Assembly: GCA_965208625.1 (NCBI GenBank)
Contig: OZ242348.1
Location: forward strand, 1,629,344-1,693,343
DNA: 64,000 nucleotides
Direction: 5' to 3'
Source: Dehalococcoidia bacterium
Lineage (GTDB): Bacteria; Chloroflexota; Dehalococcoidia; Lucifugimonadales; Australimonadaceae
The notes beneath the pieces are model-generated. The model was not told the origin of the DNA and did no database searches. It saw only the letters and a list, made by a program, of their open reading frames with translations. Position numbers and translations under genes: made by a program. Below are positions 1-64,000 of this stretch, one piece after another. Numbering within the stretch: the first letter of the stretch is position 1; every line of letters starts with the position of its first letter.

Positions 1-59
1 GCCAGGTTACTTCAGGATGCATTCGGGAGGGATTCATTCCGCTGGACCTGCGAGGGCTG

Positions 60-1439
60 TTGGCGCCAGCCCTCGCAGGGGATACGCCCGCGAATTCCCT
101 GGCCCTGGGCATGGCCGCGCTCAACGTTTCCGTGGCTTGCATGAACGATGAGGAATGGGAGACCTATGCCCCAAGGCTGGGGATGCAGCCCAGGGATAGG
201 GTAGGGGCTGCCTGCTTGTTCGAGGAGATGGGCGGACCGGCGCAACTGGTGGAAGCCATGCAGGCAGCCAGCCTGGGCAAAACTTCGGAGGAGTTCATTA
301 GGGCCAGCGAAATCTGCGGGCTAGAGTCCTTTCCTCCTCCAAGCGCCAAGCTCACCCCCACGCCAACGCCGACCAGCGCCCCGGCACCCTCCCACTCCAT
401 GCAGCCGCATGTTTTCTTGAGGACCGTGCTGGTTACGGAGGACTGGGTGCCCTTCTCCAAACTGGACGGCTGGGCGGAAGCGGCTCCTCAGAAGGAGAGC
501 GCAACGCTCCGGTACTATGAAGCGGCGATATGGGAGGAGACAGACTCCGTTCACCTCTACGCCTTCCCCAACGACTACGACCCGTACTACGGCGTCTTTG
601 GAGACGTGGCCGAGGACGACGTGATTGCCTACCGGGAGCAGTACGCCCTGAGCGTCCACACGGGAATGCCGGAGGAGTCGTCAGATGAACGCAGCGACTT
701 CCTGCGGAGCGCGTTCGAGGAATTCGCTCAAGTGCTGGTGGAACGCCATCCTGAGGCGGAGCATCACTTCATGTTCAGTGGGCATGGCGGCCCCGGCGGG
801 GACCTCTTCGCAAAGCAGATGACGAACTCCGACGCAGACGCCTTTCTCGCGTCGTGGACCCAGATGCTTGGCAAGCCTCTGGGCGTCATCGACATGGGCG
901 GGCCGTGCAACAAGGGAGGCTACGAGGACTTGGCCAACTTCTGCAAACACGCCCGCTACTACGTGGCGTCCGACCTGCCCAATGGCGGGTACTCGATGGA
1001 CGACTGGACGCCGGAGAAGCACTGGGAGACCAGCGAGGCGAAGCACTACCACCGCATCCTTGCATCGAACGACACCCTGGAAGAGGCGCTCATCGAGCGC
1101 GTCGATCTTCGTAGGAAGCACTACGAATACTCGAGAGCCAACCTGGCGATGGACGAATGGCCCCAGGCAAACTACGTCTACTCTTGCGTTGCATTCAAGG
1201 AATTCAGCGCGGCGTTTGAGGCGTTCCTCGACGAAACGCCCATTCCGTCCCCATTGAATGACTTGTACGAAATGATGCTGGCGTATTCGGTGCCCCCGAG
1301 CCTGCTGGAGAAGTTTCAGCATGTCATCGTGCACGCCGCAGACAACAGGGACTTCTTTGAGTGGAGCTTTGCTGCCAACGGCATGATTACGCCTCTTGAG
1401 CGCATCTATAGCCGGCGGACATCAAGCGAGACCTCCTAA
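60..1439 (+). CDS. Putative clostripain-like (peptidase C11-type) cysteine peptidase
   Basis: 459-aa ORF. Motifs 'FMFSGHGGPGG' and 'IDMGGPCNKGG...YYVASDLPNGG' resemble the His-Gly / Cys dyad context of C11 caspase-fold peptidases. Recognised by eye only. Confidence 0.4.
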   Translation: MAPALAGDTPANSLALGMAALNVSVACMNDEEWETYAPRLGMQPRDRVGAACLFEEMGGPAQLVEAMQAASLGKTSEEFIRASEICGLESFPPPSAKLTPTPTPTSAPAPSHSMQPHVFLRTVLVTEDWVPFSKLDGWAEAAPQKESATLRYYEAAIWEETDSVHLYAFPNDYDPYYGVFGDVAEDDVIAYREQYALSVHTGMPEESSDERSDFLRSAFEEFAQVLVERHPEAEHHFMFSGHGGPGGDLFAKQMTNSDADAFLASWTQMLGKPLGVIDMGGPCNKGGYEDLANFCKHARYYVASDLPNGGYSMDDWTPEKHWETSEAKHYHRILASNDTLEEALIERVDLRRKHYEYSRANLAMDEWPQANYVYSCVAFKEFSAAFEAFLDETPIPSPLNDLYEMMLAYSVPPSLLEKFQHVIVHAADNRDFFEWSFAANGMITPLERIYSRRTSSETS

Positions 1440-1857
1440 CGATAGGCTGGGTGCCTTCTGCAAAGACGAGCCACTGGTCTGGGATACTACGCACGGCTGA
1501 ACAATCAGGGCACCAATGCAACCTGGGCTGCATTGCGGCAGCAGGGATCGGGTGACCACGAGTCAGGAATCGCACTCCCGCATCATCAGTGCGGCCGAGC
1601 CGCCGATGGCGGACTCGCTGTCGTTCAAGTGGAGCAGACAGGCGGTGCGCGACAGTGGGCGGCGACGGGAAGCCAAAGGTGGGAGACATGCTCCTAAGAA
1701 AGACCGCATCACCATCAAGCAGTTGATGACGGTGGAGGCGCAACAGCCCCAGCCCAAGCACAGGAACTGCTACCGGGGGCGGCGCTAGCATGGAGTGCCC
1801 TGCGAACGCTCAGGAGATCCGCCAGTCTCCCTCGTGGACTGACGTAATCCTCGTGTG

Positions 1858-2196
1858 TCAGTCCTTGAGCGCCCGCAGGGCATCCGCCCGGGAATCGTAG
1901 AGCTGCACTATCTTGTCGAAACCGCTGATGGCGAACACCTCGCGGAGCGGCCCGGAGACCGAGCAGCCCACCAGATTGGTGTTCTGCTTCTGGAGCAACC
2001 TACCCACCACGAGGAAGACCCGAAGACCGGCGCTTGCTATGAACTGCACCCCGCCCATGTCCACGATGACGGCCTGGTCGCTCGGCTGGATCGCGCCCTC
2101 CATTGCCGCTTGAAACTCCGCGGCATGGGCCCCATCCAAGCGCCCCTCCACGCCCACGATCAGATGTACGCCCTGCCGTGCAATCGTGATGTCCAC
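1858..2196 (-). CDS. STAS-domain anti-sigma-factor antagonist (SpoIIAA-like)
   Basis: 112 aa. 'GRLDGAHAAEFQAAM...VIVDMGGVQFIASAGLRVFL...GFDKI' is the typical STAS/SpoIIAA pattern. Confidence 0.8.
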   Translation of the reverse strand: MDITIARQGVHLIVGVEGRLDGAHAAEFQAAMEGAIQPSDQAVIVDMGGVQFIASAGLRVFLVVGRLLQKQNTNLVGCSVSGPLREVFAISGFDKIVQLYDSRADALRALKD

Positions 2197-2810
2197 CTAT
2201 TCACCTCGCGCTCTCGCTGCCGTTCAACCAGCCTCCAGGGAGGCTCATGCGCACAACCCTACCAGAGACCCTCCGGCCCTTGCGAGACGCCCCTACTCCG
2301 CTGAGAGCTTCATCCACGTCCAGTGCCCGCACCTCACTTCGTGCAGCATGCGCATCTCCCCTTCAATCGGACTCATCCTCTAACTCGCCGTCGACCCGAG
2401 AACACGTCATTAGGGCTCCACCCCGTCCACACCACGGCTCATCCGGCATCGCTACTGTGTTCGGCACGAGGTCTGAAGAGCCCGAAGACTTGGGAGGCGA
2501 GGTGGGGCTGGGGAGTGGGTGTCGCACGGGTATCTGGCTCTGGAGTTGGCCCCAGGGTGTCGTTGTGCCTAGGGGAAGAGGAGGTTCGAATGCAACGGCG
2601 GAAGTGGCCTATCGCTCATCGCGGCGTTCAGAGTGAAAACCGTTCACGCAGTGCGCGTAGTTCCTCATGCATCAGGCAGCACAACGAGCACGGCGAGGGC
2701 GCGCGGACAACAGAGAGCACCACCGCTGGAAGTCACGGGCGGGAAACTCCTCGGTGTTCACGCTCCAGATGAGTTCTCCGGTAGCATCGTCAAGAGCGTA
2801 GAAGAACAGA

Positions 2811-3023
2811 GATAAGCCCCCGGATACCTCTCCATGCTAATCAACGCGGGGCGAGCCCCCTCCGGTCGCATCCGAGAGCGGATGCAGAAAGCCCTCGGAG
2901 TAGACGACTTCAATGACCTCTTCAGACTGGAGGATAGCGATGACGCAACCTGACGTTGCATCTCGTCTCGACGGGAGTCCCAAGTACCGCACGACCACGG
3001 AGCACCGCCTGCTTCACGGGTAA
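2811..3023 (+). pseudogene. Remnant of the XRE-HTH / second-HTH gene pair of an ICE-like element (homologous to 43401-43600)
   Basis: Nucleotide and protein similarity to the 3' end of CDS 43260-43541 ('LINAGRAPSGRIRERMQKALGVDDFNDLFRLEDSDD' vs 'LVNAGRAPSGRIRRRMQEALGVDDFNELFKLEDGDA'). An overlapping 27-aa stub (2940-3023) resembles the N-terminus of CDS 43522-43824. Homology starts abruptly at about 2811. Confidence 0.6.
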
Positions 3024-3485
3024 CCGGCGCCCTGGCGCTCGTCCCGTCCGTCCTCGGCGGCGGCCCACTCCCACCATGAAACGAGGGGCCAGCGGCCACA
3101 CGCAAGCCGCTGCGACTGTGAAACATGGGAGACAAGAGCGAGAAGAGAAAACGAAAGAGAGCCGCCGGGGGAGAAAGCTCAGACGACTCCCTGGACGCGC
3201 TGTTTGCATCCTACACCCCCAAGTAGCGTGAGAAAGTGCTGAACGGCCTGCAAGTCCTGGCCCGCGTCGCCATCCGTTCCTTCATGGAATTAGAGGCGGG
3301 CCAGTCTCGGGCCGAGGAACGACGGAGACTCGGGGGTGCAAGACTGCCTCGACAACGAGTGCTAGCAACAGCGTGGCGTCTGAGGCCGTGGCGATGCGGC
3401 ACGGGAGAAGATACTCCGCCCGCCAAGGGGGGACGAAGACGACCATCGCCCAAGCATGGGCGGGGAAACTCTTCGGCAGTACCGG

Positions 3486-4217
3486 CTAGAAGGTCGAAGC
3501 GTCCTCGCCCACCCACTTGTGGATGAGTTCGTTCAAGGAACCGTCGGACTTCATCTCGGCCAGGGCAGAGTTCAGCTTCGCCAGCAGGTCGTTGTTGTTG
3601 CGAACACCTATCCCTATGCCCCGGTCCAGCAGCACGGAGGGGCCGACGACGGCCAGACGCCCCTCGTACTCCGAGAGTTTCTCCGTGGCGTAGGCGTGGT
3701 CCACCAGCATCGCGTCGATGTCACCGCTCAGCAGTGCCGCCAGACGGTCGTCCTCGTCGCTGAACTCTGTGTACGGGATATCCCGTTCCGTGAAGTAGTC
3801 CGAGTAGATGGTGTTGGCATAGGCTCCGAGCCGCCCCTCAACCGCCTCGTCGCCTGCGCCCGCCACCGCCAGGTAGACCGACGGCGTGGGAGGGTAGTAG
3901 GGCTCGGTGAAGTCGATGGTCATGTCTCGCTTGCCGGTGATGCTCATGCCGGCAATGATGGCGTCGAACTCCCCCGCCACTAGGTCCGGGATCATGCTCT
4001 CCCAGTCGTTCACCACCCACTCGCACGCAAGCTCGGCCCTGCGGCACAGATCGTCTCCGAGTTCACGTTCCAACCCGTCAATCTCGCCGTCGTCGTTGAT
4101 GAAGTTGAAGGGATGGTAATCGCCCTCCGTGGCCAGCAGCACCGGCTCCGTGTCGTTACTGCACGCGAGTGACGTAGCCGCCAGCAATGCGACCATGACC
4201 GGCAATAGTATTTTCAC
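3486..4217 (-). CDS. Polar amino-acid ABC transporter substrate-binding lipoprotein (SBP family 3)
   Basis: 'ATEGDYHPFNF...DGLERELGDDLCRR...WESMIPDLVAGEFDAIIAGMSITGKR' is a typical family-3 SBP. GTG start at 4217 gives the lipobox-like signal 'VKILLPVMVALLAATSLACS'. The longer 341-aa ORF N-terminus looks non-coding. Confidence 0.8.
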   Translation of the reverse strand: MKILLPVMVALLAATSLACSNDTEPVLLATEGDYHPFNFINDDGEIDGLERELGDDLCRRAELACEWVVNDWESMIPDLVAGEFDAIIAGMSITGKRDMTIDFTEPYYPPTPSVYLAVAGAGDEAVEGRLGAYANTIYSDYFTERDIPYTEFSDEDDRLAALLSGDIDAMLVDHAYATEKLSEYEGRLAVVGPSVLLDRGIGIGVRNNNDLLAKLNSALAEMKSDGSLNELIHKWVGEDASTF

Positions 4218-4607
4218 GGAAACTGCCTGAAAGTCCCCATAGCAAGGAGCCTCATCGTCGAAGTATCTCACTCTGATTTTACCCTGCTTAGACCGCCCGA
4301 AACAAGGGCGAGACCCATAACGGAGGCTCCCCGATTTCGTCATGATAAGAGTAAGACTGAGCACTATCCAGACAGACAAAAAGAGAGAGGCCATCCCCAG
4401 GACCACCGAGACCATCACGTTCTCGTTGCGCCCGGAGTTGGCCCAACAGGTCCGGCAGGTAGTACGGGAGGAGTAGCGCACCGCGAGCGAACTGCTCCGG
4501 GAGGCCTCCACCTCTACATGGAGGAACGGGAGTGGCGCATCAGGGAACGGACGGAGCGACGGCCCTTCGGGTCAGGCCGAACAGGATTGAACAAGGAAGA
4601 CATAGAG

Positions 4608-4796
4608 ATGAGTGAACGACACGACTACATCCCCGTGGTCCTGTACGCCAGGGTCTCCAGCGACCGTCAGGACGTGGACCTGTCCTTGGCAGCCCAGTTG
4701 CGGGCGCTCCGGGACTATGCCGAGAAGGACGGCTACTCCGTCGCAAGGGAGTACGTGGACGAGGCCGAGAGCGAACGTGTCGCAGACCGCCCCACC
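4608..4796 (+). pseudogene. Serine recombinase N-terminal fragment (about residues 1-62)
   Basis: 'MSERHDYIPVVLYARVSSDRQDVDLSLAAQLRALRDYAEKDGYSVAREYVDEAESERVADRP' is a resolvase catalytic-domain N-terminus with the catalytic Ser. Similarity stops at 4796. Confidence 0.7.
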
Positions 4797-4995
4797 GTAG
4801 GGGGCAAGGGTGGGCATCCAGAACCCGCGTGAGGCGGACTCCCGCATCCTGCGCAAGATTCTCCGAGTAGAACTCGTCCACGGACTCGATGATGGCCTCC
4901 ATCAGCTTGCCGGTGGAGGTTTCGTTGGCGTGCAGGACTTGACGGCCTAGACCAGAGCGAGGGGCATGGAACTTCTCGGGGTGGTAGCCGCTGTG
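4797..4995 (-). pseudogene. Serine recombinase internal fragment (frameshifted), convergent with and abutting 4608-4796
   Basis: Minus strand reads 'GRQVLHANETSTGKLMEAIIESVDEFYSENLAQD', then after a frameshift 'MRESASRGFWMPTLAPYG'. These are typical central motifs of large serine recombinases. Confidence 0.6.
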
Positions 4996-5123
4996 TTAGC
5001 GTTCTATGGCTTCTTGTGGGTAATCAGGCAGGTCTGGAAAGAGGGAGGCAACCATGGCGTTGCCCGTGCCGTCAACGCGAACACCACGGGTGAGCAAGCC
5101 CATACGGTAAGTGGCCATAACCG

Positions 5124-7277
5124 ATGCCTCGTATCCCTCGTGCGATTCCAACTGTTCTGGTGGTACTGGTGCCATTGCTGATGGCACTGGCCGCATGCGC
5201 ATCGCCAACCCCGACAGCCACCACCACGGCAACACCTACCCCAACGATGACCCCACTCCGAGGGCCACCCTCGACGATGCCTCCTCCGGTCGGAATGCCC
5301 ACGCCAACTCCTGTGGCCACACTCCACACCGATGACGAATCCGCCGCGCTGCTGCGCACCGCGGCGGAAGTCCGCAGCCGAATCATAACTGCCGTTGTTG
5401 AAGACGGTTGCACATTCGTGCGGACGGAGGGTAGGTACAATTCCTTGCGCACCCTTCCGGACGGGGAGGTGTCAGGAGAGCCTTCCGGCGAGGTGAGGAC
5501 TGTCGTCATCGAGCGCACCGGGAGCAGGAACGTTGAGGTTGTGGCGAGTTCAATCAGCAGTGCCATGGGAAGTGTTGCGATGGGAGGGAAGTTTGACAGC
5601 CCTCTCGATTTCGATGCGTACTTGGATGACGAGGTGGGCGGGGTGACCGTTATGCTGCACGGAGGGGAATACGCCGGGTCGGCGTCATTTCTGGGTCGCT
5701 CCGCCCACCGTTACGAGGCACGCATGGAGCGTCCCGGCGGGGTGGTTGACGGCTCTGCCGAGACGTTGCTCGTCTGGTACTTCGACAGGGCCAACCCGTT
5801 CATCAGGGGAGAGGAGCAGTACTTGCTGCTCCCGGGAGGAATTGAACACTTGGAACGCCAGTGGTACGTGAGCGAGTTCCAGACGGGGACGTGCGCGACG
5901 GACGACGGTGGAGGTGAGGCGGAAGCGATGACACGAGAGATCAGGACGCAAGCTGCGGCGACGCAGGAAGAACTGCTGGCGCAGGTTGAAGCGGGTTGTG
6001 CGCTGGCATTATCCATCGAAGGGCTGCGCGAGGCAGAGGAGGAGACGAGGACGGAGGTGCTGGCGGGAGAGACGGCCATCGGCTTGCTTGAGTGGCTTGC
6101 GGCCCTGGCCGGGGCCGATGAGCACACAGGAGGAGCCGAGCGCCGGCACTTCCCTGAAGGAGTGGTCAACGCCCAGTTCTATGGAGGCGAGACGGAGTTG
6201 TACGGACGACCTGCGGTGCGGTATTCACGGCGTGACTTGCGTGCGACGCCTGAGGGGTTGCGGGACGAACTCACCGTGGGTGAGTACGTGCGGGTCTCGC
6301 CGCTCCTCTTCCGTCTGAAGATCTACGTCCTACTTCATGACGGAGAGCTTCAACACAGAAGAACGTACACCTCCCTTGCCATACGATCGATGGCTTGCCC
6401 CTCGCCCACGCCAACCCCGGCGTCTGAGGAGCCCGCGCAACCTCCTGTGCGCGAACCGATCACCGCCGACGGCTCGGGAGTCGTCTTCCATGTCACGGAT
6501 GCCGCTGCGGAGGGGTTCCGCAAGTCCATGTCCGACGTAGATGTCCATCTCCATGTGTCGGGCACCGGTGGCGGCTTCAGGCGGTTCACTGCCAGCGAGG
6601 TAGACATCGCCAATGCCTCCAGGCCCATCAGGGATTCCGAAGCCCAGACGGCTGTTGCCAATGGCATCGAGTATATCGAGATGCGCATCGGCACCGAAGG
6701 CCTCGCAGTTGTCGCCCACCCGGAGAACGACTTCGTCGACTGTCTCTCCGTGGAGGAACTCAACACCATCTGGGCTTCTGATTCTGCCATCATGAACTGG
6801 AAGGACGTCCGGCAGGGATTCCCCGACCTGGACGTCCGACTCTACGGCCCCGACTCCTTCTCCGGCACATACGACTATTTCATGGAAGAGATCAACGGCG
6901 CTCAGTTGTCTCGCTCAGACTGGACCGCCTCGAACGATGTCAGTGTCCTCGTTCGGGGGATTGCCGGTGATCCGGGTGCTCTCGGCTTCTTTGGATACCC
7001 CTTCTACGAGGAGAACGAGGACACTCTCAAAGCCATCGCCATTGACGCTGGGGAGGGCTGTATCGTTCCTGGCCCCGGCTCCATTGAGGACGGCTCCTAC
7101 AGGCCGCTCGCGCGCCCTCTCTTCATATACGTCAACGTCGCCAGTCTCGAAAGGCCCGAGGTTCTGGCCTTCGTCGAGCACTACATGGACCACGGCTACG
7201 ACCTGGTCGTCGGAGAAGGCTATCTGCCCGTCGCACCCAGCGTTTACGCCGCCAACAAGGCAGCGGCCGGACTCTAA
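5124..7277 (+). CDS. Lipoprotein with a C-terminal PstS-like phosphate-binding domain and a large N-terminal extension
   Basis: Lipobox 'LLMALAACAS'. The C-terminal approx 270 aa ('HVSGTGGGFRRF...DIANASRPI...LSVEELNTIW...GPDSFSGTYDYF') matches the PstS/PBP family. The N-terminal approx 440 aa are unassigned (two LolA-like-looking repeats). Confidence 0.65.
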   Translation: MPRIPRAIPTVLVVLVPLLMALAACASPTPTATTTATPTPTMTPLRGPPSTMPPPVGMPTPTPVATLHTDDESAALLRTAAEVRSRIITAVVEDGCTFVRTEGRYNSLRTLPDGEVSGEPSGEVRTVVIERTGSRNVEVVASSISSAMGSVAMGGKFDSPLDFDAYLDDEVGGVTVMLHGGEYAGSASFLGRSAHRYEARMERPGGVVDGSAETLLVWYFDRANPFIRGEEQYLLLPGGIEHLERQWYVSEFQTGTCATDDGGGEAEAMTREIRTQAAATQEELLAQVEAGCALALSIEGLREAEEETRTEVLAGETAIGLLEWLAALAGADEHTGGAERRHFPEGVVNAQFYGGETELYGRPAVRYSRRDLRATPEGLRDELTVGEYVRVSPLLFRLKIYVLLHDGELQHRRTYTSLAIRSMACPSPTPTPASEEPAQPPVREPITADGSGVVFHVTDAAAEGFRKSMSDVDVHLHVSGTGGGFRRFTASEVDIANASRPIRDSEAQTAVANGIEYIEMRIGTEGLAVVAHPENDFVDCLSVEELNTIWASDSAIMNWKDVRQGFPDLDVRLYGPDSFSGTYDYFMEEINGAQLSRSDWTASNDVSVLVRGIAGDPGALGFFGYPFYEENEDTLKAIAIDAGEGCIVPGPGSIEDGSYRPLARPLFIYVNVASLERPEVLAFVEHYMDHGYDLVVGEGYLPVAPSVYAANKAAAGL

Positions 7278-7390
7278 AGCCGGGACCCGGGCTGGGACGG
7301 ACAGGAACTGGGCTGATCATGCCCGCGTGGTAGCATCGCGGAGACGTTCCTCATTCGAGGTGAAGTATATCTCCCGCACCGGTATGCCTG

Positions 7391-7999
7391 ATGGGGCTGG
7401 CGTTGTTGCTGCTACTGGCGTGCGACAACGATTCCACTCCATCCCCGGCGGCGACACGCATCCCGGCCTTCACAGCCACGCCGACACTTACAGCTCCGCC
7501 GCCGCCCGGAACATCGACCGCTACGCCAACGCCAGAGCCGTCATTGGCGGATCACTGCAACATAGCGCCATCCATGGCGGTGTCTCCTCCGTCTACGCCT
7601 TCTCCTACCCCACGAGTCCTACCGACACGCACCCCGCCGCCGGATTGGGACCCTGCTGCCTTCGAGGTTCTATGGGACGCGCTCACGGGCGCTTCTGCCG
7701 CTGGCGGCGGGTTCGCCTTCGAGGCGGAGATGACGGTCAGCGGGCGGGTGGACGGCGCGCCGGTTCGCTACGAGGCAATCTTGGATGGGGTATCGCAGGA
7801 CGGGCAACCGTACACGAGGTTGAACGTTGCCGCGAACTCGCATGGTCGGGTGAGGATTGAAACGGTGTCGCGGCGATCGGACTCCAGGACCGCGAGGCGT
7901 TGCACCCGGCCTCATGGTCGGGTGAGGATTGAAACAGACGTGGTGATGTCCATCAGACCGGTCTGCCCGGTTGTTGCACCCGGCCTCATGGTCGGGTGA
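7391..7999 (+). pseudogene. Lipoprotein gene whose 3' end runs into the CRISPR array (probably truncated)
   Basis: Lipobox 'LLLLLACDN' and Pro/Thr linker. The ORF has no stop before the first degenerate CRISPR repeat at 7826 and continues as translated repeats. Confidence 0.4.
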
Positions 8000-9872
8000 G
8001 GATTGAAACACGCCTCAACCGGCGTGCAAGGAAGACCAGCAGCACGTTGCACCCGGCCTCATGGTCGGGTGAGGATTGAAACCTCATAAGCAAGAAGCGT
8101 CTCCACAGCCTCGGGGGTTGCACCCGGCCTCATGGTCGGGTGAGGATTGAAACGTCCAGAGCATCGGGTCTGAGTCGGCATTGCCCCTCGTTGCACCCGG
8201 CCTCATGGTCGGGTGAGGATTGAAACTCAGCCTACACGGATGACCCGCGTCAAGGGGCGGGTTGCACCCGGCCTCATGGTCGGGTGAGGATTGAAACCCT
8301 GCGTCCTCGAACACTCCGACGATCGTCCGTTTCGTTGCACCCGGCCTCATGGTCGGGTGAGGATTGAAACCGTAGACCGCCAGCGGCAGCTGGATGCGGA
8401 TGTGCGTTGCACCCGGCCTCATGGTCGGGTGAGGATTGAAACACCGGGCGAACGCCACGGTACTGCCACGAGAGGGAGTTGCACCCGGCCTCATGGTCGG
8501 GTGAGGATTGAAACCTCCGCACCGCGGCGCGCGATCTCCTGCAGCTCAGGTTGCACCCGGCCTCATGGTCGGGTGAGGATTGAAACCAGCGCAGCACCAG
8601 GAGCGTCCCATAGCGGCCCGCGAAGGTTGCACCCGGCCTCATGGTCGGGTGAGGATTGAAACTTCCTTGGCTCCGCTCCTCTGTGGCTTGGTCCCACGTT
8701 GCACCCGGCCTCATGGTCGGGTGAGGATTGAAACACCAGACCGGCGCCGCCTTCGATGGAGGCCGTCTTGTTGCACCCGGCCTCATGGTCGGGTGAGGAT
8801 TGAAACACAGAGCCCGACACCAAGACGGCGCCCGCGACCGCGTTGCACCCGGCCTCATGGTCGGGTGAGGATTGAAACCACTTCGATGTCGGTGATTTGC
8901 ATGCGGGTGACGTTGCACCCGGCCTCATGGTCGGGTGAGGATTGAAACAAGGCACAGGCAGCACGTACGCGATACCGGCAGAGTTGCACCCGGCCTCATG
9001 GTCGGGTGAGGATTGAAACAGGAGAAGTGGGAGTTTCAGATCAAGCAGGCGGAGTTGCACCCGGCCTCATGGTCGGGTGAGGATTGAAACATCGGGACCT
9101 TTAATCCTACCGCCCATACGTAGTTCGTTGCACCCGGCCTCATGGTCGGGTGAGGATTGAAACCTCCTGGTGGGGCCTCGTCGGGTGGGTTGCGTGGTCG
9201 TTGCACCCGGCCTCATGGTCGGGTGAGGATTGAAACCTGACGATCGGCCTCGGCCTATGCGTCCGCGGGTTGTTGCACCCGGCCTCATGGTCGGGTGAGG
9301 ATTGAAACATCGAGAACGCGGAGGTGACCCGATGAGCTACGACGTTGCACCCGGCCTCATGGTCGGGTGAGGATTGAAACCCGTCGTTGTATGTCGGTCA
9401 CGTCGCGACCGAAGGTGGTTGCACCCGGCCTCATGGTCGGGTGAGGATTGAAACAACTTCTACACGGTGGCCGTGGCTATCCCCTCGGCGCGTTGCACCC
9501 GGCCTCATGGTCGGGTGAGGATTGAAACGACCAGACCATCGACTCTATGGGCGTCTGGCGGGAGTTGCACCCGGCCTCATGGTCGGGTGAGGATTGAAAC
9601 CTCTACGAGGGGCAGTGGTATCGCGGGCTGGTGCGCCGTTGCACCCGGCCTCATGGTCGGGTGAGGATTGAAACGGCTCCTCGAGGGTGCCGATGCTCAT
9701 GATGGCGTCGTTGCACCCGGCCTCATGGTCGGGTGAGGATTGAAACCTTGTTGCGCTCGTTGAAGAGCGGTCCCGACCGCATGTTGCACCCGGCCTCATG
9801 GTCGGGTGAGGATTGAAACAGCGATACCGCGAGGTAACGACAACCCGTGAGCGTTGCACCCGGCCTCATGGC
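7826..9872 (+). CRISPR. CRISPR array, 29 repeats / 28 spacers, no cas genes in the window
   Basis: 37-bp repeat GTTGCACCCGGCCTCATGGTCGGGTGAGGATTGAAAC, with an internal 9-bp stem CACCCGGCC/GGTCGGGTG. Repeats 2-28 (7899...9783) look identical by eye. Spacers are 33-39 bp and unique. First repeat (7826-7863) is mutated in its 5' half. Last repeat (9853-9872) is truncated after about 20 nt. Orientation is inferred from the 3' ATTGAAAC tag. Confidence 0.95.
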
Positions 9873-10071
9873 TGCGCGGACTGCGGCACGTGTTCTGTGC
9901 CTTCCCCGGCCCCGTTTGCGCCAAAGGCGCGTACCGCTCCCGCCACCAATGGGGACATATACCCGTGTACTTGCCGATGACAGGTTATGTTGCTGGTCGA
10001 AACAGCATTGTACTCAGCGCGATGAGTCACTATCCTGCCGCTTGGGGAACTCGCTGGGAGCCGTACGTACT

Positions 10072-11265
10072 ATGAGCGAGAGCAAGTCTCGGATAGAGGT
10101 CAGTAACCTCTGGAAGGTGTTCGGCGAAAACCCGGAGGCCGCCCTGCAGCCGGAGTGCGAGTCCATGACCCGCGAGGAGATACGGCGGGAACTGGGCGTT
10201 GTCGTCGGACTCCGGGACGTTTCGTTCACCGTTGACACGGGAGAGGTCTTCGTGGTCATGGGCCTGTCCGGCAGCGGCAAGTCCACCCTGGTGCGCTGCC
10301 TCCTCAGGCTCACTGAGCCCACGGCGGGGCAGGTCTGTTTCGACGGCGAGGACATCCAGGGCTACTCCGCCAATCAGTTGGTGGAGTTCCGGCGCAGCAA
10401 GACCGCCATGGTCTTCCAGCACTACGGCCTCCTCCCGCACCGCAACGTCATCGACAACGTGGTGTACGGGCTGGAAGTGCGGGGCATGGACAGGGAACAG
10501 AGGTACGAGGCCGCGCTCGAGGCCATCAAGGTTGTGGGGCTGGAGGGCTGGGAACACAACCACCCCAATCAGATGAGCGGCGGGATGCAGCAGCGCGTCG
10601 GCCTCGCCAGGGCGCTTGCGACGAACCCCACGGTGCTGCTCATGGACGAGCCTTTCAGCGGCCTCGACCCGCTCATACGGAGGGAGATGCAGGACGAACT
10701 CCTCACCCTCCAGACGGAGCTGCAGAAGACCATCGTGTTCATCACGCACGACCTGAACGAGGCCCTGAAGATGGGCGACCGCATCGCGATCATGCGGGAC
10801 GGCGAGATCATTCAGATGGGCTCGCCAGAGGAGGTCGTCACGCTGCCCACCGACGCCTACGTCACCGACTTCGTACGAGACGTATCGCGGGCGAAGGTCA
10901 TCCAGGCGAAGGCCATCATGCAGGAGCCCGGCGTGGTCATGTACGAACGGCAGGGCCCCCGCGCCGCGCTGTACGCGATGAACGAGCGCGGCCTCGACGC
11001 GGTGTTCCTCATCGCACGTGACTTCACCCTCAAGGGGATGCTGACGGCGGAAGAGGCGAGGGAGCTGCTCCTCCAGCGTAAGGAGTCCCTGGAAGAGGCT
11101 CACCTCGTCCCCGCGACGACCACGGATCCGGATGCGTTCATCGAGGAGGTCGTTCCGTTGGCGGCCGAGACCGAATACCCCATCGCGGTGGTCGGCGAGC
11201 ACGGGAGCCTGCTCGGAGAGATCGACCGGAGGACGCTTCTCACGGGGCTGTCGGGCAAGGCGTAA
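10072..11265 (+). CDS. Glycine betaine/proline-type ABC transporter ATP-binding protein with C-terminal CBS pair (OpuAA/ProV-like)
   Basis: Walker A 'GLSGSGKST', signature 'QMSGGMQQR', Walker B 'LLMDEPFSGLD', and a CBS-like C-terminal tail. Start chosen at 'MSESKSRIEVSNLWKVFG'. Confidence 0.85.
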   Translation: MSESKSRIEVSNLWKVFGENPEAALQPECESMTREEIRRELGVVVGLRDVSFTVDTGEVFVVMGLSGSGKSTLVRCLLRLTEPTAGQVCFDGEDIQGYSANQLVEFRRSKTAMVFQHYGLLPHRNVIDNVVYGLEVRGMDREQRYEAALEAIKVVGLEGWEHNHPNQMSGGMQQRVGLARALATNPTVLLMDEPFSGLDPLIRREMQDELLTLQTELQKTIVFITHDLNEALKMGDRIAIMRDGEIIQMGSPEEVVTLPTDAYVTDFVRDVSRAKVIQAKAIMQEPGVVMYERQGPRAALYAMNERGLDAVFLIARDFTLKGMLTAEEARELLLQRKESLEEAHLVPATTTDPDAFIEEVVPLAAETEYPIAVVGEHGSLLGEIDRRTLLTGLSGKA

Positions 11266-11283
11266 CGGAGTCAAGTGCTCATC

Positions 11284-11353
11284 CGGCCTGCTGAACGCTC
11301 TGATTCGCAGGTGGGTCGGCGAAAACGCATCGACGTTTGAGCAGATGGAGTGA
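11284..11353 (+). pseudogene. C-terminal remnant of a family-3 SBP gene
   Basis: 'LLNALIRRWVGENASTFEQME*' parallels the C-terminus of CDS 3486-4217 ('LNELIHKWVGEDASTF*') at about 70% nt identity. No upstream body is present. Confidence 0.5.
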
Positions 11354-11475
11354 CGTGACCGTCTTCAACATCGCCGAAATCCCAGTGCATTGAGCGCTTG
11401 TTAGGGGAGTAGAACACCGACGGGCCGTTCCCGTAGACTCCGTAGGTGTTCACGGAGAGAACAGAGGGAGTTTGC

Positions 11476-11808
11476 ATGATTCCATCGGGAGATGAGCGCG
11501 ACGTGATTTACCACGAGCAGGAGGGTAGTTGCATGTACTGCGGCTGTGGACTGCCCGCGGATGGGTTCGAGGTAGACCACAAGGTGCCAGTTTCGCGCGG
11601 AGGCGGCGACGAGCGTGAGAACCTGCAGTTGCTCTGTCCGGCGTGTAGCCGACGCAAGGGGAACATGACCGACGAGGAGCATCGGAGGCGATACCGCCTC
11701 GGGGCGTCCGTTGGAGCACAGCCGCCAGCGTGGCCGATTCCCCAGACCTACTTCGGCAACATCGACCGGGAGCTGGAGGGGCGGGAGTCGTACCGCAACA
11801 TCTCTTGA
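11476..11808 (+). CDS. HNH endonuclease
   Basis: 'CMYCGCGL...EVDHKVPVSRGGGDERENLQLLCPACSRRKG' is a classical HNH / Zn-finger motif. Confidence 0.75.
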   Translation: MIPSGDERDVIYHEQEGSCMYCGCGLPADGFEVDHKVPVSRGGGDERENLQLLCPACSRRKGNMTDEEHRRRYRLGASVGAQPPAWPIPQTYFGNIDRELEGRESYRNIS

Positions 11809-12039
11809 TGTGCAGGGTCTTGGACCAAGGAGTCGGCACCCCTGGGCCGTCCACTGGCTTAACGCTCACGGAAGGTATCGTAAGCGAGTGCCACCGCGCC
11901 GAGTGCTCCAGCCTCCGGACCCAAGGCAGGGGGAACGACGGCGTCAGGTTCCCGATGCCCGCGAACGACTGCTTGCGCATGCGTACGACGGCGGGGAGCG
12001 ATGTGATGGTCGTCGCTGCGGTTCCTGCTCTGTGGTTCA

Positions 12040-12211
12040 ACGCTTGACGCAAACTGAACAACAGGCAGGCCGAACCGGGGTCCTTGGAAACCAACAGATC
12101 ATAGGACGGCCTCGGATGCCGCTGCCAGACCTGCTGTACGGTATTGGGCTGAAGGTCTACTCCGGCCACAGCATCCGCCGTGCCATGTCCGACCCTCGGT
12201 ACTGGTCATGA
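12040..12211 (+). pseudogene. Possible degraded IS transposase fragment
   Basis: 'GRPRMPLPDLLYGIGLKVYSGHSIRRAMSD' resembles a conserved N-terminal block I recall from an archaeal/bacterial transposase family. Frames break on both sides. Confidence 0.3.
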
Positions 12212-12800
12212 CGATTATCCTTCGTGCCGTCAACCATGGCGGCCATCTTGAGGTGAACTGAAAACGCAGGAGGTGCACGCTTGGGGACTTCACCTCTTTC
12301 TTGGCTGAGAAGCGAAACAAACGAGGATGGAACTGCTATGAGCACAGACCGGAGCGAAGTCTGCCCAGCACTCCTGTCGTTGTAGCAAGACGCCCTGCCG
12401 GTCGATCTGTGCCGACAGGGCGTCATCCCAGGAGTAGCGCGGCTCCTCGCGTTCTCCCGGAACCCGCACCATATGGCGGGTATTATATAGACCGTCATTG
12501 ACAAGGTTCGCTCGAGTAACGTACCCCACCGAAGAAAGATGGGAGGCCACGGTGCCACCTGATCCCGCCCGGATGCGAAACACTCAGGGACTTTGCCAAC
12601 TGCCACTGCCTCAGAAGGTGAGTCATCCAGCCGCAGGCTGATTCCTGACTCAACGTCGACGGGCGGGTTGCTCAGAACATCCATCAGTCGTACCCTCCGT
12701 CGCATGCTGAACCGAGGGAGACACGGCGTTTGGCAGGCAGGAAGAAGCGGAATGTTTCGCCGGGTCGAAGAGGCTTGGTAGTGAAGGAGCGTGGTGAGTC

Positions 12801-13457
12801 ATGACCATTGCAAATCACGAGGAGTTGAGGGAGGTGTATCACCCGCCTGCGCCCCGGGCGGGGCAGAAGGTGCTGGACCGTTTGGACGTTCACTGCCGAA
12901 ACTTCATAGCGCTGTCGCCGCTCTGTGTTCTGAGCACCAGCAACGCCCAGGGCCAGCCCGACGCCTCGCCCCGGGGTGACCCGCCCGGGTTCGTGCAGGT
13001 GTTGGACGAAAAGACCCTGCTACTGCCCGACCGTCCCGGGAACAACCAGGTGGACTCGTTGCAGAACATCGTGGAGAATCCCGGCGTGGGCCTTCTGTTC
13101 TTGGTCCCAGGAATGAATGAAACGCTGCGGGTGAAGGGCAGAGGGGAGATCGTCACCGCCCCGGGTCTTCTGGCGCCGTTGGCTATCACAGAGGGGAGAT
13201 CGTCACCCCCGGGTCTTCTGGCGCCGTTGGCTATCGGTCGCCGGGCTCCGGTTTCCGGCCTCAGGGTGACGGTGGAAGAGGCCTTCCTGCACTGTGGCCG
13301 GGCGCTTATCCGCAGCCGCCTCTGGGAGCCCGATGCCCGGATCGACCGCTCGTCGTATCCCACCTACGGGCAGGTGCTGGCCGACCAGATATCGGGAGCG
13401 GACGCTGTGCAGATCGACGCCGAGGAGGATGAGGCCAACCGCCGACGGCTCTACTGA
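12801..13457 (+). CDS. Pyridoxamine 5'-phosphate oxidase (PPOX)-family FMN flavoprotein, carrying an in-frame internal duplication
   Basis: 'SPRGDPPGFVQVLDEKTLLLPDRPGNNQVDSLQNIVENPGVGLLFLVPGMNETLRVKGRGEI...EEAFLHCGRALIRSRLW' is typical of this family. Confidence 0.75.
   Translation: MTIANHEELREVYHPPAPRAGQKVLDRLDVHCRNFIALSPLCVLSTSNAQGQPDASPRGDPPGFVQVLDEKTLLLPDRPGNNQVDSLQNIVENPGVGLLFLVPGMNETLRVKGRGEIVTAPGLLAPLAITEGRSSPPGLLAPLAIGRRAPVSGLRVTVEEAFLHCGRALIRSRLWEPDARIDRSSYPTYGQVLADQISGADAVQIDAEEDEANRRRLY
13141..13238. repeat. Tandem duplication (50 nt + 48 nt) inside the PPOX gene
   Basis: 13141-13190 'gaggggagatcgtcaccgccccgggtcttctggcgccgttggctatcaca' is repeated at 13191-13238 with a 2-nt deletion (caccgcccc -> caccccc). 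Confidence 0.9.
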
Positions 13458-14526
13458 ACACGCCCCCGAAACCTAGGGCCCTGCATAGAGTGACACATCA
13501 TGCGCCCTCCTAACGGCACTTCGGCCATGAGCCAATACGACGTAGGCGCGGTGGTTCTCTTGTCTTTCTCTACTGCTGCTGGCCGACTGTTCACGGTGTG
13601 CGGCACGACGTCGGTTCCGCCCGAGGCCCTCACCGCGTCAACCCCGACTCGATTCCGGCGAACCGCGCGACACCCGCCATCGGCGCATTGCCCTTTCCAT
13701 TTCGCCACACTCCACTCCAGCCCCGCTCTCGTCAACGCGGGCCTCCCGTCAAGTGCGGATCCGGCGCCGCTTGGGCGGACCGCGCTCTCCACGCAGGCTG
13801 GCCCCGCCCGGAACCTGGCGGGAACTCCACAGTCGCACCGTGCAGCACTCTTGGGTTACTCATCCTCATCGTCCTCTTCATCCTCATCCCCACCATAGTG
13901 GCGGTCGTGCCATTACCTTCGTCTGTTCAGCGGTGTGCCTGTTCCAGCCTAAGCCGCTCCTCGTATCCGGAACGCGTCATCCGCACCTCATCGCTGACAG
14001 CCTTGGCGGCGAACCCCACGGTCATGCCCCGAGGGAGACCGGCCAGCAGTAGGAGCCAGCCTTGCGCCGACATGCTCGCTCCATCGAGTGCTGCCAGCCA
14101 GAATGCAGCGAGCGCCCCGCAGGTCAGCGCCAACGGAGAAGATAGCCATCTTCCGGCCAGTTACCGTTTTGTCGCCCGCCGTCTAACGTAGAGGACGCAC
14201 CAGACCACGAACCCAATGATGGCCACAACTGCCGCCAGTGTCAGCAGCACCGAGAGGAGGGCATTCGTATCACCACCGCGATGACGACGGCGATGGTCGC
14301 CGCAAATGCCAAGCCGACTATCTTCATGGTCTGCACGGAGCGTGATGCTACCACACGCAAAGCACGTCCCATGCGCGGGTCCGTAGGTTGACCTCGATGG
14401 TTCGGTCTGATATGGACTAACCCGTTGCGCCCGGCAGTGGGGCTGCGCAATGCCGGGGGGACAACGGCGGCCATAAAGGTTCTAACCCCCTATGGCCACC
14501 CCACTGCCACCGCTCTGAGCGGAGGC

Positions 14527-14667
14527 ATGATGGACAAGGACGCCGAAATGCAGGCCATCCTCGCGGAACTGCAGGCCATGAAGGCGATACTGGCGGAGTT
14601 GGAGGCGATTCGTCTGCTCAACGAACGGATACTCGATGAACTGGGGCGTATCAGGGCGGGGCGGTAG
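14527..14667 (+). CDS. Small coiled-coil protein (hypothetical)
   Basis: 46 aa starting 'MMDKDAEMQAILAELQAMKAILAELEAIRLL', preceded by GGAGG. Followed directly by a 36-aa TM peptide ORF. Confidence 0.3.
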   Translation: MMDKDAEMQAILAELQAMKAILAELEAIRLLNERILDELGRIRAGR

Positions 14668-14778
14668 GTGGGTTTGAACGTCGTGGACTTGCTGTTCCTG
14701 CTCTCAACGATACTGGCCTTCGTTGGCATCGGGTTGATGGCGGCAGGAGTCTGTATACTCAAGCGCAACCGGAAGTAG
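14668..14778 (+). CDS. 36-aa single-TM peptide (hypothetical)
   Basis: GTG start immediately after the upstream stop: 'VGLNVVDLLFLLSTILAFVGIGLMAAGVCILKRNRK'. Confidence 0.25.
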   Translation: MGLNVVDLLFLLSTILAFVGIGLMAAGVCILKRNRK

Positions 14779-14791
14779 GAAGGAAGTTGCG

Positions 14792-15196
14792 ATGATGCGG
14801 GAGATTCTGCTGACTGTGGAAGGACAGCCACCGCTCAGAGACACCAGCCTGCCATCCTACAACCCGGACCACCCCCAGTATCCTCAGGCCGTTCGGCTGC
14901 GCGAGGCCGCAGCACAGGCGTTGGCCACACAGCCGGAGTGGGACCCGTACGAAGAGGGGTGGATTTCCCTTGCATTGACGGTTACGCAGCCCGCTCCCGA
15001 ATCCCCAATGATGAAGGCCCTGGGCGGGGTAGCGGATGCGTTGCAGTCCACCCCGTCGGACACTGACGTTCCCGGCGCTTCGCTCTACCTCGACCTATGG
15101 CAGATTCGTGTAGTGCGGTACGCTGCGCAGCAGGGAGATGCTCCGGCCTACAGCGTCAGCGTCAGGGTCATGGGGTACCCGTTCTCAGCAGGGTAA
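14792..15196 (+). CDS. Hypothetical protein, weakly RusA-like
   Basis: 134 aa. The layout 'LTVEGQPP...ISLALTV...MMKALGGVADAL...LYLDLWQIRVV' loosely parallels RusA resolvase blocks, but the acidic catalytic residues are not clearly conserved. Confidence 0.3.
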   Translation: MMREILLTVEGQPPLRDTSLPSYNPDHPQYPQAVRLREAAAQALATQPEWDPYEEGWISLALTVTQPAPESPMMKALGGVADALQSTPSDTDVPGASLYLDLWQIRVVRYAAQQGDAPAYSVSVRVMGYPFSAG

Positions 15197-15231
15197 CAGG
15201 CAGGGGAGCATATGGGCTGATAAGACGGAGG

Positions 15232-15263
15232 TAGCATGCCTCTGTTCGAGTTGAGGCATGCTA
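15232..15263 (+). terminator. Perfect 11-bp inverted repeat (TAGCATGCCTC-N10-GAGGCATGCTA), terminator or protein-binding palindrome
   Basis: Located 36 nt after the stop of 14792-15196. No clear T-tract follows. Confidence 0.35.
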
Positions 15264-15435
15264 GGCTGGTTCTACGGGTGCAGGAGGTCGCTGCCCTATG
15301 TCATATGTTCCAGTAGGGGGAAGATTCCGAGCCACTGGCTCATCCAACTAAGGGTTTCGCACAACCCGAAGCGGCCTGGGTCGAACTCTTTTCGTGAACC
15401 TTACGAATTGCAAAGAGGCCACATACATGGTCGCA

Positions 15436-15472
15436 CCGGGGGAGGACACCGGATCACGGTGCCCTCCCCCGG
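15436..15472 (-). terminator. Strong GC-rich stem-loop after the last minus-strand ICE gene
   Basis: CCGGGGGAGG-A-CACCG-GATCA-CGGTG-C-CCTCCCCCGG, 26 nt downstream of the stop at 15498. The following minus-strand sequence is moderately U-rich. Confidence 0.45.
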
Positions 15473-15497
15473 ACGTGGAATGCGCTGTCGTGCGACC

Positions 15498-16004
15498 CTA
15501 GAAGAGCCTCAGCGTCTGCTGCTGCGCCTGCCCAGTCTCCGCCCCGACGGCCGCCTGCTGCGCTGCCCCCTGCCGGCGCCGATCCCGCCGTCCCGCCGGG
15601 GGAGCGGGCCGTTCGTAGATGGGATGCTTCGGAGACTCCTCCCACCGGGCCCTGGCTCTCTCAACGACAGCCGAGACCTCCTGCGTGAGCCCCGGGAGGT
15701 CGTGGTCGTCGAAGGACTCGATGTGCGGGTCGGACGAGGACTGCTGCACTCCGATGGTGGCCCTGCCTTCCTTGATGGAGACGACCACCTTCAGTTCCTC
15801 CGGCACCTCGGTCCCTCTCCCGGCGTGCGGCCCCGCGGCCTCCGCGACACCTTCGGGATCCTGCCCGTCCTGTCCGGTCTCCTCTGTGGAGGTCCGCTCC
15901 TCGACAACCGCGTCAGCTGTGCCATCCGCTGCATCGTCGAAGGTGTTGTCGTCGGCGCTCGGGGCATCCGAGCGGCTTGTTTCCGTTCCGGTTTCGTCAG
16001 GCAT
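15498..16004 (-). CDS. Hypothetical protein (acidic N-terminus)
   Basis: 168-aa ORF co-directional with and tightly spaced to DUF2958. No recognisable motif. Confidence 0.5.
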   Translation of the reverse strand: MPDETGTETSRSDAPSADDNTFDDAADGTADAVVEERTSTEETGQDGQDPEGVAEAAGPHAGRGTEVPEELKVVVSIKEGRATIGVQQSSSDPHIESFDDHDLPGLTQEVSAVVERARARWEESPKHPIYERPAPPAGRRDRRRQGAAQQAAVGAETGQAQQQTLRLF

Positions 16005-16040
16005 GGTTGCTCCTCTCTTTGATGCTTCCCTGACTCCTGC

Positions 16041-16424
16041 TCAGGCCGCCAGCCTCGACTGCTTCCTGATCTCGCCGAGGGTCATCGGCTCCCAGTACAG
16101 GTCGCGCTCCACGGCGGGGACGTTGCCGAACACGGTCGCCTCCGCCAGCTCGGTGAGGTCGAAGTAGCCGAGCTCGGTCTCGAAGCCTTCGACGAGGCCG
16201 AAGCACGTTCCGGTCTCGGCCTCCCACTCGGTGATGTACCAGCGCCAGCCGATGTAGGGGCTGAACAGCTTCACCCTGGCGACGACGGCGTCGGGGTCGT
16301 CCGCGCCGTCGTTGGCATACAGGGGCGGGATGGTTTCGGCGAGCTCCTTCGTCATGAGCTTGTGTCTTCGGTACCTGTTGTGGTTGTCCTGCCAGATCGT
16401 GGTGGTTGCTTCTCGGTCGGACAT
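16041..16424 (-). CDS. DUF2958-family protein
   Basis: 'LYANDGADDPDAVVARVKLFSPYIGWRWYITEWEAETGTCFGLVEGFETELGYFDLTEL' matches the DUF2958 signature common on plasmids and ICEs. Confidence 0.75.
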   Translation of the reverse strand: MSDREATTTIWQDNHNRYRRHKLMTKELAETIPPLYANDGADDPDAVVARVKLFSPYIGWRWYITEWEAETGTCFGLVEGFETELGYFDLTELAEATVFGNVPAVERDLYWEPMTLGEIRKQSRLAA

Positions 16425-16472
16425 GATCTCTCTCTTTCTTCCTTCTCGGATGCGTTCGTTGAGCGTTGCTAC

Positions 16473-17288
16473 CTAGGCGGCCATCCCCAGGTTGGAGTCG
16501 GAGCCGATCACCCGCTCCACCGCCTCCGGCGTGGCATACGTGGGGGTGACCGTACCCAACTCCATGTCCAGGTAGAGGCCCATGAAGGGGCAGGCGCCCG
16601 CCACCATGCGGCGGACAACCTGTAGCACCAGGGACGCCATCATCTGGTTGATGGTCGGATCCTGGTCGGTGAGGTCGAGGGCGGCGGCGCAGTCCACGTC
16701 CGGGGGCGTGGTCGAGACCGCAGTCAGCAGGTCGGGGCGCTGCAGCGTGGGAGCGGGCAGCAGTCGGCAGGTCCCGTCAACGAAGGCGCGCTCGTCCCAG
16801 TCGACCTCGCCGGCGACATTCCCGACCAGGACCTGCCCCCAGTTGGTGTCGTTGCCCGCGTCGATGAGCCACCGGCGCGGGTCGCCCGGCAGGCACTCCG
16901 CCATCGCCCTACGTGCTGCCGCGTTGTCGGCGCAGCCGATCAGCAGGCAGCTCCCGTAGGCGGGGAGGCCGGGGTAGCGGGGTCCGTAGGGTCCGGAGTC
17001 GTCCTGTCGGAAGGGGTAGACCGAGTAGCCGACCGGACGCCGGTAGGCCCGCGCCAGCCGGTCGGCCAGCGCCTGGCTCTTGAACCTCCCCACGTCCTCT
17101 GTATAGAAATTCTGGCGGAGCAGGTTGTGGGGCTCCACCCGGTCGTGGTCGACCAGGACGATGGTAGCCTCCCGCCCCTGGAAGAGACGGCAGAGACCCT
17201 CGGCGACGAAGCCGCCGGTCCCGCCGCAGCCGACCACGGTGATCCAGGGATCGTCGAGCAGGAATGCGTTGTCGAGGTGGTAGGGCAT
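16473..17288 (-). CDS. ThiF/E1-like adenylyltransferase (PRTRC-system ThiF-family-like)
   Basis: Start at 'MPYHLDNAFLLDD'. Rossmann motif 'ITVVGCGGTGGFVAEGL...LVDHDRVEPHNLLRQNF'. The longer ORF N-terminus is Arg/Pro-rich and looks like shadow sequence. Confidence 0.8.
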   Translation of the reverse strand: MPYHLDNAFLLDDPWITVVGCGGTGGFVAEGLCRLFQGREATIVLVDHDRVEPHNLLRQNFYTEDVGRFKSQALADRLARAYRRPVGYSVYPFRQDDSGPYGPRYPGLPAYGSCLLIGCADNAAARRAMAECLPGDPRRWLIDAGNDTNWGQVLVGNVAGEVDWDERAFVDGTCRLLPAPTLQRPDLLTAVSTTPPDVDCAAALDLTDQDPTINQMMASLVLQVVRRMVAGACPFMGLYLDMELGTVTPTYATPEAVERVIGSDSNLGMAA

Positions 17289-17301
17289 GCTTGCCTCCTT
17301 G

Positions 17302-18006
17302 TCATTCGTTCGTTGTGTCGTGTTCGCCCACGAGCCGGACGCCCGGCTCCGGGCCGTCGAACACCTGCGGCCAATCCATCGGGGCGAAGTGGCCGTAGAC
17401 GCCGACCCGGAGACGCAGCTCGGGCCGGGGGTCATTGAGGCGTCCGGCGACGCCGTAGATGCGGAAGCCCTGCTCATCCCGGTCGTCGACGGCCGAGAAG
17501 AAGGCGGGAAGGCTTCCGTGCGAGTGGAACTCGGCGACCACCCCTGCGGGTGGCTGATACGCGAGTCTCGTTGCGGTCCCGGCCTGTGGCGGGACCACCA
17601 GCCGGTAGGCGCGCCCGTCCCAGCGCACGGCGAAGAGCCGCTCGGTGTCCGGGGCGTCCCGGAACCAGCGCAGCCCCACCGCGAGGAGGGCTGCAGGGAT
17701 GGGGCCGTGGTTGAGCTGCACCTTCCCGGCGACGGGAGCGAGCCCGCGCACCGTGCAGGGGGCGGCCAGAACACGCGCCGTCAGGTGAGCGCTCCGGGAC
17801 TGTACGTAGACGCCCCCCGCCCCCAGAACGTAGTCGTAGCCGATGCCGTGGGCCCCGGCCAACCCGGCGGGATGATTGACGAGGTAGCCCACCGGCCCCG
17901 CTCCGGCGCTAGAGGCGGTAGCCCCGTCTCCCCTCGGAGAACGCCATGGCGTGGGCAACCGTATATTGGGGAACCAGGTCCTCCACCGGGTATTCGTCCT
18001 TTCCAT
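17302..18006 (-). CDS. JAB/MPN-domain metallopeptidase (PRTRC protein A-like)
   Basis: JAMM motif 'EFHSHGSLPAFFSAVDDRDE'. The true start may be the GTG at 17892 (196 aa), 17 nt after the upstream stop. Confidence 0.75.
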   Translation of the reverse strand: MERTNTRWRTWFPNIRLPTPWRSPRGDGATASSAGAGPVGYLVNHPAGLAGAHGIGYDYVLGAGGVYVQSRSAHLTARVLAAPCTVRGLAPVAGKVQLNHGPIPAALLAVGLRWFRDAPDTERLFAVRWDGRAYRLVVPPQAGTATRLAYQPPAGVVAEFHSHGSLPAFFSAVDDRDEQGFRIYGVAGRLNDPRPELRLRVGVYGHFAPMDWPQVFDGPEPGVRLVGEHDTTNE

Positions 18007-18616
18007 CGAGCTCCTCCCATAGTGATTGCAGGTCGTCGGGGTGCTTCTGCGAGCGGTTCCGCGAGTCGCCGGTGAGCGAGAAGTAGGACTGGAAGAAGGA
18101 CTCGGGTATCAGTCCGACCTCCTCGGGGAACCGGTGGCTTCCGGGGCAGACCCTCCCGTCGTGGAAGACGTTGAAGGCCGGGGCCCGGAAGAGCTGCTGC
18201 TCAGCATCGGCCGGCCGGCTCATTGCGGCGTAGACCCAGGGTGCGCGGCCCGGCGAGCAGACGAAGACCAGCCCCGGCATCGGGAGCCGGAGCCGGGCGG
18301 GAGGCTTGAACGCCTCCCGTTGCAGGGCCACGGACCAGACTTGCGGCGGGCGCCAGAGGCCCACCACCTGCCCGGTCTCGCCCTGGTTCCACCAGAGGGC
18401 ATCCTCCGGCAGCAGTCCCGAGGAGAACCCCAGGTGCTGGGTGAGCACGCTCGCGATCCCGTCCGCCGAGACGGTCCTGACCCAGGCGGAGTCGTTCTCG
18501 AAGCCACGCAGGAGGATGGTCTCGTCGTAGACCTCCACCTGCACCCTGAGATCGTCCCTGGGCGCTTCCGTCGCGCCCGGCAGGGACCATCCGGTGATAT
18601 CGACGTCAACACTCAT
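17909..18616 (-). CDS. PRTRC protein B-like / predicted prokaryotic E2-like protein
   Basis: 235 aa. 'LRLPMPGLVFV...LFRAPAFNVFHDGRVCPGSHRFP' has a conserved-looking Cys. Its position between the F-like gene and JAB/E1 matches what I recall of the PRTRC cassette layout. Confidence 0.55.
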   Translation of the reverse strand: MSVDVDITGWSLPGATEAPRDDLRVQVEVYDETILLRGFENDSAWVRTVSADGIASVLTQHLGFSSGLLPEDALWWNQGETGQVVGLWRPPQVWSVALQREAFKPPARLRLPMPGLVFVCSPGRAPWVYAAMSRPADAEQQLFRAPAFNVFHDGRVCPGSHRFPEEVGLIPESFFQSYFSLTGDSRNRSQKHPDDLQSLWEELDGKDEYPVEDLVPQYTVAHAMAFSEGRRGYRL

Positions 18617-19445
18617 GTTCCTTCTCCTCCTTTCCTTCTTTACGGAGCCGCCCCAGGACGAACTCCAGCATCTCGGCGAAGCGGCCCGGAAGGTCTTCCT
18701 CCAGCCAGCCGGCCAACCGGCTCACCGCGTCCATGACGGCGCTGGCCTGCCGCCATTCCTCAGTGCCCTGTGCAATCAGGTCGTCGTCCCAGGGGTCGGC
18801 GAACCCGTCGTATTCCCCGTCCTCGTAGCTGGCGTCGAGGAAGAAGTTGCCGGTCTCGCCCCACACCCAGGAGCAGGCCTGGGCCGCCCCCTCGAAGCCG
18901 GTGTCCTTGAGCGCCCCCGTGAGGACGTCCAGCGGTATGCCGCCTCCGGGGATCCTGAGCAGGGTCTCCTGCGGGATAAGGGCGGCGGCCGATTCCAGCC
19001 ATGCCACCCGCAGCCCGTCGGGTTCCTCGTAGGAGGAATCGGGGGGCTTGACCAGCAGCACCATGGCCGAGAGCCCGTCGCGGTAGCGGTCCCACACGTC
19101 GTGCAGGTCGTCGTAGCCGAAGCCGAACAGTTCGAAGGGGATTCCCCTGCGGAGCCACGTCCACGGGGGCTCGTCCCCATCGTCGAGGTAGAAGTCGAAG
19201 AATGGGGCGTAGAGGGGGAAGTGCCGCTCCTGGAAGAGCCGGCCGAAGCGCTCCACCCTCGTGCGTACGTCGGGAGCCGCGAGCACCTCCTCGCCCTCAT
19301 CGGGGAAGAGGCGGTGCACCAGCCCCGCGAACCAGGCGTAGTCCTCTGCATAGCCGACCAGCGTCACCAGCTCCCGCAGCGACGGCGGACGCCGCAGGAG
19401 CAGTTTCGCCAGCCCGCTCAGCCTCGGCGGGGCCGCAGCTTCCAT
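18606..19445 (-). CDS. Acidic hypothetical protein of the PRTRC-like operon (possibly protein F-like)
   Basis: 279 aa, overlaps the downstream gene by 11 nt. Asp/Glu/Trp-rich. No motif assigned. Confidence 0.5.
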   Translation of the reverse strand: MEAAAPPRLSGLAKLLLRRPPSLRELVTLVGYAEDYAWFAGLVHRLFPDEGEEVLAAPDVRTRVERFGRLFQERHFPLYAPFFDFYLDDGDEPPWTWLRRGIPFELFGFGYDDLHDVWDRYRDGLSAMVLLVKPPDSSYEEPDGLRVAWLESAAALIPQETLLRIPGGGIPLDVLTGALKDTGFEGAAQACSWVWGETGNFFLDASYEDGEYDGFADPWDDDLIAQGTEEWRQASAVMDAVSRLAGWLEEDLPGRFAEMLEFVLGRLRKEGKEEKEHEC

Positions 19446-19648
19446 CGCAGCGCCGCCGCTAGGCGGCCCGTGGCCGACGCGTAGTCCTGGGCCTGCGCGC
19501 AGGCAAGCTCCACCTCACTCTGCCTGGCGGCCGCGGCGTCCAGGTCGAAGGAGCCGTCGAGCCGTGTGAGCTCCGCCGTGAGCTCGAGGATGCTGAGGCC
19601 TGCCGGCGGCGTCGCCGCCAGCAGACCCGCAAGTGTCCGGTTGTCCAT
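19418..19648 (-). CDS. Small hypothetical protein of the PRTRC-like operon
   Basis: 76 aa from the internal Met 'MDNRTLAGLLAATPPAGLSILELTAELTRLDG'. Overlaps the next gene by 28 nt. The upstream part of the ORF is Arg/Gly-rich shadow. Confidence 0.4.
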   Translation of the reverse strand: MDNRTLAGLLAATPPAGLSILELTAELTRLDGSFDLDAAAARQSEVELACAQAQDYASATGRLAAALRWKLRPRRG

Positions 19649-19659
19649 CGGGTGCCTCC

Positions 19660-19866
19660 CTAGCTCCGGGCGTCGGGGCAGGCGCCCTTGGTGCCCACCC
19701 GCCGCTGGAACTCGTAGATCGTGTCCTCGCCCCGCTTGGTCTCCTTCACCGAGGCGTTGGCGATCTCCCCGTAGAAGTCGGCGAGGGTGGCCTTGACCTG
19801 CTCGACGCTCATCTCGGGGTCCGGGTCGGGGAACTCGCGGTCGTCGTATACGAATACTCTTGCCAT
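19660..19866 (-). CDS. Ubiquitin-like beta-grasp protein (PRTRC protein C-like)
   Basis: 68 aa. 'RVFVYDDREFPDPDPEMSVEQVKATLADFYGEIANASVKETKRGEDTIYEFQRRVGTKG' matches my recollection of the PRTRC_C family, which ends GTKG. Here 7 extra residues (ACPDARS) follow. Confidence 0.65.
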   Translation of the reverse strand: MARVFVYDDREFPDPDPEMSVEQVKATLADFYGEIANASVKETKRGEDTIYEFQRRVGTKGACPDARS

Positions 19867-19914
19867 GGTTCATCTCCTTCTGATGGTTGCTGTCTCGCTG
19901 GCGTGCTGCGTTTG

Positions 19915-19951
19915 CGGGGAGGCCGCCGCTCCACTTGCGGCGGCCCTCCCG
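19915..19951 (-). terminator. GC-rich stem-loop directly after the SNF2 stop
   Basis: CGGGGAGGCCGCCGC-TCCACTT-GCGGCGGCCCTCCCG (two central mismatches), 4 nt from the TGA at 19956-19958. Confidence 0.35.
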
Positions 19952-19955
19952 TGCT

Positions 19956-22271
19956 TCATGCGGCCCGGCGACCCGCGCCGGCCGGCTCTGCCTCTCTCTC
20001 CTGCTCCATGCTGAGCGCCCACTCGAAGAGGGACGTGGAAGCGGGCCTGGGCTTCCGGCTGCGCCTGACGCCCTGCTCTCCCGCGAGGAACTCCGTCCAG
20101 GAGAACAGCGACTGCTGCTGCTCTCCGGCCTCGTCGCAGCCGTTGGCCATGACCAAGTCCACCGTCGGCACGATGCCGATGGGGTCGTCGTGGCCGTTCA
20201 CTTCGACCGCGACCGGTTCCGGCTCGGCCTGCACGAGGTCCCAGCCGTCGTCGACGAGATACTCTTCGGCGGTAGCCTCGGCGTCCCTGGCCTGGGCGAA
20301 CACCGACTCCACCGTCTCGGCCTCATCCTCGTCGCCGTTGACGATCTTGCGGGCCAACGCGAGCATGAGGTCGTCCCCGTCGTCGCCGTAGGCAGCCAGG
20401 CCGTCCTCCGGCAACTCGCCTTCCACCGCCAGCGAGCTCTGCAGCTTCTTCGCCACCAGCTTCAGGGCATCGGCCTGCAGGCTGTTCCTGTAGGCCATGA
20501 ACACGACCCGCACCGGACGGGTCTGGCCGATGCGCCACGAGCGGCGGGACGCCTGCCGCATCGTGTAGACGCTGTAGTCCGTCTCGTACCAGCAGATGGT
20601 CGGGAAGTCGATCAGGTCGAGTCCCGTCTGCACCAGCCTGGGATGGCAGATCAGCACGTCGAGTCCCTTCTCCACCTGCTCTGCGACCCACGCCTCGCGC
20701 CGGTCGGGCGCGACCGCGTCGGCCTTCATCACCGCCACCCTGAACCCGTGCCGTGTCAGGGTGTTCTCCATCCGCTCGGTGATGTCGCGCGTGCCGGTGT
20801 GCGTGGCGTACACCAGCACCCTGCGTCCTTCAAGGCGCTCGGCCGCCACGAGGTCGACGAGCGCCTGCTCCTTGGGGTAGACCCGCTCCTCGGAGAGCGG
20901 AGCGACCCCCACGATGGGCACCCCCGTCGTCGGGTCGAAGACGGTCTCACCCCGCGTGCAGCCGTCCGGGTAGGCGAGCAGCGTCTGCAGGTACGTGCCG
21001 AGCAGCCGCTTGGAGCCGGTGGCCAGCGCCTCTCCCAACGCCTTCTTCAAGGCCCCGTAGACCGTGTCGTAGGCCGAGCGCTGGGAGAGCCCGGTGTGGT
21101 CGGGCTCGGAGTCCATGGTCGATAGCAGCACGCGCTCCTCGTACGGGGGAAGCCCGGACGCCACGTCCGAGAGCCGCAGGAAGATGGAGTTCCCGATCAG
21201 GTGGAAGAGCGCCGAGGGAGCGAGACCCGGACGCTCGCGCACCACCCTGCGGTAGCGGCGTCTGCGGCTGTTGCGCCCGTCCTCGACCGAGGGATCGTCG
21301 CCATCCTTGTAGACCGTCTCCTCGGTGAAGCCGTAGCGGCTGATCCAGCGCCCCTCCTCCGAGTGTCCGAACTCGGTGCGAATCTCCGGGGAGAACCGGT
21401 AGAGGAGGTGGAAAAGGGTGCTGGCGTACCCGCCCATCAGCGTGCCGGAGAGCGTGAGCGACCGACCGCACGCCTCCGCGAGCACGCCCGCGGCGATGCC
21501 CTGCGCCGAGCCGCGCGCCTTGAACTCATGCACCTCGTCGCCGATGAAGAGGTCGAAGAATCCCTTCATCCGGTGCTTGACGTAGTCGGCGAGCGGGTAG
21601 CGGCGGGGGCCGGTGTTGTCCGCCTGCCAGAGCGGGGAGCGGCAGACGTCGCAGATGCGCCGCTTCCGGGAGAGGTCTCCCAGGGAGAGCGGCACGCCCT
21701 CCCTGTCGAGGACCTGCTCCGCGCAGGCGGGACAGCAAGGGACTCGGAAGGGGTCACCCGTCTCCTCGTCCCGGATCAGCCTTCCGTTCGCTACGGCCCA
21801 CCGCTCATTGACGGCGGGCTGCCAGCGGTACGAGAGCTTCGCTCGCTCGCGCGACATGACCGCGAAGAGCGGGGACGAGCCCGGGAATAGGCGGAGGCGT
21901 TCGAGGTCGGTGATGGAGGAAACGATGGCGGCCTTCGCGCCGGGAATCGTCTCCTCCACCTCGCGCTTCCACTTGCGCACGAGGTGCGGCGGGCAGAGGA
22001 CCAATACTCTCCTGAAGCCCGCCGCGTGGGCAGCGCTCGTTGCGATGAACGTCTTTCCGGTGCCCATCTCGCCGACGACGGTCGTGCCCTGGTGGGCACC
22101 GAGCGAGAGAGCCGCGCCGCGTATGGCGTCGGCCTGCGCGCCGAGCGGGTTGCGCAGGAGCGGGGGTAGTTGGACGGCCTGATCGGACGGCCGGTAGAGG
22201 GGCGGGTACGACTCCACCACCCGCTGGGCGATGGAGTCCTTGAACGTGTCGATGAAGGTCCCGAGGTTCAT
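19956..22271 (-). CDS. SNF2-family helicase with inserted Zn-ribbon
   Basis: Motif I 'GEMGTGKT', motif II 'IGDEVHEFK', motif VI 'QASRRSWRIGQTRPV', insert 'CCPACAEQ...CDVCRSPLW'. Start at 'MNLGTFIDTF' with upstream GGAG. Confidence 0.85.
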   Translation of the reverse strand: MNLGTFIDTFKDSIAQRVVESYPPLYRPSDQAVQLPPLLRNPLGAQADAIRGAALSLGAHQGTTVVGEMGTGKTFIATSAAHAAGFRRVLVLCPPHLVRKWKREVEETIPGAKAAIVSSITDLERLRLFPGSSPLFAVMSRERAKLSYRWQPAVNERWAVANGRLIRDEETGDPFRVPCCPACAEQVLDREGVPLSLGDLSRKRRICDVCRSPLWQADNTGPRRYPLADYVKHRMKGFFDLFIGDEVHEFKARGSAQGIAAGVLAEACGRSLTLSGTLMGGYASTLFHLLYRFSPEIRTEFGHSEEGRWISRYGFTEETVYKDGDDPSVEDGRNSRRRRYRRVVRERPGLAPSALFHLIGNSIFLRLSDVASGLPPYEERVLLSTMDSEPDHTGLSQRSAYDTVYGALKKALGEALATGSKRLLGTYLQTLLAYPDGCTRGETVFDPTTGVPIVGVAPLSEERVYPKEQALVDLVAAERLEGRRVLVYATHTGTRDITERMENTLTRHGFRVAVMKADAVAPDRREAWVAEQVEKGLDVLICHPRLVQTGLDLIDFPTICWYETDYSVYTMRQASRRSWRIGQTRPVRVVFMAYRNSLQADALKLVAKKLQSSLAVEGELPEDGLAAYGDDGDDLMLALARKIVNGDEDEAETVESVFAQARDAEATAEEYLVDDGWDLVQAEPEPVAVEVNGHDDPIGIVPTVDLVMANGCDEAGEQQQSLFSWTEFLAGEQGVRRSRKPRPASTSLFEWALSMEQEREAEPAGAGRRAA

Positions 22272-22324
22272 GGGGTCGTGCTCCTTTCCTGTATGAGAGG
22301 TGTCGTGGGACGCGGGGACTGAGG

Positions 22325-22360
22325 ACGGGGCCACCGCCCATGTGGGAGATTCGGCCCCGT
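22325..22360 (-). terminator. Stem-loop ACGGGGCC-N20-GGCCCCGT
   Basis: Lies in the intergenic gap between 22409 (stop) and 22271 (start). Shares GGCCCCGTG with the loops at 23863 and 26258. Confidence 0.3.
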
Positions 22361-22408
22361 GGCGCTCCTCGTGCGGAGGGAGGCTTCGAGCCTGCCGACG
22401 TCCGGCTG

Positions 22409-22786
22409 CTAAGCGCCGACCTCCCGGCGGGCGCCCTCGAGGACGTTCCTTGCCTCGCTGACGAGGTTGCGGGCGTGGTAGAGGCGGTGGATGTACCGGT
22501 CCAGCCGCCGGGTCCGCGCTCGTGATTGGGCTGGGGTCAGCGTCGCCGGCTTGGCGAGCGCCTCACTTGCCTCCTTGATGAGCGTCTCGATGTAGCTCTC
22601 TGCGGGCATCTCCGGTGTCCGGCGTATCTGGACGACCATCGGTTCCGTGTCGTCGCACTCCGGGCAGAGTCCCGAGCCGACGGCGATGGTGCCGTACTCG
22701 TTCACATGGGCGGTCGTTGGCTGCCGGTGTTCGCAGACCAGGCAGACGAGGTCTGCGTCAATGCTCTCTTCGGGTTCGAAGGTCAT
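22409..22786 (-). CDS. Small Zn-ribbon protein with helical C-terminus (hypothetical)
   Basis: 125 aa from 'MTFEPEESIDADLVCLVCEH...GLCPECDD'. CxxC...CxxC. Confidence 0.55.
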   Translation of the reverse strand: MTFEPEESIDADLVCLVCEHRQPTTAHVNEYGTIAVGSGLCPECDDTEPMVVQIRRTPEMPAESYIETLIKEASEALAKPATLTPAQSRARTRRLDRYIHRLYHARNLVSEARNVLEGARREVGA

Positions 22787-22851
22787 GGGTCCGTCCTCCT
22801 TGGTGGTGCATCCGGGGTCGTCTGGTGCGAGAGTCCTCAGGCTGGCGTTGG

Positions 22852-23187
22852 CTAGGCCTCCTCCAGGTCCTCCATCCGCTGCAGGGTCATGACGATCTCC
22901 TGCAGGTTGCCGCGCAGGCGAGCGAGCTTCGTGGGGTCCGGCGGCATCCGCTTCATCTGGCTCTCCAGGCTGATGCGCTCGCCGATGAGCCAGGCGCGCA
23001 GCGCCTTCCATCGCTCCTCGTCCGGCTGGTTGAAGCTCATGTCCATGGCCACGGCCTCGTCGCATTCCGGGCAGTGCCGCCCGTAGATGTATGTGCCGGT
23101 GCCGTCGCGCCGGACGTACAGGGTCGTCTCGACCTCGTACCCGCACTGCGGGCATTCCGCGGTTGCGGGATATTCGTTGAGTGTCAT
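22852..23187 (-). CDS. Small Zn-ribbon protein with helical C-terminus (hypothetical)
   Basis: 111 aa from 'MTLNEYPATAECPQCGYE...RHCPECDE'. Same architecture as 22409-22786. Confidence 0.55.
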   Translation of the reverse strand: MTLNEYPATAECPQCGYEVETTLYVRRDGTGTYIYGRHCPECDEAVAMDMSFNQPDEERWKALRAWLIGERISLESQMKRMPPDPTKLARLRGNLQEIVMTLQRMEDLEEA

Positions 23188-23189
23188 GG

Positions 23190-23477
23190 TCACGATGCGC
23201 TCCTCTCTTCCTTCGGCTCGCCGCACCGGACGCAGTGGCGGACATCCACGCCCGCGACTTGGTGGGCATGGCCGTCCCTGCAGGCCAGTGGCTGCACTGC
23301 CGCCACCTGGCCGCCGATGCCGCTCCATGCGCTGCGGTCGCCCGCCTCGTATGAGTAGAAGCCGCAGCCCCGCGCGCAGCGCAGGTCGACGCCGGTCAGT
23401 TCGTCGTCCTCGACGACCTCCTCCAGCGTGAATTCCCTCCCGCCGCAGGCGGGACAGGTGATGCTCTTCAGTACCAT
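23190..23477 (-). CDS. Small multi-Cys Zn-ribbon protein (hypothetical)
   Basis: 95 aa. 'CPACGG...CARGCG...CRDGH...CVRCGE'. Ends 2 nt before the start of the next gene. Confidence 0.5.
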   Translation of the reverse strand: MVLKSITCPACGGREFTLEEVVEDDELTGVDLRCARGCGFYSYEAGDRSAWSGIGGQVAAVQPLACRDGHAHQVAGVDVRHCVRCGEPKEERSAS

Positions 23478-23534
23478 CGGTCTCCTCCTTTGTAGTGTTT
23501 AGATCCCTCCGTGGAGGGCTCCGTCTGGTGATCG

Positions 23535-23813
23535 CTACGCCGCCGCGGGGAGCGGTTCCATGAGGGACAGAGAACCGTCGGTCCCTGCTTCCTGTGGATG
23601 GGAAGATCGGGCTGCTTGGGCTGCCCTCTCCTCCAGCTTCGCGGCCCGGTAGCAGCCGCTCTCCGTGTGGTACGAGCGCACCGGCGAGGCGGCGATCCGC
23701 CCGTCGACGACGTCGACCGAACTGGTCTGCGCGTACGGCTGGCCGGGGAGGATCGGCTCTTCGCACCAGTCGCAGGTCAGGGGAAAGAGCGTGAGTGTGG
23801 GGTTGGCTTTCAT
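23535..23813 (-). CDS. Small Cys-containing protein (hypothetical)
   Basis: 92 aa. 'LTCDWCEEPI...YHTESGCY'. Confidence 0.45.
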   Translation of the reverse strand: MKANPTLTLFPLTCDWCEEPILPGQPYAQTSSVDVVDGRIAASPVRSYHTESGCYRAAKLEERAAQAARSSHPQEAGTDGSLSLMEPLPAAA

Positions 23814-23862
23814 GGTTCCTCTCCTCTCCTGTATCGGAGTGATGTGGGTCGTGGGCAGCAGG

Positions 23863-23896
23863 CGGGGCCTGCCTCCGGTGAGGAGGACAGGCCCCG
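23863..23896 (-). terminator. Stem-loop CGGGGCCTG-CCTCC-GGTGA-GGAGG-A-CAGGCCCCG
   Basis: Sits 26 nt after the MTase stop (23922). Followed on the plus strand by TGATGCG, as at 26290. Confidence 0.35.
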
Positions 23897-23921
23897 TGAT
23901 GCGTTTCCGGTGGGGAACCGG

Positions 23922-24965
23922 CTATGCGGCGATGTCGGTGATCCCGCCGTCGTCGAGGCCGAGGGCGACCACGGTGGTCCGCAGCCGCTCCCGCCACGTC
24001 TCGGTCTCCGGCGTCTCCTCGACCAGGACCATCTCCTTGGTGGTACGGCCCTTGACGAGGATGCGCCGTCCCTCGGCCTCCAGGCAGAGGTTGTCGAGGA
24101 AGCCCGCGGCCACCAGCATCGCCATGTGCCCGCGGCGCAGCGGCATCAGCGGGCGAGTGCGGGCGTCCCCCCTCGGCCAGAGGGAGTCGTTGATCTCGGC
24201 GCTGACCCAGAGGCCGGAGCGCCGCGCCTCCGACGCCGCCGCGATGGGGTCGACGGTGCGCGTCGAGAAGAGCACGTCGCCCGAGGGCAACGGCGGGATG
24301 CTGAACTCCCTGTAGGGAGAGGCCGGCAGTTCATCCAGCGCTCCGGCCGCCCACTCCCGCACCCGCATCTCCGCGTGCACGTCGGTGTGCGGCTCCGTCC
24401 TGCGGTGCCCGATGAGCACCACCTGGTCGAACGCCTCCCGCTCAGGGCTGGGGAATGCCCAGCACCGGAGCCGCTGGTAGTGGGAGGATAGGTACTTCGC
24501 CGAGACCTCCAGCCGCTGGCGGGGCACGACGAAGACGAGCACGCCGTTGTCAGCGAGGTAGCGGGTGGCGTGCATCAGGAAGGCGTGCTCCACCCGCTTG
24601 CCGCCTCCGGAGTCCCAATCGTAGGGGGGATTGAGATAGAGCAGGCCGAACGCGCGGTTGGCGATGGAAGTCTGGAAGAGGTCGGAGGCGAGCGCCCGGT
24701 GCAGGCGCTCCCCGGCCTCGGCGGCGCGGTCTCGATGGAGCTCCACGCCGTATGCCTCGATGGGCATGGTATCGGGCTGGGCGATGCGCTCTGCCAGTTG
24801 TGCGGCGGCCTCGCCCGCGCCGCAGCAGGGGTCGAGGATGCGCAGCGTCTCCCGCCCCCGCCTGGGGCCGTAGGAGACGGGGGCGTAGATCAGTCCGGCG
24901 ATCAGGTCGATGACGCGGGGCGGCGTCGGGTAGAACCCGCCCTTCGCCTGTCCTGCAAGTCTCAT
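23922..24965 (-). CDS. Orphan N6-adenine-type DNA methyltransferase
   Basis: Start 'MRLAGQAKGGFYPTPP'. Motif I 'ILDPCCGAGE', motif IV 'LNPPYD'. No adjacent restriction endonuclease. Confidence 0.75.
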   Translation of the reverse strand: MRLAGQAKGGFYPTPPRVIDLIAGLIYAPVSYGPRRGRETLRILDPCCGAGEAAAQLAERIAQPDTMPIEAYGVELHRDRAAEAGERLHRALASDLFQTSIANRAFGLLYLNPPYDWDSGGGKRVEHAFLMHATRYLADNGVLVFVVPRQRLEVSAKYLSSHYQRLRCWAFPSPEREAFDQVVLIGHRRTEPHTDVHAEMRVREWAAGALDELPASPYREFSIPPLPSGDVLFSTRTVDPIAAASEARRSGLWVSAEINDSLWPRGDARTRPLMPLRRGHMAMLVAAGFLDNLCLEAEGRRILVKGRTTKEMVLVEETPETETWRERLRTTVVALGLDDGGITDIAA

Positions 24966-25654
24966 GCTGCTGCTCCTAGTGCGTAGTTGTGGGTGCGTGG
25001 GTCTGCGATGTCCTTGTTGGGAGAGTCCCCCTCCGGCAGGACGAGGACGCCCTCGGTCACCGCGCGGGAGAGGTCCTCCCGCAGCGATTCGGCATCTGGC
25101 CTGCAGACGTGGGCAGTGATGCCCGCAGACTGCAGCGGGGCAATCTCCCCGCTCGCCAGCCCCCGCCGCCAGAGCCAATCGGCCCAGGTGTGGTGCAGCG
25201 GCAGCGGGCTGCGGCGGTCGAGGAAGCGGTGGTGGAGCGCAGGCACGTCGTCGCCCTCATGGGCCAATAGGAGGAAGCAATCGTGCCCTGAGGCGAACTC
25301 GGCCCACTTCGTGTAGACGAGCGCGTGCCAGCCGCCACTCGCGGGCAGGCGGGCAATCTTCGTCGTCCAGCTGCCTATGGTCTCGCCTGGGATGACGCAC
25401 CTCTGGTATCCCCCGCTGAGCGCCATCCCGTCCGCGCCCCTGATGATGTGCGCGGGGTCGGGCGGCTGCTTCAGCATGGAGGCCCAGATTGCCTTCAGCG
25501 ATGTCTGGGCGCCGACCATGGAGAGGAACCAGAGGCCGTGGCTCTCCGGGTCCCTGGCGAAGGCGTCGGCGGTGGCGGAGAAGCCCCCAGCGGTGATCGT
25601 GTACAGATCCGGTTCCAAGGTGGCGCCGGACACGGCTGGATGTGTGTTCTGCAT
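24962..25654 (-). CDS. Hypothetical protein, translationally coupled to the MTase
   Basis: 230-aa ORF whose stop overlaps the MTase ATG (ATGA). No motif recognised. Confidence 0.5.
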   Translation of the reverse strand: MQNTHPAVSGATLEPDLYTITAGGFSATADAFARDPESHGLWFLSMVGAQTSLKAIWASMLKQPPDPAHIIRGADGMALSGGYQRCVIPGETIGSWTTKIARLPASGGWHALVYTKWAEFASGHDCFLLLAHEGDDVPALHHRFLDRRSPLPLHHTWADWLWRRGLASGEIAPLQSAGITAHVCRPDAESLREDLSRAVTEGVLVLPEGDSPNKDIADPRTHNYALGAAA

Positions 25655-25697
25655 GGTGGATGTCCTTTCGGGTGGGGATATTCGTGTCCGGGGTGGG

Positions 25698-26219
25698 TCA
25701 GAGCTCGCAGGGGATGATGCCCCTGTCCTTGAAGCTGACGAACCCCTCTACGCCGATGACGATGTGGTCGAGGAGGTCGAGATCGAGCAGTCGCGCGCCC
25801 CGGTAGACCTCCCTGGTCAGGGCGACGTCCGCCGCGCTGGGTTCGGGATCGCCGGACGGGTGGTTGTGGACCATGATGAGGTGGGGAACGGCCTCGGCGA
25901 CGGCGGGGCGCAGCACCTCTGCGATCCGCACCATCACCTGGCTGATATTGCCCTGGTAGATGACGCGCTGGCCGACGAGCCGGTTCTTGGCGTCGAGCAG
26001 GAGCACCCTCAACTGCTCCTGTGCGAGCGCGGCCATCTCCCGTCCCAGCAGTCTCGGGACGTCGTCGGAGGTGGAGAGGACGGGCGGAGACGCGGGCCGT
26101 TCGGACTTTGTCGCGACGCCGTAGCGGACGGTGAGTTCGCCGAGGAGGAGCATGTTGGAGCGCAGGGCGTCCAGCAGCGCCTCTCCGGGCGGAATGAGCA
26201 TCGGGTTGGCGGTGGTCAT
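25698..26219 (-). CDS. radC: RadC-like JAB-domain protein
   Basis: 'LLDAKNRLVGQRVIYQGNISQVMVRIAEVLRPAV...LIMVHNHPSGDPEPSAADVALT' is the RadC signature. Confidence 0.85.
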   Translation of the reverse strand: MTTANPMLIPPGEALLDALRSNMLLLGELTVRYGVATKSERPASPPVLSTSDDVPRLLGREMAALAQEQLRVLLLDAKNRLVGQRVIYQGNISQVMVRIAEVLRPAVAEAVPHLIMVHNHPSGDPEPSAADVALTREVYRGARLLDLDLLDHIVIGVEGFVSFKDRGIIPCEL

Positions 26220-26257
26220 GGGGACTCCTTCGAGTGAGGATGGGTGAAAGAAGGGGA

Positions 26258-26289
26258 ACGGGGCCGCCCCGGAATCGGAGCGGCCCCGT
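26258..26289 (-). terminator. Stem-loop ACGGGGCCGC-N12-GCGGCCCCGT
   Basis: Lies between the SSB stop (26332) and the RadC start (26219). Followed by GATGCG on the plus strand. Confidence 0.35.
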
Positions 26290-26331
26290 GATGCGCCCGC
26301 GCATGCTGACGTCGGTGTGTGCCGTGAAGGG

Positions 26332-26742
26332 CTAGAAGGGGTCGGCCCCGGCGGCGACCGGTTGGGGTTCGACGGCCTCTGCCACGGCGTGGCCGTTCTC
26401 GTCCGCCGTGCGCTCACCGTTGCGCGAGTCGAGGAAGACGACCTCCGAGGCGTGCACCTCGGTGCGGTGGCGCCGCTGGCCGTCCTCGGTCTCGTAGCTG
26501 TTCTGCGCCAGCGAGCCGCTCACGTAGATGCGGTCGCCCTTGTTGACATACGTGTCGACCGCCTCGGCCTGCTTCGCGAAGCAGACGACGTTGTGCCAGT
26601 CCGTCTCCGTCTCGCCGCTCTGGCGGCGGCGGTCCGTCGCCATGCGGAACGTGGTGACGGCGGTGCCGCTGGGGGCGTAGCGCATCTCCGGTTCCGTGCC
26701 GACGCGTCCGAGCAGTTCTACCCTGTTGATGGTCCTTGCCAT
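26332..26742 (-). CDS. ssb: Single-stranded DNA-binding protein
   Basis: 'MARTINRVELLGRVGTEPEMRYAPSGTAVTTFRMAT...WHNVVCFAKQAE' OB fold. C-terminal tip '...ADPF'. Confidence 0.85.
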   Translation of the reverse strand: MARTINRVELLGRVGTEPEMRYAPSGTAVTTFRMATDRRRQSGETETDWHNVVCFAKQAEAVDTYVNKGDRIYVSGSLAQNSYETEDGQRRHRTEVHASEVVFLDSRNGERTADENGHAVAEAVEPQPVAAGADPF

Positions 26743-26883
26743 GATGTGCCTCCTTGCACTGGTGACGTGACGCGGCCCTGCCGCGCCCGGTGTGATGAGC
26801 CGCGGGGCCACATCTCCCATTGGGGAGCCGGTCCCGTACGCGCTCCCGGCGGGAGCGGCGAAGTCATGCGGAGCCGTGCTCCG

Positions 26884-27114
26884 TCAGGCCGCGCACCCGC
26901 AGTGCGGGCAGTCGGCGTGCAGCCGCCGGAAGAGGCCATGCGCCCGCTCGACGGCATGGCGTCCGGCGGGACTCTCCTCCGGCGCGGGGAAGAGGCGTGC
27001 GACCTCCTCGATCTCCTCCTGGAGTTCCGGCTCGCCGGCCGCCTCCATGAAGAACCAGAGGTCGGCGAGACCCTCTTCCACCCGGTCCATGAGCATCGGG
27101 GCTGTTGCGGTCAT
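26884..27114 (-). CDS. Small acidic protein with C-terminal CPHCGC motif (hypothetical)
   Basis: 76 aa from 'MTATAPMLMDRVEEGLADLWFF...'. Confidence 0.4.
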   Translation of the reverse strand: MTATAPMLMDRVEEGLADLWFFMEAAGEPELQEEIEEVARLFPAPEESPAGRHAVERAHGLFRRLHADCPHCGCAA

Positions 27115-27145
27115 TGGCTCTCTCCTTTCTTCGGAAACAGCAACA

Positions 27146-27177
27146 GGGGGGTCGCCTCTTCGGAAGCGGCCCCCCCC
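27146..27177 (-). terminator. Stem-loop GGGGGGTCGC...TTCG...GCGGCCCCCC
   Basis: Lies between the Rad52-like stop (27203) and the next start (27114). G6/C8 arms with a UUCG/CGAA loop. Confidence 0.35.
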
Positions 27178-27202
27178 CTTTTGTCCGGTTGCAGGCCGCC
27201 GT

Positions 27203-28006
27203 TCAGGCGGCCATCGGCAGGTCGGTCTCACCCGCAGGCGGGACTTCGCCAGGCTGGGTCTCACCCACGGGCGAGAATTCGTCATGCCGGGTCACGGCCT
27301 GGGCGTCCCTCGCCTGCTGGACCTTCCGCGCCGCGCCCTCGACGAGCCGGGTCAGCTCGGATACCGGGAGGGCGTCGAGGTCCTTGCCCGTCCTGGCCCG
27401 CACGGCGGCGCGCATCTGCGCCTCGTCGAACCCCTGGGCGACGCCGAGCTCCAGCAGTGTCCTGCGCAGCGGCGGCGCGAGCGCCTCCGCCACTCCGTCG
27501 CCGTGCAGAGCGTTGCCGAACTGATCGCCGAAGCCGCGCAGCGCCCGCTTCAACCCGTCAGTGACAGCGCCCTTGTATGCCGTCTCATGCCCCTCGGCGT
27601 TGTCGTCGGCTACGGTGTGGAAGCCCACGTCCGTGCGCGGCGGCGCGCCGGGAACGGTGACCCGCACTGTCGCGGCGTACGAGCAGGAGCGATGCACCTG
27701 CCCGGTCTCGGAGTCCACGCGCTCGGTCGCCCACTGCGAGACCTCGCCGACGACCTCGTAGCCCCAGCCGCCGTATCCGAAGATGCGGTTCGCTTGCTCG
27801 ATGGCGGTGCGCCCCTCGATGTAGGCGTACGTCTGCCCCTTCCGGCCCTTGCGGTAGGAGACCAGCCCCGGGTCGAGGGACTTCTCCAGCTCCGAGAGGA
27901 CCTTCGGCGGGAGGCTGTCCCACAGGAGGTCGTGCGGGCTGTCCGGAATGGCGTCAACGTGGACGCCGTTGTTCGATCCGTCGTGTACCGTTCCGTTCTG
28001 TGTCAT
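27203..28006 (-). CDS. Rad52/Rad22-family single-strand annealing protein
   Basis: 'YIEGRTAIEQANRIFGYGGWGYEV...ETAYKGAVTDGLKRALRGFGDQFGN'. Start at 'MTQNGTVHDG'. Confidence 0.75.
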   Translation of the reverse strand: MTQNGTVHDGSNNGVHVDAIPDSPHDLLWDSLPPKVLSELEKSLDPGLVSYRKGRKGQTYAYIEGRTAIEQANRIFGYGGWGYEVVGEVSQWATERVDSETGQVHRSCSYAATVRVTVPGAPPRTDVGFHTVADDNAEGHETAYKGAVTDGLKRALRGFGDQFGNALHGDGVAEALAPPLRRTLLELGVAQGFDEAQMRAAVRARTGKDLDALPVSELTRLVEGAARKVQQARDAQAVTRHDEFSPVGETQPGEVPPAGETDLPMAA

Positions 28007-28140
28007 TGCCAACTCCTTCGATGATGTGATGTGTTCCGTGCGATGGGGCGCGGGCTCCCGTGGGAGGACCCGTGGGCGGGGACGGCCCGGCGGTTGTCGG
28101 GCATGCGGCCTCCTTCGTGGTGGGGTTGCGGGAATCGGGA

Positions 28141-28189
28141 ACGCGGAGCGACCGCTCACCCCTCGTGGGAGAGAGTGGTCGCTCCGCGT
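28141..28189 (-). terminator. 13-bp inverted repeat ACGCGGAGCGACC-N23-GGTCGCTCCGCGT
   Basis: Sits 24 nt after the primase stop (28213), upstream of the Rad52-like start. Confidence 0.35.
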
Positions 28190-28212
28190 TGCAGGGGATG
28201 GGGTTGGGGCGG

Positions 28213-29259
28213 CTACGCAGCGGTGCGAGCGGCCTGCACGAGCAGTCGCCAGAACGTTGCGTAGCCGCGGGGGCAGGTGGCGAGGTCTGCCACATCGGCG
28301 GCCTCGCGCGGGAGGTTGACGACGGCGGCCCTGTGCCCGAGCAGTTCCGTGAATCGCTCGGAGGCCGCCTGACCCGCCGCGTCCGCATCGAACGCGAGGA
28401 AGATGCGGGAGCAACCCGACAGGGTTGCCACGATGCGCTCGGCGCCCTGCGTGCCGAGCGCGGCGCAGGCGGGCACGCCCCACTGGGCGAGCGCCAGCCA
28501 GTCGAACAGTCCCTCGGCGAGCACCGCCCACGGCGGTGCGGTGCCGAGCCGCCCGGTCCCGAGCACGGGCTTGGGACCGGGCAGCGTCTGGAACCGGGGC
28601 GAACGCTCCGGTTCCACAGCGCGTCCGGCGAGCCACCGGGCCCGCCCGGCGGCAATCAGGTCGGGGACAACCACCATCCCGGCGAACCGCTCACCGTGCT
28701 CGGTGAACAGCCCTGAGGATCTCAGCCGGTCCCGTGGGAACCCGATTGCCGTGAGATGGGCGCGCAGCCCGCCGCCCGGCGCGTAGCCGAGGCCGAGGCG
28801 GGCTGCCGTTTCGGGGCGGATGCCCCGCGAGCGCAGGTACGACTGCGCTACGGGGCTGTGCCGCAGCCGGCCGGCGTAGAACCGGGCGGCTGCAGTCAGC
28901 AGGGCGGGATCGGGCGGTGGGGAAACGGTGCGCCGGGGCGGGGACGCCGCCCTCGGACGCACGAAGGCGGCGTTGGGAGCGCCCTTCCCAACGCCGCCGT
29001 TCAGACGCCGAATCGCCTCAGGGAGGTCCAGGCTCTCGACGCGACGCACGAAATCTAGCACGTCTCCGCCCTCGCCGCATCCAAAGCAGAACCACCGCTC
29101 CGAGTCGGCATACACGGTGAAGCTCCCTTCGACCTCCTCGTGGAACGGGCACACCCCCTGGCGCACCCTGCCCCGCCCGCGCAGTTGCACGCCGGAGGCC
29201 TCCACGACGTCGCCCAACGGATTGCGGCGCTTCAGGTCTGGCAGGTCGACCATCGTCAT
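28213..29259 (-). CDS. DnaG-like DNA primase (CHC2 zinc finger + Toprim)
   Basis: 'CPFHEEVEGSFTVY...WFCFGCGEGGDVLDF' and Toprim 'IFLAFDADAAGQAA'. Start 'MTMVDLPDLK'. Confidence 0.8.
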   Translation of the reverse strand: MTMVDLPDLKRRNPLGDVVEASGVQLRGRGRVRQGVCPFHEEVEGSFTVYADSERWFCFGCGEGGDVLDFVRRVESLDLPEAIRRLNGGVGKGAPNAAFVRPRAASPPRRTVSPPPDPALLTAAARFYAGRLRHSPVAQSYLRSRGIRPETAARLGLGYAPGGGLRAHLTAIGFPRDRLRSSGLFTEHGERFAGMVVVPDLIAAGRARWLAGRAVEPERSPRFQTLPGPKPVLGTGRLGTAPPWAVLAEGLFDWLALAQWGVPACAALGTQGAERIVATLSGCSRIFLAFDADAAGQAASERFTELLGHRAAVVNLPREAADVADLATCPRGYATFWRLLVQAARTAA

Positions 29260-29720
29260 GACGCCCCTCCCGCCAGCGGGCGCAGCCCGCGCAGGCTCCG
29301 CCGAGAGACGGTCTGCCCCGGCTGCCAGCGCATGCCGAGCACAGCCAGCACTTCGAGCATCCCGTCCTGATCCGTGGGTGCGAGCACCGCGGCCCGTCCG
29401 GTTCCCGCGCTGTACACGAGGGCGCTCCGGTCCGGGAACCGCCGCTTCGCGAGGCTCACCCACTCGCCGTACGCCCACCGCGTTTCGTTCGCCGGCGCGC
29501 TTGCAGTGTCGGCGTTTGCGAGGCTTGCCAGTGCCCCGTCGAGATCTCCCGCCTGCCGCTGACGCCGCGCTTCGTGCACGGCCTGTGCCACGCTCTGCTC
29601 GCGCTTCCCGCCGATGCTGGTGAGCAGCGCGTCGATCACCCGGCTTGCCAGCTCCTCCAGCCTCCGCTCGGGTCGCTCCGTCACCATCCGGTCGTTGAGT
29701 CTCACCGTTCCCGTCGTCAT
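29256..29720 (-). CDS. Hypothetical protein, translationally coupled to the primase
   Basis: 154 aa. Its stop overlaps the primase ATG. Confidence 0.5.
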   Translation of the reverse strand: MTTGTVRLNDRMVTERPERRLEELASRVIDALLTSIGGKREQSVAQAVHEARRQRQAGDLDGALASLANADTASAPANETRWAYGEWVSLAKRRFPDRSALVYSAGTGRAAVLAPTDQDGMLEVLAVLGMRWQPGQTVSRRSLRGLRPLAGGAS

Positions 29721-29947
29721 CGAGTCCTCCTTTTCGTTGTCGCTCTGTTCTTGTTGCCGGTTCCCATGAGCCGCAGGACCAGCAGCCCCACCCAGGCGAA
29801 GCCAACTGCATTCAGGGCGAAGAGCTCCAGGCTGCCGGTCAAGGGCAGAGGCCCCACCAGCAGCAGGAGCACCGCCGCCAGCGCGAACGGCCTCCTGCGC
29901 CTGCTCACGAAACCCACGGCCACTCTGATCAGAGTCCAGACGTTCAT
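29717..29947 (-). CDS. Small membrane protein (hypothetical)
   Basis: 76 aa 'MNVWTLIRVAVGFVSRRRRPFALAAVLLLLVGPL...'. RBS GGAGG. The N-terminus is paralogous to 30030-30218. Confidence 0.45.
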   Translation of the reverse strand: MNVWTLIRVAVGFVSRRRRPFALAAVLLLLVGPLPLTGSLELFALNAVGFAWVGLLVLRLMGTGNKNRATTKRRTR

Positions 29948-29970
29948 GCGCACCTCCTTGGCGTTAAGCG

Positions 29971-30006
29971 CGAGAAGGGGCGGTGGGTTGTCCCACAGCC
30001 CCTTCT
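29971..30006 (-). terminator. Stem-loop GAGAAGGGGC-N16-GCCCCTTCTC
   Basis: Sits 24 nt after the stop at 30030, before the RBS of 29947. Confidence 0.3.
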
Positions 30007-30029
30007 CTTCGCCGATGTTCGTTGCGGCC

Positions 30030-30218
30030 CTAGTAGCCGTCCTCGTTCTCACTCTCGTGACAGTCGCGGCAGACCGAGACCCCGCCCGGATACCGCGTCG
30101 CAGAGTCGTCCGGGATCCCGCAGTACGCGCACTCGGGCGTGTAGCGCACCCCGAACTCCGTTCTCCTTCGCCGGTCGACCAGTCCAACTACCGTCCGAAT
30201 CAGTCCTGCGACGTGCAT
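30030..30218 (-). CDS. Small Cys-rich protein (hypothetical)
   Basis: 62 aa 'MHVAGLIRTVVGLVDRRRRTEFGVRYTPECAYCG...VCRDCHESENEDGY'. Confidence 0.4.
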   Translation of the reverse strand: MHVAGLIRTVVGLVDRRRRTEFGVRYTPECAYCGIPDDSATRYPGGVSVCRDCHESENEDGY

Positions 30219-30610
30219 GCGCACCCCCTCGTTGTCTTGTCCAGCGCCCGGCATCCGAGGGCGGCGGACGTGTTCGGTAAACGGCTGGCAAACGGGCAGA
30301 CTCCGCCCCCGGTGGATGCCTGGACCGGGAGACGGCGCGTTGGGGTTCGAGCGCCGGCTCGCGCGCGGTTGGAACGCGGAGCGGCCATGGCGGAAGACGC
30401 ATGGAACAGCGGAACCCCTCGGTGAGGAACCTGCTCCGCGCGGACATGACGAGGCCGAGCCTGGGCGTTGACAGCGCCGCAGACCGGCTCGTGCGTGTGA
30501 CCCCAGCGGTGCGGGTTGTGCCGCAGGCGCGAGGCGTGGTCAGAGCGTTCGATGCACTCCGGCCGTGCTATGGAGAGACCAAGCGCAAGGCGCGCTCAGT
30601 CCCAGGAGTC

Positions 30611-30805
30611 CGGCGGAAGGAGCGATCAACGCCAACTCGCCAGACGGGTGCCCAGCGGCTGAAGGAGCGATCAAACCCAACCGCCAGACGAGCTTCCGGC
30701 TGGTGACAGGACCAACGTCAACTGCAACCGCCGGACCGGACCGAGGGCGAAGCGTCAACTCCGTCGTTCCGGCCCGCGCTGCCTGCGGAGGACCAACGTC
30801 GAACC
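30611..30805. repeat. Iteron-like direct repeats in an approx 0.8 kb non-coding gap
   Basis: CGGC[G/T]GAAGGAGCGATCAA...CCAAC..CGCCAGACG at 30611-30648 and 30656-30692 (45-bp period). AGGACCAACGTC at 30708 and 30789. Related GAAGCGTCAAC at about 30748. Confidence 0.7.
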
Positions 30806-31049
30806 CCGCGGCGGCAGCATTCCCTCTTGGGCGACACTCAGGTCGGACCCGTGCAACAGGGATCACGCACCCAGGCTTCTATGGCGGGAAACCTTGGAGA
30901 AAGCCAGACAACACAGCCATTATCAGCACACCCAAGACCCAGATGGAAGGACTTCGGGCCGTTGCCGCCCAGATCGTTCGATCTGGTTCACATCCAGTTC
31001 AACAACAGTTCACATGTTTCACGCAAGGGCCCCGGGCATTCCACGCTGA

Positions 31050-31898
31050 TCATTCCCACCAGATTCCCAGCGTAAGCACGCGCCGCAGACATCGCAGCCG
31101 CTCCTGCTGTGCCCGTTCCCTCCGCGTGTTGAAGAGCGCCTTCCTGCGCCAGGTGGTCTGCCCGCCGCGGTCGAAGCCGCGCAGCGGCCGCTTCTCCGGG
31201 GGCAGCGTCATGCCGTGGGTATCGAGCAGCGCCAGCTCTACCACCAGGAGTCGCTCCTTCTCCGCCAGCCATGCGAGTCCCTTGCCCTCGTTGGGGTGCG
31301 TATTCTTCAGCGTCCGCCACTCGACGATCAGCGGCCAGGCGTCCCCGAACACCTCCTCGTCGTCATCGGCAGCCTCGCGGGTCACGAGGTCGGGATACTC
31401 GCGCCGCATCTCTGACCGCGATGCGGGCTTCCTGACCTGGCCCGACGCACTGCTCTCCGACATACCGAAACCCTCCGGCTGAGGACCGGCCCCGGTCCCC
31501 CGAGAGTCGTCCCTCCGCAGCGCCGCAACCCGGCCTTCGATGGCAGCCAGCCGTCTCCGCAGCTCCTTGCCCAGCTCATCCTGCCCCTTCTCCAGCGTTT
31601 CATGGCCCTGTTCCAATCCATCGACCCGCGCCTCCAGCGCCTCGTTGCGTTCCCGCTGACGCTCCGCTGCCGATCCGATGCCCTCCTGCAGCGCTCGCTC
31701 CAGGGCGTGGCGCACCCGGCGTGACAGATGCCCGGTCTTTGCGGCCTCGGTCATGGTCTGCGGGTCGATCTCGAGCAGCCGTGCGGTGCCCTTGTATCCC
31801 CTCTCTCGCATGAGCTCCTGCAACAGCGCCATGAGCCGCAGGTGGTAGACGTTCTCCACATCCCTGCTCTCCTCGATGCCATGTCCGGTCGTCTTCAT
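31050..31898 (-). CDS. Hypothetical coiled-coil protein with HTH-like N-terminus
   Basis: 282 aa. It is the first gene of the minus-strand block next to the divergent intergenic region. Confidence 0.5.
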   Translation of the reverse strand: MKTTGHGIEESRDVENVYHLRLMALLQELMRERGYKGTARLLEIDPQTMTEAAKTGHLSRRVRHALERALQEGIGSAAERQRERNEALEARVDGLEQGHETLEKGQDELGKELRRRLAAIEGRVAALRRDDSRGTGAGPQPEGFGMSESSASGQVRKPASRSEMRREYPDLVTREAADDDEEVFGDAWPLIVEWRTLKNTHPNEGKGLAWLAEKERLLVVELALLDTHGMTLPPEKRPLRGFDRGGQTTWRRKALFNTRRERAQQERLRCLRRVLTLGIWWE

Positions 31899-32374
31899 GG
31901 ATTCGCCCTCCTCCTCCTGGATTCTCCTCCGGCCTGATCCGGTGTTGGCCCTGCCCTCTGTTGCCGCCGCGCGTCATGCACCCCCACGTCGATCGCCATT
32001 TCCGTCCTGTTTTCCACCGCACCCGCCGCTCTTGTGCCGTGCAGACACCCCCACGTCAATCGCATTCTGTGGATTCAGACCGGACTCCGCTGTTTCAACG
32101 AAGTGTTCACTGTCCACGTTGCTGTAGGGGGGCGCTTTACCGCTGTACGACGTGCGAAATCACGACTTCACCCGCTCCGTTACAGAACTCGATCTCCTGT
32201 ACACCCCCAATACATCACAGAGAGAGCGCGTTCCGGAAGGCGCTTGGGAGATATGCCTCGCAAGGTATACCTCTCCGGACATCCCCTGCAGGCTGACCCT
32301 CGCGGGGTATATCTCGCAGGCGGTTTTCACCGGTATCTCGTCCGCCCACACTCGTTCGCGACCGCTGCGGTCCG
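31899..32374. promoter_or_regulatory. Divergent control region between the establishment and T4SS modules (candidate promoters / oriT)
   Basis: 476 bp non-coding. Direct repeats CACCCCCACGTC[G/A]ATCGC(C)ATT at 31979 and 32046. GGTAT(A)(N)CTC motifs at 32264, 32306 and 32332. Confidence 0.4.
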
Positions 32375-32998
32375 ATGAACCGCGGCAGATCACGCGGAGA
32401 GGTGGACGAGTTGGAACAGAGATCGAAACTCCGGTCCGTTGGGCGTCTGATTCCCCTGGTGTCCGCGCTGCTGTTGGCGGCGCTTGCAGCCGCAACCGCG
32501 AGCAATGCGGTCTTCGCCCAGAGCGGCGATCTCACGCTCCTCAACCACGATAGGGACTTCGTCGAGCGCAAGAAGGACGGGCGCTTCATCGCCCGCCCCG
32601 TCTTCGACCGGCAGGTCTCCACCATCCACTACGGCATCCGCCATCCGGAGACCGGCGACTGGATCACCTCCATGTTCCGCGTGCAGTCGGTGGGCAACCG
32701 GCTTGCAGACGGCTGGGAATACTCGTGGAACTATCCCGTCGTGCCCCAGCAGCCGGACCTCTCAGCGGACGAGGCCTTCCTGCTCGTGATCGTCGCCGTG
32801 CATGGCGGGGACCACCACACATTCAATGCCGTGATCCCCATCTATCAGCCCACGAGCCTGTGGGACCGCGTGCTGGCCGCTCTCGATCCGAACCGGCTGG
32901 CCCGCGCATTCGCCCGGTGGATCGTCGAGGGCATCCATGGGGCGCTCTGCGGCATCGTGGAACGGATATCGGGCGCCGATGCCTGCGGTGGGGGATAG
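32375..32998 (+). CDS. Secreted protein of the T4SS module (hypothetical)
   Basis: 207 aa with signal peptide 'LIPLVSALLLAALAAATASNAVFAQ'. Confidence 0.5.
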   Translation: MNRGRSRGEVDELEQRSKLRSVGRLIPLVSALLLAALAAATASNAVFAQSGDLTLLNHDRDFVERKKDGRFIARPVFDRQVSTIHYGIRHPETGDWITSMFRVQSVGNRLADGWEYSWNYPVVPQQPDLSADEAFLLVIVAVHGGDHHTFNAVIPIYQPTSLWDRVLAALDPNRLARAFARWIVEGIHGALCGIVERISGADACGGG

Positions 32999-33004
32999 CC
33001 TCCC

Positions 33005-34084
33005 ATGGAAGACGTCCTCACCGGCACTCCCGCCGCGCTCACCCACGCGCACCCCATCGTCCTGCAGGCATGGGCGACGGTCTGGGCCGTCACCTCGGGC
33101 GCTCTCGTCGTCATCATCGGCTGGATCGGTCTCAGCCTGATCGTCTCGGAGCATCTCGGCAGGCCGCAGGCGGGCTGGCGCGAGCTGGTGCCCCGGCTCG
33201 TGCTGGGGCTGGTCGCGGCCGCATCGTCGCTCTGGTGGTGCGCCCTCGTCATCGACACTGCCGACGCAATCTCCGGCTTTGTGGCCGCATCGCTCGGCTT
33301 CACGGCGGGAGACCTGCTCCGGGCATCGGTCGACACGCTGCTCACGGCGGTCCAGACCGGAAGCGCGGGAGCGGCCATCCTCATCGCCATCCTCTATCTC
33401 GTCTATGGCTTCTTCGTCCTCTATGTGCTCGTGCAGATGCTGCTGCGCATCGCACTGATCGATCTGCTGCTGGCGCTCGCTCCCATCGCGCTGGGGCTGT
33501 GGATACTGCCGCATACCGCGGGATGGGGGCGCCATTGGCTGCGGCTGTTCATGACGGCGGTCTTCCAGCAGGCGATCCAGCTCATCGCGCTGTCGATGGG
33601 CTTCACGATGCTGAACGAGTTCGCGGCCATCGGGACATTCGAGCCCGCCCAGGACCTGATCTGGAAGCTCATCCTCTCGGCTGCATTCATCTATCTCGCC
33701 ACGCGTGTGCCCTCGCTGCTCGGCAATGCGGGCACATTCGATGCGTGGCTCCACACCCTCTACTTCGGGATGTCGCTGCCCGGCACGGCGATGCGCGCCG
33801 CGCGGTCGATAGGCCCGATGGTCGCGGGCGCGATGGGAGGGCCGGGCGGCGTGGCCGCCGGAGCGGCAGTGGCAGGCAGTGTGGCGGGTGCTGCGGGCGG
33901 CATCGGCAGCGCGGCAGCCGGCGCGATGTCGGGCGGCTCCGCGGCAGGAGCCTCCGCCGCCGGGAGCGCGGGTGCTGCATCGGCAGCATCCGCAGGGGGC
34001 ATGGGGGCCGCGCGCTCCGCAGCCGATACGGCGACACCGCCGGGAGCGGGCGGAGCGGCAACACCGCGGAGCAGCAGCGAGTAA
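33005..34084 (+). CDS. Polytopic membrane protein, VirB6/TrbL-like
   Basis: 359 aa with at least 6 predicted TM helices and a C-terminal Ala/Gly-rich tail. Its position is typical for VirB6 analogues. Confidence 0.5.
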   Translation: MEDVLTGTPAALTHAHPIVLQAWATVWAVTSGALVVIIGWIGLSLIVSEHLGRPQAGWRELVPRLVLGLVAAASSLWWCALVIDTADAISGFVAASLGFTAGDLLRASVDTLLTAVQTGSAGAAILIAILYLVYGFFVLYVLVQMLLRIALIDLLLALAPIALGLWILPHTAGWGRHWLRLFMTAVFQQAIQLIALSMGFTMLNEFAAIGTFEPAQDLIWKLILSAAFIYLATRVPSLLGNAGTFDAWLHTLYFGMSLPGTAMRAARSIGPMVAGAMGGPGGVAAGAAVAGSVAGAAGGIGSAAAGAMSGGSAAGASAAGSAGAASAASAGGMGAARSAADTATPPGAGGAATPRSSSE

Positions 34085-34241
34085 CGACGGATACCCGGCG
34101 CGGATGCGGTCCGCGCCAAACCACCACTCACCAGGAGGAGAGAGAGCCATGTGCCAGTGATGCGAACGACAGGCCGGTGAGAACACCCATGAACCAACGA
34201 GACCGGGCGGCGAACCCCCGGCAGACAGGAGAGCAACGGAA

Positions 34242-34532
34242 ATGGAACAACTGACGCAGACCATCTCGAATCTGGTGGGCATCCTGCTGGGACTGGTGGG
34301 GGCTGTGGGCGTGGGCTTCTTCGTCTATGGCGCCTACCTCTACTTAACGGCCAGCGGCGCGCCGCATCAGATGGAGCGGGGCAAGAGCGCCATGATGACC
34401 GCCATCGCGGGCATCGTGCTCGCCATGGTGGCCTACGGCGTCGTCGACCTCGTCATGAATGCGGTCGTCAATCCCGCGGTCACTCCCAATGTTCCCGACC
34501 CTGCAACCCCGACACCCATTCCCGGCGGATAG
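34242..34532 (+). CDS. VirB2/TrbC-like pilin-type small membrane protein
   Basis: 96 aa with two hydrophobic helices flanking 'TASGAPHQMERGKSAMM', and a Pro-rich tail. Confidence 0.5.
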   Translation: MEQLTQTISNLVGILLGLVGAVGVGFFVYGAYLYLTASGAPHQMERGKSAMMTAIAGIVLAMVAYGVVDLVMNAVVNPAVTPNVPDPATPTPIPGG

Positions 34533-34559
34533 CCGGAACAGCACAAGGAGAAGACAGAG

Positions 34560-36290
34560 ATGCAAGCACACGAAGTGCCCACTCACGTGCAGGCCGAGGA
34601 CAAGGTCCTGCTCTGGTTCACCTTTCCGCAGATCGTGGCAATCACGGCGGTGGGGGCGCTCGCCTATGGCATCTATCGCTATGCCCCCATCCCGTCGTCC
34701 GAGGTGCGCATCGCCCTCGCCGTCCTCTTCGCGCTGGCCGGCCTCGCGGCCATCGTGGGGAGGGTCGGCGGGCGGCGGCTGCCCCTGGTGGCCGCCGATC
34801 TGCTCCAATACCGTCTGGGGGGCCGGATCTATGCCGGCCCTCCGGCAGAGCTGGTTCGGAGCGAGCCGCCCGCTCCCCTGAACGACAGTCCCGGTCTGAT
34901 CCAGCAGATGACGGAGAAGGCGCGGCACCGCCTCCGCAGGCTGCGCAGAGGGAGCAAGCGGCGCAGGGGGCGTGAGCGGCGGAATGGCCGCAGGCCGCTG
35001 CGCTGGCTTCGCAGACCCCGGGAGCGGGGCAAGGGCGATGGCGGTCATGCCGCCATGCGGCGCATGGCCCTGCTCGCCGCCCTTGCACTGTTCACTCTGA
35101 CCGCGGTGGCCGCATCCGGCACACCCACGCCAGCCCCGGCACCGGAACCGACGCCGGGGCCGGGCACCCCGTATCCCCAGGACAGTCCGGACCGCTGGCG
35201 GAACGAGATCGATTTCGACCCACCCGAACCCGTCCCCGGACGGCGGCTCTACATCGAGAGTCTCGCGGTCTTCGAGGACAGGGCGACGGTCACTCTCCGG
35301 GCCGCCACGGATGTCGACCTCACCGTGCAGGCATTCGGAGGGCCGGAGGGCCGTGAGCTGGACTTCTGGGGAGCGGCCAGCGTCCGCGCGGGACGGAGCG
35401 TCTTCTACACGCTGCCGCTCTCCGGGGACGCTCCCTCATTCACCTTCGCCTGGGTGGATGCGTCAGGACTTGCCGGCGGGCTCAGCCTCGAGGGCGATCA
35501 GCTGCCGCATCCCCTGCCCATCGTGGAGGGAGAGCTCTGCGATGCCCGCGTCACGCAGATCCGGTGGAGTCCGGGCTCCATCACCGGGCGGCTGGAGGCC
35601 GGGGAGTGCATCTCCAACATCGAGCACCCCATCGATCTCACCCTGGTCCAGGGGGAGGCGCACATCGCGGGGCCCCTGGTCATGAAGACCAGCGTGACGG
35701 ATGTCCACGGCTCCGTCACGGTCTCCTCAGGCGATGCGGCCACCACGGTGAATCTCGACCCGCCCGGCAGCGCGGCCTTCCAACTGTCCGTTCCGCCCGG
35801 CCAGCGTCTGCACGAGCTGACCATCGAGGCCGCCTTCGAAGCGAACCTGCGGGCCAACGCTCCGCCGCTGGTGACCCTCACTCTCATACCGGAGCGAGAG
35901 GAGACCCGCCTGGTGCCGGTGGAGGTTTGGCGCCCCGGCACGAGCAATGTCGTCCGCGACACGGTCACCGTCCGGAACAAGGACGGCACCACATCCTCCC
36001 ACGACATATCCGCCCGGCTCAGCATCCCTGGCGAGTTCATCACGGTCGTGCCCCAGGTCCTGATCAAGCATCCGGAGTTCATCCTGGGCACGGTGGACCC
36101 CCGCGGGAGCGCCTACGGCAGCAGAGAGGAGACCGTGCAGATGGCGCTGCCCATCGGATCGGATGCCCCCTATGCGCCATTCACGCCGCCCCCGCAGCCG
36201 ACACCGACGCCTTCTCCCGTCCAGACGCAGCTCACCGAGGCCGAGGCGGACTGGCTCTTCGGATTCCTCGGTTGGGAGTGGCCGTGGTGA
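34560..36290 (+). CDS. PrgI/VirB3-like membrane domain fused to an approx 400-aa extracytoplasmic domain
   Basis: N-terminus 'VPTHVQAEDKVLLWFTFPQIVAITAVGALAYGIY' resembles PrgI-family proteins. The rest is beta-rich and Pro/Thr-linked. Confidence 0.55.
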   Translation: MQAHEVPTHVQAEDKVLLWFTFPQIVAITAVGALAYGIYRYAPIPSSEVRIALAVLFALAGLAAIVGRVGGRRLPLVAADLLQYRLGGRIYAGPPAELVRSEPPAPLNDSPGLIQQMTEKARHRLRRLRRGSKRRRGRERRNGRRPLRWLRRPRERGKGDGGHAAMRRMALLAALALFTLTAVAASGTPTPAPAPEPTPGPGTPYPQDSPDRWRNEIDFDPPEPVPGRRLYIESLAVFEDRATVTLRAATDVDLTVQAFGGPEGRELDFWGAASVRAGRSVFYTLPLSGDAPSFTFAWVDASGLAGGLSLEGDQLPHPLPIVEGELCDARVTQIRWSPGSITGRLEAGECISNIEHPIDLTLVQGEAHIAGPLVMKTSVTDVHGSVTVSSGDAATTVNLDPPGSAAFQLSVPPGQRLHELTIEAAFEANLRANAPPLVTLTLIPEREETRLVPVEVWRPGTSNVVRDTVTVRNKDGTTSSHDISARLSIPGEFITVVPQVLIKHPEFILGTVDPRGSAYGSREETVQMALPIGSDAPYAPFTPPPQPTPTPSPVQTQLTEAEADWLFGFLGWEWPW

Positions 36291-36595
36291 GGCGCATCGC
36301 GGCAGTTCTGCTGGTTTCCGCAGCGGCGGCGGTCTCCGCCGCCGCTGCCCACGAGGAGGAGGCGATGCTCGCGGCCTTCGATGGCGTGCTGACCGCGATG
36401 GCCTATGCGGCAGCCAGTCTCGCCGTCTTCGCGGTGGTCTGGGCGGGCTTCGTCCTCATGGCCGAGGGGAGCGAGTCGCGCAGCGCGGGCCGCGCGCGCA
36501 ACGCGGTGGCCGGCGCTCTCCTCGGTCTGGTCATCGTCCTCTCCGCGAAGGCCATCGCTCTGGTCCTGCGCAGCGGCATCGTCCCTATCCCGTAA
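36287..36595 (+). CDS. Second VirB2/TrbC-like small membrane protein
   Basis: GTG start overlapping the upstream TGA. Signal peptide plus two TM helices ('AMAYAAASLAVFAVVWAGFVLM...ALLGLVIVLSAKAIAL'). Confidence 0.45.
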   Translation: MRRIAAVLLVSAAAAVSAAAAHEEEAMLAAFDGVLTAMAYAAASLAVFAVVWAGFVLMAEGSESRSAGRARNAVAGALLGLVIVLSAKAIALVLRSGIVPIP

Positions 36596-36621
36596 CCACG
36601 CTCACCGAAAGGAGCACAACC

Positions 36622-39006
36622 TTGCGAAACCTCATCGAATGGACCCGGAGCTTGGGCCTGCGCGTCCTGCGCAAGGGCATCGTCTCCATCCCCTTTAGAA
36701 GGAACCCCGCCCTGCGAAACCTGGCCGAACGAACGAGGCACATTGCGGAACGCCTCGTGCGCCGAACAAGGCCCATCGCGGGACGCCTCGTGCACCGGGC
36801 GACGCATGTCGCCGACCGCGCCCTGCGCAGAACGCCCGATGCCGGCCGGCAGCCGGGAGAGCCCGTTGTAAAACCGCCGCTGCCGCTGCCGCTCTGCTTC
36901 ATGCTCTCCCATCTGGAAGACGACGGACCCGTCCGCATCGACGGACTCAAGCTCGGCATCTTCGAGGTCATGGGCCTCGAACTCGACGAGCCGAAACTCG
37001 GAGCGTTCGCGGGCGCGTTGAATGCTCTCGACTTTCCGCTCCAGCTCCTCATCCGCCAGCATCCGCCCGATCTCAGCCGCATGCGGGAGCGCCTGCAGGA
37101 AGCCCAACCCGGCGATCTGCCGCCGCAGACGCGGGCGGCGTCGGAGTCGCTCCGCGGCCTGCTCAGCAACCTGGAACACCGCGACGGCATCCTCGACCGC
37201 CGCTTCTATGCCGTCTGCCCGTTCGACCGCGCGGGCGATCTGCGCGTCCTGCTCGGCAAGGCGGGTCTGGCTGCCCATCCCCTCGCAGGCCGCGCTCTGC
37301 GCCTGCTCCTGCTCGCATCGGCCCTCGGCGGCTCGCCCGCCGACCGCGACGAGGACGAACAGGTGGAGGTCACGGTCAACCGGCGGGAGGTCCGCGTCGG
37401 TGAGCACCTCATCCGCTCGCTGCACCTGGGGCGCTGGCCCCGCGCTCTCGCTCCCGGCTTCCTGCAGGGGCTCATGGCCGCGGGAGCGCCCATGGATCTC
37501 GCCATCCATCTCGGCCCCATACCAGCCGAGCAGGCGGCCAGGACCCTGGAATGGCAGAAGGTGCGATTCGAATCCGCCCAATCCCTCTCGCTGCGCAAGG
37601 GCCGCACCATGTCCCCCGAGGCCGAGATCGCACTGGAGGACATCACCCGCCTCCGCGACGAGATACAGCGCGGTCGCGAGCGCCTCTTCCACTCCTCTCT
37701 CTCCATCACCCTCCATGCGAAGGACGACGATGCGCTCAAGGAGATGACCCAGCGCGCCCGGGCGCACTTCGCCGCCACGCTCGGCAAGCTCGATACGCTG
37801 CCCTTCCGCCAGCGCGTCGGCATGCTCTCGACGCTGCCCATCGCATTGAATGCGGTCGCGGAGTGGCGCAGTCTCGACACCTCATCGATCGCGCGCCTAT
37901 TCCCCTTCTCTCCTCCCGATCTCGATACCCGCAGCGGCACTCTCTATGGCATCGATCTGCGGGCCTGCTCCCCCATCGTCTACGACCCGTGGGACGGCAC
38001 GCATCTGAATGCCAATACCGCCGTCCTGGCCCGCTCCGGCAGCGGAAAGTCGTTCTCCACCAAGCTCGGCATGCTCCGGGGTCTGACACGGGGAATCACC
38101 GCCTATGTCATCGACCCGGAGGGTGAATACGCCGACATGGCACGCTCCGCGGGAGGCCGCGTCCTCTCTCCCGGCGTTCCGGGTCAGGGCATGAATCCCT
38201 TCGTCATCAATCAGGGCGATGCCGAGGAGCTTCTGCTCCGCATCGGCAGCCTGCGCCGCCTCATCGAGGTGATGGTCGGCGAGCGGCTCAGCGCCGAGCG
38301 CCGCGCCGAGCTCGATCACGCCCTCGCTGGCTACTACTCCGAACCGCGCGAGCGCACCGGCTTCAAGGACTTCTACGCCTACCTGCAGGACGGTGAGGAC
38401 GAGGTGCTTGCGCGGCTGCTGCGGCCATTCGCCACCGGAAGCCTCCGCCACCTGCTGTCCGACGAGGGCGACGATCTGCTCACCAACGAGGCGCTCGTCA
38501 CCGTCTTCGATCTCCGCCTCCTCGAACCCGAGCTGCGCCCCGCCGCCGCCATGGTCTGCACCGAGACCGTCTGGGCCGCGGCGGCCCAGAACCCGAAACC
38601 CCGCCTGCTCGTGGTCGACGAGGTGTGGAGCATCATGCAGCACCCCGAGGGCGCGGCCTTCATGGTGTCGATGGCGAAGCGGGCAAGGAAGCACCGGCTG
38701 GGGTTGCAGTTCATCACTCAGGACGTGCAGGACCTCCTCTCCGAGGACACCTCCCGCGCGATCACCGGCCACTCCGGCAGGGCGCTCCTCCAGAATGCCG
38801 CCTTCAAGCTGCTCCTGCAGCAGGATGCAGCCGCCATCTCAACCGTGGGGGAGGCCTTCGATCTGCCGGTCGACCTGCAGCGTTGGCTCCTCTCGTGTCC
38901 CAGGGGCGACGGCCTCCTGCTCGCGCGCGGAGGAAGATTCCCCGTCCGCATCGAGGCAACGGCGGAGGAGGCCGATGTCATCGAGTGGCGGCCCGGCAGG
39001 CACTAG
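36622..39006 (+). CDS. VirB4/TrsE-like T4SS ATPase
   Basis: Walker A 'ARSGSGKSFST', Walker B 'LLVVDEVWSIM', 'LQFITQDVQDLL'. TTG start 8 nt after GGAG. The alternative ATG at 36901 would leave the 33-bp repeats non-coding. Confidence 0.8.
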   Translation: MRNLIEWTRSLGLRVLRKGIVSIPFRRNPALRNLAERTRHIAERLVRRTRPIAGRLVHRATHVADRALRRTPDAGRQPGEPVVKPPLPLPLCFMLSHLEDDGPVRIDGLKLGIFEVMGLELDEPKLGAFAGALNALDFPLQLLIRQHPPDLSRMRERLQEAQPGDLPPQTRAASESLRGLLSNLEHRDGILDRRFYAVCPFDRAGDLRVLLGKAGLAAHPLAGRALRLLLLASALGGSPADRDEDEQVEVTVNRREVRVGEHLIRSLHLGRWPRALAPGFLQGLMAAGAPMDLAIHLGPIPAEQAARTLEWQKVRFESAQSLSLRKGRTMSPEAEIALEDITRLRDEIQRGRERLFHSSLSITLHAKDDDALKEMTQRARAHFAATLGKLDTLPFRQRVGMLSTLPIALNAVAEWRSLDTSSIARLFPFSPPDLDTRSGTLYGIDLRACSPIVYDPWDGTHLNANTAVLARSGSGKSFSTKLGMLRGLTRGITAYVIDPEGEYADMARSAGGRVLSPGVPGQGMNPFVINQGDAEELLLRIGSLRRLIEVMVGERLSAERRAELDHALAGYYSEPRERTGFKDFYAYLQDGEDEVLARLLRPFATGSLRHLLSDEGDDLLTNEALVTVFDLRLLEPELRPAAAMVCTETVWAAAAQNPKPRLLVVDEVWSIMQHPEGAAFMVSMAKRARKHRLGLQFITQDVQDLLSEDTSRAITGHSGRALLQNAAFKLLLQQDAAAISTVGEAFDLPVDLQRWLLSCPRGDGLLLARGGRFPVRIEATAEEADVIEWRPGRH

Positions 39007-39043
39007 GACGCACCCCACGAACGACAACACGTGCGTGAAGCGC

Positions 39044-41530
39044 ATGGAAAGGAAGGAACCCATGAGACCGAACGGCCCATCCGACAAGCGAACCGTCGCC
39101 AGAGAACCGGTCCTGCTGGCGGTGACCCCGCCGCGCAGCGGCGAGCGCACCCTCCTCGGCGTCGAGAATCTCCTCGCCTCCATCGCCGTGCCGGAACCCT
39201 TCTCTCTCGAGCTTGCGGGCGATGCCGATGGCGTCACCCTCATGGCCCGCTGCCAGGACGGCCAGGTGGTCAGGAGCCAGCTCTCGGCCCACTATCCGCA
39301 GGCGCGTATCCACGAGGTCGCGCCGGAGCACGACCCGCTGCGCCTCGAAGACGGCGAGCAGGCGTGGTCGATGACCCTGCGCGCCAGCGGCCCCGAATAC
39401 GTCCCGTTGCGCACCTTCCGCGATGCCGACCTGACCGAGCCCGGTTCCGATCCCCTCATCGCTCTGATCGGCGCGCTCGCCGGCCTGCGCGACGGAGAGC
39501 GCATCGTCGCCAGGCTGCTGCTGCGCTCTCTCGGTCCGGGCTGGGCGGAGCACCACCAGCGCCTCGTCCACGAGCGCCCTGCACCCGGCACGGCGCAACC
39601 TCCGCAGGCCGGGACGCCGCAGGCAGCGGGCGGCCTCGGCATGGCCGTCCTCGGCATCGGCGCATTCATCGCCCTCAAGGCGTATCAGTGGATCCAGGCG
39701 GACGAGATCTGGAAGGCCGTCCTGCTGGGACTCGGCGTCACGGCCGGGCTCATCGCAGCCGGATGGGTGAAGGCGCGATTCTTCAAGCGCCCGCCCGTCT
39801 ACGACCCGATGCTGATACGCGAGAAGATATCCCGTATCGCCTTCGATGCCGAGATCCAGGTGACGGCCGTCCTGCCCGCGGACACGGAGCAGGAGCGGGC
39901 GGATGAGATCCTGAAGCCGGTGGCCGCCGCCTATCGCCACTACGACAATCCCGCCGGGGCCAGCTTCAGGGTGGGACGGGTGCTGCCCGCCGCTCCCGAT
40001 TCCGGCATGCTGCACCCGGCAGGCGCAGGCCTCTTCGGCAGGCGCAGCGTCCTGGGAGTCCGAGAGGCCGCCTGCCTCTGGCACCCGCCCGGCGCCGGCG
40101 ACGAGACGCCTCTGGTGGAACGCTCCGGCGCACGGACGCTCAGCCCATCGGCCAAGGGGATCGGGGGCGGCGCGCCGGTGGGCGAGGCCACGGCGGGGGC
40201 GAAGCGAGAGATCCGCTTCCCAGACGACCTGCTCCGCCGCCACCACCTCTATGTCGCGCGCACGCGCATGGGCAAGTCCACCCTCATGCACCACCTCGTC
40301 GCCCACAAACTCGCAGAGAAGGCGGCAGGACGCGACCCCGATGCCATCGTCGTCATAGACCCTCACACCGATCTCGTCGGCGGCCTCCTCGAACACATCC
40401 CCGAGTCTCTCATCGACCGGGTGCGCCTCATCGATCTGTCGGACGAGGCGCGCTCCCCCGGCATCAACCTGCTGGACACCCGTATCTTCGCCGACCGCGA
40501 CAGGACGGCCGACTCCGTGGTGCGCGTCGCCCGGGGACTCTGGGAGCAGTGGGGGCCTCGCATGCAGTCCATATTGGAGTTCATCGTCAAGAGCCTTCAC
40601 GAGGCGAACGAGCAGGTGGAGGCGGAGACCCAGTACACCATCCTCGACGGCCTGAAGCTGCTGTCGGACGATCCCTTCCGCAAGAATGTGCTGAAACGGG
40701 TCTCAGACCCCTACCTGCTGGAGTGGTGGGCCAGGGACTTCTCCTCGTGGCACCGCCAGTACCGGGCCGAGGCCCTCGCCCCCGTCCAGACCCGGCTCTC
40801 CTACTACGCATCCTCCAAGCGGGCAAGGGCCATCCTCGGCCAGCGCCGCTCCACCATCGATCTGCGCCGCACCATCCACGACGGCGGCATCCTCCTGGTC
40901 TCCACGTCGCAGGGGACGGTGGGCAGGGATGTGGCTGCGCTCGTGGGAGCGTCCCTGCTCAATCTCGTGGACGCGGTGATCCGGGAGCAGGGGAGCATGG
41001 CGCTCAGGGAGCGTCGGGGCGCACTGGTGGTGGTGGACGAGATGCAGTCGATGCCCGGCGTGGACTACGAGTCGATGCTCTCCGAGCTCGGCAAGTTCGG
41101 CGCGTCCTTCATCCTCGCCACCCAGAGTCTCGCCAAGCTGGACGACCTCTCTCTCACCATGCGGGAGACCATCCTCGCCAATGTGGGCTGTCTCGCCGTA
41201 TTCCAGGTGGCCGGAGCCGACGCCAGAACGCTGGTGTGGGAGCTCGGCAGGGACCGCGTGTCCGAGGAGGACATCGTCTCTCTGCCCGTGCACCACTGCT
41301 ACGTCCGCGCCACGGTGGGAACGGAGCGGATGCCCGCCTTCTCGATGATGGTGCGCAGACCCGAGGAGGGAGACCCCGCCATCGCCGCCCGCATCCGCGA
41401 TGCGGCTGCCGCCTACACCATCTCAGCGCAGGAGATCGCCTACGGCGAGGCAGAAGGCCACAGGAAGGTGGAGGAGTTCCGCAAGGGCGTCGAAGACATC
41501 GAGAGCGCCGAACGGGAGGAGTGGGAATGA
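39044..41530 (+). CDS. Type IV coupling protein (VirD4/TraG/TcpA-like)
   Basis: Two TM helices (about residues 190-240), Walker A 'ARTRMGKST', Walker B 'ALVVVDEMQS', 'FILATQSLAKL'. Confidence 0.8.
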   Translation: MERKEPMRPNGPSDKRTVAREPVLLAVTPPRSGERTLLGVENLLASIAVPEPFSLELAGDADGVTLMARCQDGQVVRSQLSAHYPQARIHEVAPEHDPLRLEDGEQAWSMTLRASGPEYVPLRTFRDADLTEPGSDPLIALIGALAGLRDGERIVARLLLRSLGPGWAEHHQRLVHERPAPGTAQPPQAGTPQAAGGLGMAVLGIGAFIALKAYQWIQADEIWKAVLLGLGVTAGLIAAGWVKARFFKRPPVYDPMLIREKISRIAFDAEIQVTAVLPADTEQERADEILKPVAAAYRHYDNPAGASFRVGRVLPAAPDSGMLHPAGAGLFGRRSVLGVREAACLWHPPGAGDETPLVERSGARTLSPSAKGIGGGAPVGEATAGAKREIRFPDDLLRRHHLYVARTRMGKSTLMHHLVAHKLAEKAAGRDPDAIVVIDPHTDLVGGLLEHIPESLIDRVRLIDLSDEARSPGINLLDTRIFADRDRTADSVVRVARGLWEQWGPRMQSILEFIVKSLHEANEQVEAETQYTILDGLKLLSDDPFRKNVLKRVSDPYLLEWWARDFSSWHRQYRAEALAPVQTRLSYYASSKRARAILGQRRSTIDLRRTIHDGGILLVSTSQGTVGRDVAALVGASLLNLVDAVIREQGSMALRERRGALVVVDEMQSMPGVDYESMLSELGKFGASFILATQSLAKLDDLSLTMRETILANVGCLAVFQVAGADARTLVWELGRDRVSEEDIVSLPVHHCYVRATVGTERMPAFSMMVRRPEEGDPAIAARIRDAAAAYTISAQEIAYGEAEGHRKVEEFRKGVEDIESAEREEWE

Positions 41531-43188
41531 GAACCGAAGGATGTGAGGCCAGCCTGCTCCGCGCCCTGGCTTCGATGCCCTTCCTCGACCGCCAGGAGAT
41601 GGTCGCGATCACCGGCTGGTCCAGGGGCGCGGTCTACGAGGCCGTCGAGAAGCTGGAGTCCGGCGGGGCCTGCGCCTCCGTGCTCCACGCCGCCGACCCG
41701 CTCTCCCCGTCGCGGAGGTTCCACCTCACCGCCGCGGGGCTGAGACGGGTCGCAGACGAAGAGGACCGGCTCCTTGAGTCCCTGCTGGGCCACCGTCCCC
41801 TCTCGGCGCAGTGGCGGCGCAGCCTGATGGAGCGCCTCGATGCCCTGGCCTCCATCTACGGCATCGCCTCCGCCGTCTCGGATGCTGCATTCCCCATCCG
41901 GTTCCGCTGGTACCGGGCCTCGCCGTTGGACGCCGCAATGACCCTTCCCGACGGGAGGACCGTCGGCGTCGTCCGGCAGGGACCGACCGCCGACCGCTCG
42001 GGCTTCGCCAAGCGGCTCTGGCGGTTGCGCGGGGGGCCGATGCCCGGTCTGGTCCTCGTCCTCATGGCCGACGACGTGCGGCTCAGGCATACACGCAGAC
42101 TCCTCTCGGCCACCGAGGTTCCGGCCCTGCTCGCCCTCGAGCGCGAGGGGGTGGTGGCCGGGCCGGACGACCGGATATGGAGCCCGGCCGGGGTTCGCGC
42201 CGCCATCGATCTGCGCCATGCCCTCGACCGTACCGTACCCGGTGGCGAGCTGCCCGTGGAGGACCAGCCGCAGCGCGTCTCGGTCCCCGCCGACCTGGAC
42301 TTCAGCGGGGTGGCGGACGTCTCCGACCAGATGCTGCTCGTCCTGCTCAAGCCCGCCGAGAAGCGCGCCCTCGACCTCATCTCCGACTGGCCCTGGATAG
42401 CCCTGGGCGACCTGGCCGGACTGCTCGGTGTTTCGCCCCAGAGGGCCTCCAAGGTCGTCATCCCCCTCGAAGGATTCGGCCTCGTGGCCCGGCCTCGCGA
42501 AGCGGGAGGGCGACTGGCCCTCACCGACCGGGGGTTGGCTCTCCTGGCACGCAGGGACCGCACGTCGGTAGCCGTGGCAAGGAGGCGGTGGAGCATCGCC
42601 CCTGAAGACGCGGATGCTCCCCTCGGATGGCGCAACGTCACCGGCGGGCGGAGCCGCCAGCTGCTCAGGAACATCGAGCACACCGAGGCCGTGCACCGCT
42701 TCCTGGCCGCCATGACCGCCCAAGCCCACCTCCTGGGGTGGAGCATCGTCCAGCTCGACCCGCCCAGAAAGGCGTCCCGGCACTTCCGGCATGACGGCGG
42801 GATGCGCGCCGTCAACCCCGATGCTTTCGGCATCCTGCGCAACGGCGACACGCTCTGGCCCTTCTTCCTGGAGTGGGAGCGCCGCGCCGTGCGGCCCTCG
42901 ACCATGTCGGACCGCCTCGCCCCCTATCTGCGCTATTACTCATCGCACAGGCCGATCGACGACCACGGCGCAAGGCCCGCCGTCCTCATCGTCTTCGACG
43001 ACGAGACCGCCCATACCCAATTCCTGCGCGTGGCGCGGGAGGAGATGCGGGCCGAGCAGGCAACCATTCCCCTTTGGGTGTCCCACAGGGAGGCCATCGC
43101 CGCCCTAGGGCCGCTGGGACGCGCCTGGCGCTCCCCCGCCGGGCTGGGAGTCGCCTCAGGCCATGCCGCCCCCATGAACGACAGTTGA
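41527..43188 (+). CDS. Replication-relaxation family protein (putative relaxase) with wHTH domains
   Basis: 'HTEAVHRFL...VNPDAFGILRNGDTLWPFFLEWERR' is a Replic_Relax-like core. Start overlaps the upstream stop (ATGA). Confidence 0.6.
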   Translation: MRTEGCEASLLRALASMPFLDRQEMVAITGWSRGAVYEAVEKLESGGACASVLHAADPLSPSRRFHLTAAGLRRVADEEDRLLESLLGHRPLSAQWRRSLMERLDALASIYGIASAVSDAAFPIRFRWYRASPLDAAMTLPDGRTVGVVRQGPTADRSGFAKRLWRLRGGPMPGLVLVLMADDVRLRHTRRLLSATEVPALLALEREGVVAGPDDRIWSPAGVRAAIDLRHALDRTVPGGELPVEDQPQRVSVPADLDFSGVADVSDQMLLVLLKPAEKRALDLISDWPWIALGDLAGLLGVSPQRASKVVIPLEGFGLVARPREAGGRLALTDRGLALLARRDRTSVAVARRRWSIAPEDADAPLGWRNVTGGRSRQLLRNIEHTEAVHRFLAAMTAQAHLLGWSIVQLDPPRKASRHFRHDGGMRAVNPDAFGILRNGDTLWPFFLEWERRAVRPSTMSDRLAPYLRYYSSHRPIDDHGARPAVLIVFDDETAHTQFLRVAREEMRAEQATIPLWVSHREAIAALGPLGRAWRSPAGLGVASGHAAPMNDS

Positions 43189-43259
43189 GAAGGATGAACG
43201 GCGGGAGCACGGCCCGCGGGCCGCGCCCGTCAACCACTGGATGGAGGAGAACGAAAGCC

Positions 43260-43541
43260 ATGCGTTCACAGAAAAATGACAAGGCGAAGGGACCCCGGAG
43301 GCGTGGAGGACGGACCGGCGTCCGGCTCGACGCGGCGGCCCTCTGGAGACGGCTCGAGTTGCTGAACCGCTCCCAGAGCTGGCTCGCCGCGGAGGCCGGG
43401 ATCAGCCCCGGATACCTCTCCTTACTGGTCAACGCGGGGCGAGCCCCCTCCGGTCGCATCCGCCGCCGGATGCAAGAAGCCCTCGGCGTGGATGACTTCA
43501 ACGAACTCTTCAAATTGGAGGATGGAGATGCCAGAGACTGA
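43260..43541 (+). CDS. XRE-family HTH regulator
   Basis: 'LNRSQSWLAAEAGISPGYLSLLVNAGRAPS'. Confidence 0.7.
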   Translation: MRSQKNDKAKGPRRRGGRTGVRLDAAALWRRLELLNRSQSWLAAEAGISPGYLSLLVNAGRAPSGRIRRRMQEALGVDDFNELFKLEDGDARD

Positions 43542-43824
43542 CTACTTGTCCCGTTTCCACGAGAACGTCGGACGGTTCACCGAATACGAGTGGAGCCTGT
43601 CGTCCGGCCGGTTGATGCCGGAGGACTTCATCGAGCGATTGGTACGCCTCAAGGAGGCCAGCGGCCTCACCTGGAGCGGCATGGCCCGGGCCATTGGCGT
43701 CGACTACAAGCAGATGCTCCGGTGGCGCAACGGTGTCGTGCCGAGCGGAGGAGCCATGGACGCCCTCTACCGGTTCGCACGCAGGGTGCCCGGAGGACTG
43801 GACATCCTGACGGGCGAGATCTAG
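43522..43824 (+). CDS. HTH-domain protein
   Basis: 'LKEASGLTWSGMARAIGVDYKQMLRWRNGVVPSG'. Confidence 0.6.
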   Translation: MEMPETDYLSRFHENVGRFTEYEWSLSSGRLMPEDFIERLVRLKEASGLTWSGMARAIGVDYKQMLRWRNGVVPSGGAMDALYRFARRVPGGLDILTGEI

Positions 43825-43971
43825 CGACGAGGCCCCGCCCGGACAGGCGCAACGGCGGCATTGGCGGGGCCTGAAACAGCATGAAGCCGCACGGCGCTCG
43901 CCCCTCCCGTCCGCGCCGGCGGCACATCCACCGACCCGTAGCGAGAGGCCCACGACCCTGTAGACACACTG

Positions 43972-44199
43972 TTGCTACTACGCGATATGAAAGATACGAA
44001 CGGAAAGAACAGAAGGCGAAGACACGCGGCAGATGCCCCCGAGATAAGCATCGTCGGGATCGACATCAAACCCGCGCCCGATGCCGAGGAGCGATTGCGC
44101 CGCCTCTTCACCATCCTGCTCAAGCCGGCCGAGGACGATCTGCCCCCGACCGGGACGGACCCGTCATCGGACGACGGCATCAAGCAACCATGTGCTTGA
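43972..44199 (+). CDS. Hypothetical small basic protein
   Basis: 75-aa ORF only. No motif. Confidence 0.25.
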   Translation: MLLRDMKDTNGKNRRRRHAADAPEISIVGIDIKPAPDAEERLRRLFTILLKPAEDDLPPTGTDPSSDDGIKQPCA

Positions 44200-44364
44200 T
44201 GGCTGACTGGACGAGGCGGGCGATGGAGTTGTGCCAAGACGCGCTTGCGCCCCCTGTCCAACGGGTTAGAATGGTGGGCAGACGGTGGCCCGGCGATGCT
44301 GAAACATCCCGGGCCGTGGCGCCACCTGATCGGACAGGTGATGCGAATAGATGCTACTACTCGC

Positions 44365-44400
44365 AGACCCGCTCCGACAGGAGGCGGGTCTTTCGATTTC
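44365..44400 (+). terminator. Intrinsic-terminator-like hairpin upstream of the recombinase gene
   Basis: AGACCCGC-N11-GCGGGTCT followed by TTCGATTTC. The recombinase RBS GAGGAGGG follows. Confidence 0.5.
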
Positions 44401-44423
44401 AGAGGATCTCAGAGGAGGGAACC

Positions 44424-46313
44424 ATGGCGAGCAGCACGAGTAAGCAGCAAACCGGCGGGCAGAGGGCGGCCATCTACGCCCGCGTCTCCAGCCAGGGACA
44501 GGACACCGAGGACAAGACCTCCATCTCCGAGCAGATCGCCGACATGGAGGCCCACTGCCAGCGCAGGGGGCTGACCATCGCCGCACGCTACCAGGAGGTG
44601 GGCCGGGGATGGACGAAGAGCCGCCCGGAGTTCCAGAGGATGCTGGCCGATGCCAGAGCGGGACGGTTCGACACCATCGTCTGCTGGAAGTCGGACCGGC
44701 TCAGCCGCGGCATGTATCCCGCAGCCGCCCTCATGGAGGTCGTAGAGGCATACCAGATTGAGATCGAGGCCGTCATGGACACCATCGACATGAAGACCTT
44801 CGGCCTGATGGCGGCCATCGGCAAGATCGAGCTGGACAACTTCCGGGAGCGGGCATCCATGGGCAAGCGCGGCTCGGCCAAGCAGGGCCGCATCCCGGTC
44901 AGCAACATCCCCTACGGCTACCGCATCGGGCAGGACCGAAGGCCGCAGATCGTGGAGGCCGAGGCCGAGATAGTCCGCCGCGTCTTCCACCTCTACGTCC
45001 GCGAGGGAATGGGAGGTCCCGCCATCGCCAAGAAGCTGACCGCCGAGGGCATCCCCACGCCCAGAGCCGCCGTGCGGTGGCACCACCGCACGGTCACGCG
45101 CATCCTGACACTCGATGCATACAGAGGCACCTGGTGGTTCGGCAAGCTCCGCCACGTCGCCACCGAGGCCGGAATGAGAAGGTACGACCGGCCGGAGGAC
45201 GAGTGGATCGGCGTGCCCTTCCCGCCGCTGGTGGACGAGGAGACCTGGGAGCTGGCGCAGGAAGCGAAGAAGCAACGGCTGACCCGTTCGAGCCGCAACA
45301 CCAAGGTCTTCTATCTCCTGCAGCATCTGGTCAGGTGCGCCGAGTGCGGGCACCTCATGGGCTGCAGGGCGGCGAGACGCCAGACCGTCAAGGGCGACGG
45401 CAAGGCCTACGGGTACGAGGTGGATACTCTCCAACGCTACTATAAGTGTTACGGCATGCTGAACGAGGGCGTGCGGTGCAGGGAGCACCCCTATATCAGG
45501 GCGGAAAGGTTGGAAGAGCGGGTCTGGAGCGAGGTCAAGAAGGTGCTGGAGAATCCGGGCCTCATCGTCGCCGGTCTCGAGGTCCTGGCCACCCAGGCGG
45601 AAGGCGGCGGATTCGCCGAGGAGATTGCCAGGGCGGAGCGCGAACTGCAGAGGGTTCAGATGGAGGAGGACCGGGCCATCAGGCTCTACGTGTCGGGCAA
45701 GATCACGGAGAAGCAGTTGGACCATCAGCGCAGGTTCATCACCGAGCGGCTTGAGACTCTGCGGAAGACGTTGGACGACTATCGCGCCAGTGAGTCGGCG
45801 CAGGCGGAGAAGCGGATGCTGGGCGAGCACATCGTGGAGTGGGCGCGCCGGGCTGGCGACAGGCTGGACGGCCTCTCGGACGAGGGACGAAGAGAGGTGC
45901 TGCAGCTTCTCCTGGATGGGGCGACCATCGACAGGGACAACAGGGTCAAACTGACGCTGGCCATCCCGATTGAGGATGCTGTGCCGATTGCAGGACTGGA
46001 GCCGTCTTCCCCGCCCACATCAAGGCCCTCGCCGACCCCACGCGTGATAACGGAGCGAGGACCCGCGCCGCCCGGTCCCTCCTCATGCGCGCCCTTGCAG
46101 ACGGCCCTCGGCCCGCCGCTCAGGTCGAGCGCGAAGCCGCCATGCTCGGCATATCCAGGTCCACCCTCGTACGCGCCCGCGTACTCTGCAACATCAAGGC
46201 TTTCCGCGTCAGCATGCCGGGAGTCCCGAGCGGTCCGGGCGCGTGGTACTGGTCGCTCCCGGACACCCACGCCCAACAGGACGGCGCCCCCGCCGCGCCC
46301 TCCGAACCTGTAA
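44424..46313 (+). CDS. Large serine recombinase (integrase)
   Basis: 'AAIYARVSSQGQ', 'WKSDRLSRG', a recombinase domain, Zn-ribbon 'CAECGH...YYKCYG' and a coiled coil. The last approx 100 codons are Pro/Ser/Ala/Arg low-complexity, so the true C-terminus is uncertain. Confidence 0.85.
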   Translation: MASSTSKQQTGGQRAAIYARVSSQGQDTEDKTSISEQIADMEAHCQRRGLTIAARYQEVGRGWTKSRPEFQRMLADARAGRFDTIVCWKSDRLSRGMYPAAALMEVVEAYQIEIEAVMDTIDMKTFGLMAAIGKIELDNFRERASMGKRGSAKQGRIPVSNIPYGYRIGQDRRPQIVEAEAEIVRRVFHLYVREGMGGPAIAKKLTAEGIPTPRAAVRWHHRTVTRILTLDAYRGTWWFGKLRHVATEAGMRRYDRPEDEWIGVPFPPLVDEETWELAQEAKKQRLTRSSRNTKVFYLLQHLVRCAECGHLMGCRAARRQTVKGDGKAYGYEVDTLQRYYKCYGMLNEGVRCREHPYIRAERLEERVWSEVKKVLENPGLIVAGLEVLATQAEGGGFAEEIARAERELQRVQMEEDRAIRLYVSGKITEKQLDHQRRFITERLETLRKTLDDYRASESAQAEKRMLGEHIVEWARRAGDRLDGLSDEGRREVLQLLLDGATIDRDNRVKLTLAIPIEDAVPIAGLEPSSPPTSRPSPTPRVITERGPAPPGPSSCAPLQTALGPPLRSSAKPPCSAYPGPPSYAPAYSATSRLSASACRESRAVRARGTGRSRTPTPNRTAPPPRPPNL

Positions 46314-46321
46314 ACGGATGA
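46085..46321 (+). CDS. HTH-like ORF overlapping the recombinase tail (possible gene fragment or small DNA-binding protein)
   Basis: 'LADGPRPAAQVEREAAMLGISRSTLVRARVLCNIKAFRV...GAWYWSLP' is a pattern I associate with C-terminal HTH domains of mobile-element proteins. The frame is open from 45974 with no good start. Confidence 0.3.
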   Translation: MRALADGPRPAAQVEREAAMLGISRSTLVRARVLCNIKAFRVSMPGVPSGPGAWYWSLPDTHAQQDGAPAAPSEPVNG

Positions 46322-46491
46322 GATTGTTGTTGCCTCAGGCTCAGGAAGCAGGCCACGGCCATGAAAATGCCTGTCAAGATCGGAACAAGAATGTCAAAAC
46401 AGCCTCCCCCGCCACTCGTAGAACGGGGGAACAAGGATCTCATCGCAGTGCCGGCTGACGCTCTTGTTCAGTCGGCGGAGAAGGGTGCGCG

Positions 46492-46938
46492 TCAGCCTTG
46501 GACGCGCTTCGTCAGGTTGCGGCCGAACTCCTGCATGATGCCGTCCGTCTTGCGCTTGATGATGCCCTGGCCGAACTCGCCAAGCTTGCCCATGATGTTG
46601 GCGTCCGAGCGCACGACGAGGTTGCTGCCGCCGTCGCCCGCGTCTTCGACCGCCATGTCGATCTTCACTCGGACGTTGCCGGGCACCTTGCGGTCCGCGC
46701 CTTCGCCGGTCATCGAGACGCGCATCGCGGAGTCGTCTCGGGAGTCCACCCACAGCTTGCCGACGAGCCCCAGCGCGACGGGCCCGACGCGCACCTTCAC
46801 CGTGCCGGTGTACGTTCCGTCCGCCTCCGCCACGTCCGCCGCACCGGGGATGCACATGCCGACGGCGGGGATGTCCGTCACGAACGCCCAGAGTTCGTCC
46901 GGTGACGTGTTGACCTTGTACGTGAAGTTGAATTCCAT
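46492..46938 (-). CDS. SRPBCC/CoxG-family protein
   Basis: 148 aa. 'MEFNFTYKVNTSPDELWAFVTDIPAVGMCIPG...GKLGEFGQGIIKRKTDGIMQEFGRNL'. Confidence 0.6.
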   Translation of the reverse strand: MEFNFTYKVNTSPDELWAFVTDIPAVGMCIPGAADVAEADGTYTGTVKVRVGPVALGLVGKLWVDSRDDSAMRVSMTGEGADRKVPGNVRVKIDMAVEDAGDGGSNLVVRSDANIMGKLGEFGQGIIKRKTDGIMQEFGRNLTKRVQG

Positions 46939-47205
46939 GCAACGCCTTTCAGGAAGAGAGTCGCCCCGCGCGTGTCCGCCCGTGGCGGGGGCGGGGATTC
47001 TCATGATAGCGCATGGTGTGCAATGTGCTCCCGCAGCACTTCACCCGCCGCGGACCGTCACTCCAGCGGCGGCTGGAATACAGGAGCGGGGCGTACGGGT
47101 ACACGGACGTTCTCCGAGAGATGCTTCGGCTCCGCTCAGCATGACAAACCACCCACACATCCCGCTCCCGGTCCGCTCCATGTGCTCGTGGTAGGCTGGC
47201 CTCCC

Positions 47206-48681
47206 ATGGGTGCTCGCAGGCTCTCGATCAGACTGCTCCCTCTCGCTGTTCTGGCGCTTCTCGTCATCAGCGCGCTGGGGGCAGTTGCGCCGTCTCCGAA
47301 CGCCGCGCTCCCCACGCTGGAGCTGGATCGCGTCTTCCCTGCCCTCACGTTCGAGCGGCCCGTGCTGCTCACGCACGCGGGCGATGGCTCCGGGCGCGTG
47401 TACGTCGTGGAGCAGCACGGCGTCATCCACCGGATAGACCCCGCGACGCCGGAGCAGACCGACGTGTTCCTCGACATCAGCCCGCGCGTGAGCCGTCGCG
47501 GGAACGAGGAAGGACTGCTGGGGTTGGCGTTCGACCCCGGTTTCGCGGAGAACGGACGCTTCTACGTCTACTACAGCGCTGCCTCACCGCGCCGGTCGGT
47601 ACTGTCGCGGTTCGAGACCGGCAGCGGCGGGCTGGGCGTCCCCGCTTCCGAGTCCGTGCTGCTGGAAGTGCCGCAGCCGTTCTCCAACCACAACGGCGGC
47701 ATGATCGAGTTCGGGCCGGATGGCATGCTCTACGTCGCGCTGGGCGACGGCGGCTCGGCGGGAGACCCGCGACGGCACGGGCAGGACCTCGGGACGCTGC
47801 TCGGGACCATCCTCCGCATCGACGTGACGCCGAAAGGAGTTGCTCCGTACGCCATACCCGCCGACAACCCGTTCGTCGGGCGGAGCGGCGCTCGCGGCGA
47901 GATATGGGCGTACGGGCTGCGCAACGCGTGGCGCTTCTCATTCGACCGCGAGACCGGTGACCTGTGGACAGGCGACGTTGGCCAGAACGCGCTGGAGGAG
48001 GTCGACGTCGTCCGGCGGGGCGGCAACTACGGCTGGAACGTGATGGAGGGCTCGCGCTGCTTCCGCTCCGCGTCGTGCAACGCGGACGACTTCGAACCAC
48101 CGATAGCCGAGTATGGCCGGGAGATGGGTTGCTCCATCACCGGCGGCTACGTCTACCGCGGGCAACGCCTGCCCGGCCTGCGGGGCGTTTACCTCTACGC
48201 AGACTTCTGCTCCGGGCGCATCTGGGGGCTGCGGTACGACGGCGAGCGCGTCACGGAGCAGGCGCAGTTGGCCCGCGCCGGGTTCCAGATACCGTCGTTC
48301 GGCGAGGACGAGGCGGGGGAGGTCTACGTGCTGGGCTTCGACGGCGGCATCTACCGGTTCGCCGGGCCGCCTGGTCAGGTTCCGCAGCCATCGCCGACGC
48401 ATACGCCGGCCGGCCGGGATGCGCCGTCGCCCGCGCCAACGCCTACATCGACGCCTGTTCCAGTCGCTCCTGGCACAGCCGCTCCCACTCCCCTGCCCAC
48501 CCCCACGAGCGAGCCCGCAGCGAAGCCGACACCGACGCCGGAGTCCGCTGGCGGAACGCACATGCCGTCGATGTCGTCGGGTGGAGCGGCGTGGACTCTC
48601 GCAATAGCGCTCGTCGTCGTGGCCGCGCTCGCGGGCGGAGTCGTCTACGCCGGGCAGCGGTACCGGAGGAGGAAGCGCTAA
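47206..48681 (+). CDS. PQQ-dependent sugar dehydrogenase (sorbosone/glucose dehydrogenase-like), C-terminally membrane-anchored
   Basis: 'NEEGLLGLAFDP', 'HNGGMIEFGPDGMLYVALGDGG', 'IWAYGLRNAWRFSFD', 'GGNYGWN'. Pro/Thr linker plus C-terminal TM helix. Confidence 0.8.
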   Translation: MGARRLSIRLLPLAVLALLVISALGAVAPSPNAALPTLELDRVFPALTFERPVLLTHAGDGSGRVYVVEQHGVIHRIDPATPEQTDVFLDISPRVSRRGNEEGLLGLAFDPGFAENGRFYVYYSAASPRRSVLSRFETGSGGLGVPASESVLLEVPQPFSNHNGGMIEFGPDGMLYVALGDGGSAGDPRRHGQDLGTLLGTILRIDVTPKGVAPYAIPADNPFVGRSGARGEIWAYGLRNAWRFSFDRETGDLWTGDVGQNALEEVDVVRRGGNYGWNVMEGSRCFRSASCNADDFEPPIAEYGREMGCSITGGYVYRGQRLPGLRGVYLYADFCSGRIWGLRYDGERVTEQAQLARAGFQIPSFGEDEAGEVYVLGFDGGIYRFAGPPGQVPQPSPTHTPAGRDAPSPAPTPTSTPVPVAPGTAAPTPLPTPTSEPAAKPTPTPESAGGTHMPSMSSGGAAWTLAIALVVVAALAGGVVYAGQRYRRRKR

Positions 48682-48717
48682 GGCTGTGAGGTCACTGCCT
48701 GCGCGGGACGACGGGGC

Positions 48718-49365
48718 TCAGCCTGCCGCGCCCCGCTTGAACATCTCCACCACCTCGTCTGCCGTGCGGACGCGCGTGAAGATGGGGAAGATGCGCTCCA
48801 TGAACATCTGGAGGTTGTCGTCGGGGCCGGAGCAGGCGTCGCTGACGACGACGATGTTGAAGTCGAGGTCGCGCGCCGAGTAGGCCGTGCTCGCGACGCC
48901 GATATGGATCGCGCCGCCGAACAGGACGATGGTGTCGATGCCCCGGGTACGCAGGCTCAGCTGCAGGTGCGTCTGGTGGAAGGAGCTCCACCGGTGCTTG
49001 GCGATCAGGTAGTCGTCCGGCGTCGGCGCCAGCTCGTCGATGACCTCGGACGTCCAGCTGCCGTGGTGGACGTTGCGGAACGCGGCCGTGAAGCCCTGCT
49101 CCGGGTCCGGCCAGGGTTCCAGCGCGTAGTTGGTGTCGGAGTAGATGAGCGCCGAGTCCATCCCGTCCGCGCGGTGGTCCGCCTTCGGGTAGAACGACGG
49201 GACGCCGAGCGCCGAAGCCACCTCCCGCACCTTCACGCAGTTCGCAACGATGGGTTCCATCCGGCGCTGGTTCTCCTCGCTGGAGCCCCGGAAATAGACG
49301 TTGAGCATGTCGAAGAACACGAGTCCGGTCTTCTTCGGGTCGAGGGCGTCGTATGCCATCTTCAT
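48718..49365 (-). CDS. Isochorismatase-family cysteine hydrolase
   Basis: 'GLVFFDMLN...KHRWSSFHQTHLQLSLRTRGIDTIVLFGGAIHIGVASTAYSARDLDFNIVVVSDAC'. Confidence 0.75.
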   Translation of the reverse strand: MKMAYDALDPKKTGLVFFDMLNVYFRGSSEENQRRMEPIVANCVKVREVASALGVPSFYPKADHRADGMDSALIYSDTNYALEPWPDPEQGFTAAFRNVHHGSWTSEVIDELAPTPDDYLIAKHRWSSFHQTHLQLSLRTRGIDTIVLFGGAIHIGVASTAYSARDLDFNIVVVSDACSGPDDNLQMFMERIFPIFTRVRTADEVVEMFKRGAAG

Positions 49366-49458
49366 CCTCCTCGGACAAGCGTAGGGGACGCGCCGTAGCC
49401 TATGGTCGGCCCGTTGCCGCGTCAAATGCGCCTTCAGCCGTGCGGCGCCCTGCGTGCC

Positions 49459-50556
49459 CTACCCTGCGAGCAGCTCGGTGGAAGCGAGGTCGGATATGGC
49501 GGCGTCGAAGCGCTCCAGCGAGTTGCGCAGGTAGAGCGCGGCGCGGTCCCCGGAGTAGTCGCAGTAGCCGCCTATGACTATCCAGAACACGACGACTTCC
49601 AGCATGGAGAGCCGGTAGTCGCGCAGGCACTCCTCGAACGAGTAACCGCTTACGCCGTTGTCCACGAGCGCAGCATGGTAGGTGCGGAGCAGTCCCATCT
49701 CGACGTTCCTCCGCTCCTGCGGCGCGTACGTGTCGCTGATGAGGGTGGCGACGTCGTTGACGCCCCGGCCTCGTACGCAGAACTCCCAATCGAAGACGAC
49801 CGGCCAGCGTGCTCCGGCGTCGGAGGGGAAGAAGCAGTTGTCGAGGCGGAGGTCTCCGTGAACGATCGTCCTGGGAGGCTGCGCGAGCATGGCCTTTATC
49901 TTCGGGATCTCTGCGATCAAGCGGTCGCCGAGCGAGCGCAATCCTTCAGGCATCGCGTCTCCGGCCTTCCCCAGGAACGACTGCCAGGCGCCCGCGTATA
50001 TCTCCTGGTAAGCGCCTGCCTCGGCATCCCGCAACGGCATCCAGTCCAGCCGGTCCAGGCGTGGGCTGTTCCACCACGAGGCATGGAACGCGCCCACCTG
50101 CGCCATGACGTGCTCAGCTTCAGCCCGGGAACAACCAGCCACGCTGTCGCCCTGGCGAGTGTCGCTCAGATCCTCGAGCAGCAGGACCGTGTGCCCGGCA
50201 ACCGCGTCTGTCCCGCAGAAGTACGGGTGAGGCGTCCGAAGGTGGCTGCTGGCCGCTATCTCCTTGTAGAACCTGGCCTCGCGGAGGTTCGGTTCCAGGC
50301 TGTCGTAGACCGTCCGTATCAGGGGGTCGGTGGAGGGCAGCTTTACCATGACGGTGCGCGGCGCGTCCGGGCGCTCGGTGTCGTATTCGAGGTGCAGGCG
50401 GAAGAGTTGGTTCATGAACCCCGTCTCATCGGCCACGGGCTCGGTCGAGTAGCCGGTCACGCGAGCGTCAGAGGCTGTTCCGGCGTCCTTCAGTACCTGC
50501 GTCAGCCAGAGCGGAGTGATCTCCTCGAGGTTTCTGGGGATGCTCGAGCCGGTCAT
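49459..50556 (-). CDS. Phosphotransferase (APH/choline-kinase-like) family protein
   Basis: 'TIVHGDLRLDNCFF...VVFDWEF' is the Brenner/APH catalytic motif. Confidence 0.75.
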   Translation of the reverse strand: MTGSSIPRNLEEITPLWLTQVLKDAGTASDARVTGYSTEPVADETGFMNQLFRLHLEYDTERPDAPRTVMVKLPSTDPLIRTVYDSLEPNLREARFYKEIAASSHLRTPHPYFCGTDAVAGHTVLLLEDLSDTRQGDSVAGCSRAEAEHVMAQVGAFHASWWNSPRLDRLDWMPLRDAEAGAYQEIYAGAWQSFLGKAGDAMPEGLRSLGDRLIAEIPKIKAMLAQPPRTIVHGDLRLDNCFFPSDAGARWPVVFDWEFCVRGRGVNDVATLISDTYAPQERRNVEMGLLRTYHAALVDNGVSGYSFEECLRDYRLSMLEVVVFWIVIGGYCDYSGDRAALYLRNSLERFDAAISDLASTELLAG

Positions 50557-51245
50557 GCCGCCTTGCGCGCGAACAGAACGCAGTGGTCCATCGGCTTGGG
50601 GTCGGTGAAGTACATGACGCCTCCAAGCTTCGCGCCTTCCTCCGGGATCAGGTCCAGTCCCATATTCGTCAACAGGGCGAGCACCTCGTCCGGGTCGTAG
50701 AGCTGGAAGGTCCTGTCCGACCCGTAGTCCTTGTCGTAGACCGTCGCCACTCCCCCTCCGACCTTGAACATGAGCTGGAGAACGCCGCCGCTCTTCAGGA
50801 GCCGGGCGAACTCCGGCAACGTCACTCCAAACGCGATGTCCGGGGCGATGTGCTGTATGACGGCGTTGCACAGGATGAAATCGAACGACGCATCCGGGTA
50901 GCCGAGGGGCTCGCGAAGGTCGGCGACCTCCACCCTGGCGGCGATCTCCGGATGCAGCCTGCGCGCTTCCGCGATGTTCTCTTCGATGGCGTCCACGCCG
51001 TGGATGTCGTACCCCTTCTGCCAGTAGAAGAAGGCATCGCGGGCGCCCGCGCCGCAGCCGGCGTCCAGCCCTCGCGACCCGGCGGGGACGAGCTCCTGCA
51101 GTCGGTCCATCAGGTCGGTGTCGCTCGTGAGCCCGGGATGGGAGACGTTGGTGTAGACGGACTGGATGAAGTTGTGGCTCACCTCAGCGTAACGCTGTGC
51201 GTGACGCGCATAGAAAGACGCGGAGTAGTCAGCATTCGCAGTCAT
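50553..51245 (-). CDS. Class I SAM-dependent methyltransferase
   Basis: 'GLDAGCGAGARD...FDFILCNAVIQHI'. Overlaps the downstream gene by 4 nt. Confidence 0.75.
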   Translation of the reverse strand: MTANADYSASFYARHAQRYAEVSHNFIQSVYTNVSHPGLTSDTDLMDRLQELVPAGSRGLDAGCGAGARDAFFYWQKGYDIHGVDAIEENIAEARRLHPEIAARVEVADLREPLGYPDASFDFILCNAVIQHIAPDIAFGVTLPEFARLLKSGGVLQLMFKVGGGVATVYDKDYGSDRTFQLYDPDEVLALLTNMGLDLIPEEGAKLGGVMYFTDPKPMDHCVLFARKAA

Positions 51246-51367
51246 CGTTGAGCACCACCTGATGAACCGTGGACGACAGGTTACCCCATCTCTTCCGCGG
51301 ATACGGTAGGCTGCGCCGAGAGCAAGGGGGGCGCGAGCCCTCGCGCAAGCATCAGAGGGAGGCTGCC

Positions 51368-52234
51368 ATGAGAACGACCACACGCCTGCGAGAGCTGCTC
51401 GCGTCGCCGGGCATCGTCCCTGCGCCAGGCGCTTACGATTGCCTCAGCGCCGCCGTGATCGAGCGCGCCGGGTTCCCGGTCGTCTACATGACCGGCGCGG
51501 GCACGTCGATATCGCGGACCGGCTACCCCGACATCGGCCTCACGACGATGAGCGAGATGGTCGCGAACGCCGCAGCCATCGCCCGCACGGTCAGCGTGCC
51601 CGTCATCGCGGACGCCGACACCGGCTACGGCGACGTGCTGCAGGTGCAACGCACGGTACGCGAGTACGAGCGGGCAGGCGTCGCGGGCATCCACATCGAG
51701 GACCAGGAGTCGCCCAAGCGCTGCGGGCACCTGGACGACAAGCGCGTCGTGCCGCAGGAGGAGATGGTGCGGAAGCTCCACGCGGCGCTCGACGCCCGCG
51801 AGGACGACGACTTCACGATCATCGCCCGCTGCGACGCGCTCGCCGTCACCGGCTGGGACGACGCGCTGCGCCGCTGCGAGGCGTACGTCGAGGCGGGCGC
51901 GGACGTGCTCTTCCTCGAGGCAATCCAGACGCGGGAGCAGGCGTTGGACGTGACCGGCAGATTCGACGTGCCGGTGCTCTACAACTTCGTCGAGACGGGA
52001 AAGTCCCCCCTGCTGCCCGTCGCCGAGTTGGAGGAGCTGGGGTTCAAGCTCGTGATATTCCCCATCAGCGCGATGCTCGCAGCGCTGAAGACGATGACCG
52101 ACCTCATGCGCGAGCTGCGCGACACCGGCACGACGGCGCACCTGGTCGCCGACCGCATGGTCAGCATCCAGGAGTGTTTCGACACGGTTGGGCTCACGGA
52201 CATGCTCGCGCTGGACGCTGAGTACGCGGGGTGA
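51368..52234 (+). CDS. Isocitrate lyase/PEP mutase superfamily enzyme (methylisocitrate-lyase-like)
   Basis: 'VIADADTGYG...AGIHIEDQESPKRCGHL...IIARCDA' carries the KRCGH motif. Confidence 0.8.
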   Translation: MRTTTRLRELLASPGIVPAPGAYDCLSAAVIERAGFPVVYMTGAGTSISRTGYPDIGLTTMSEMVANAAAIARTVSVPVIADADTGYGDVLQVQRTVREYERAGVAGIHIEDQESPKRCGHLDDKRVVPQEEMVRKLHAALDAREDDDFTIIARCDALAVTGWDDALRRCEAYVEAGADVLFLEAIQTREQALDVTGRFDVPVLYNFVETGKSPLLPVAELEELGFKLVIFPISAMLAALKTMTDLMRELRDTGTTAHLVADRMVSIQECFDTVGLTDMLALDAEYAG

Positions 52235-52237
52235 GCG

Positions 52238-52459
52238 TCACAACAGCCCGTTGAACTCCTCCACGCCTATCCCCGCCTGCCTGATGATGGCGCGCAGAGT
52301 GCCTCGGTCCAGTTCCTTGTGGTTGGGGACAACAAGTTGAGCGAAAGGGTCGTCTCGTCGCAGCACGATGTGGCTCCCGCGCTGCCGTCTGACTGAGAAC
52401 CCGATCCTGCCAAGTGCTCCGATGCACTCCTGCCCGGAGATCCTGGGCAATCCGCTCAT
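52238..52459 (-). CDS. hicA: HicA-family mRNA interferase toxin
   Basis: 'ISGQECIGALGRIGFSVRRQRGSHIVLRRDD...VVPNHKELDRGTLRAIIRQAGI'. Confidence 0.8.
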   Translation of the reverse strand: MSGLPRISGQECIGALGRIGFSVRRQRGSHIVLRRDDPFAQLVVPNHKELDRGTLRAIIRQAGIGVEEFNGLL

Positions 52460-52662
52460 ACGGCTACGACTAAAGCCTCGAATCGTTCTTCGGGAACCGG
52501 CAGGCCGTCTTCTTCGAGGGCAGCGACGTACTCCCGGATAGCTTCCCTGATGTTGGCGATGGCGGCGTCCCTGGATTCTCCCTGGCTGATACAGCCCGGC
52601 AGGCTGGGACATTCAACAACCCAGAATCCGTCCTCACCTGGATGGAGAACTACTTGCCGCAT
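52456..52662 (-). CDS. hicB: HicB-family antitoxin (UPF0150-type)
   Basis: 'GFWVVECPSLPGCISQGESRDAAIANIREAIREYV'. Overlaps hicA by 4 nt. Confidence 0.8.
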   Translation of the reverse strand: MRQVVLHPGEDGFWVVECPSLPGCISQGESRDAAIANIREAIREYVAALEEDGLPVPEERFEALVVAV

Positions 52663-52766
52663 CGCTTCACCCTTGCATGCGCTTCCGCAACCTCTTCAGA
52701 GAATAGCACCCCGCACCTCCTGCCGCATCCGCATACTCAACCGTTCGTGGCGAGCCGGACCGAGCG

Positions 52767-54428
52767 CTACCCTCGCTGCCTGATGTCTCGCCGCTGGAAC
52801 AGCACGAATGAGAGGCCGATGAGGACCGCAGTCAGCGCGAGCAGGACGACGGCATTCCCCCAGTCCATCCCGGTAGTGAGCGGGTCGCTCCCCAGGTAGT
52901 AGTGGAACGGCGACAACCACTCAATTGCCGATACGGCGCCCGTGATGTTTGCCAGGGAGGTCAGCAGGTGGAAGGCGAGCGCGGCCCCTGCCGCGCCGAA
53001 CACCGCGATTCCCGTGCGTCCGGTACCCGCGCTGATCGCCAGCGCGAGGGCGCCGAACACGAGACCCACCAGCACCTGGAGCGCGGAGGTCGCGGCTATG
53101 TTGCCCATGGACATCCCGAGACCGCCGAGCACCGACCCGAGGGCCACTCCGGCGAACGTCGCGATGCCGACGGCGATACCGAACAGCACCATCGTCACGG
53201 CCTTCTCCATCACGACCCGGGACCGTGGTATCGGGTTGGACAGCAGCAACGCCATGGTCCGGCGAGATTCCTCACCGGCGAGAGCTCCGGCGCCCATAAC
53301 GGCCGTGACGAGGATGACCGACAGGGGGGCCATCAAGCCGAACGTTTCCAATGTGTACCAACCCTCCGCCGTGCCCAGGTCTCCGCCTCCGAAGAGGGCG
53401 ATCAGTTCCTCCGGGAAGTTGTCGAACGCAGCCAGCGTCTCCTGCGGCAACGACGCATACATCGGGCCCAACATGACGCCCATGACCAGGAACATCGCAG
53501 CCGACGTGACGAGGAGCAGGGTCTGGTAGTCCGAGATGGTCTTGACCCATATCGACGAGACCCTGGCCGAGCCGGCAAGCCGGCCGATCATCCCGTTGAG
53601 GTGCGGGTTTCCCCGAACCCTGTCCAGCAACGAGGTGCCGACAGACTGGCTTCTCAGGTCGCGGCGGTTGAACCCGACCGCGGCCACGGCCAGAAGAGCT
53701 GCCGATGCGACAAGGAGCACTGCCAGGTGTCCCCATGCGATGCCGTTGTAGACCGGCTCGCTGCCTTCGAAGTAGTACCAGGGGAACGCTTTACGGAGTC
53801 CTTCCAGCCCCTGTACGAGGGGCAGGAGGCCCACCGCAAAGAAGGACAAGACCAGGATGCCGGACGTCGCGCCCGTCGCCGTGTCCCGGTTGCCGGTCGC
53901 GGCGCCGATGGCGAGGGCAAGCATCCCGTAGAAGACGGCGTTCACGTACAGGTGGAGCGCCAGGGCTTCCACGTTCAAGCCGCCGATCTCAACACTCAGC
54001 AGGGCGGCGATCGGGTGGACCGTGGTCCAGATGGCGGCCACGGCGAGGGCCGTGAGCAGGACGAGGGCCAGGGCTTTGGACAGCAGGACGTGCGTGCGGC
54101 TCCTGGGGTTTGCGAGCAGGACGTTCATCGTGCCGTTCCGCTCCTCGCCTGCGATCGCCGCGCTGCCCATGACGAGCGCCATAACGGCCACCACCACGGC
54201 GCCGAACGACCCGAAGACGTAGCCGATAGCCAGGCCCCCTACGTCAACATTCTCCCTGATGCCGAGCAACGAGCGGAACGCCTCGGGCATCTCGTTATAG
54301 ACGGCGAGGTCGATGTCCCTGTAGGCCGCCATCCCGAACAGGAGCAACAGCGTGAGGCTGGCTGCCGAGATCGCCCACCCGAGCCAGCGGTCCCGCGCCA
54401 CCTTGAGCGATATGCTGGATAACGCCAT
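52767..54428 (-). CDS. ABC-2-type transporter permease (duplicated, about 12 TM)
   Basis: 553-aa hydrophobic protein immediately downstream of the ATPase. Confidence 0.7.
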   Translation of the reverse strand: MALSSISLKVARDRWLGWAISAASLTLLLLFGMAAYRDIDLAVYNEMPEAFRSLLGIRENVDVGGLAIGYVFGSFGAVVVAVMALVMGSAAIAGEERNGTMNVLLANPRSRTHVLLSKALALVLLTALAVAAIWTTVHPIAALLSVEIGGLNVEALALHLYVNAVFYGMLALAIGAATGNRDTATGATSGILVLSFFAVGLLPLVQGLEGLRKAFPWYYFEGSEPVYNGIAWGHLAVLLVASAALLAVAAVGFNRRDLRSQSVGTSLLDRVRGNPHLNGMIGRLAGSARVSSIWVKTISDYQTLLLVTSAAMFLVMGVMLGPMYASLPQETLAAFDNFPEELIALFGGGDLGTAEGWYTLETFGLMAPLSVILVTAVMGAGALAGEESRRTMALLLSNPIPRSRVVMEKAVTMVLFGIAVGIATFAGVALGSVLGGLGMSMGNIAATSALQVLVGLVFGALALAISAGTGRTGIAVFGAAGAALAFHLLTSLANITGAVSAIEWLSPFHYYLGSDPLTTGMDWGNAVVLLALTAVLIGLSFVLFQRRDIRQRG

Positions 54429-55354
54429 TACCCTGCCTCCTCATCGGCGTGGTAGTACGTGAGGAATATCTCCTCGAGGTCCGTCTCGCTCGTCCTGATG
54501 TCATCCACGGAGTACCGGTCGGTTGCGGCCTTCAGAAGCTCGCCCATGTCGCCGTCGAAGGACATCTCGACGTGGACCCCGCTCGCGACAACGTTTCGCA
54601 CGCCTGCCACCGCCTCGAAGACCGAGGCGTCAGCCTCCGAGTCGAGCACGAACTCCACCCGGCGCATCGCCTTCGACCTCAGCTCCGCAACCGACTCCAC
54701 CGTGATGAGATAACCGTCCCGGATGATCCCGACGCGGTCTGCGACGCGCTGGACCTCTGAAAGCGTGTGGCTGGACAGGAAGACGGTGCACCCCTGAGCA
54801 GTCACCTCACGCACCATGTTCTGAAACTCCCGTTGGACCAGGGGATCGAGTCCGGATGTCGGCTCGTCCATGATCAGCAGGTCCGGCCGGTTCATGAATG
54901 CCTGGATGATCCCGACCTTCTGACGGTTGCCTGTCGACAGGTCGCCGACCTTACGAGAGAGGTCGGAGGCGAGTCGTTCGGCCAGCTCGTCGACGTGGGA
55001 CCAGTCGACGCCGCCGCGCATGTTCGCGAAGTACGTCAGGGTATCCCGGCCTGTGAGGTTCGGGTACAACGCGAGGTCTCCCGGGATGTAACCGATGTGC
55101 TTTCGGATCTCCACGGCATCCCGGTGCGTGTCCAGGCCGAGGATTGTTGCAGTCCCGGCAGTGGGCCTGATCTCATCCAGCAGCGTCCTGATCGTCGTGG
55201 TCTTTCCCGCCCCGTTCGGCCCGAGGAAACCGAAGACCTCGCCCTCCCTGACGTCCAGGTCCACGTCCTCCATACCACGGTTCTTGCCGTAGTACTTCGT
55301 CAGTCCACTCGTGTGGATGGCTGCTCTTGTCGCACCTTCGGCCGTCGTTGCCAT
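54428..55354 (-). CDS. ABC transporter ATP-binding protein (DrrA/ABC-2 type)
   Basis: 'GFLGPNGAGKTTT', 'LSTGNRQKV', 'LLIMDEPTSGLD'. Confidence 0.85.
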   Translation of the reverse strand: MATTAEGATRAAIHTSGLTKYYGKNRGMEDVDLDVREGEVFGFLGPNGAGKTTTIRTLLDEIRPTAGTATILGLDTHRDAVEIRKHIGYIPGDLALYPNLTGRDTLTYFANMRGGVDWSHVDELAERLASDLSRKVGDLSTGNRQKVGIIQAFMNRPDLLIMDEPTSGLDPLVQREFQNMVREVTAQGCTVFLSSHTLSEVQRVADRVGIIRDGYLITVESVAELRSKAMRRVEFVLDSEADASVFEAVAGVRNVVASGVHVEMSFDGDMGELLKAATDRYSVDDIRTSETDLEEIFLTYYHADEEAG

Positions 55355-55490
55355 GTGGTTGCCTCCTGCAGGTCACCGGTTCTGTCGACCAGATGCACCG
55401 TGATTATCATCGCCAGGATGATGGATTGACAGGCATACCCAGCCTCCTGCTCCCCTTGCAGCATGCCGAGGCTGGCGCGCCCGTCGAACC

Positions 55491-56708
55491 ATGAGCGACT
55501 ATACTGCGCCTGATCCCAGTGTGACGCACAGGAGGCTGTCCCGCATGGCGCCCTACACACGCATCTCCGGTGACTCCCACCTTGAGGTGGCGAACGAGCG
55601 GTGGACGCACCGCATCGACTCCGAGTACCGCGACCGCGCACCGCGGACGGTGAAGCTCGAGACCGGCGCGGACGCAACGCAGTTGGAAGACCTGCCCCTC
55701 ACCCAGAACCCGATGGACCTCTATGGCGGCAAGGGGCGCGACATCTGGTACCCCGGCGGACAGACCTACGAGTCCACGCCCGGCACCGGCTCGCCGCAGC
55801 AGCGCGTGCAGGAGCAGCACAAGGACGGCCTGGACGCCGAGATCCTCTACCCGGCCGTCGTTTGCGGCCCGCGGCTCTGGATGCAGGTGAAGGACGACGG
55901 CCTCCACCGGGCGCTCTTCCGAGGCTGGAACACCTGGCTCGGCGAGGAGTACTGCTCGGAGGCGCCTGACCGGCTGCTCGGCATCGGCGCGATCCCCGCT
56001 ACGGGCATCGACGACGCCGTCGCTGAGTTGGAGCACTGCAAGTCCGTGGGGCTGACCGGCGTGCAACTGATGACGTTCCCCAACGGCGGCGGAAAGCCCC
56101 TGCCGGAGGACGACCGCTTCTGGGCCACGTCGATCGACCTGCAGATGCCGGTCTCTATCCACGTCGAGCTCGACCGGAGCGGCAAGCGCGGCGGCAAGAT
56201 GCTCGACTACCCCGCCGAGGACGACCGCGTGACCACGGAACTCGCGTTCCAGGTGCAGCGGTTCGCCGCACGGGGCGGCGGCACGAACGCGGTACAACTG
56301 CTGCTCTCCGGCCTGTTCGACCGCTTCCCCGGCCTGCGCGTCTGCCTCGCCGAGACCTCCATCGGCTGGGTGCCCTTCTTCCTGGAGATCGCGGACGTGC
56401 GCTACAACCGCCACATCCACTGGGCGCAAACGATGCACGGCTTCACCCCCCTCAGGGCGATGCCCAGCGAGCTGCTAAACGAGTACTTCTACTGGGGCTT
56501 CCAGCAGGACCGCTCCGGCGTCGACCTGCGCCATCACATGAACGTGGACCGGCTCATCTGGGCGGCGGACTTCCCGCACCAGGAGTCGGACTGGCCGAAC
56601 TCGGACATGGTGATGGAGCACAACTTCACGGGCGTTCCGGAGGACGAGGTCTACAAGATGATCGTCCAGAACGCCGTTGACTTCTTCCACCTGCCGGAGC
56701 GGAACTGA
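55491..56708 (+). CDS. Amidohydrolase-2 (ACMSD-like) family metal hydrolase
   Basis: 'ISGDSHLE', 'DAEILYP', 'IWAADFPHQESDWP'. Confidence 0.7.
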   Translation: MSDYTAPDPSVTHRRLSRMAPYTRISGDSHLEVANERWTHRIDSEYRDRAPRTVKLETGADATQLEDLPLTQNPMDLYGGKGRDIWYPGGQTYESTPGTGSPQQRVQEQHKDGLDAEILYPAVVCGPRLWMQVKDDGLHRALFRGWNTWLGEEYCSEAPDRLLGIGAIPATGIDDAVAELEHCKSVGLTGVQLMTFPNGGGKPLPEDDRFWATSIDLQMPVSIHVELDRSGKRGGKMLDYPAEDDRVTTELAFQVQRFAARGGGTNAVQLLLSGLFDRFPGLRVCLAETSIGWVPFFLEIADVRYNRHIHWAQTMHGFTPLRAMPSELLNEYFYWGFQQDRSGVDLRHHMNVDRLIWAADFPHQESDWPNSDMVMEHNFTGVPEDEVYKMIVQNAVDFFHLPERN

Positions 56709-56828
56709 GGCGCAGCCTATGCCTTCGTTCTGTGTCATTCCGGGCGGAGCCTCCGGCTACGCTCAACATGACAAGGCAGAGGGACCGGGGGAGAGTCAGC
56801 AACCACACCCTGAGCACGGAGGTTCCCC

Positions 56829-57566
56829 ATGAGCGAAGCGGACGAACTGCAGAGCGACCTCGTAACGGCGTCCACCATCATCGAGTGGGAGTTCGGCGAC
56901 ATCATCGGGCACGTCGGCGTGCGGCTGCCGAACGACGAGGGCATCGCGGTCAAGATGCTCCGCGCACCGCAGCTCCCCGGAGCCGAGAATTGGCTGATGC
57001 AGTTCGACATGGACGGCAACAAGCTCTCCGGTGACGGCACCGTGCCGGGCGAGGCCGCCATCTACACGCGCATCTTCCGCGCCAAGCCTGAGGTCAACGC
57101 CATCGTCCACGCGCATGCCAACATGTGCATCGTGCTCGGCCTGGCGGGCGTGCCCATCAACGGCGTCCACCTCGCCTCTGCGAAATTCGGCGAAGGCCTG
57201 CCGGTGTACCCCGTGCCCACCTACGTCTCCGACGATGCGGACGGCGACGCCATCGCGCGGACGCTCGGCGACGCCCCCGGCCTGACCATCAACGGCCACG
57301 GCATCGTGACGGTCGGCAAGAGCATCGACGAGGCATGCTTCACCGCCGTCCACATGGAGCGCACCGCCAAGATCATCCAGGCCGCGCGGATGCTGGGGTT
57401 CGACCACGTCGACGGCGCATTCCAGGAGGAGATGGCTGGCAACGCCCGCAAGATGAGCGAGCGCCAGGCTTCCATCAACCGCCCGAAGGTCGACCACTCG
57501 GACGACTGGCGCTACTACACGAGGAAACTCTCCCGCGGCGAACCGTGGAACCGTGGCTGGACCTAG
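56829..57566 (+). CDS. Class II aldolase/adducin-domain protein
   Basis: 'GHVGVRLP...EAAIYTRIFRAKPEVNAIVHAHANM...INGHGIVTVGKSIDEA'. Confidence 0.75.
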   Translation: MSEADELQSDLVTASTIIEWEFGDIIGHVGVRLPNDEGIAVKMLRAPQLPGAENWLMQFDMDGNKLSGDGTVPGEAAIYTRIFRAKPEVNAIVHAHANMCIVLGLAGVPINGVHLASAKFGEGLPVYPVPTYVSDDADGDAIARTLGDAPGLTINGHGIVTVGKSIDEACFTAVHMERTAKIIQAARMLGFDHVDGAFQEEMAGNARKMSERQASINRPKVDHSDDWRYYTRKLSRGEPWNRGWT

Positions 57567-58947
57567 CCTGATCGCCCCTCGCCCGCGCAGGCGCACGAAC
57601 CTATTCTGGCCGTTCGACGCCTACTACGGCTGGGCCATCGCGTGGACGGCGCTCATCGTCTCTTTCGCGTCGTCCGTCTTCTACGGGCCCGTGCTGAGCG
57701 TCTGGTACGAGCCGATACTCGAGGAGACGGGCTGGAGCGCGACAGATATCGCGGCGTCCTTCACCATCGGCAGCTTCTCCGGCTCCATCCTCACCGCCGT
57801 CATCGGCAAGGTGATGGACCGCTACGGCACGCGCACCATCATGGCGCTTTCCGGCATGGTGCTCGCAGGCTGCATGGTGGGGCTGGCGTTCATGCAGGCA
57901 CCGTGGCAGATGTGGCTCTTTTTCGGCACGGGACGCGCCTTCGCCATCGCGGGCGTGCAGATCGGCACGACGGTTGCCATCGCCAACTGGTTCATCCGCA
58001 AGCGCGGCACGGCGACGTCCTTCGCAGGGTTCGGCCTGCGGGCGGGACAGGCGCTCGTGCCGCTCGCCGCAGCAGTGATCATCGTGCTGCTCAGCTGGCG
58101 CTGGGCCTTCGGCCTGCTCGCTATCTCCGCGATCCTGCTCGTCACCGCACCGGCGCTCGTCTATCTCCGGCGCAGACCGGAGGACTACGGCCTGCTGCCC
58201 GACGGCGAGCCACCCCCAGAGCCAACGAATAGCAGCGAGGGCGAAGCGCGAGAGACTGAGGCGCAGTGGACGACGTCCCAGGCGCGGAAGACCGCCGCCT
58301 TCTGGCTCATCCTGCTCACCACCTCCATCATGTTCTTCGCCCAGACCGCAACGAACCTCCACGCCGCGCCGCACTTCCAGACGCGCGGCGTCTCCTTCGA
58401 GAGCTCGGTCGTCATCGTGTTCATATTCGCTGCCATCTCTGCGGTGATGACCGTGCCTTGGGGCTGGGTGATGGACCGCCTCCACGTGCGCTTCGTCATC
58501 GCGATAGTCTCGCTCCTCTACTTCGGTTCCATGGTCGTCATCATCAACGCGCACACATTCGCGGGCGCGGTCCTTTTCGGCGTCGTGTTCGGGGTCGCGC
58601 AGGGCGGCTGGACCGTGAGCCAGCGCATCATCGTGCCGAACTACTTCGGACGCCGCTCCGTGGGAGGCATACGCGGCCAGATGGGGTTGATGACGGCCTT
58701 CATCAACCCCGTGGGGCCGCTCGCCGCCGCCTGGATACGCGACCAGACCGGCAGCTACGAGCAGGCGTTCACCATCTTCGCGTTCATGTTCCTCGCCGCC
58801 ATCGTGATGATGCTCATCGCAAGCCCGCCCGTCCTGCGCGCCGCGCCTGCCCGGCGCACGGTACGCACGGCACTCGTGCTGTGGGCGGTGCTCGTCGCGC
58901 TCTATCTCATCGTCCAGCGCCAGCTCAACCAGCGCTCCGAGGAGTGA
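57553..58947 (+). CDS. MFS transporter
   Basis: About 12 TM helices. 'GKVMDRYGTR' loop motif. The exact start is uncertain. Confidence 0.7.
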   Translation: MAGPSLIAPRPRRRTNLFWPFDAYYGWAIAWTALIVSFASSVFYGPVLSVWYEPILEETGWSATDIAASFTIGSFSGSILTAVIGKVMDRYGTRTIMALSGMVLAGCMVGLAFMQAPWQMWLFFGTGRAFAIAGVQIGTTVAIANWFIRKRGTATSFAGFGLRAGQALVPLAAAVIIVLLSWRWAFGLLAISAILLVTAPALVYLRRRPEDYGLLPDGEPPPEPTNSSEGEARETEAQWTTSQARKTAAFWLILLTTSIMFFAQTATNLHAAPHFQTRGVSFESSVVIVFIFAAISAVMTVPWGWVMDRLHVRFVIAIVSLLYFGSMVVIINAHTFAGAVLFGVVFGVAQGGWTVSQRIIVPNYFGRRSVGGIRGQMGLMTAFINPVGPLAAAWIRDQTGSYEQAFTIFAFMFLAAIVMMLIASPPVLRAAPARRTVRTALVLWAVLVALYLIVQRQLNQRSEE

Positions 58948-59013
58948 GCCCCCACTCCCCGTGGTGCTAGAATATCCTCTGCGCCCTCTCGTATGAGGGC
59001 CGTTCCTCCGAGG

Positions 59014-59088
59014 GCCACCGTAGCTCAGTGGCAGAGCAGCTGTTTCGTAAACAGCAGGTCAACGGTTCGAATCCGTTCGGTGGCTCCA
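59014..59088 (+). tRNA. tRNA-Thr (anticodon CGT), CCA encoded
   Basis: Cloverleaf folded by hand: acceptor GCCACCG/CGGTGGC, D arm GCTC..GAGC, anticodon stem GCTGT/ACAGC with loop TTCGTAA, T arm AACGG-TTCGAAT-CCGTT, discriminator T, then CCA. Confidence 0.85.
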
Positions 59089-59138
59089 GCGCCCCTCCCA
59101 GACTGGCGTCCCTCCAGCCGTTCCGGCATGATTGACCC

Positions 59139-59699
59139 GTGTTCGAGTTGAACGTCATCCTGATTGCCCTACTCGTAGGTACACTTCTCGCCGCAGTGAT
59201 CCTTGTGGCATACGTGAGGCATGGGCACCTCACGCCACGGACCAAGCAGACCAGGCCCGAGTACGTCTGGCTTGCGTTCGCCGAACGATACGCATCTCCT
59301 CTCAGCCTTCCGTTCGTTGGCGCGGAGACCATCGAGGCAACGGAAGATACCTACAGGGGCGCCTACCTCCTGCTGCTGGCGGGGCTCCGAATGGAGCTGA
59401 TGATGGCCGAGTTCTTCATCGAGAGCGGCGCGCTGTTCTCCTTCCCGCGACCCCGCGTCGTCAATCGAGTCACCTATGCCACCGAGGCATTCCGTCCTCA
59501 TCTGAAAGGAATCAGGTCGTTGGAAGACTTCGGCAAGTATGCGCCCTACCGAGGCGGCCGGCTGTGGATGATGAAGTTGTCCGTCCACCCCGAGGATGCC
59601 GACGAGGCTGTCGCTGTGCTGAAACGCGCCAACATCGCCGTGGAAACCGCAGCAGGACCGCAGCCTTGGTGGCATACGCAAAACATCCAGGTGTACTAG
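59139..59699 (+). CDS. Membrane-anchored hypothetical protein (paralog A)
   Basis: 186 aa with an N-terminal TM helix. Shares 'DTYRGAYLLL...MEL', 'LEDF', 'LSVHPEDADEAVAVLKRA' with the next gene. Confidence 0.55.
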   Translation: MFELNVILIALLVGTLLAAVILVAYVRHGHLTPRTKQTRPEYVWLAFAERYASPLSLPFVGAETIEATEDTYRGAYLLLLAGLRMELMMAEFFIESGALFSFPRPRVVNRVTYATEAFRPHLKGIRSLEDFGKYAPYRGGRLWMMKLSVHPEDADEAVAVLKRANIAVETAAGPQPWWHTQNIQVY

Positions 59700-59765
59700 G
59701 CTTGGTGGTCCGTTTTCCGGGGCCCTGTGGTAGCGTCGTCATGGTTGTGGAGGAGCAACTATTCC

Positions 59766-60287
59766 ATGGACCAGTACGGTATCCCGGTCTTCATATTCAT
59801 AATCACGGTCATCGCTGGTGCGCTCGTCGTGATACGCGTGAGGCGCATCTTGCAGCAAGCGGCTGCGAACCCGAGGCGCGGCTACGTCTGGCTTAGGGTC
59901 ATCGGAACTACCCAGGACGAGTCCACACAAGATACCTACAGAAGCGCGTACCTCCTGCTGATGGAGGACGTCCGCATGGAGTTGCGGATAGCCAACTGGC
60001 AGGCGCCCATCTACTACGACAGCACGGCCTTCAGCCACAAGAGCTCGGACCTTACCCCCCGGTCCCGGAGCAGGGGCCGGACGCTCTATACGACTGAGTC
60101 CCTCGAACCTCACCTGCCCGAGATTCGTTCGTTCGAGGACTTCCAACGTCACGCAACGTATCCGGGTGCCTGGCTGACGGAGATGAGACTATCCGTACAC
60201 CCGGAGGATGCGGACAAAGCGGTCCGGGTGCTTGAACGCGCCGGTCTAACGATGGAGAAACGGACAGGAACGCACTTCTGGCACTAG
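59766..60287 (+). CDS. Membrane-anchored hypothetical protein (paralog B)
   Basis: Start 'MDQYGIPVFIFIITVIAGALVV'. Conserved blocks 'DTYRSAYLLL', 'FEDF', 'LSVHPEDADKAVRVLERA'. Confidence 0.55.
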   Translation: MDQYGIPVFIFIITVIAGALVVIRVRRILQQAAANPRRGYVWLRVIGTTQDESTQDTYRSAYLLLMEDVRMELRIANWQAPIYYDSTAFSHKSSDLTPRSRSRGRTLYTTESLEPHLPEIRSFEDFQRHATYPGAWLTEMRLSVHPEDADKAVRVLERAGLTMEKRTGTHFWH

Positions 60288-60349
60288 GGCCTCCCGCGAC
60301 ATAACAGCCCATGAATCCACCCACCCTGCCGTAACGTATCATCCGGTGC

Positions 60350-60865
60350 ATGGACGATAACCCCAGCCCTACCCCCGTGCGCGGGGCGCTCCTCGCAGGA
60401 GCGGTCGCCGCAGTCGTAGCCGCGCTCGTCTCCCTGCCGCTGCACTCGCCGCACGACGCCCTCCTGAACTCGGCGAGCGTCACCTGGGGCGTGCTGTTGC
60501 TCGCCCTGGTGAGCGGCCTCGCCTGGCGGAGGCTGAGCCACGAGCCAATGGCAGTGCGCCGCTTCGCCGTACTCATGGCTGTCGGCTTCTTCATCTGGGT
60601 GGGTGTGGCGTTCGCCGTTGGCACCATGCTGACGCGTATGGTCGCGTTCAGCGTGCCGCTCGCCGCGATAGCGTTCGGCGGCATCGCCGTGCTCACGCCC
60701 CTGTTCGCACGAGTGCCGCTCGCCTCGCGATGGCCGGTCATCGTCGTGGCGCTCGTCGTCGCGGCTGCCGTGGGTATCGGCCTCGCAGGTCAGGGCGACC
60801 AGGAGAGCGGACGGCTGGAATTGCCGCCGCGCGCCGGGTACGACACATATAGAATCGACGCATAG
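60350..60865 (+). CDS. Integral membrane protein (about 5 TM, hypothetical)
   Basis: 171-aa hydrophobic ORF. Confidence 0.5.
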   Translation: MDDNPSPTPVRGALLAGAVAAVVAALVSLPLHSPHDALLNSASVTWGVLLLALVSGLAWRRLSHEPMAVRRFAVLMAVGFFIWVGVAFAVGTMLTRMVAFSVPLAAIAFGGIAVLTPLFARVPLASRWPVIVVALVVAAAVGIGLAGQGDQESGRLELPPRAGYDTYRIDA

Positions 60866-60882
60866 CACTTCAGGAGTTCCCG

Positions 60883-61716
60883 ATGCCCACTCTCACCTCT
60901 CGATACCCGAAACTCATCCTGCCGCTGGCGCTCGCCGCGGTGCTCGCCCTCCCCGCCTGTGGCGCAGACCCAACCCCAACACCAGTTCCGACCCCCACGG
61001 CCAACGTCGCCGCGGTCATTCCCACGCCTGCCCCCACGCCAACCACCGCTGCGATGTCCGATTCCGCACCAACCCCTGTGCCAACCGCCAGGCCGGAAGC
61101 CCCTTCGACCGACACCCCTACGACGGCCCCCTCGGCCGACACTCCAACTCCTCGTCCAGCTCAGGAACAGGCACCCGCCGAGCGCTCGACCGGCCAGGTG
61201 GACGGCATCGTGTTCGTCGTGTCGGAGGGTTCCGAGGCGACCTTCTCCGTTGGCGAGGTGCTCGCTAACGTTTCGATCCCGAACTACGAGGCCGTGATGC
61301 GCACCACCAGCCTGAGCGGCGAGGTGCGGCTCGACGGCGAAGCCTCGGTCGTCACGGTGAACCTGCACAGCATGGAGAGCGACGAACCGTTCCGCGACCG
61401 CTACGTGCAGAGCCGCATGTTCCCGGGCCAGCCGACCGCGAGCGTGACGTTCGGGAACCTGACCCCTCTGCCAGGCGGTTTCACGGATGGCGAAGAGGTA
61501 ACGACCGAGGTTGTCGGCACGCTCAACATCAACGACATGGACGTGCCCCTCACGTTCGCCATCACCGCCCGCGACGACGGCGACGAGGTCTTCGTACTCG
61601 GGCGCTCGACGTTCACCTGGGACCAGATCGGCGAACCGGTGCCGACCGCCCGCAGCGTCGTCAGCGTCGAGGACGAGGTCCGCGTCGAAGTGTTGCTGGC
61701 GCTCACGACGCAATAG
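60883..61716 (+). CDS. YceI-like lipoprotein
   Basis: Lipobox 'LALPACG' and Pro/Thr linker. C-terminal domain 'EATFSVGEVL...TSLSGEV...NLHSMESDEPFRDRYV...VVGTLNINDMDVPLTF' resembles the YceI family. Confidence 0.5.
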   Translation: MPTLTSRYPKLILPLALAAVLALPACGADPTPTPVPTPTANVAAVIPTPAPTPTTAAMSDSAPTPVPTARPEAPSTDTPTTAPSADTPTPRPAQEQAPAERSTGQVDGIVFVVSEGSEATFSVGEVLANVSIPNYEAVMRTTSLSGEVRLDGEASVVTVNLHSMESDEPFRDRYVQSRMFPGQPTASVTFGNLTPLPGGFTDGEEVTTEVVGTLNINDMDVPLTFAITARDDGDEVFVLGRSTFTWDQIGEPVPTARSVVSVEDEVRVEVLLALTTQ

Positions 61717-61798
61717 GACTGACCATCCCTCCTCGCCTTGCGCCGATGGGTGCGGTAGCGCATCATTGCGCCCGCGCGCTACGCAGCAGGAGGGAGTC

Positions 61799-62857
61799 AT
61801 GACCGCACCCAAGGTCGTCGTCTTTGCGCCCGGTGATGAGCGGAGCTACCAGCGGTTCGAGGAGGCCGGATGCGATGTAACGCTCGGCAAGGCCTCGTGG
61901 GCCGACCCCACCGGCAACACCACGGATGAGATCGCTGCGATGGCCGTCGACGCCGACGCGCTCGTCGGCACGTCCATCAAGGGCGGACGCATAGACCGCG
62001 GCGTCATGCTCGCCTCCGAGCAGCTCCGCATCGTCGCCAAGTACACCGTCGGCGTCGACGAGATCGACACCGACGTCGCCACGGAACTCGGCATCATCGT
62101 CACGCACGCGCCCACCGAGGCGAACTGGGGCGGCGTGGTCGAGACCACTATGCAGCAGTTGCTCACCCTGCTCAAGAAGTCCCGCCAGCGCGACGCCGCG
62201 CTCAAGCAGGGCACGGCCTGGCGAACGCCGGCGCTCACCGCAACCCACCTCGGACGGCGCGAGGACGGCTACGCCGGCCTGACGGTCGGCATCGTGGGGC
62301 TCGGGCGCATCGGCGGACGGCTCGCCCAGATGCTCGCGCCCTGGCGCGTGCGCATGATCGCCTACGACCCCTACCAGCCCATCGACCGCTTCATCCACGC
62401 GAACGTCGAGCGCGTCGACCTCGAGACCCTCCTGCAGGAGTCCGACGTCGTGACACTCCACGTCATCCTCACGGCGGAGACGCACCACATGATCGGCGAG
62501 CGCGAACTCGGCATGATGAAGCCGACCGCCATCCTCCTCAACACTTCGCGCGGCCCCGTGATCGACGAGAAGGCACTGGTGAAGGCCCTCCAAGACGAGA
62601 CCATCGCAGGCGCAGGACTGGACGTTTTCGAGGTCGAGCCGCTCCCCATGGACAGCCCGCTGCGGCAGATGGACGAGCGCGTCCTGCTCTCGCCGCACGT
62701 CGCGGCGCACAACCACGGCGCGGGCATCGGCCCCGGCATCGAGTGGGGCACGGAGGACGTGCTGCGCGCCCTGCGCGGCCAGCTGCCGGAGCACGTCTTC
62801 AACAAGGAAGTCATCCCCCGCTGGCTCGAACGCTTCGAAGGCCGCGCGGTTATCTAA
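61799..62857 (+). CDS. D-isomer-specific 2-hydroxyacid dehydrogenase
   Basis: 'VGIVGLGRIGGRLAQML', 'LLNTSRGPVIDE', 'AGLDVFEVEP', 'LSPHVAA'. RBS AGGAGGGAG. Confidence 0.8.
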   Translation: MTAPKVVVFAPGDERSYQRFEEAGCDVTLGKASWADPTGNTTDEIAAMAVDADALVGTSIKGGRIDRGVMLASEQLRIVAKYTVGVDEIDTDVATELGIIVTHAPTEANWGGVVETTMQQLLTLLKKSRQRDAALKQGTAWRTPALTATHLGRREDGYAGLTVGIVGLGRIGGRLAQMLAPWRVRMIAYDPYQPIDRFIHANVERVDLETLLQESDVVTLHVILTAETHHMIGERELGMMKPTAILLNTSRGPVIDEKALVKALQDETIAGAGLDVFEVEPLPMDSPLRQMDERVLLSPHVAAHNHGAGIGPGIEWGTEDVLRALRGQLPEHVFNKEVIPRWLERFEGRAVI

Positions 62858-62885
62858 CACTGTCACCACCCTCAGGAGGGAGCCC

Positions 62886-64000
62886 ATGACCACCAACGGG
62901 CGTATCAGCAAGGCCGAGTGGGGCTCCGACGTCATCGTCGAGACGCTGCGCGGCCTCGGCATCGAGTACGTTGCCATGAACCCCGGCGCCAGCTTCCGGG
63001 GCGTCCACGACTCGCTCGTCAACTACCTCGGAAACGAGCGCCCCGAGCTCATCCTCTGCCCTCACGAGGAGATCGCCGTCGCCATCGCGCACGGCTACGG
63101 CAAGGCTGCGGGCAAGCCGATGGCCGCCTACGTGCACAACGTCGTCGGCCTGCTCCACGCGACCATGGCCATCTTCAACGCGTCCGCGAACCGCTCCGCC
63201 GTCCTCGTGCTCGGCGGCACCGGCCCCATGGCCGCGGACGAGCGCCGCCCGTGGATCGAGTGGATACACACCGCCAACGTCCAGGGCAACGCCGTCCGCG
63301 ACTACGTGAAGTGGGACGACCAGCCCGCCAGCGTCGGCGCGTCGGTCGAATCGCTCATCCGCGCCTACCACATCGCCACCAGCCAGCCGGAGGGCCCGGT
63401 CTACGTCAACTTCGACGTCTCGACGCAGGAAGAGCAGCTCACTGAACCGTTCGAGATGCCGGACTTCGACTCCTTCCCGGCGCCGACGCGCTTCCAGGCC
63501 GACCCTGACGCGCTCGAGCAGGCCGCAAGCCTGCTCGTGGACGCGCAGCGCCCCGTCGTCCTCGCCGATTTCCTCGGACGCTCCGAGGAGGCGGCGAACG
63601 GCCTCGTACGGCTCGCGGAACTGCTGTCTCTTCCCGTCGTCTCGGGCGGCGACCTCTACAACTTCCCGTCGCGCCACCCGCTGAACGTCACCACCGCTAA
63701 GCGGCAACTGCTACAGGAGGCCGACGTCGTGCTCGCGCTCGACGTGTACGACCTCCAGCAGTCGCTCACCGGACAGGACTACCGCGCCCGCCAGTTGCAG
63801 CACCTGCTGCCGCCCGGCGCGAAGCTCATCGACGTGTCGCTCCGCCAGCTCGCCATCCGCAGCTGGACGGCGGACTACGGCGGCCTCTATCCCACGTCCC
63901 TCTCCGTGCAGGCCGACACCGCGCTCGCCATCCCCGCGCTCGCCGACCTCGTCGAGCGCCGCCTCAACGACGGCCCCGACCGTTCGAGCGAGCTGCGCGA
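62886..64000 (+). CDS. Thiamine-diphosphate-dependent enzyme (acetolactate-synthase-like), 3'-partial
   Basis: Hand translation is open to the window end: 'GSDVIVETLRGLGIEYVAMNPGASFRGVHDSL...CPHEEIAVAIAHGYGKAAGKPMAAYVHNVVGLLHATMAIFNA...VLVLGGTG'. Confidence 0.75.
   Translation, partial: MTTNGRISKAEWGSDVIVETLRGLGIEYVAMNPGASFRGVHDSLVNYLGNERPELILCPHEEIAVAIAHGYGKAAGKPMAAYVHNVVGLLHATMAIFNASANRSAVLVLGGTGPMAADERRPWIEWIHTANVQGNAVRDYVKWDDQPASVGASVESLIRAYHIATSQPEGPVYVNFDVSTQEEQLTEPFEMPDFDSFPAPTRFQADPDALEQAASLLVDAQRPVVLADFLGRSEEAANGLVRLAELLSLPVVSGGDLYNFPSRHPLNVTTAKRQLLQEADVVLALDVYDLQQSLTGQDYRARQLQHLLPPGAKLIDVSLRQLAIRSWTADYGGLYPTSLSVQADTALAIPALADLVERRLNDGPDRSSELR

Follow-up and report, generated by a model that had tools for sequence, protein, structure and literature searches.

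The closest described relatives of the locus reported here are small prokaryotic systems built around a ubiquitin-like protein (Ubl). Iyer, Burroughs and Aravind (2006; PMC1779556) described operon type 6d with its gene arrangement and predicted chemistry, and listed it in Bacillus, Anabaena, and Bacteroides. The PRTRC system, as represented on Caballeronia pNK84, comprises ParB, E, C, F, B, A, and ThiF. In the Bil system, the JAB DUB has been shown experimentally to pre-process its Ubl at a Gly|Ala junction (PMC10557695).

We analyzed a window of 64,000 nucleotides from a Dehalococcoidia (Chloroflexota) genome, in which a cassette of this general kind lies within a conjugative element (ICE) of ~32 kb. 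The cassette belongs to a kind already known and predicted in 2006, to which a member on a Dehalococcoidia ICE is now added. It is read here, with a probability of roughly 65%, as a functional Ubl protein-conjugation module that is 6d/PRTRC-like, devoid of ParB, and part of the backbone conserved among a family of Dehalococcoidia ICEs.

Cassette layout and host element

An ORF check recovered six co-directional genes on the minus strand at 16473-19866 (Table 1), as the initial annotation had described them, and the motifs that it quoted (FHDGRVCPGSH, HSHG...SAVD, and GCGGTGG) all occur in the translations. Domain matches on both neighbors agree with its placement of the cassette between a DUF2958 protein and an SNF2-like helicase. 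The E1 starts at ATG 17288, within a longer ORF (16473-17774). GTG 17892, preceded by GGAG and positioned just past the E2 stop, is the likely start of the JAB protein, giving 196 aa. The p76 ATG is preceded by the Shine-Dalgarno sequence GGGAGG.

Table 1. Positions of the cassette genes, their neighbors, and the recombinase of the element within the window
Feature	Coordinates	Strand	Description
Pro-Ubl	19660-19866	-	68 aa; Prok_Ub and PRTRC_C matches
p76	19418-19648	-	76 aa; small protein, no family found in searches
p279	18606-19445	-	279 aa; acidic, pI 4.4
E2-like protein	17909-18616	-	235 aa; Prok-E2_D and PRTRC_B matches
JAB/JAMM metallopeptidase, PRTRC_A-like	17302-18006	-	PRTRC_A and Prok-JAB matches
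ThiF-type E1	16473-17288	-	271 aa; PRTRC_ThiF and ThiF matches
SNF2-like helicase	19956-22334	-	Directly upstream of the cassette; ResIII and Helicase_C matches
DUF2958 protein	16041-16424	-	Directly downstream of the cassette; PF11171, E = 2.4e-7
p168	15498-16004	-	Acidic; conserved C-terminal ...QTLRLF; no family match
Large serine recombinase	43881-46313		ICE gene

The ICE setting proposed earlier is borne out by genes for VirB4, TrbL/VirB6, a T4SS pilin, a coupling protein, Replic_Relax, and the large serine recombinase. The GC content of the element is 68–70%, compared with 61–64% in the left flank and 64–69% on the right side. The cassette is syntenic across 80 Dehalococcoidia loci, with p76 present in 75 of them at 69–99% identity. 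The SNF2-like helicase is syntenic with it in the related loci and the DUF2958 protein in nearly all of them; an SNF2 or helicase gene also adjoins the cassettes of Caballeronia and Chlorohelix. The cassette is always part of one co-directional block that also encodes a primase, a Rad52-like protein, an SSB, RadC, a DUF6094 methyltransferase, and the SNF2 helicase. The ICE family reaches 2–4 copies per genome. Neither an E3 nor a target protein was identified.

Comparison with operon type 6d and PRTRC systems

The cassette fits operon type 6d. As in that type, a small Ubl whose C-terminal Gly is conserved is encoded alongside separate JAB and rhodanese-free E1 genes, and the operon resides on mobile elements. 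Between Ubl and E2 lies p279, a candidate for the rapidly evolving 6d protein with its many conserved charged residues. The E2-like protein likewise has a conserved Cys and an invariant downstream His and is without the classical HPN His. The present cassette differs in its Dehalococcoidia host and in the additional gene for a 76-aa protein that follows the Ubl and precedes the acidic protein. For the JAB-N domain of 6d, a strictly conserved Arg and Trp are described; in a five-sequence alignment, the N-terminal part is poorly aligned and neither residue is invariant there.

Canonical PRTRC systems have in common with the present cassette the gene order C - (F position) - B - A - ThiF, a nearby SNF2-family gene, and a Ubl with GxKG followed by a variable tail. 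Canonical C, B, A, and ThiF gave reciprocal tblastn E-values of 1e-7, 7e-9, 1e-6, and 2e-17, respectively, and a Dehalococcoidia Ubl homologue carries the NCBI name 'PRTRC system protein C'. Membership in PRTRC was judged by the curated NCBIfam cut-offs. The Ubl passes that of PRTRC_C (TIGR03738; 49.1 bits against 45.95); B, A, and ThiF are each the best-scoring family for the corresponding protein, yet at 23–31% identity these proteins reach only about half of the cut-offs (63.6 bits against 131.45 for PRTRC_B, 54.2 against 101.8 for PRTRC_A, and 91.6 against 144.75 for PRTRC_ThiF). Unlike canonical systems, the cassette has no ParB, and proteins E and F are undetectable by HMM, tblastn, and hhalign, with no NCBIfam match even at E ≤ 10. 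On these profiles the cassette falls outside the strict TIGRFAM PRTRC system: protein C alone passes, and neither ParB nor E or F can be detected. The initial annotation had assigned the genes to the PRTRC cassette and to the predictions of Iyer, Burroughs and Aravind; this type assignment and the Ubl, E2-like, JAB, and E1 identities stand, and by the cut-offs protein C alone qualifies as PRTRC.

The missing ParB, which had been pointed out before, was corroborated in two ways: no ParB domain was detected in any ICE ORF scanned, and in tblastn searches the ParB of Caballeronia PRTRC reached only E > 0.6 in the window and matched nothing in the 80 loci. The view that a ParB-less layout is unusual did not hold up, given that 6d was known in 2006 and that the same layout is found on a cyanobacterial plasmid and, in part, on a Chlorohelix plasmid. 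Pseudanabaena pPg_05 carries Ubl (69 aa) - p83 - p254 - E2 (235 aa) - JAB - ThiF, which is the order Ubl - small protein - acidic protein - E2 - JAB - E1, with an SSB gene near and a p279 C-terminal motif common to both. On a plasmid of Candidatus Chlorohelix (Chloroflexia), genes for the acidic protein, E2, JAB, and ThiF are seen in a locus that begins at the record origin, with helicase and methyltransferase genes near. Both cassettes share only ~30% identity with the present one and are plasmid-borne, whereas the latter is part of an ICE. Metagenomic contigs also show this ParB-less layout, with a poly-Ubl.

The predicted Ubl precursor and conjugation enzymes

Profile searches, with scores well beyond chance level, recovered both relationships on which the earlier reading depended, that of the small protein to Ubls (Prok_Ub, E = 5e-15) and that of the 235-aa protein to E2/PRTRC-B (PRTRC_B, E = 1.6e-17; Prok-E2_D, E = 1.9e-17). 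A comparison of the Ubl, a putative beta-grasp protein, with ubiquitin by hhalign gave E = 0.069. Residues G58, K60, and G61 are invariant among 19 diverse homologues, in keeping with the small standalone Ubl with a conserved Gly of type 6d. The predicted mature protein comprises residues 1–61 (19684-19866) and ends in GTKG. The seven residues ACPDARS that had been noted after this motif are confirmed in the translation (19663-19683).

Two related expectations were overturned. A free terminal GTKG is not the family norm: among the best 150 cluster representatives, only 6 stop at Gly, whereas short tails are found in 29 and long extensions in 93, and a further 9 are poly-Ubl. Nor is the tail itself unusual, as 75 relatives show 60 distinct tails of 3–15 aa, and canonical PRTRC_C of Burkholderiaceae also has variable tails of 3–13 aa after an invariant GAKG. 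Unrelated C-termini without a conserved Gly, which would have spoken against a Ubl, were not what the relatives showed, since EFQRRVGTKG (residues 52–61) is invariant in 75/75. It is followed by Ala at P1' in 68/75. The tail is coded by a variable spacer ahead of the p76 Shine-Dalgarno, and it could be a mere spacer read-through that needs removal but is otherwise functionless. Fusion of the Ubl with a p76-like domain is common among more distant relatives. Poly-Ubl relatives consist of 4–5 head-to-tail repeats, each closing in GTKG or GSKG, and are found in cassettes with the same gene order. This combination of an invariant motif with an unconstrained tail, the fused and poly-Ubl relatives, and the Bil precedent support a predicted pre-processing by JAB after Gly61. 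Such processing is not universal, because the Pseudanabaena homologue, unlike the Ubl described here, terminates exactly at the Gly of GPKG and is tail-less.

The predicted catalytic residues of the cassette are all intact, and they are unchanged across homologues at 23–35% identity. In the E2-like protein, the candidate catalytic residues are Cys157, Asn149, and a downstream His192; together with G154, they are invariant in 31 sequences, canonical PRTRC_B included, and Ala147 occupies the position of the classical HPN His. Against human UBE2D2, hhalign paired N149/C157 with N77/C85 (E = 0.002, at a probability of only 13%), with an identical Asn-to-Cys spacing in the two active-site segments. 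For the putative UBC/E2 fold, no sequence relative was found in the PDB, and a Foldseek search of the PDB with an AF2 model (pLDDT 64.2) gave nothing at E < 0.2. The JAB protein matches PRTRC_A (E = 1.3e-14) and, at 25.2 bits, just clears the Prok-JAB cut-off of 25. Its JAMM motif is intact, with E122, H161, H163, S171, and D174 invariant in five distant homologues. The E1 gene adjoins JAB and encodes a ThiF domain alone, without rhodanese (PRTRC_ThiF, E = 4.8e-26; ThiF, E = 3.7e-13). Four distant homologues show no change at GxGGTG 20–25, R34, D47/D49, N55/R58/Q59, K70, D121, or C200.

Proposed mechanism and role, and candidate accessory proteins

The proposed mechanism starts with a Ubl that would be synthesized as a 68-aa precursor and cleaved by the JAMM peptidase between Gly61 and Ala62, exposing ...GTKG-COOH. 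The ThiF-type E1 would then adenylate Gly61 with ATP and, as its invariant residues suggest, probably form a thioester on Cys200. The Ubl would be handed to Cys157 of the E2-like protein, where Asn149 and His192 may complete a UBC-like active site, and moved onto lysines of target proteins; p279 and/or p76 may be specificity or partner factors. The same JAMM enzyme could undo the modification. The most likely role, proposed from the constant block with primase, Rad52-like protein, SSB, RadC, DUF6094, and SNF2, is in DNA processing or post-transfer establishment of the element itself rather than as host cargo; no other step of the argument is as weak as this one. The cassette may, as the initial annotation proposed, act early after transfer or in anti-defence.

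Several other functions have been weighed against this conjugation module. An ICE-borne anti-phage defence comparable to Bil, in which structural proteins of an infecting phage would be tagged with the Ubl, is unlikely. It would share with Bil separate genes for the same four activities (Ubl, E2, JAB DUB, and E1) and a Gly|Ala cut (PMC10557695) that matches the G61|A62 junction, and mobile elements often carry defence systems. However, no PADLOC model was matched by Ubl, E2, or JAB, and the match of the E1 N-terminus to CBASS Cap2 'E1-E2' models is limited to the generic nucleotide-binding (Rossmann) region. PADLOC found no CD-NTase at the cassette, which was assigned neither to Bil nor to type II CBASS. 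The E2 is of a different family from that of Bil, and the setting is an ICE backbone instead of a defence island: across 80 loci the cassette keeps a fixed slot from the SNF2 helicase to DUF2958, unlike variable cargo. Moreover, relatives occur on plasmids and, for E2_D and Ubl, even on viral contigs from IMG/VR. A maintenance or addiction module, in which opposed modifying and de-modifying activities stabilize the element as in ParB-linked relatives, was speculated on in 2006 (PMC1779556) and is implied by the name 'ParB-related'. Although a dedicated ParB adjoins the canonical systems and the ICE family is present at 2–4 copies per genome, ParB and a partition ATPase are both missing from this clade, an integrated ICE does not need partition, and no toxin-like component was recognized, which leaves this function quite improbable.

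Trios of JAMM, E1, and beta-grasp proteins occur in biosynthesis (see also PMC1779556). In a pathway of the ThiS/MoaD/CysO type, whether for sulfur transfer or for a small molecule, the E1 would thiocarboxylate the Ubl and JAMM would free the product, in the manner of Mec+ and CysO. The E1 is a ThiF-family protein, but its scores against the ThiF and MoeB equivalog models are 15–51 bits, far from cut-offs of 150–650. This pathway is very improbable in view of a dedicated E2-like protein with invariant Cys/Asn/His, a Ubl C-terminal motif of GTKG and not GG, and the mobile-element backbone setting. Rhodanese, cysteine desulfurase, and biosynthetic enzymes are all missing from the block, and poly-Ubl and fusion precursors would make no sense for a cofactor pathway.

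Neither p76 nor p279 matched Pfam, NCBIfam, PADLOC, or PHROG. Many relatives fuse a p76 homologue to the Ubl C-terminus, and an iterated HMM identified 26 of the 93 long Ubl extensions as p76-like. The position of p279 is that of PRTRC protein F and of the 6d 'alpha-helical protein'; its similarity to canonical PRTRC_F by hhalign is not significant, so the two are equivalent by position only. It has 829 homologues, with no Pfam domain among the 120 listed. Its AF2 model is unusable (pLDDT 54.5), a low-confidence prediction is mostly helical, and many D/E/W/R residues are invariant within the clade. Weak homology to the equivalent gene of the Pseudanabaena plasmid (hhalign E = 1.4e-4) spans the C-terminal motif ETGNFFLDASYED..W..WLEED.

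Comparisons of p168 and p76 with PRTRC_E by hhalign were not significant. Even so, p168 is a possible analogue of PRTRC protein E, which canonically ends in ...GTNLASLFD. The protein is encoded in most of the 80 loci at 45–72% identity, and most of the 72 extracted sequences end in LRLF, with some in PRLF or PRLL.

Gene content of the cassette and its host element

Six co-directional genes, closely packed or overlapping, lie on the minus strand of 16473-19866 and encode a Ubl, p76, p279, an E2-like protein, a JAB peptidase, and a ThiF-type E1. The HMM matches of the Ubl, E2-like, JAB, and E1 proteins are unambiguous, and every motif quoted in the initial annotation was found in the translation of the window. 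No family in Pfam, PADLOC, PHROGs, or NCBIfam (searched up to E=10) matched p76 or p279, and PADLOC and PHROGs were uninformative for all five non-E1 cassette proteins. GTG 17892 is the more probable start of the JAB gene, because this codon is preceded by GGAG, lies directly past the E2 stop, and is equivalent in position to the start of the Chlorohelix homologue. A promoter and terminator consensus scan of 15000-22600 found none on the minus strand.

The host element spans about 32 kb of the window, starting near 14 kb and reaching 46.3 kb. Its GC content is 68-70%, and that of the flanks is 61-64% (left) and 64-69% (right). The plus strand carries genes for TrbL/VirB6, a T4SS pilin, a PrgI-like protein, VirB4, a coupling protein, a Replic_Relax protein, and a serine recombinase. 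Because of these conjugation and recombinase genes and the ordinary metabolic and transport genes on either side, the earlier placement of the cassette inside an ICE is well supported. The minus-strand block consists, in order, of primase, Rad52/22, SSB, RadC, DUF6094, Zn-ribbon ORFs, SNF2, the cassette, DUF2958, and the acidic protein p168. The long ORFs of Rad52/22 and primase (27203-29811, minus strand) share about 420 nt, read in different frames. The Rad52 domain does not start until residue 247, so that the true Rad52/22 start probably lies well downstream. A ParB domain was not detected among the ICE ORFs scanned, and a tblastn search with a canonical PRTRC ParB was empty, in line with the initial annotation.

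The cassette may lie in the leading region of the ICE; SSB, primase, SSAP, RadC, and an orphan methyltransferase give its block a leading-region-like content. Plasmid leading regions are described with comparable gene content (see also PMC11541004).

Features of the element and examples of Ubl homologue forms
Feature	Position or handle	Strand	Remarks
DnaG-like primase	28213-29811	-	
Rad52/22-family protein	between primase and SSB	-	
SSB	26332-26820	-	
RadC-like	25698-26417	-	JAB domain E=1e-34; adjoins SSB; second JAB-fold protein of the block
DUF6094 methyltransferase	23922-25178	-	
Small Zn-ribbon-like ORFs	22409-23813	-	paired CxxC; two apparently paralogous; no family match
SNF2-like helicase	19956-22334	-	
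Ubl	19660-19866	-	68 aa; Prok_Ub E=5e-15; PRTRC_C 49.1 bits (above cut-off 45.95)
p76	19418-19648	-	no family match
p279	18606-19445	-	pI 4.4; no family match
E2-like	17909-18616	-	235 aa; Prok-E2_D E=1.9e-17; PRTRC_B E=1.6e-17
JAB peptidase	17302-18006	-	PRTRC_A E=1.3e-14; Prok-JAB 25.2 bits
ThiF-type E1	16473-17288	-	271 aa; start ATG 17288; PRTRC_ThiF E=4.8e-26; ThiF E=3.7e-13
DUF2958	16041-16424	-	
p168	15498-16004	-	
Large serine recombinase	43881-46313	+	
Poly-Ubl homologues	P0121, P0128, P0137, P0168, P0179, P0201, P0206, P0241, P0267; L115:8001-8861		
Ubl C-terminal extensions	L024:236-; P0126, P0131, P0141, P0142, P0148		p76 fusion or other domain

Relatives and comparison with known systems

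In the species-representative genome collection, 255 relatives of the E2-like protein were found. The 80 best-matching ones are all from Dehalococcoidia, Chloroflexi, or SAR202 MAGs (78-95% identity), and single Dehalococcoidia genomes often carry 2-4 copies of the ICE family (loci L001-L080, e.g., OZ244792.1 and the CBDCTU01 contigs). In essentially all 80, the order methyltransferase - SNF2 - Ubl - p76 - p279 - E2 - JAB - E1 - DUF2958 - p168 is kept, and because the whole block is syntenic, the cassette is part of the ICE backbone and not variable cargo. The ParB-less lineage is a fixed component of an ICE family that counts 255 related loci, reaches four copies in a genome, and is very successful in an uncultured monoderm lineage. 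The nearest plasmid-borne relatives of the E1 (about 30% identity) are found on cyanobacterial plasmids, a Candidatus Chlorohelix plasmid, and a Subdoligranulum record, and the Burkholderiaceae PRTRC E1s rank behind them. One Dehalococcoidia homologue has already been named 'PRTRC system protein C' by NCBI.

6d/PRTRC is a bacterial Ubl operon family predicted in 2006. The 6d layout of Iyer, Burroughs, and Aravind comprises a small Ubl whose C-terminal Gly is conserved, a rapidly evolving protein that is alpha-helical and keeps certain charged residues, an E2-like protein, a JAB peptidase bearing a JAB-N domain, and an E1 (PMC1779556). In its E2-like protein, the Cys is conserved and a downstream His is invariant, without the classical His, and the hosts include proteobacteria, Bacillus, Anabaena, and Bacteroides, often with the operon on mobile elements (PMC1779556). 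Pseudanabaena pPg_05 carries six genes in the same ParB-less arrangement, Ubl69 - p83 - p254 - E2(235) - JAB - ThiF, with an SSB nearby. In canonical PRTRC (Caballeronia pNK84), the order is SNF2 ... ParB - E - C - F - B - A - ThiF. The window cassette has C, B, A, and ThiF in common with it (tblastn E=1e-7 to 2e-17) but no detectable ParB, E, or F, and p279 stands at the position of F. The cassette is a divergent, ParB-less 6d/PRTRC-like member and not a strict PRTRC equivalog, and the traits initially annotated as unusual are ordinary for the family.

No experimental work on 6d/PRTRC was found in the searchable literature, where PRTRC occurs only as an annotation label. A 2025 preprint (bioRxiv 10.64898/2025.12.11.693706) expands it as 'Pilus Retraction/Contraction system', a misreading of the TIGRFAM acronym, which stands for ParB-Related, ThiF-Related Cassette. 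The present host is uncultured; tractable relatives (cyanobacterial plasmids and Burkholderiaceae PRTRC) would offer better experimental access.

Catalytic residues and precursor forms of the Ubl

All catalytic residues are present in the ParB-less Dehalococcoidia lineage. A set of 31 homologues of the E2-like protein, with canonical PRTRC_B (21-30% identity) among them, shows no variation at P146, N149, G154, C157, G159, or H192. Using hhalign, the segment PAFNVFHDGRVC was placed on HPNINSNGSIC of human UBE2D2 (E=0.002, probability 13%). In this alignment of 13% probability, N149 pairs with N77 and C157 with C85 at identical spacing. The JAB protein keeps the complete JAMM set (E122, H161, H163, S171, and D174). 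The E1 keeps the GxGGTG loop, R34, D47/D49, N55/R58/Q59, K70, and D121, and its C200 is invariant.

Structural comparison brought no confirmation. The AF2 model of the E2-like protein (pLDDT 64, core 65-90) had no Foldseek neighbour in the PDB with E<0.2, and the matches returned, such as PCNA and FABP, were noise (TM about 0.1). PDB sequence searches with the E2, p279, and Ubl profiles gave nothing significant. By hhalign, the Ubl matched ubiquitin at E=0.069, below significance, and the comparison with ThiS was likewise not significant. Support for the E2 and beta-grasp assignments thus comes from family HMMs, conserved motifs, and the analysis of 2006. The p279 model (pLDDT 54.5, shallow alignment) was unusable for a fold search, and a match of the p279 C-terminus to AcrF2 was discarded (E=0.8).

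The E1 and JAB proteins (16473-17288 and 17302-17892) contain one lysine each (0.4-0.5%), a smaller share than in any other soluble ICE protein. As the whole ICE proteome is Lys-poor (1-2%), this depletion is unusable as a sign that self-modification is avoided and may be mere GC bias.

The bodies of 75 Dehalococcoidia Ubls share an average of 92% identity with the window Ubl, and residues 52-61 (EFQRRVGTKG) are invariant in all of them. The tails past GTKG are 3, 4, 5, 7, 8, 9, 10, or 15 aa long and take 60 distinct forms, with Ala at P1' (68/75) as the sole regularity. At the DNA level, the tail is encoded in the variable spacer leading into the (A)GGAGG Shine-Dalgarno of the p76 gene, which explains the semi-conserved '..ARS' ending. 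Canonical PRTRC_C behaves similarly: at 26 Burkholderiaceae loci, RAAGAKG never varies and the tail behind it is 3-13 aa long.

An exhaustive HMMER search of cluster representatives yielded 442 Ubl clusters, and the best 150 of these were classified. A tail of 1-15 aa was present in 29, an extension of more than 15 aa in 93, and a poly-Ubl in nine, while 13 were fragments. The initial annotation had regarded a free terminal GTKG as family-typical, yet six of the 150 end at Gly; given the tail, fusion, and poly-Ubl counts, a tail is the family rule and not an oddity of the window.

The nine poly-Ubls contain 4-5 head-to-tail repeats, with GTKG at the end of each (GSKG in P0201) and at least one capping residue, and in this they resemble eukaryotic polyubiquitin. 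One of them belongs to a cassette that reads polyUbl - p132 - p482 - Prok-E2_D - Prok-JAB protein - ThiF, the same order as in the window, and is found on metagenomic contigs that carry many small ORFs. Homology to p76 was detected in at least 26 of the 93 long extensions, and in a close Chloroflexi relative (L024) Ubl and p76 share one frame. Other relatives have unrelated C-terminal domains past GxKG, Zn ribbons among them. Zn-ribbon fusions occur in some distant homologues, and Zn-ribbon ORFs also lie upstream of the window SNF2 helicase. Most of 12 IMG/VR contigs with E2_D relatives had detectable Ubls, which were Gly-terminal, tailed, or fused. Relatives of the cassette commonly have precursor forms, p76 fusions, and poly-Ubl genes.

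An invariant GxKG ahead of free sequence, fusion partners, or repeats is the pattern to be expected if a precursor is cleaved past the Gly. The JAB-dependent maturation proposed in the initial annotation gains support from the same pattern and from a precedent in Bil, the ISG15-like anti-phage system, in which the JAB DUB was shown to pre-process the Ubl between Gly97 and Ala98 (PMC10557695).

Proposed role and accessory proteins

The best-supported reading, drawn from the sequence, is that the cassette is a working Ubl conjugation cascade. The pro-Ubl would be matured by the JAB peptidase at G61|A62, adenylated by the E1, and bound as a thioester on C200. It would then be handed to C157 of the E2-like protein and placed on lysines of target proteins, and the JAB peptidase could possibly reverse the modification. 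Cleavage at this site, catalysis by the two cysteines, and a partner role of p76, whose fusion to the Ubl is frequent, are concrete predictions. A sulfur-carrier pathway, which would likewise employ a Ubl and a ThiF-type E1, is contradicted by the E2-like protein, by the occurrence of poly-Ubls and fusions, and by the lack of partner enzymes.

CBASS and Bil are antiviral systems. Together with Bub, CBASS type II and Bil are the bacterial families shown to conjugate (2024 Corbett-lab preprint). A Bil-like defence function is a rival explanation for the cassette, but it lacks PADLOC support and does not fit the backbone position. A maintenance or addiction role is a further rival, against which stand the missing ParB and the lack of a recognisable toxin. 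A role tied to the DNA-processing and establishment genes of the ICE is favoured, because the cassette has a fixed place in their block and because distant relatives, too, have helicase, methyltransferase, or SSB genes as neighbours. We give a probability of roughly one in five to a more far-reaching reading that includes such a role. PRTRC/6d Ubls would generally be precursors (with a tail, a p76-like or other fusion, or as poly-Ubl), from which the JAB peptidase frees Ubl and p76, and the ICE cassette would tag DNA-processing proteins of the ICE or recipient directly after transfer, thereby aiding establishment. If true, this would be a bacterial parallel of eukaryotic ubiquitin genes and would give the cassette a part in a mobile element's life cycle that differs from the antiphage functions of Bil and CBASS.

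The p76 gene adjoins the Ubl gene in 75 of the 80 loci, and fusion of the two is frequent. For p279, hhalign revealed weak homology to Pseudanabaena p254 (E=1.4e-4) and a marginal match to a Chlorohelix protein (E=0.044). The motif TxN..LD.sYE..W..WL..D is common to the C-termini of p279 and its plasmid equivalents. The comparison with PRTRC_F was not significant (E=0.32), though the 'LDxxYE' motif aligns.

The p168 protein may be a functional analogue of PRTRC_E, judging from sequence features. Neither p76 nor p168 matched PRTRC_E significantly by hhalign. The Ubl homologue P0199 begins with a fused p168-like segment ahead of its Ubl part, which mirrors the canonical E-C order. The acidic p168 is poorly conserved overall (45-72% identity), and most of its 72 homologues end in ...Q(Q/E)TLRLF, with PRLF or PRLL in some. 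This ending is a candidate beta-clamp-binding motif that resembles peptides of the QLxLF type. Canonical PRTRC_E ends in ...GTNLASLFD, which likewise resembles C-terminal beta-clamp-binding motifs.
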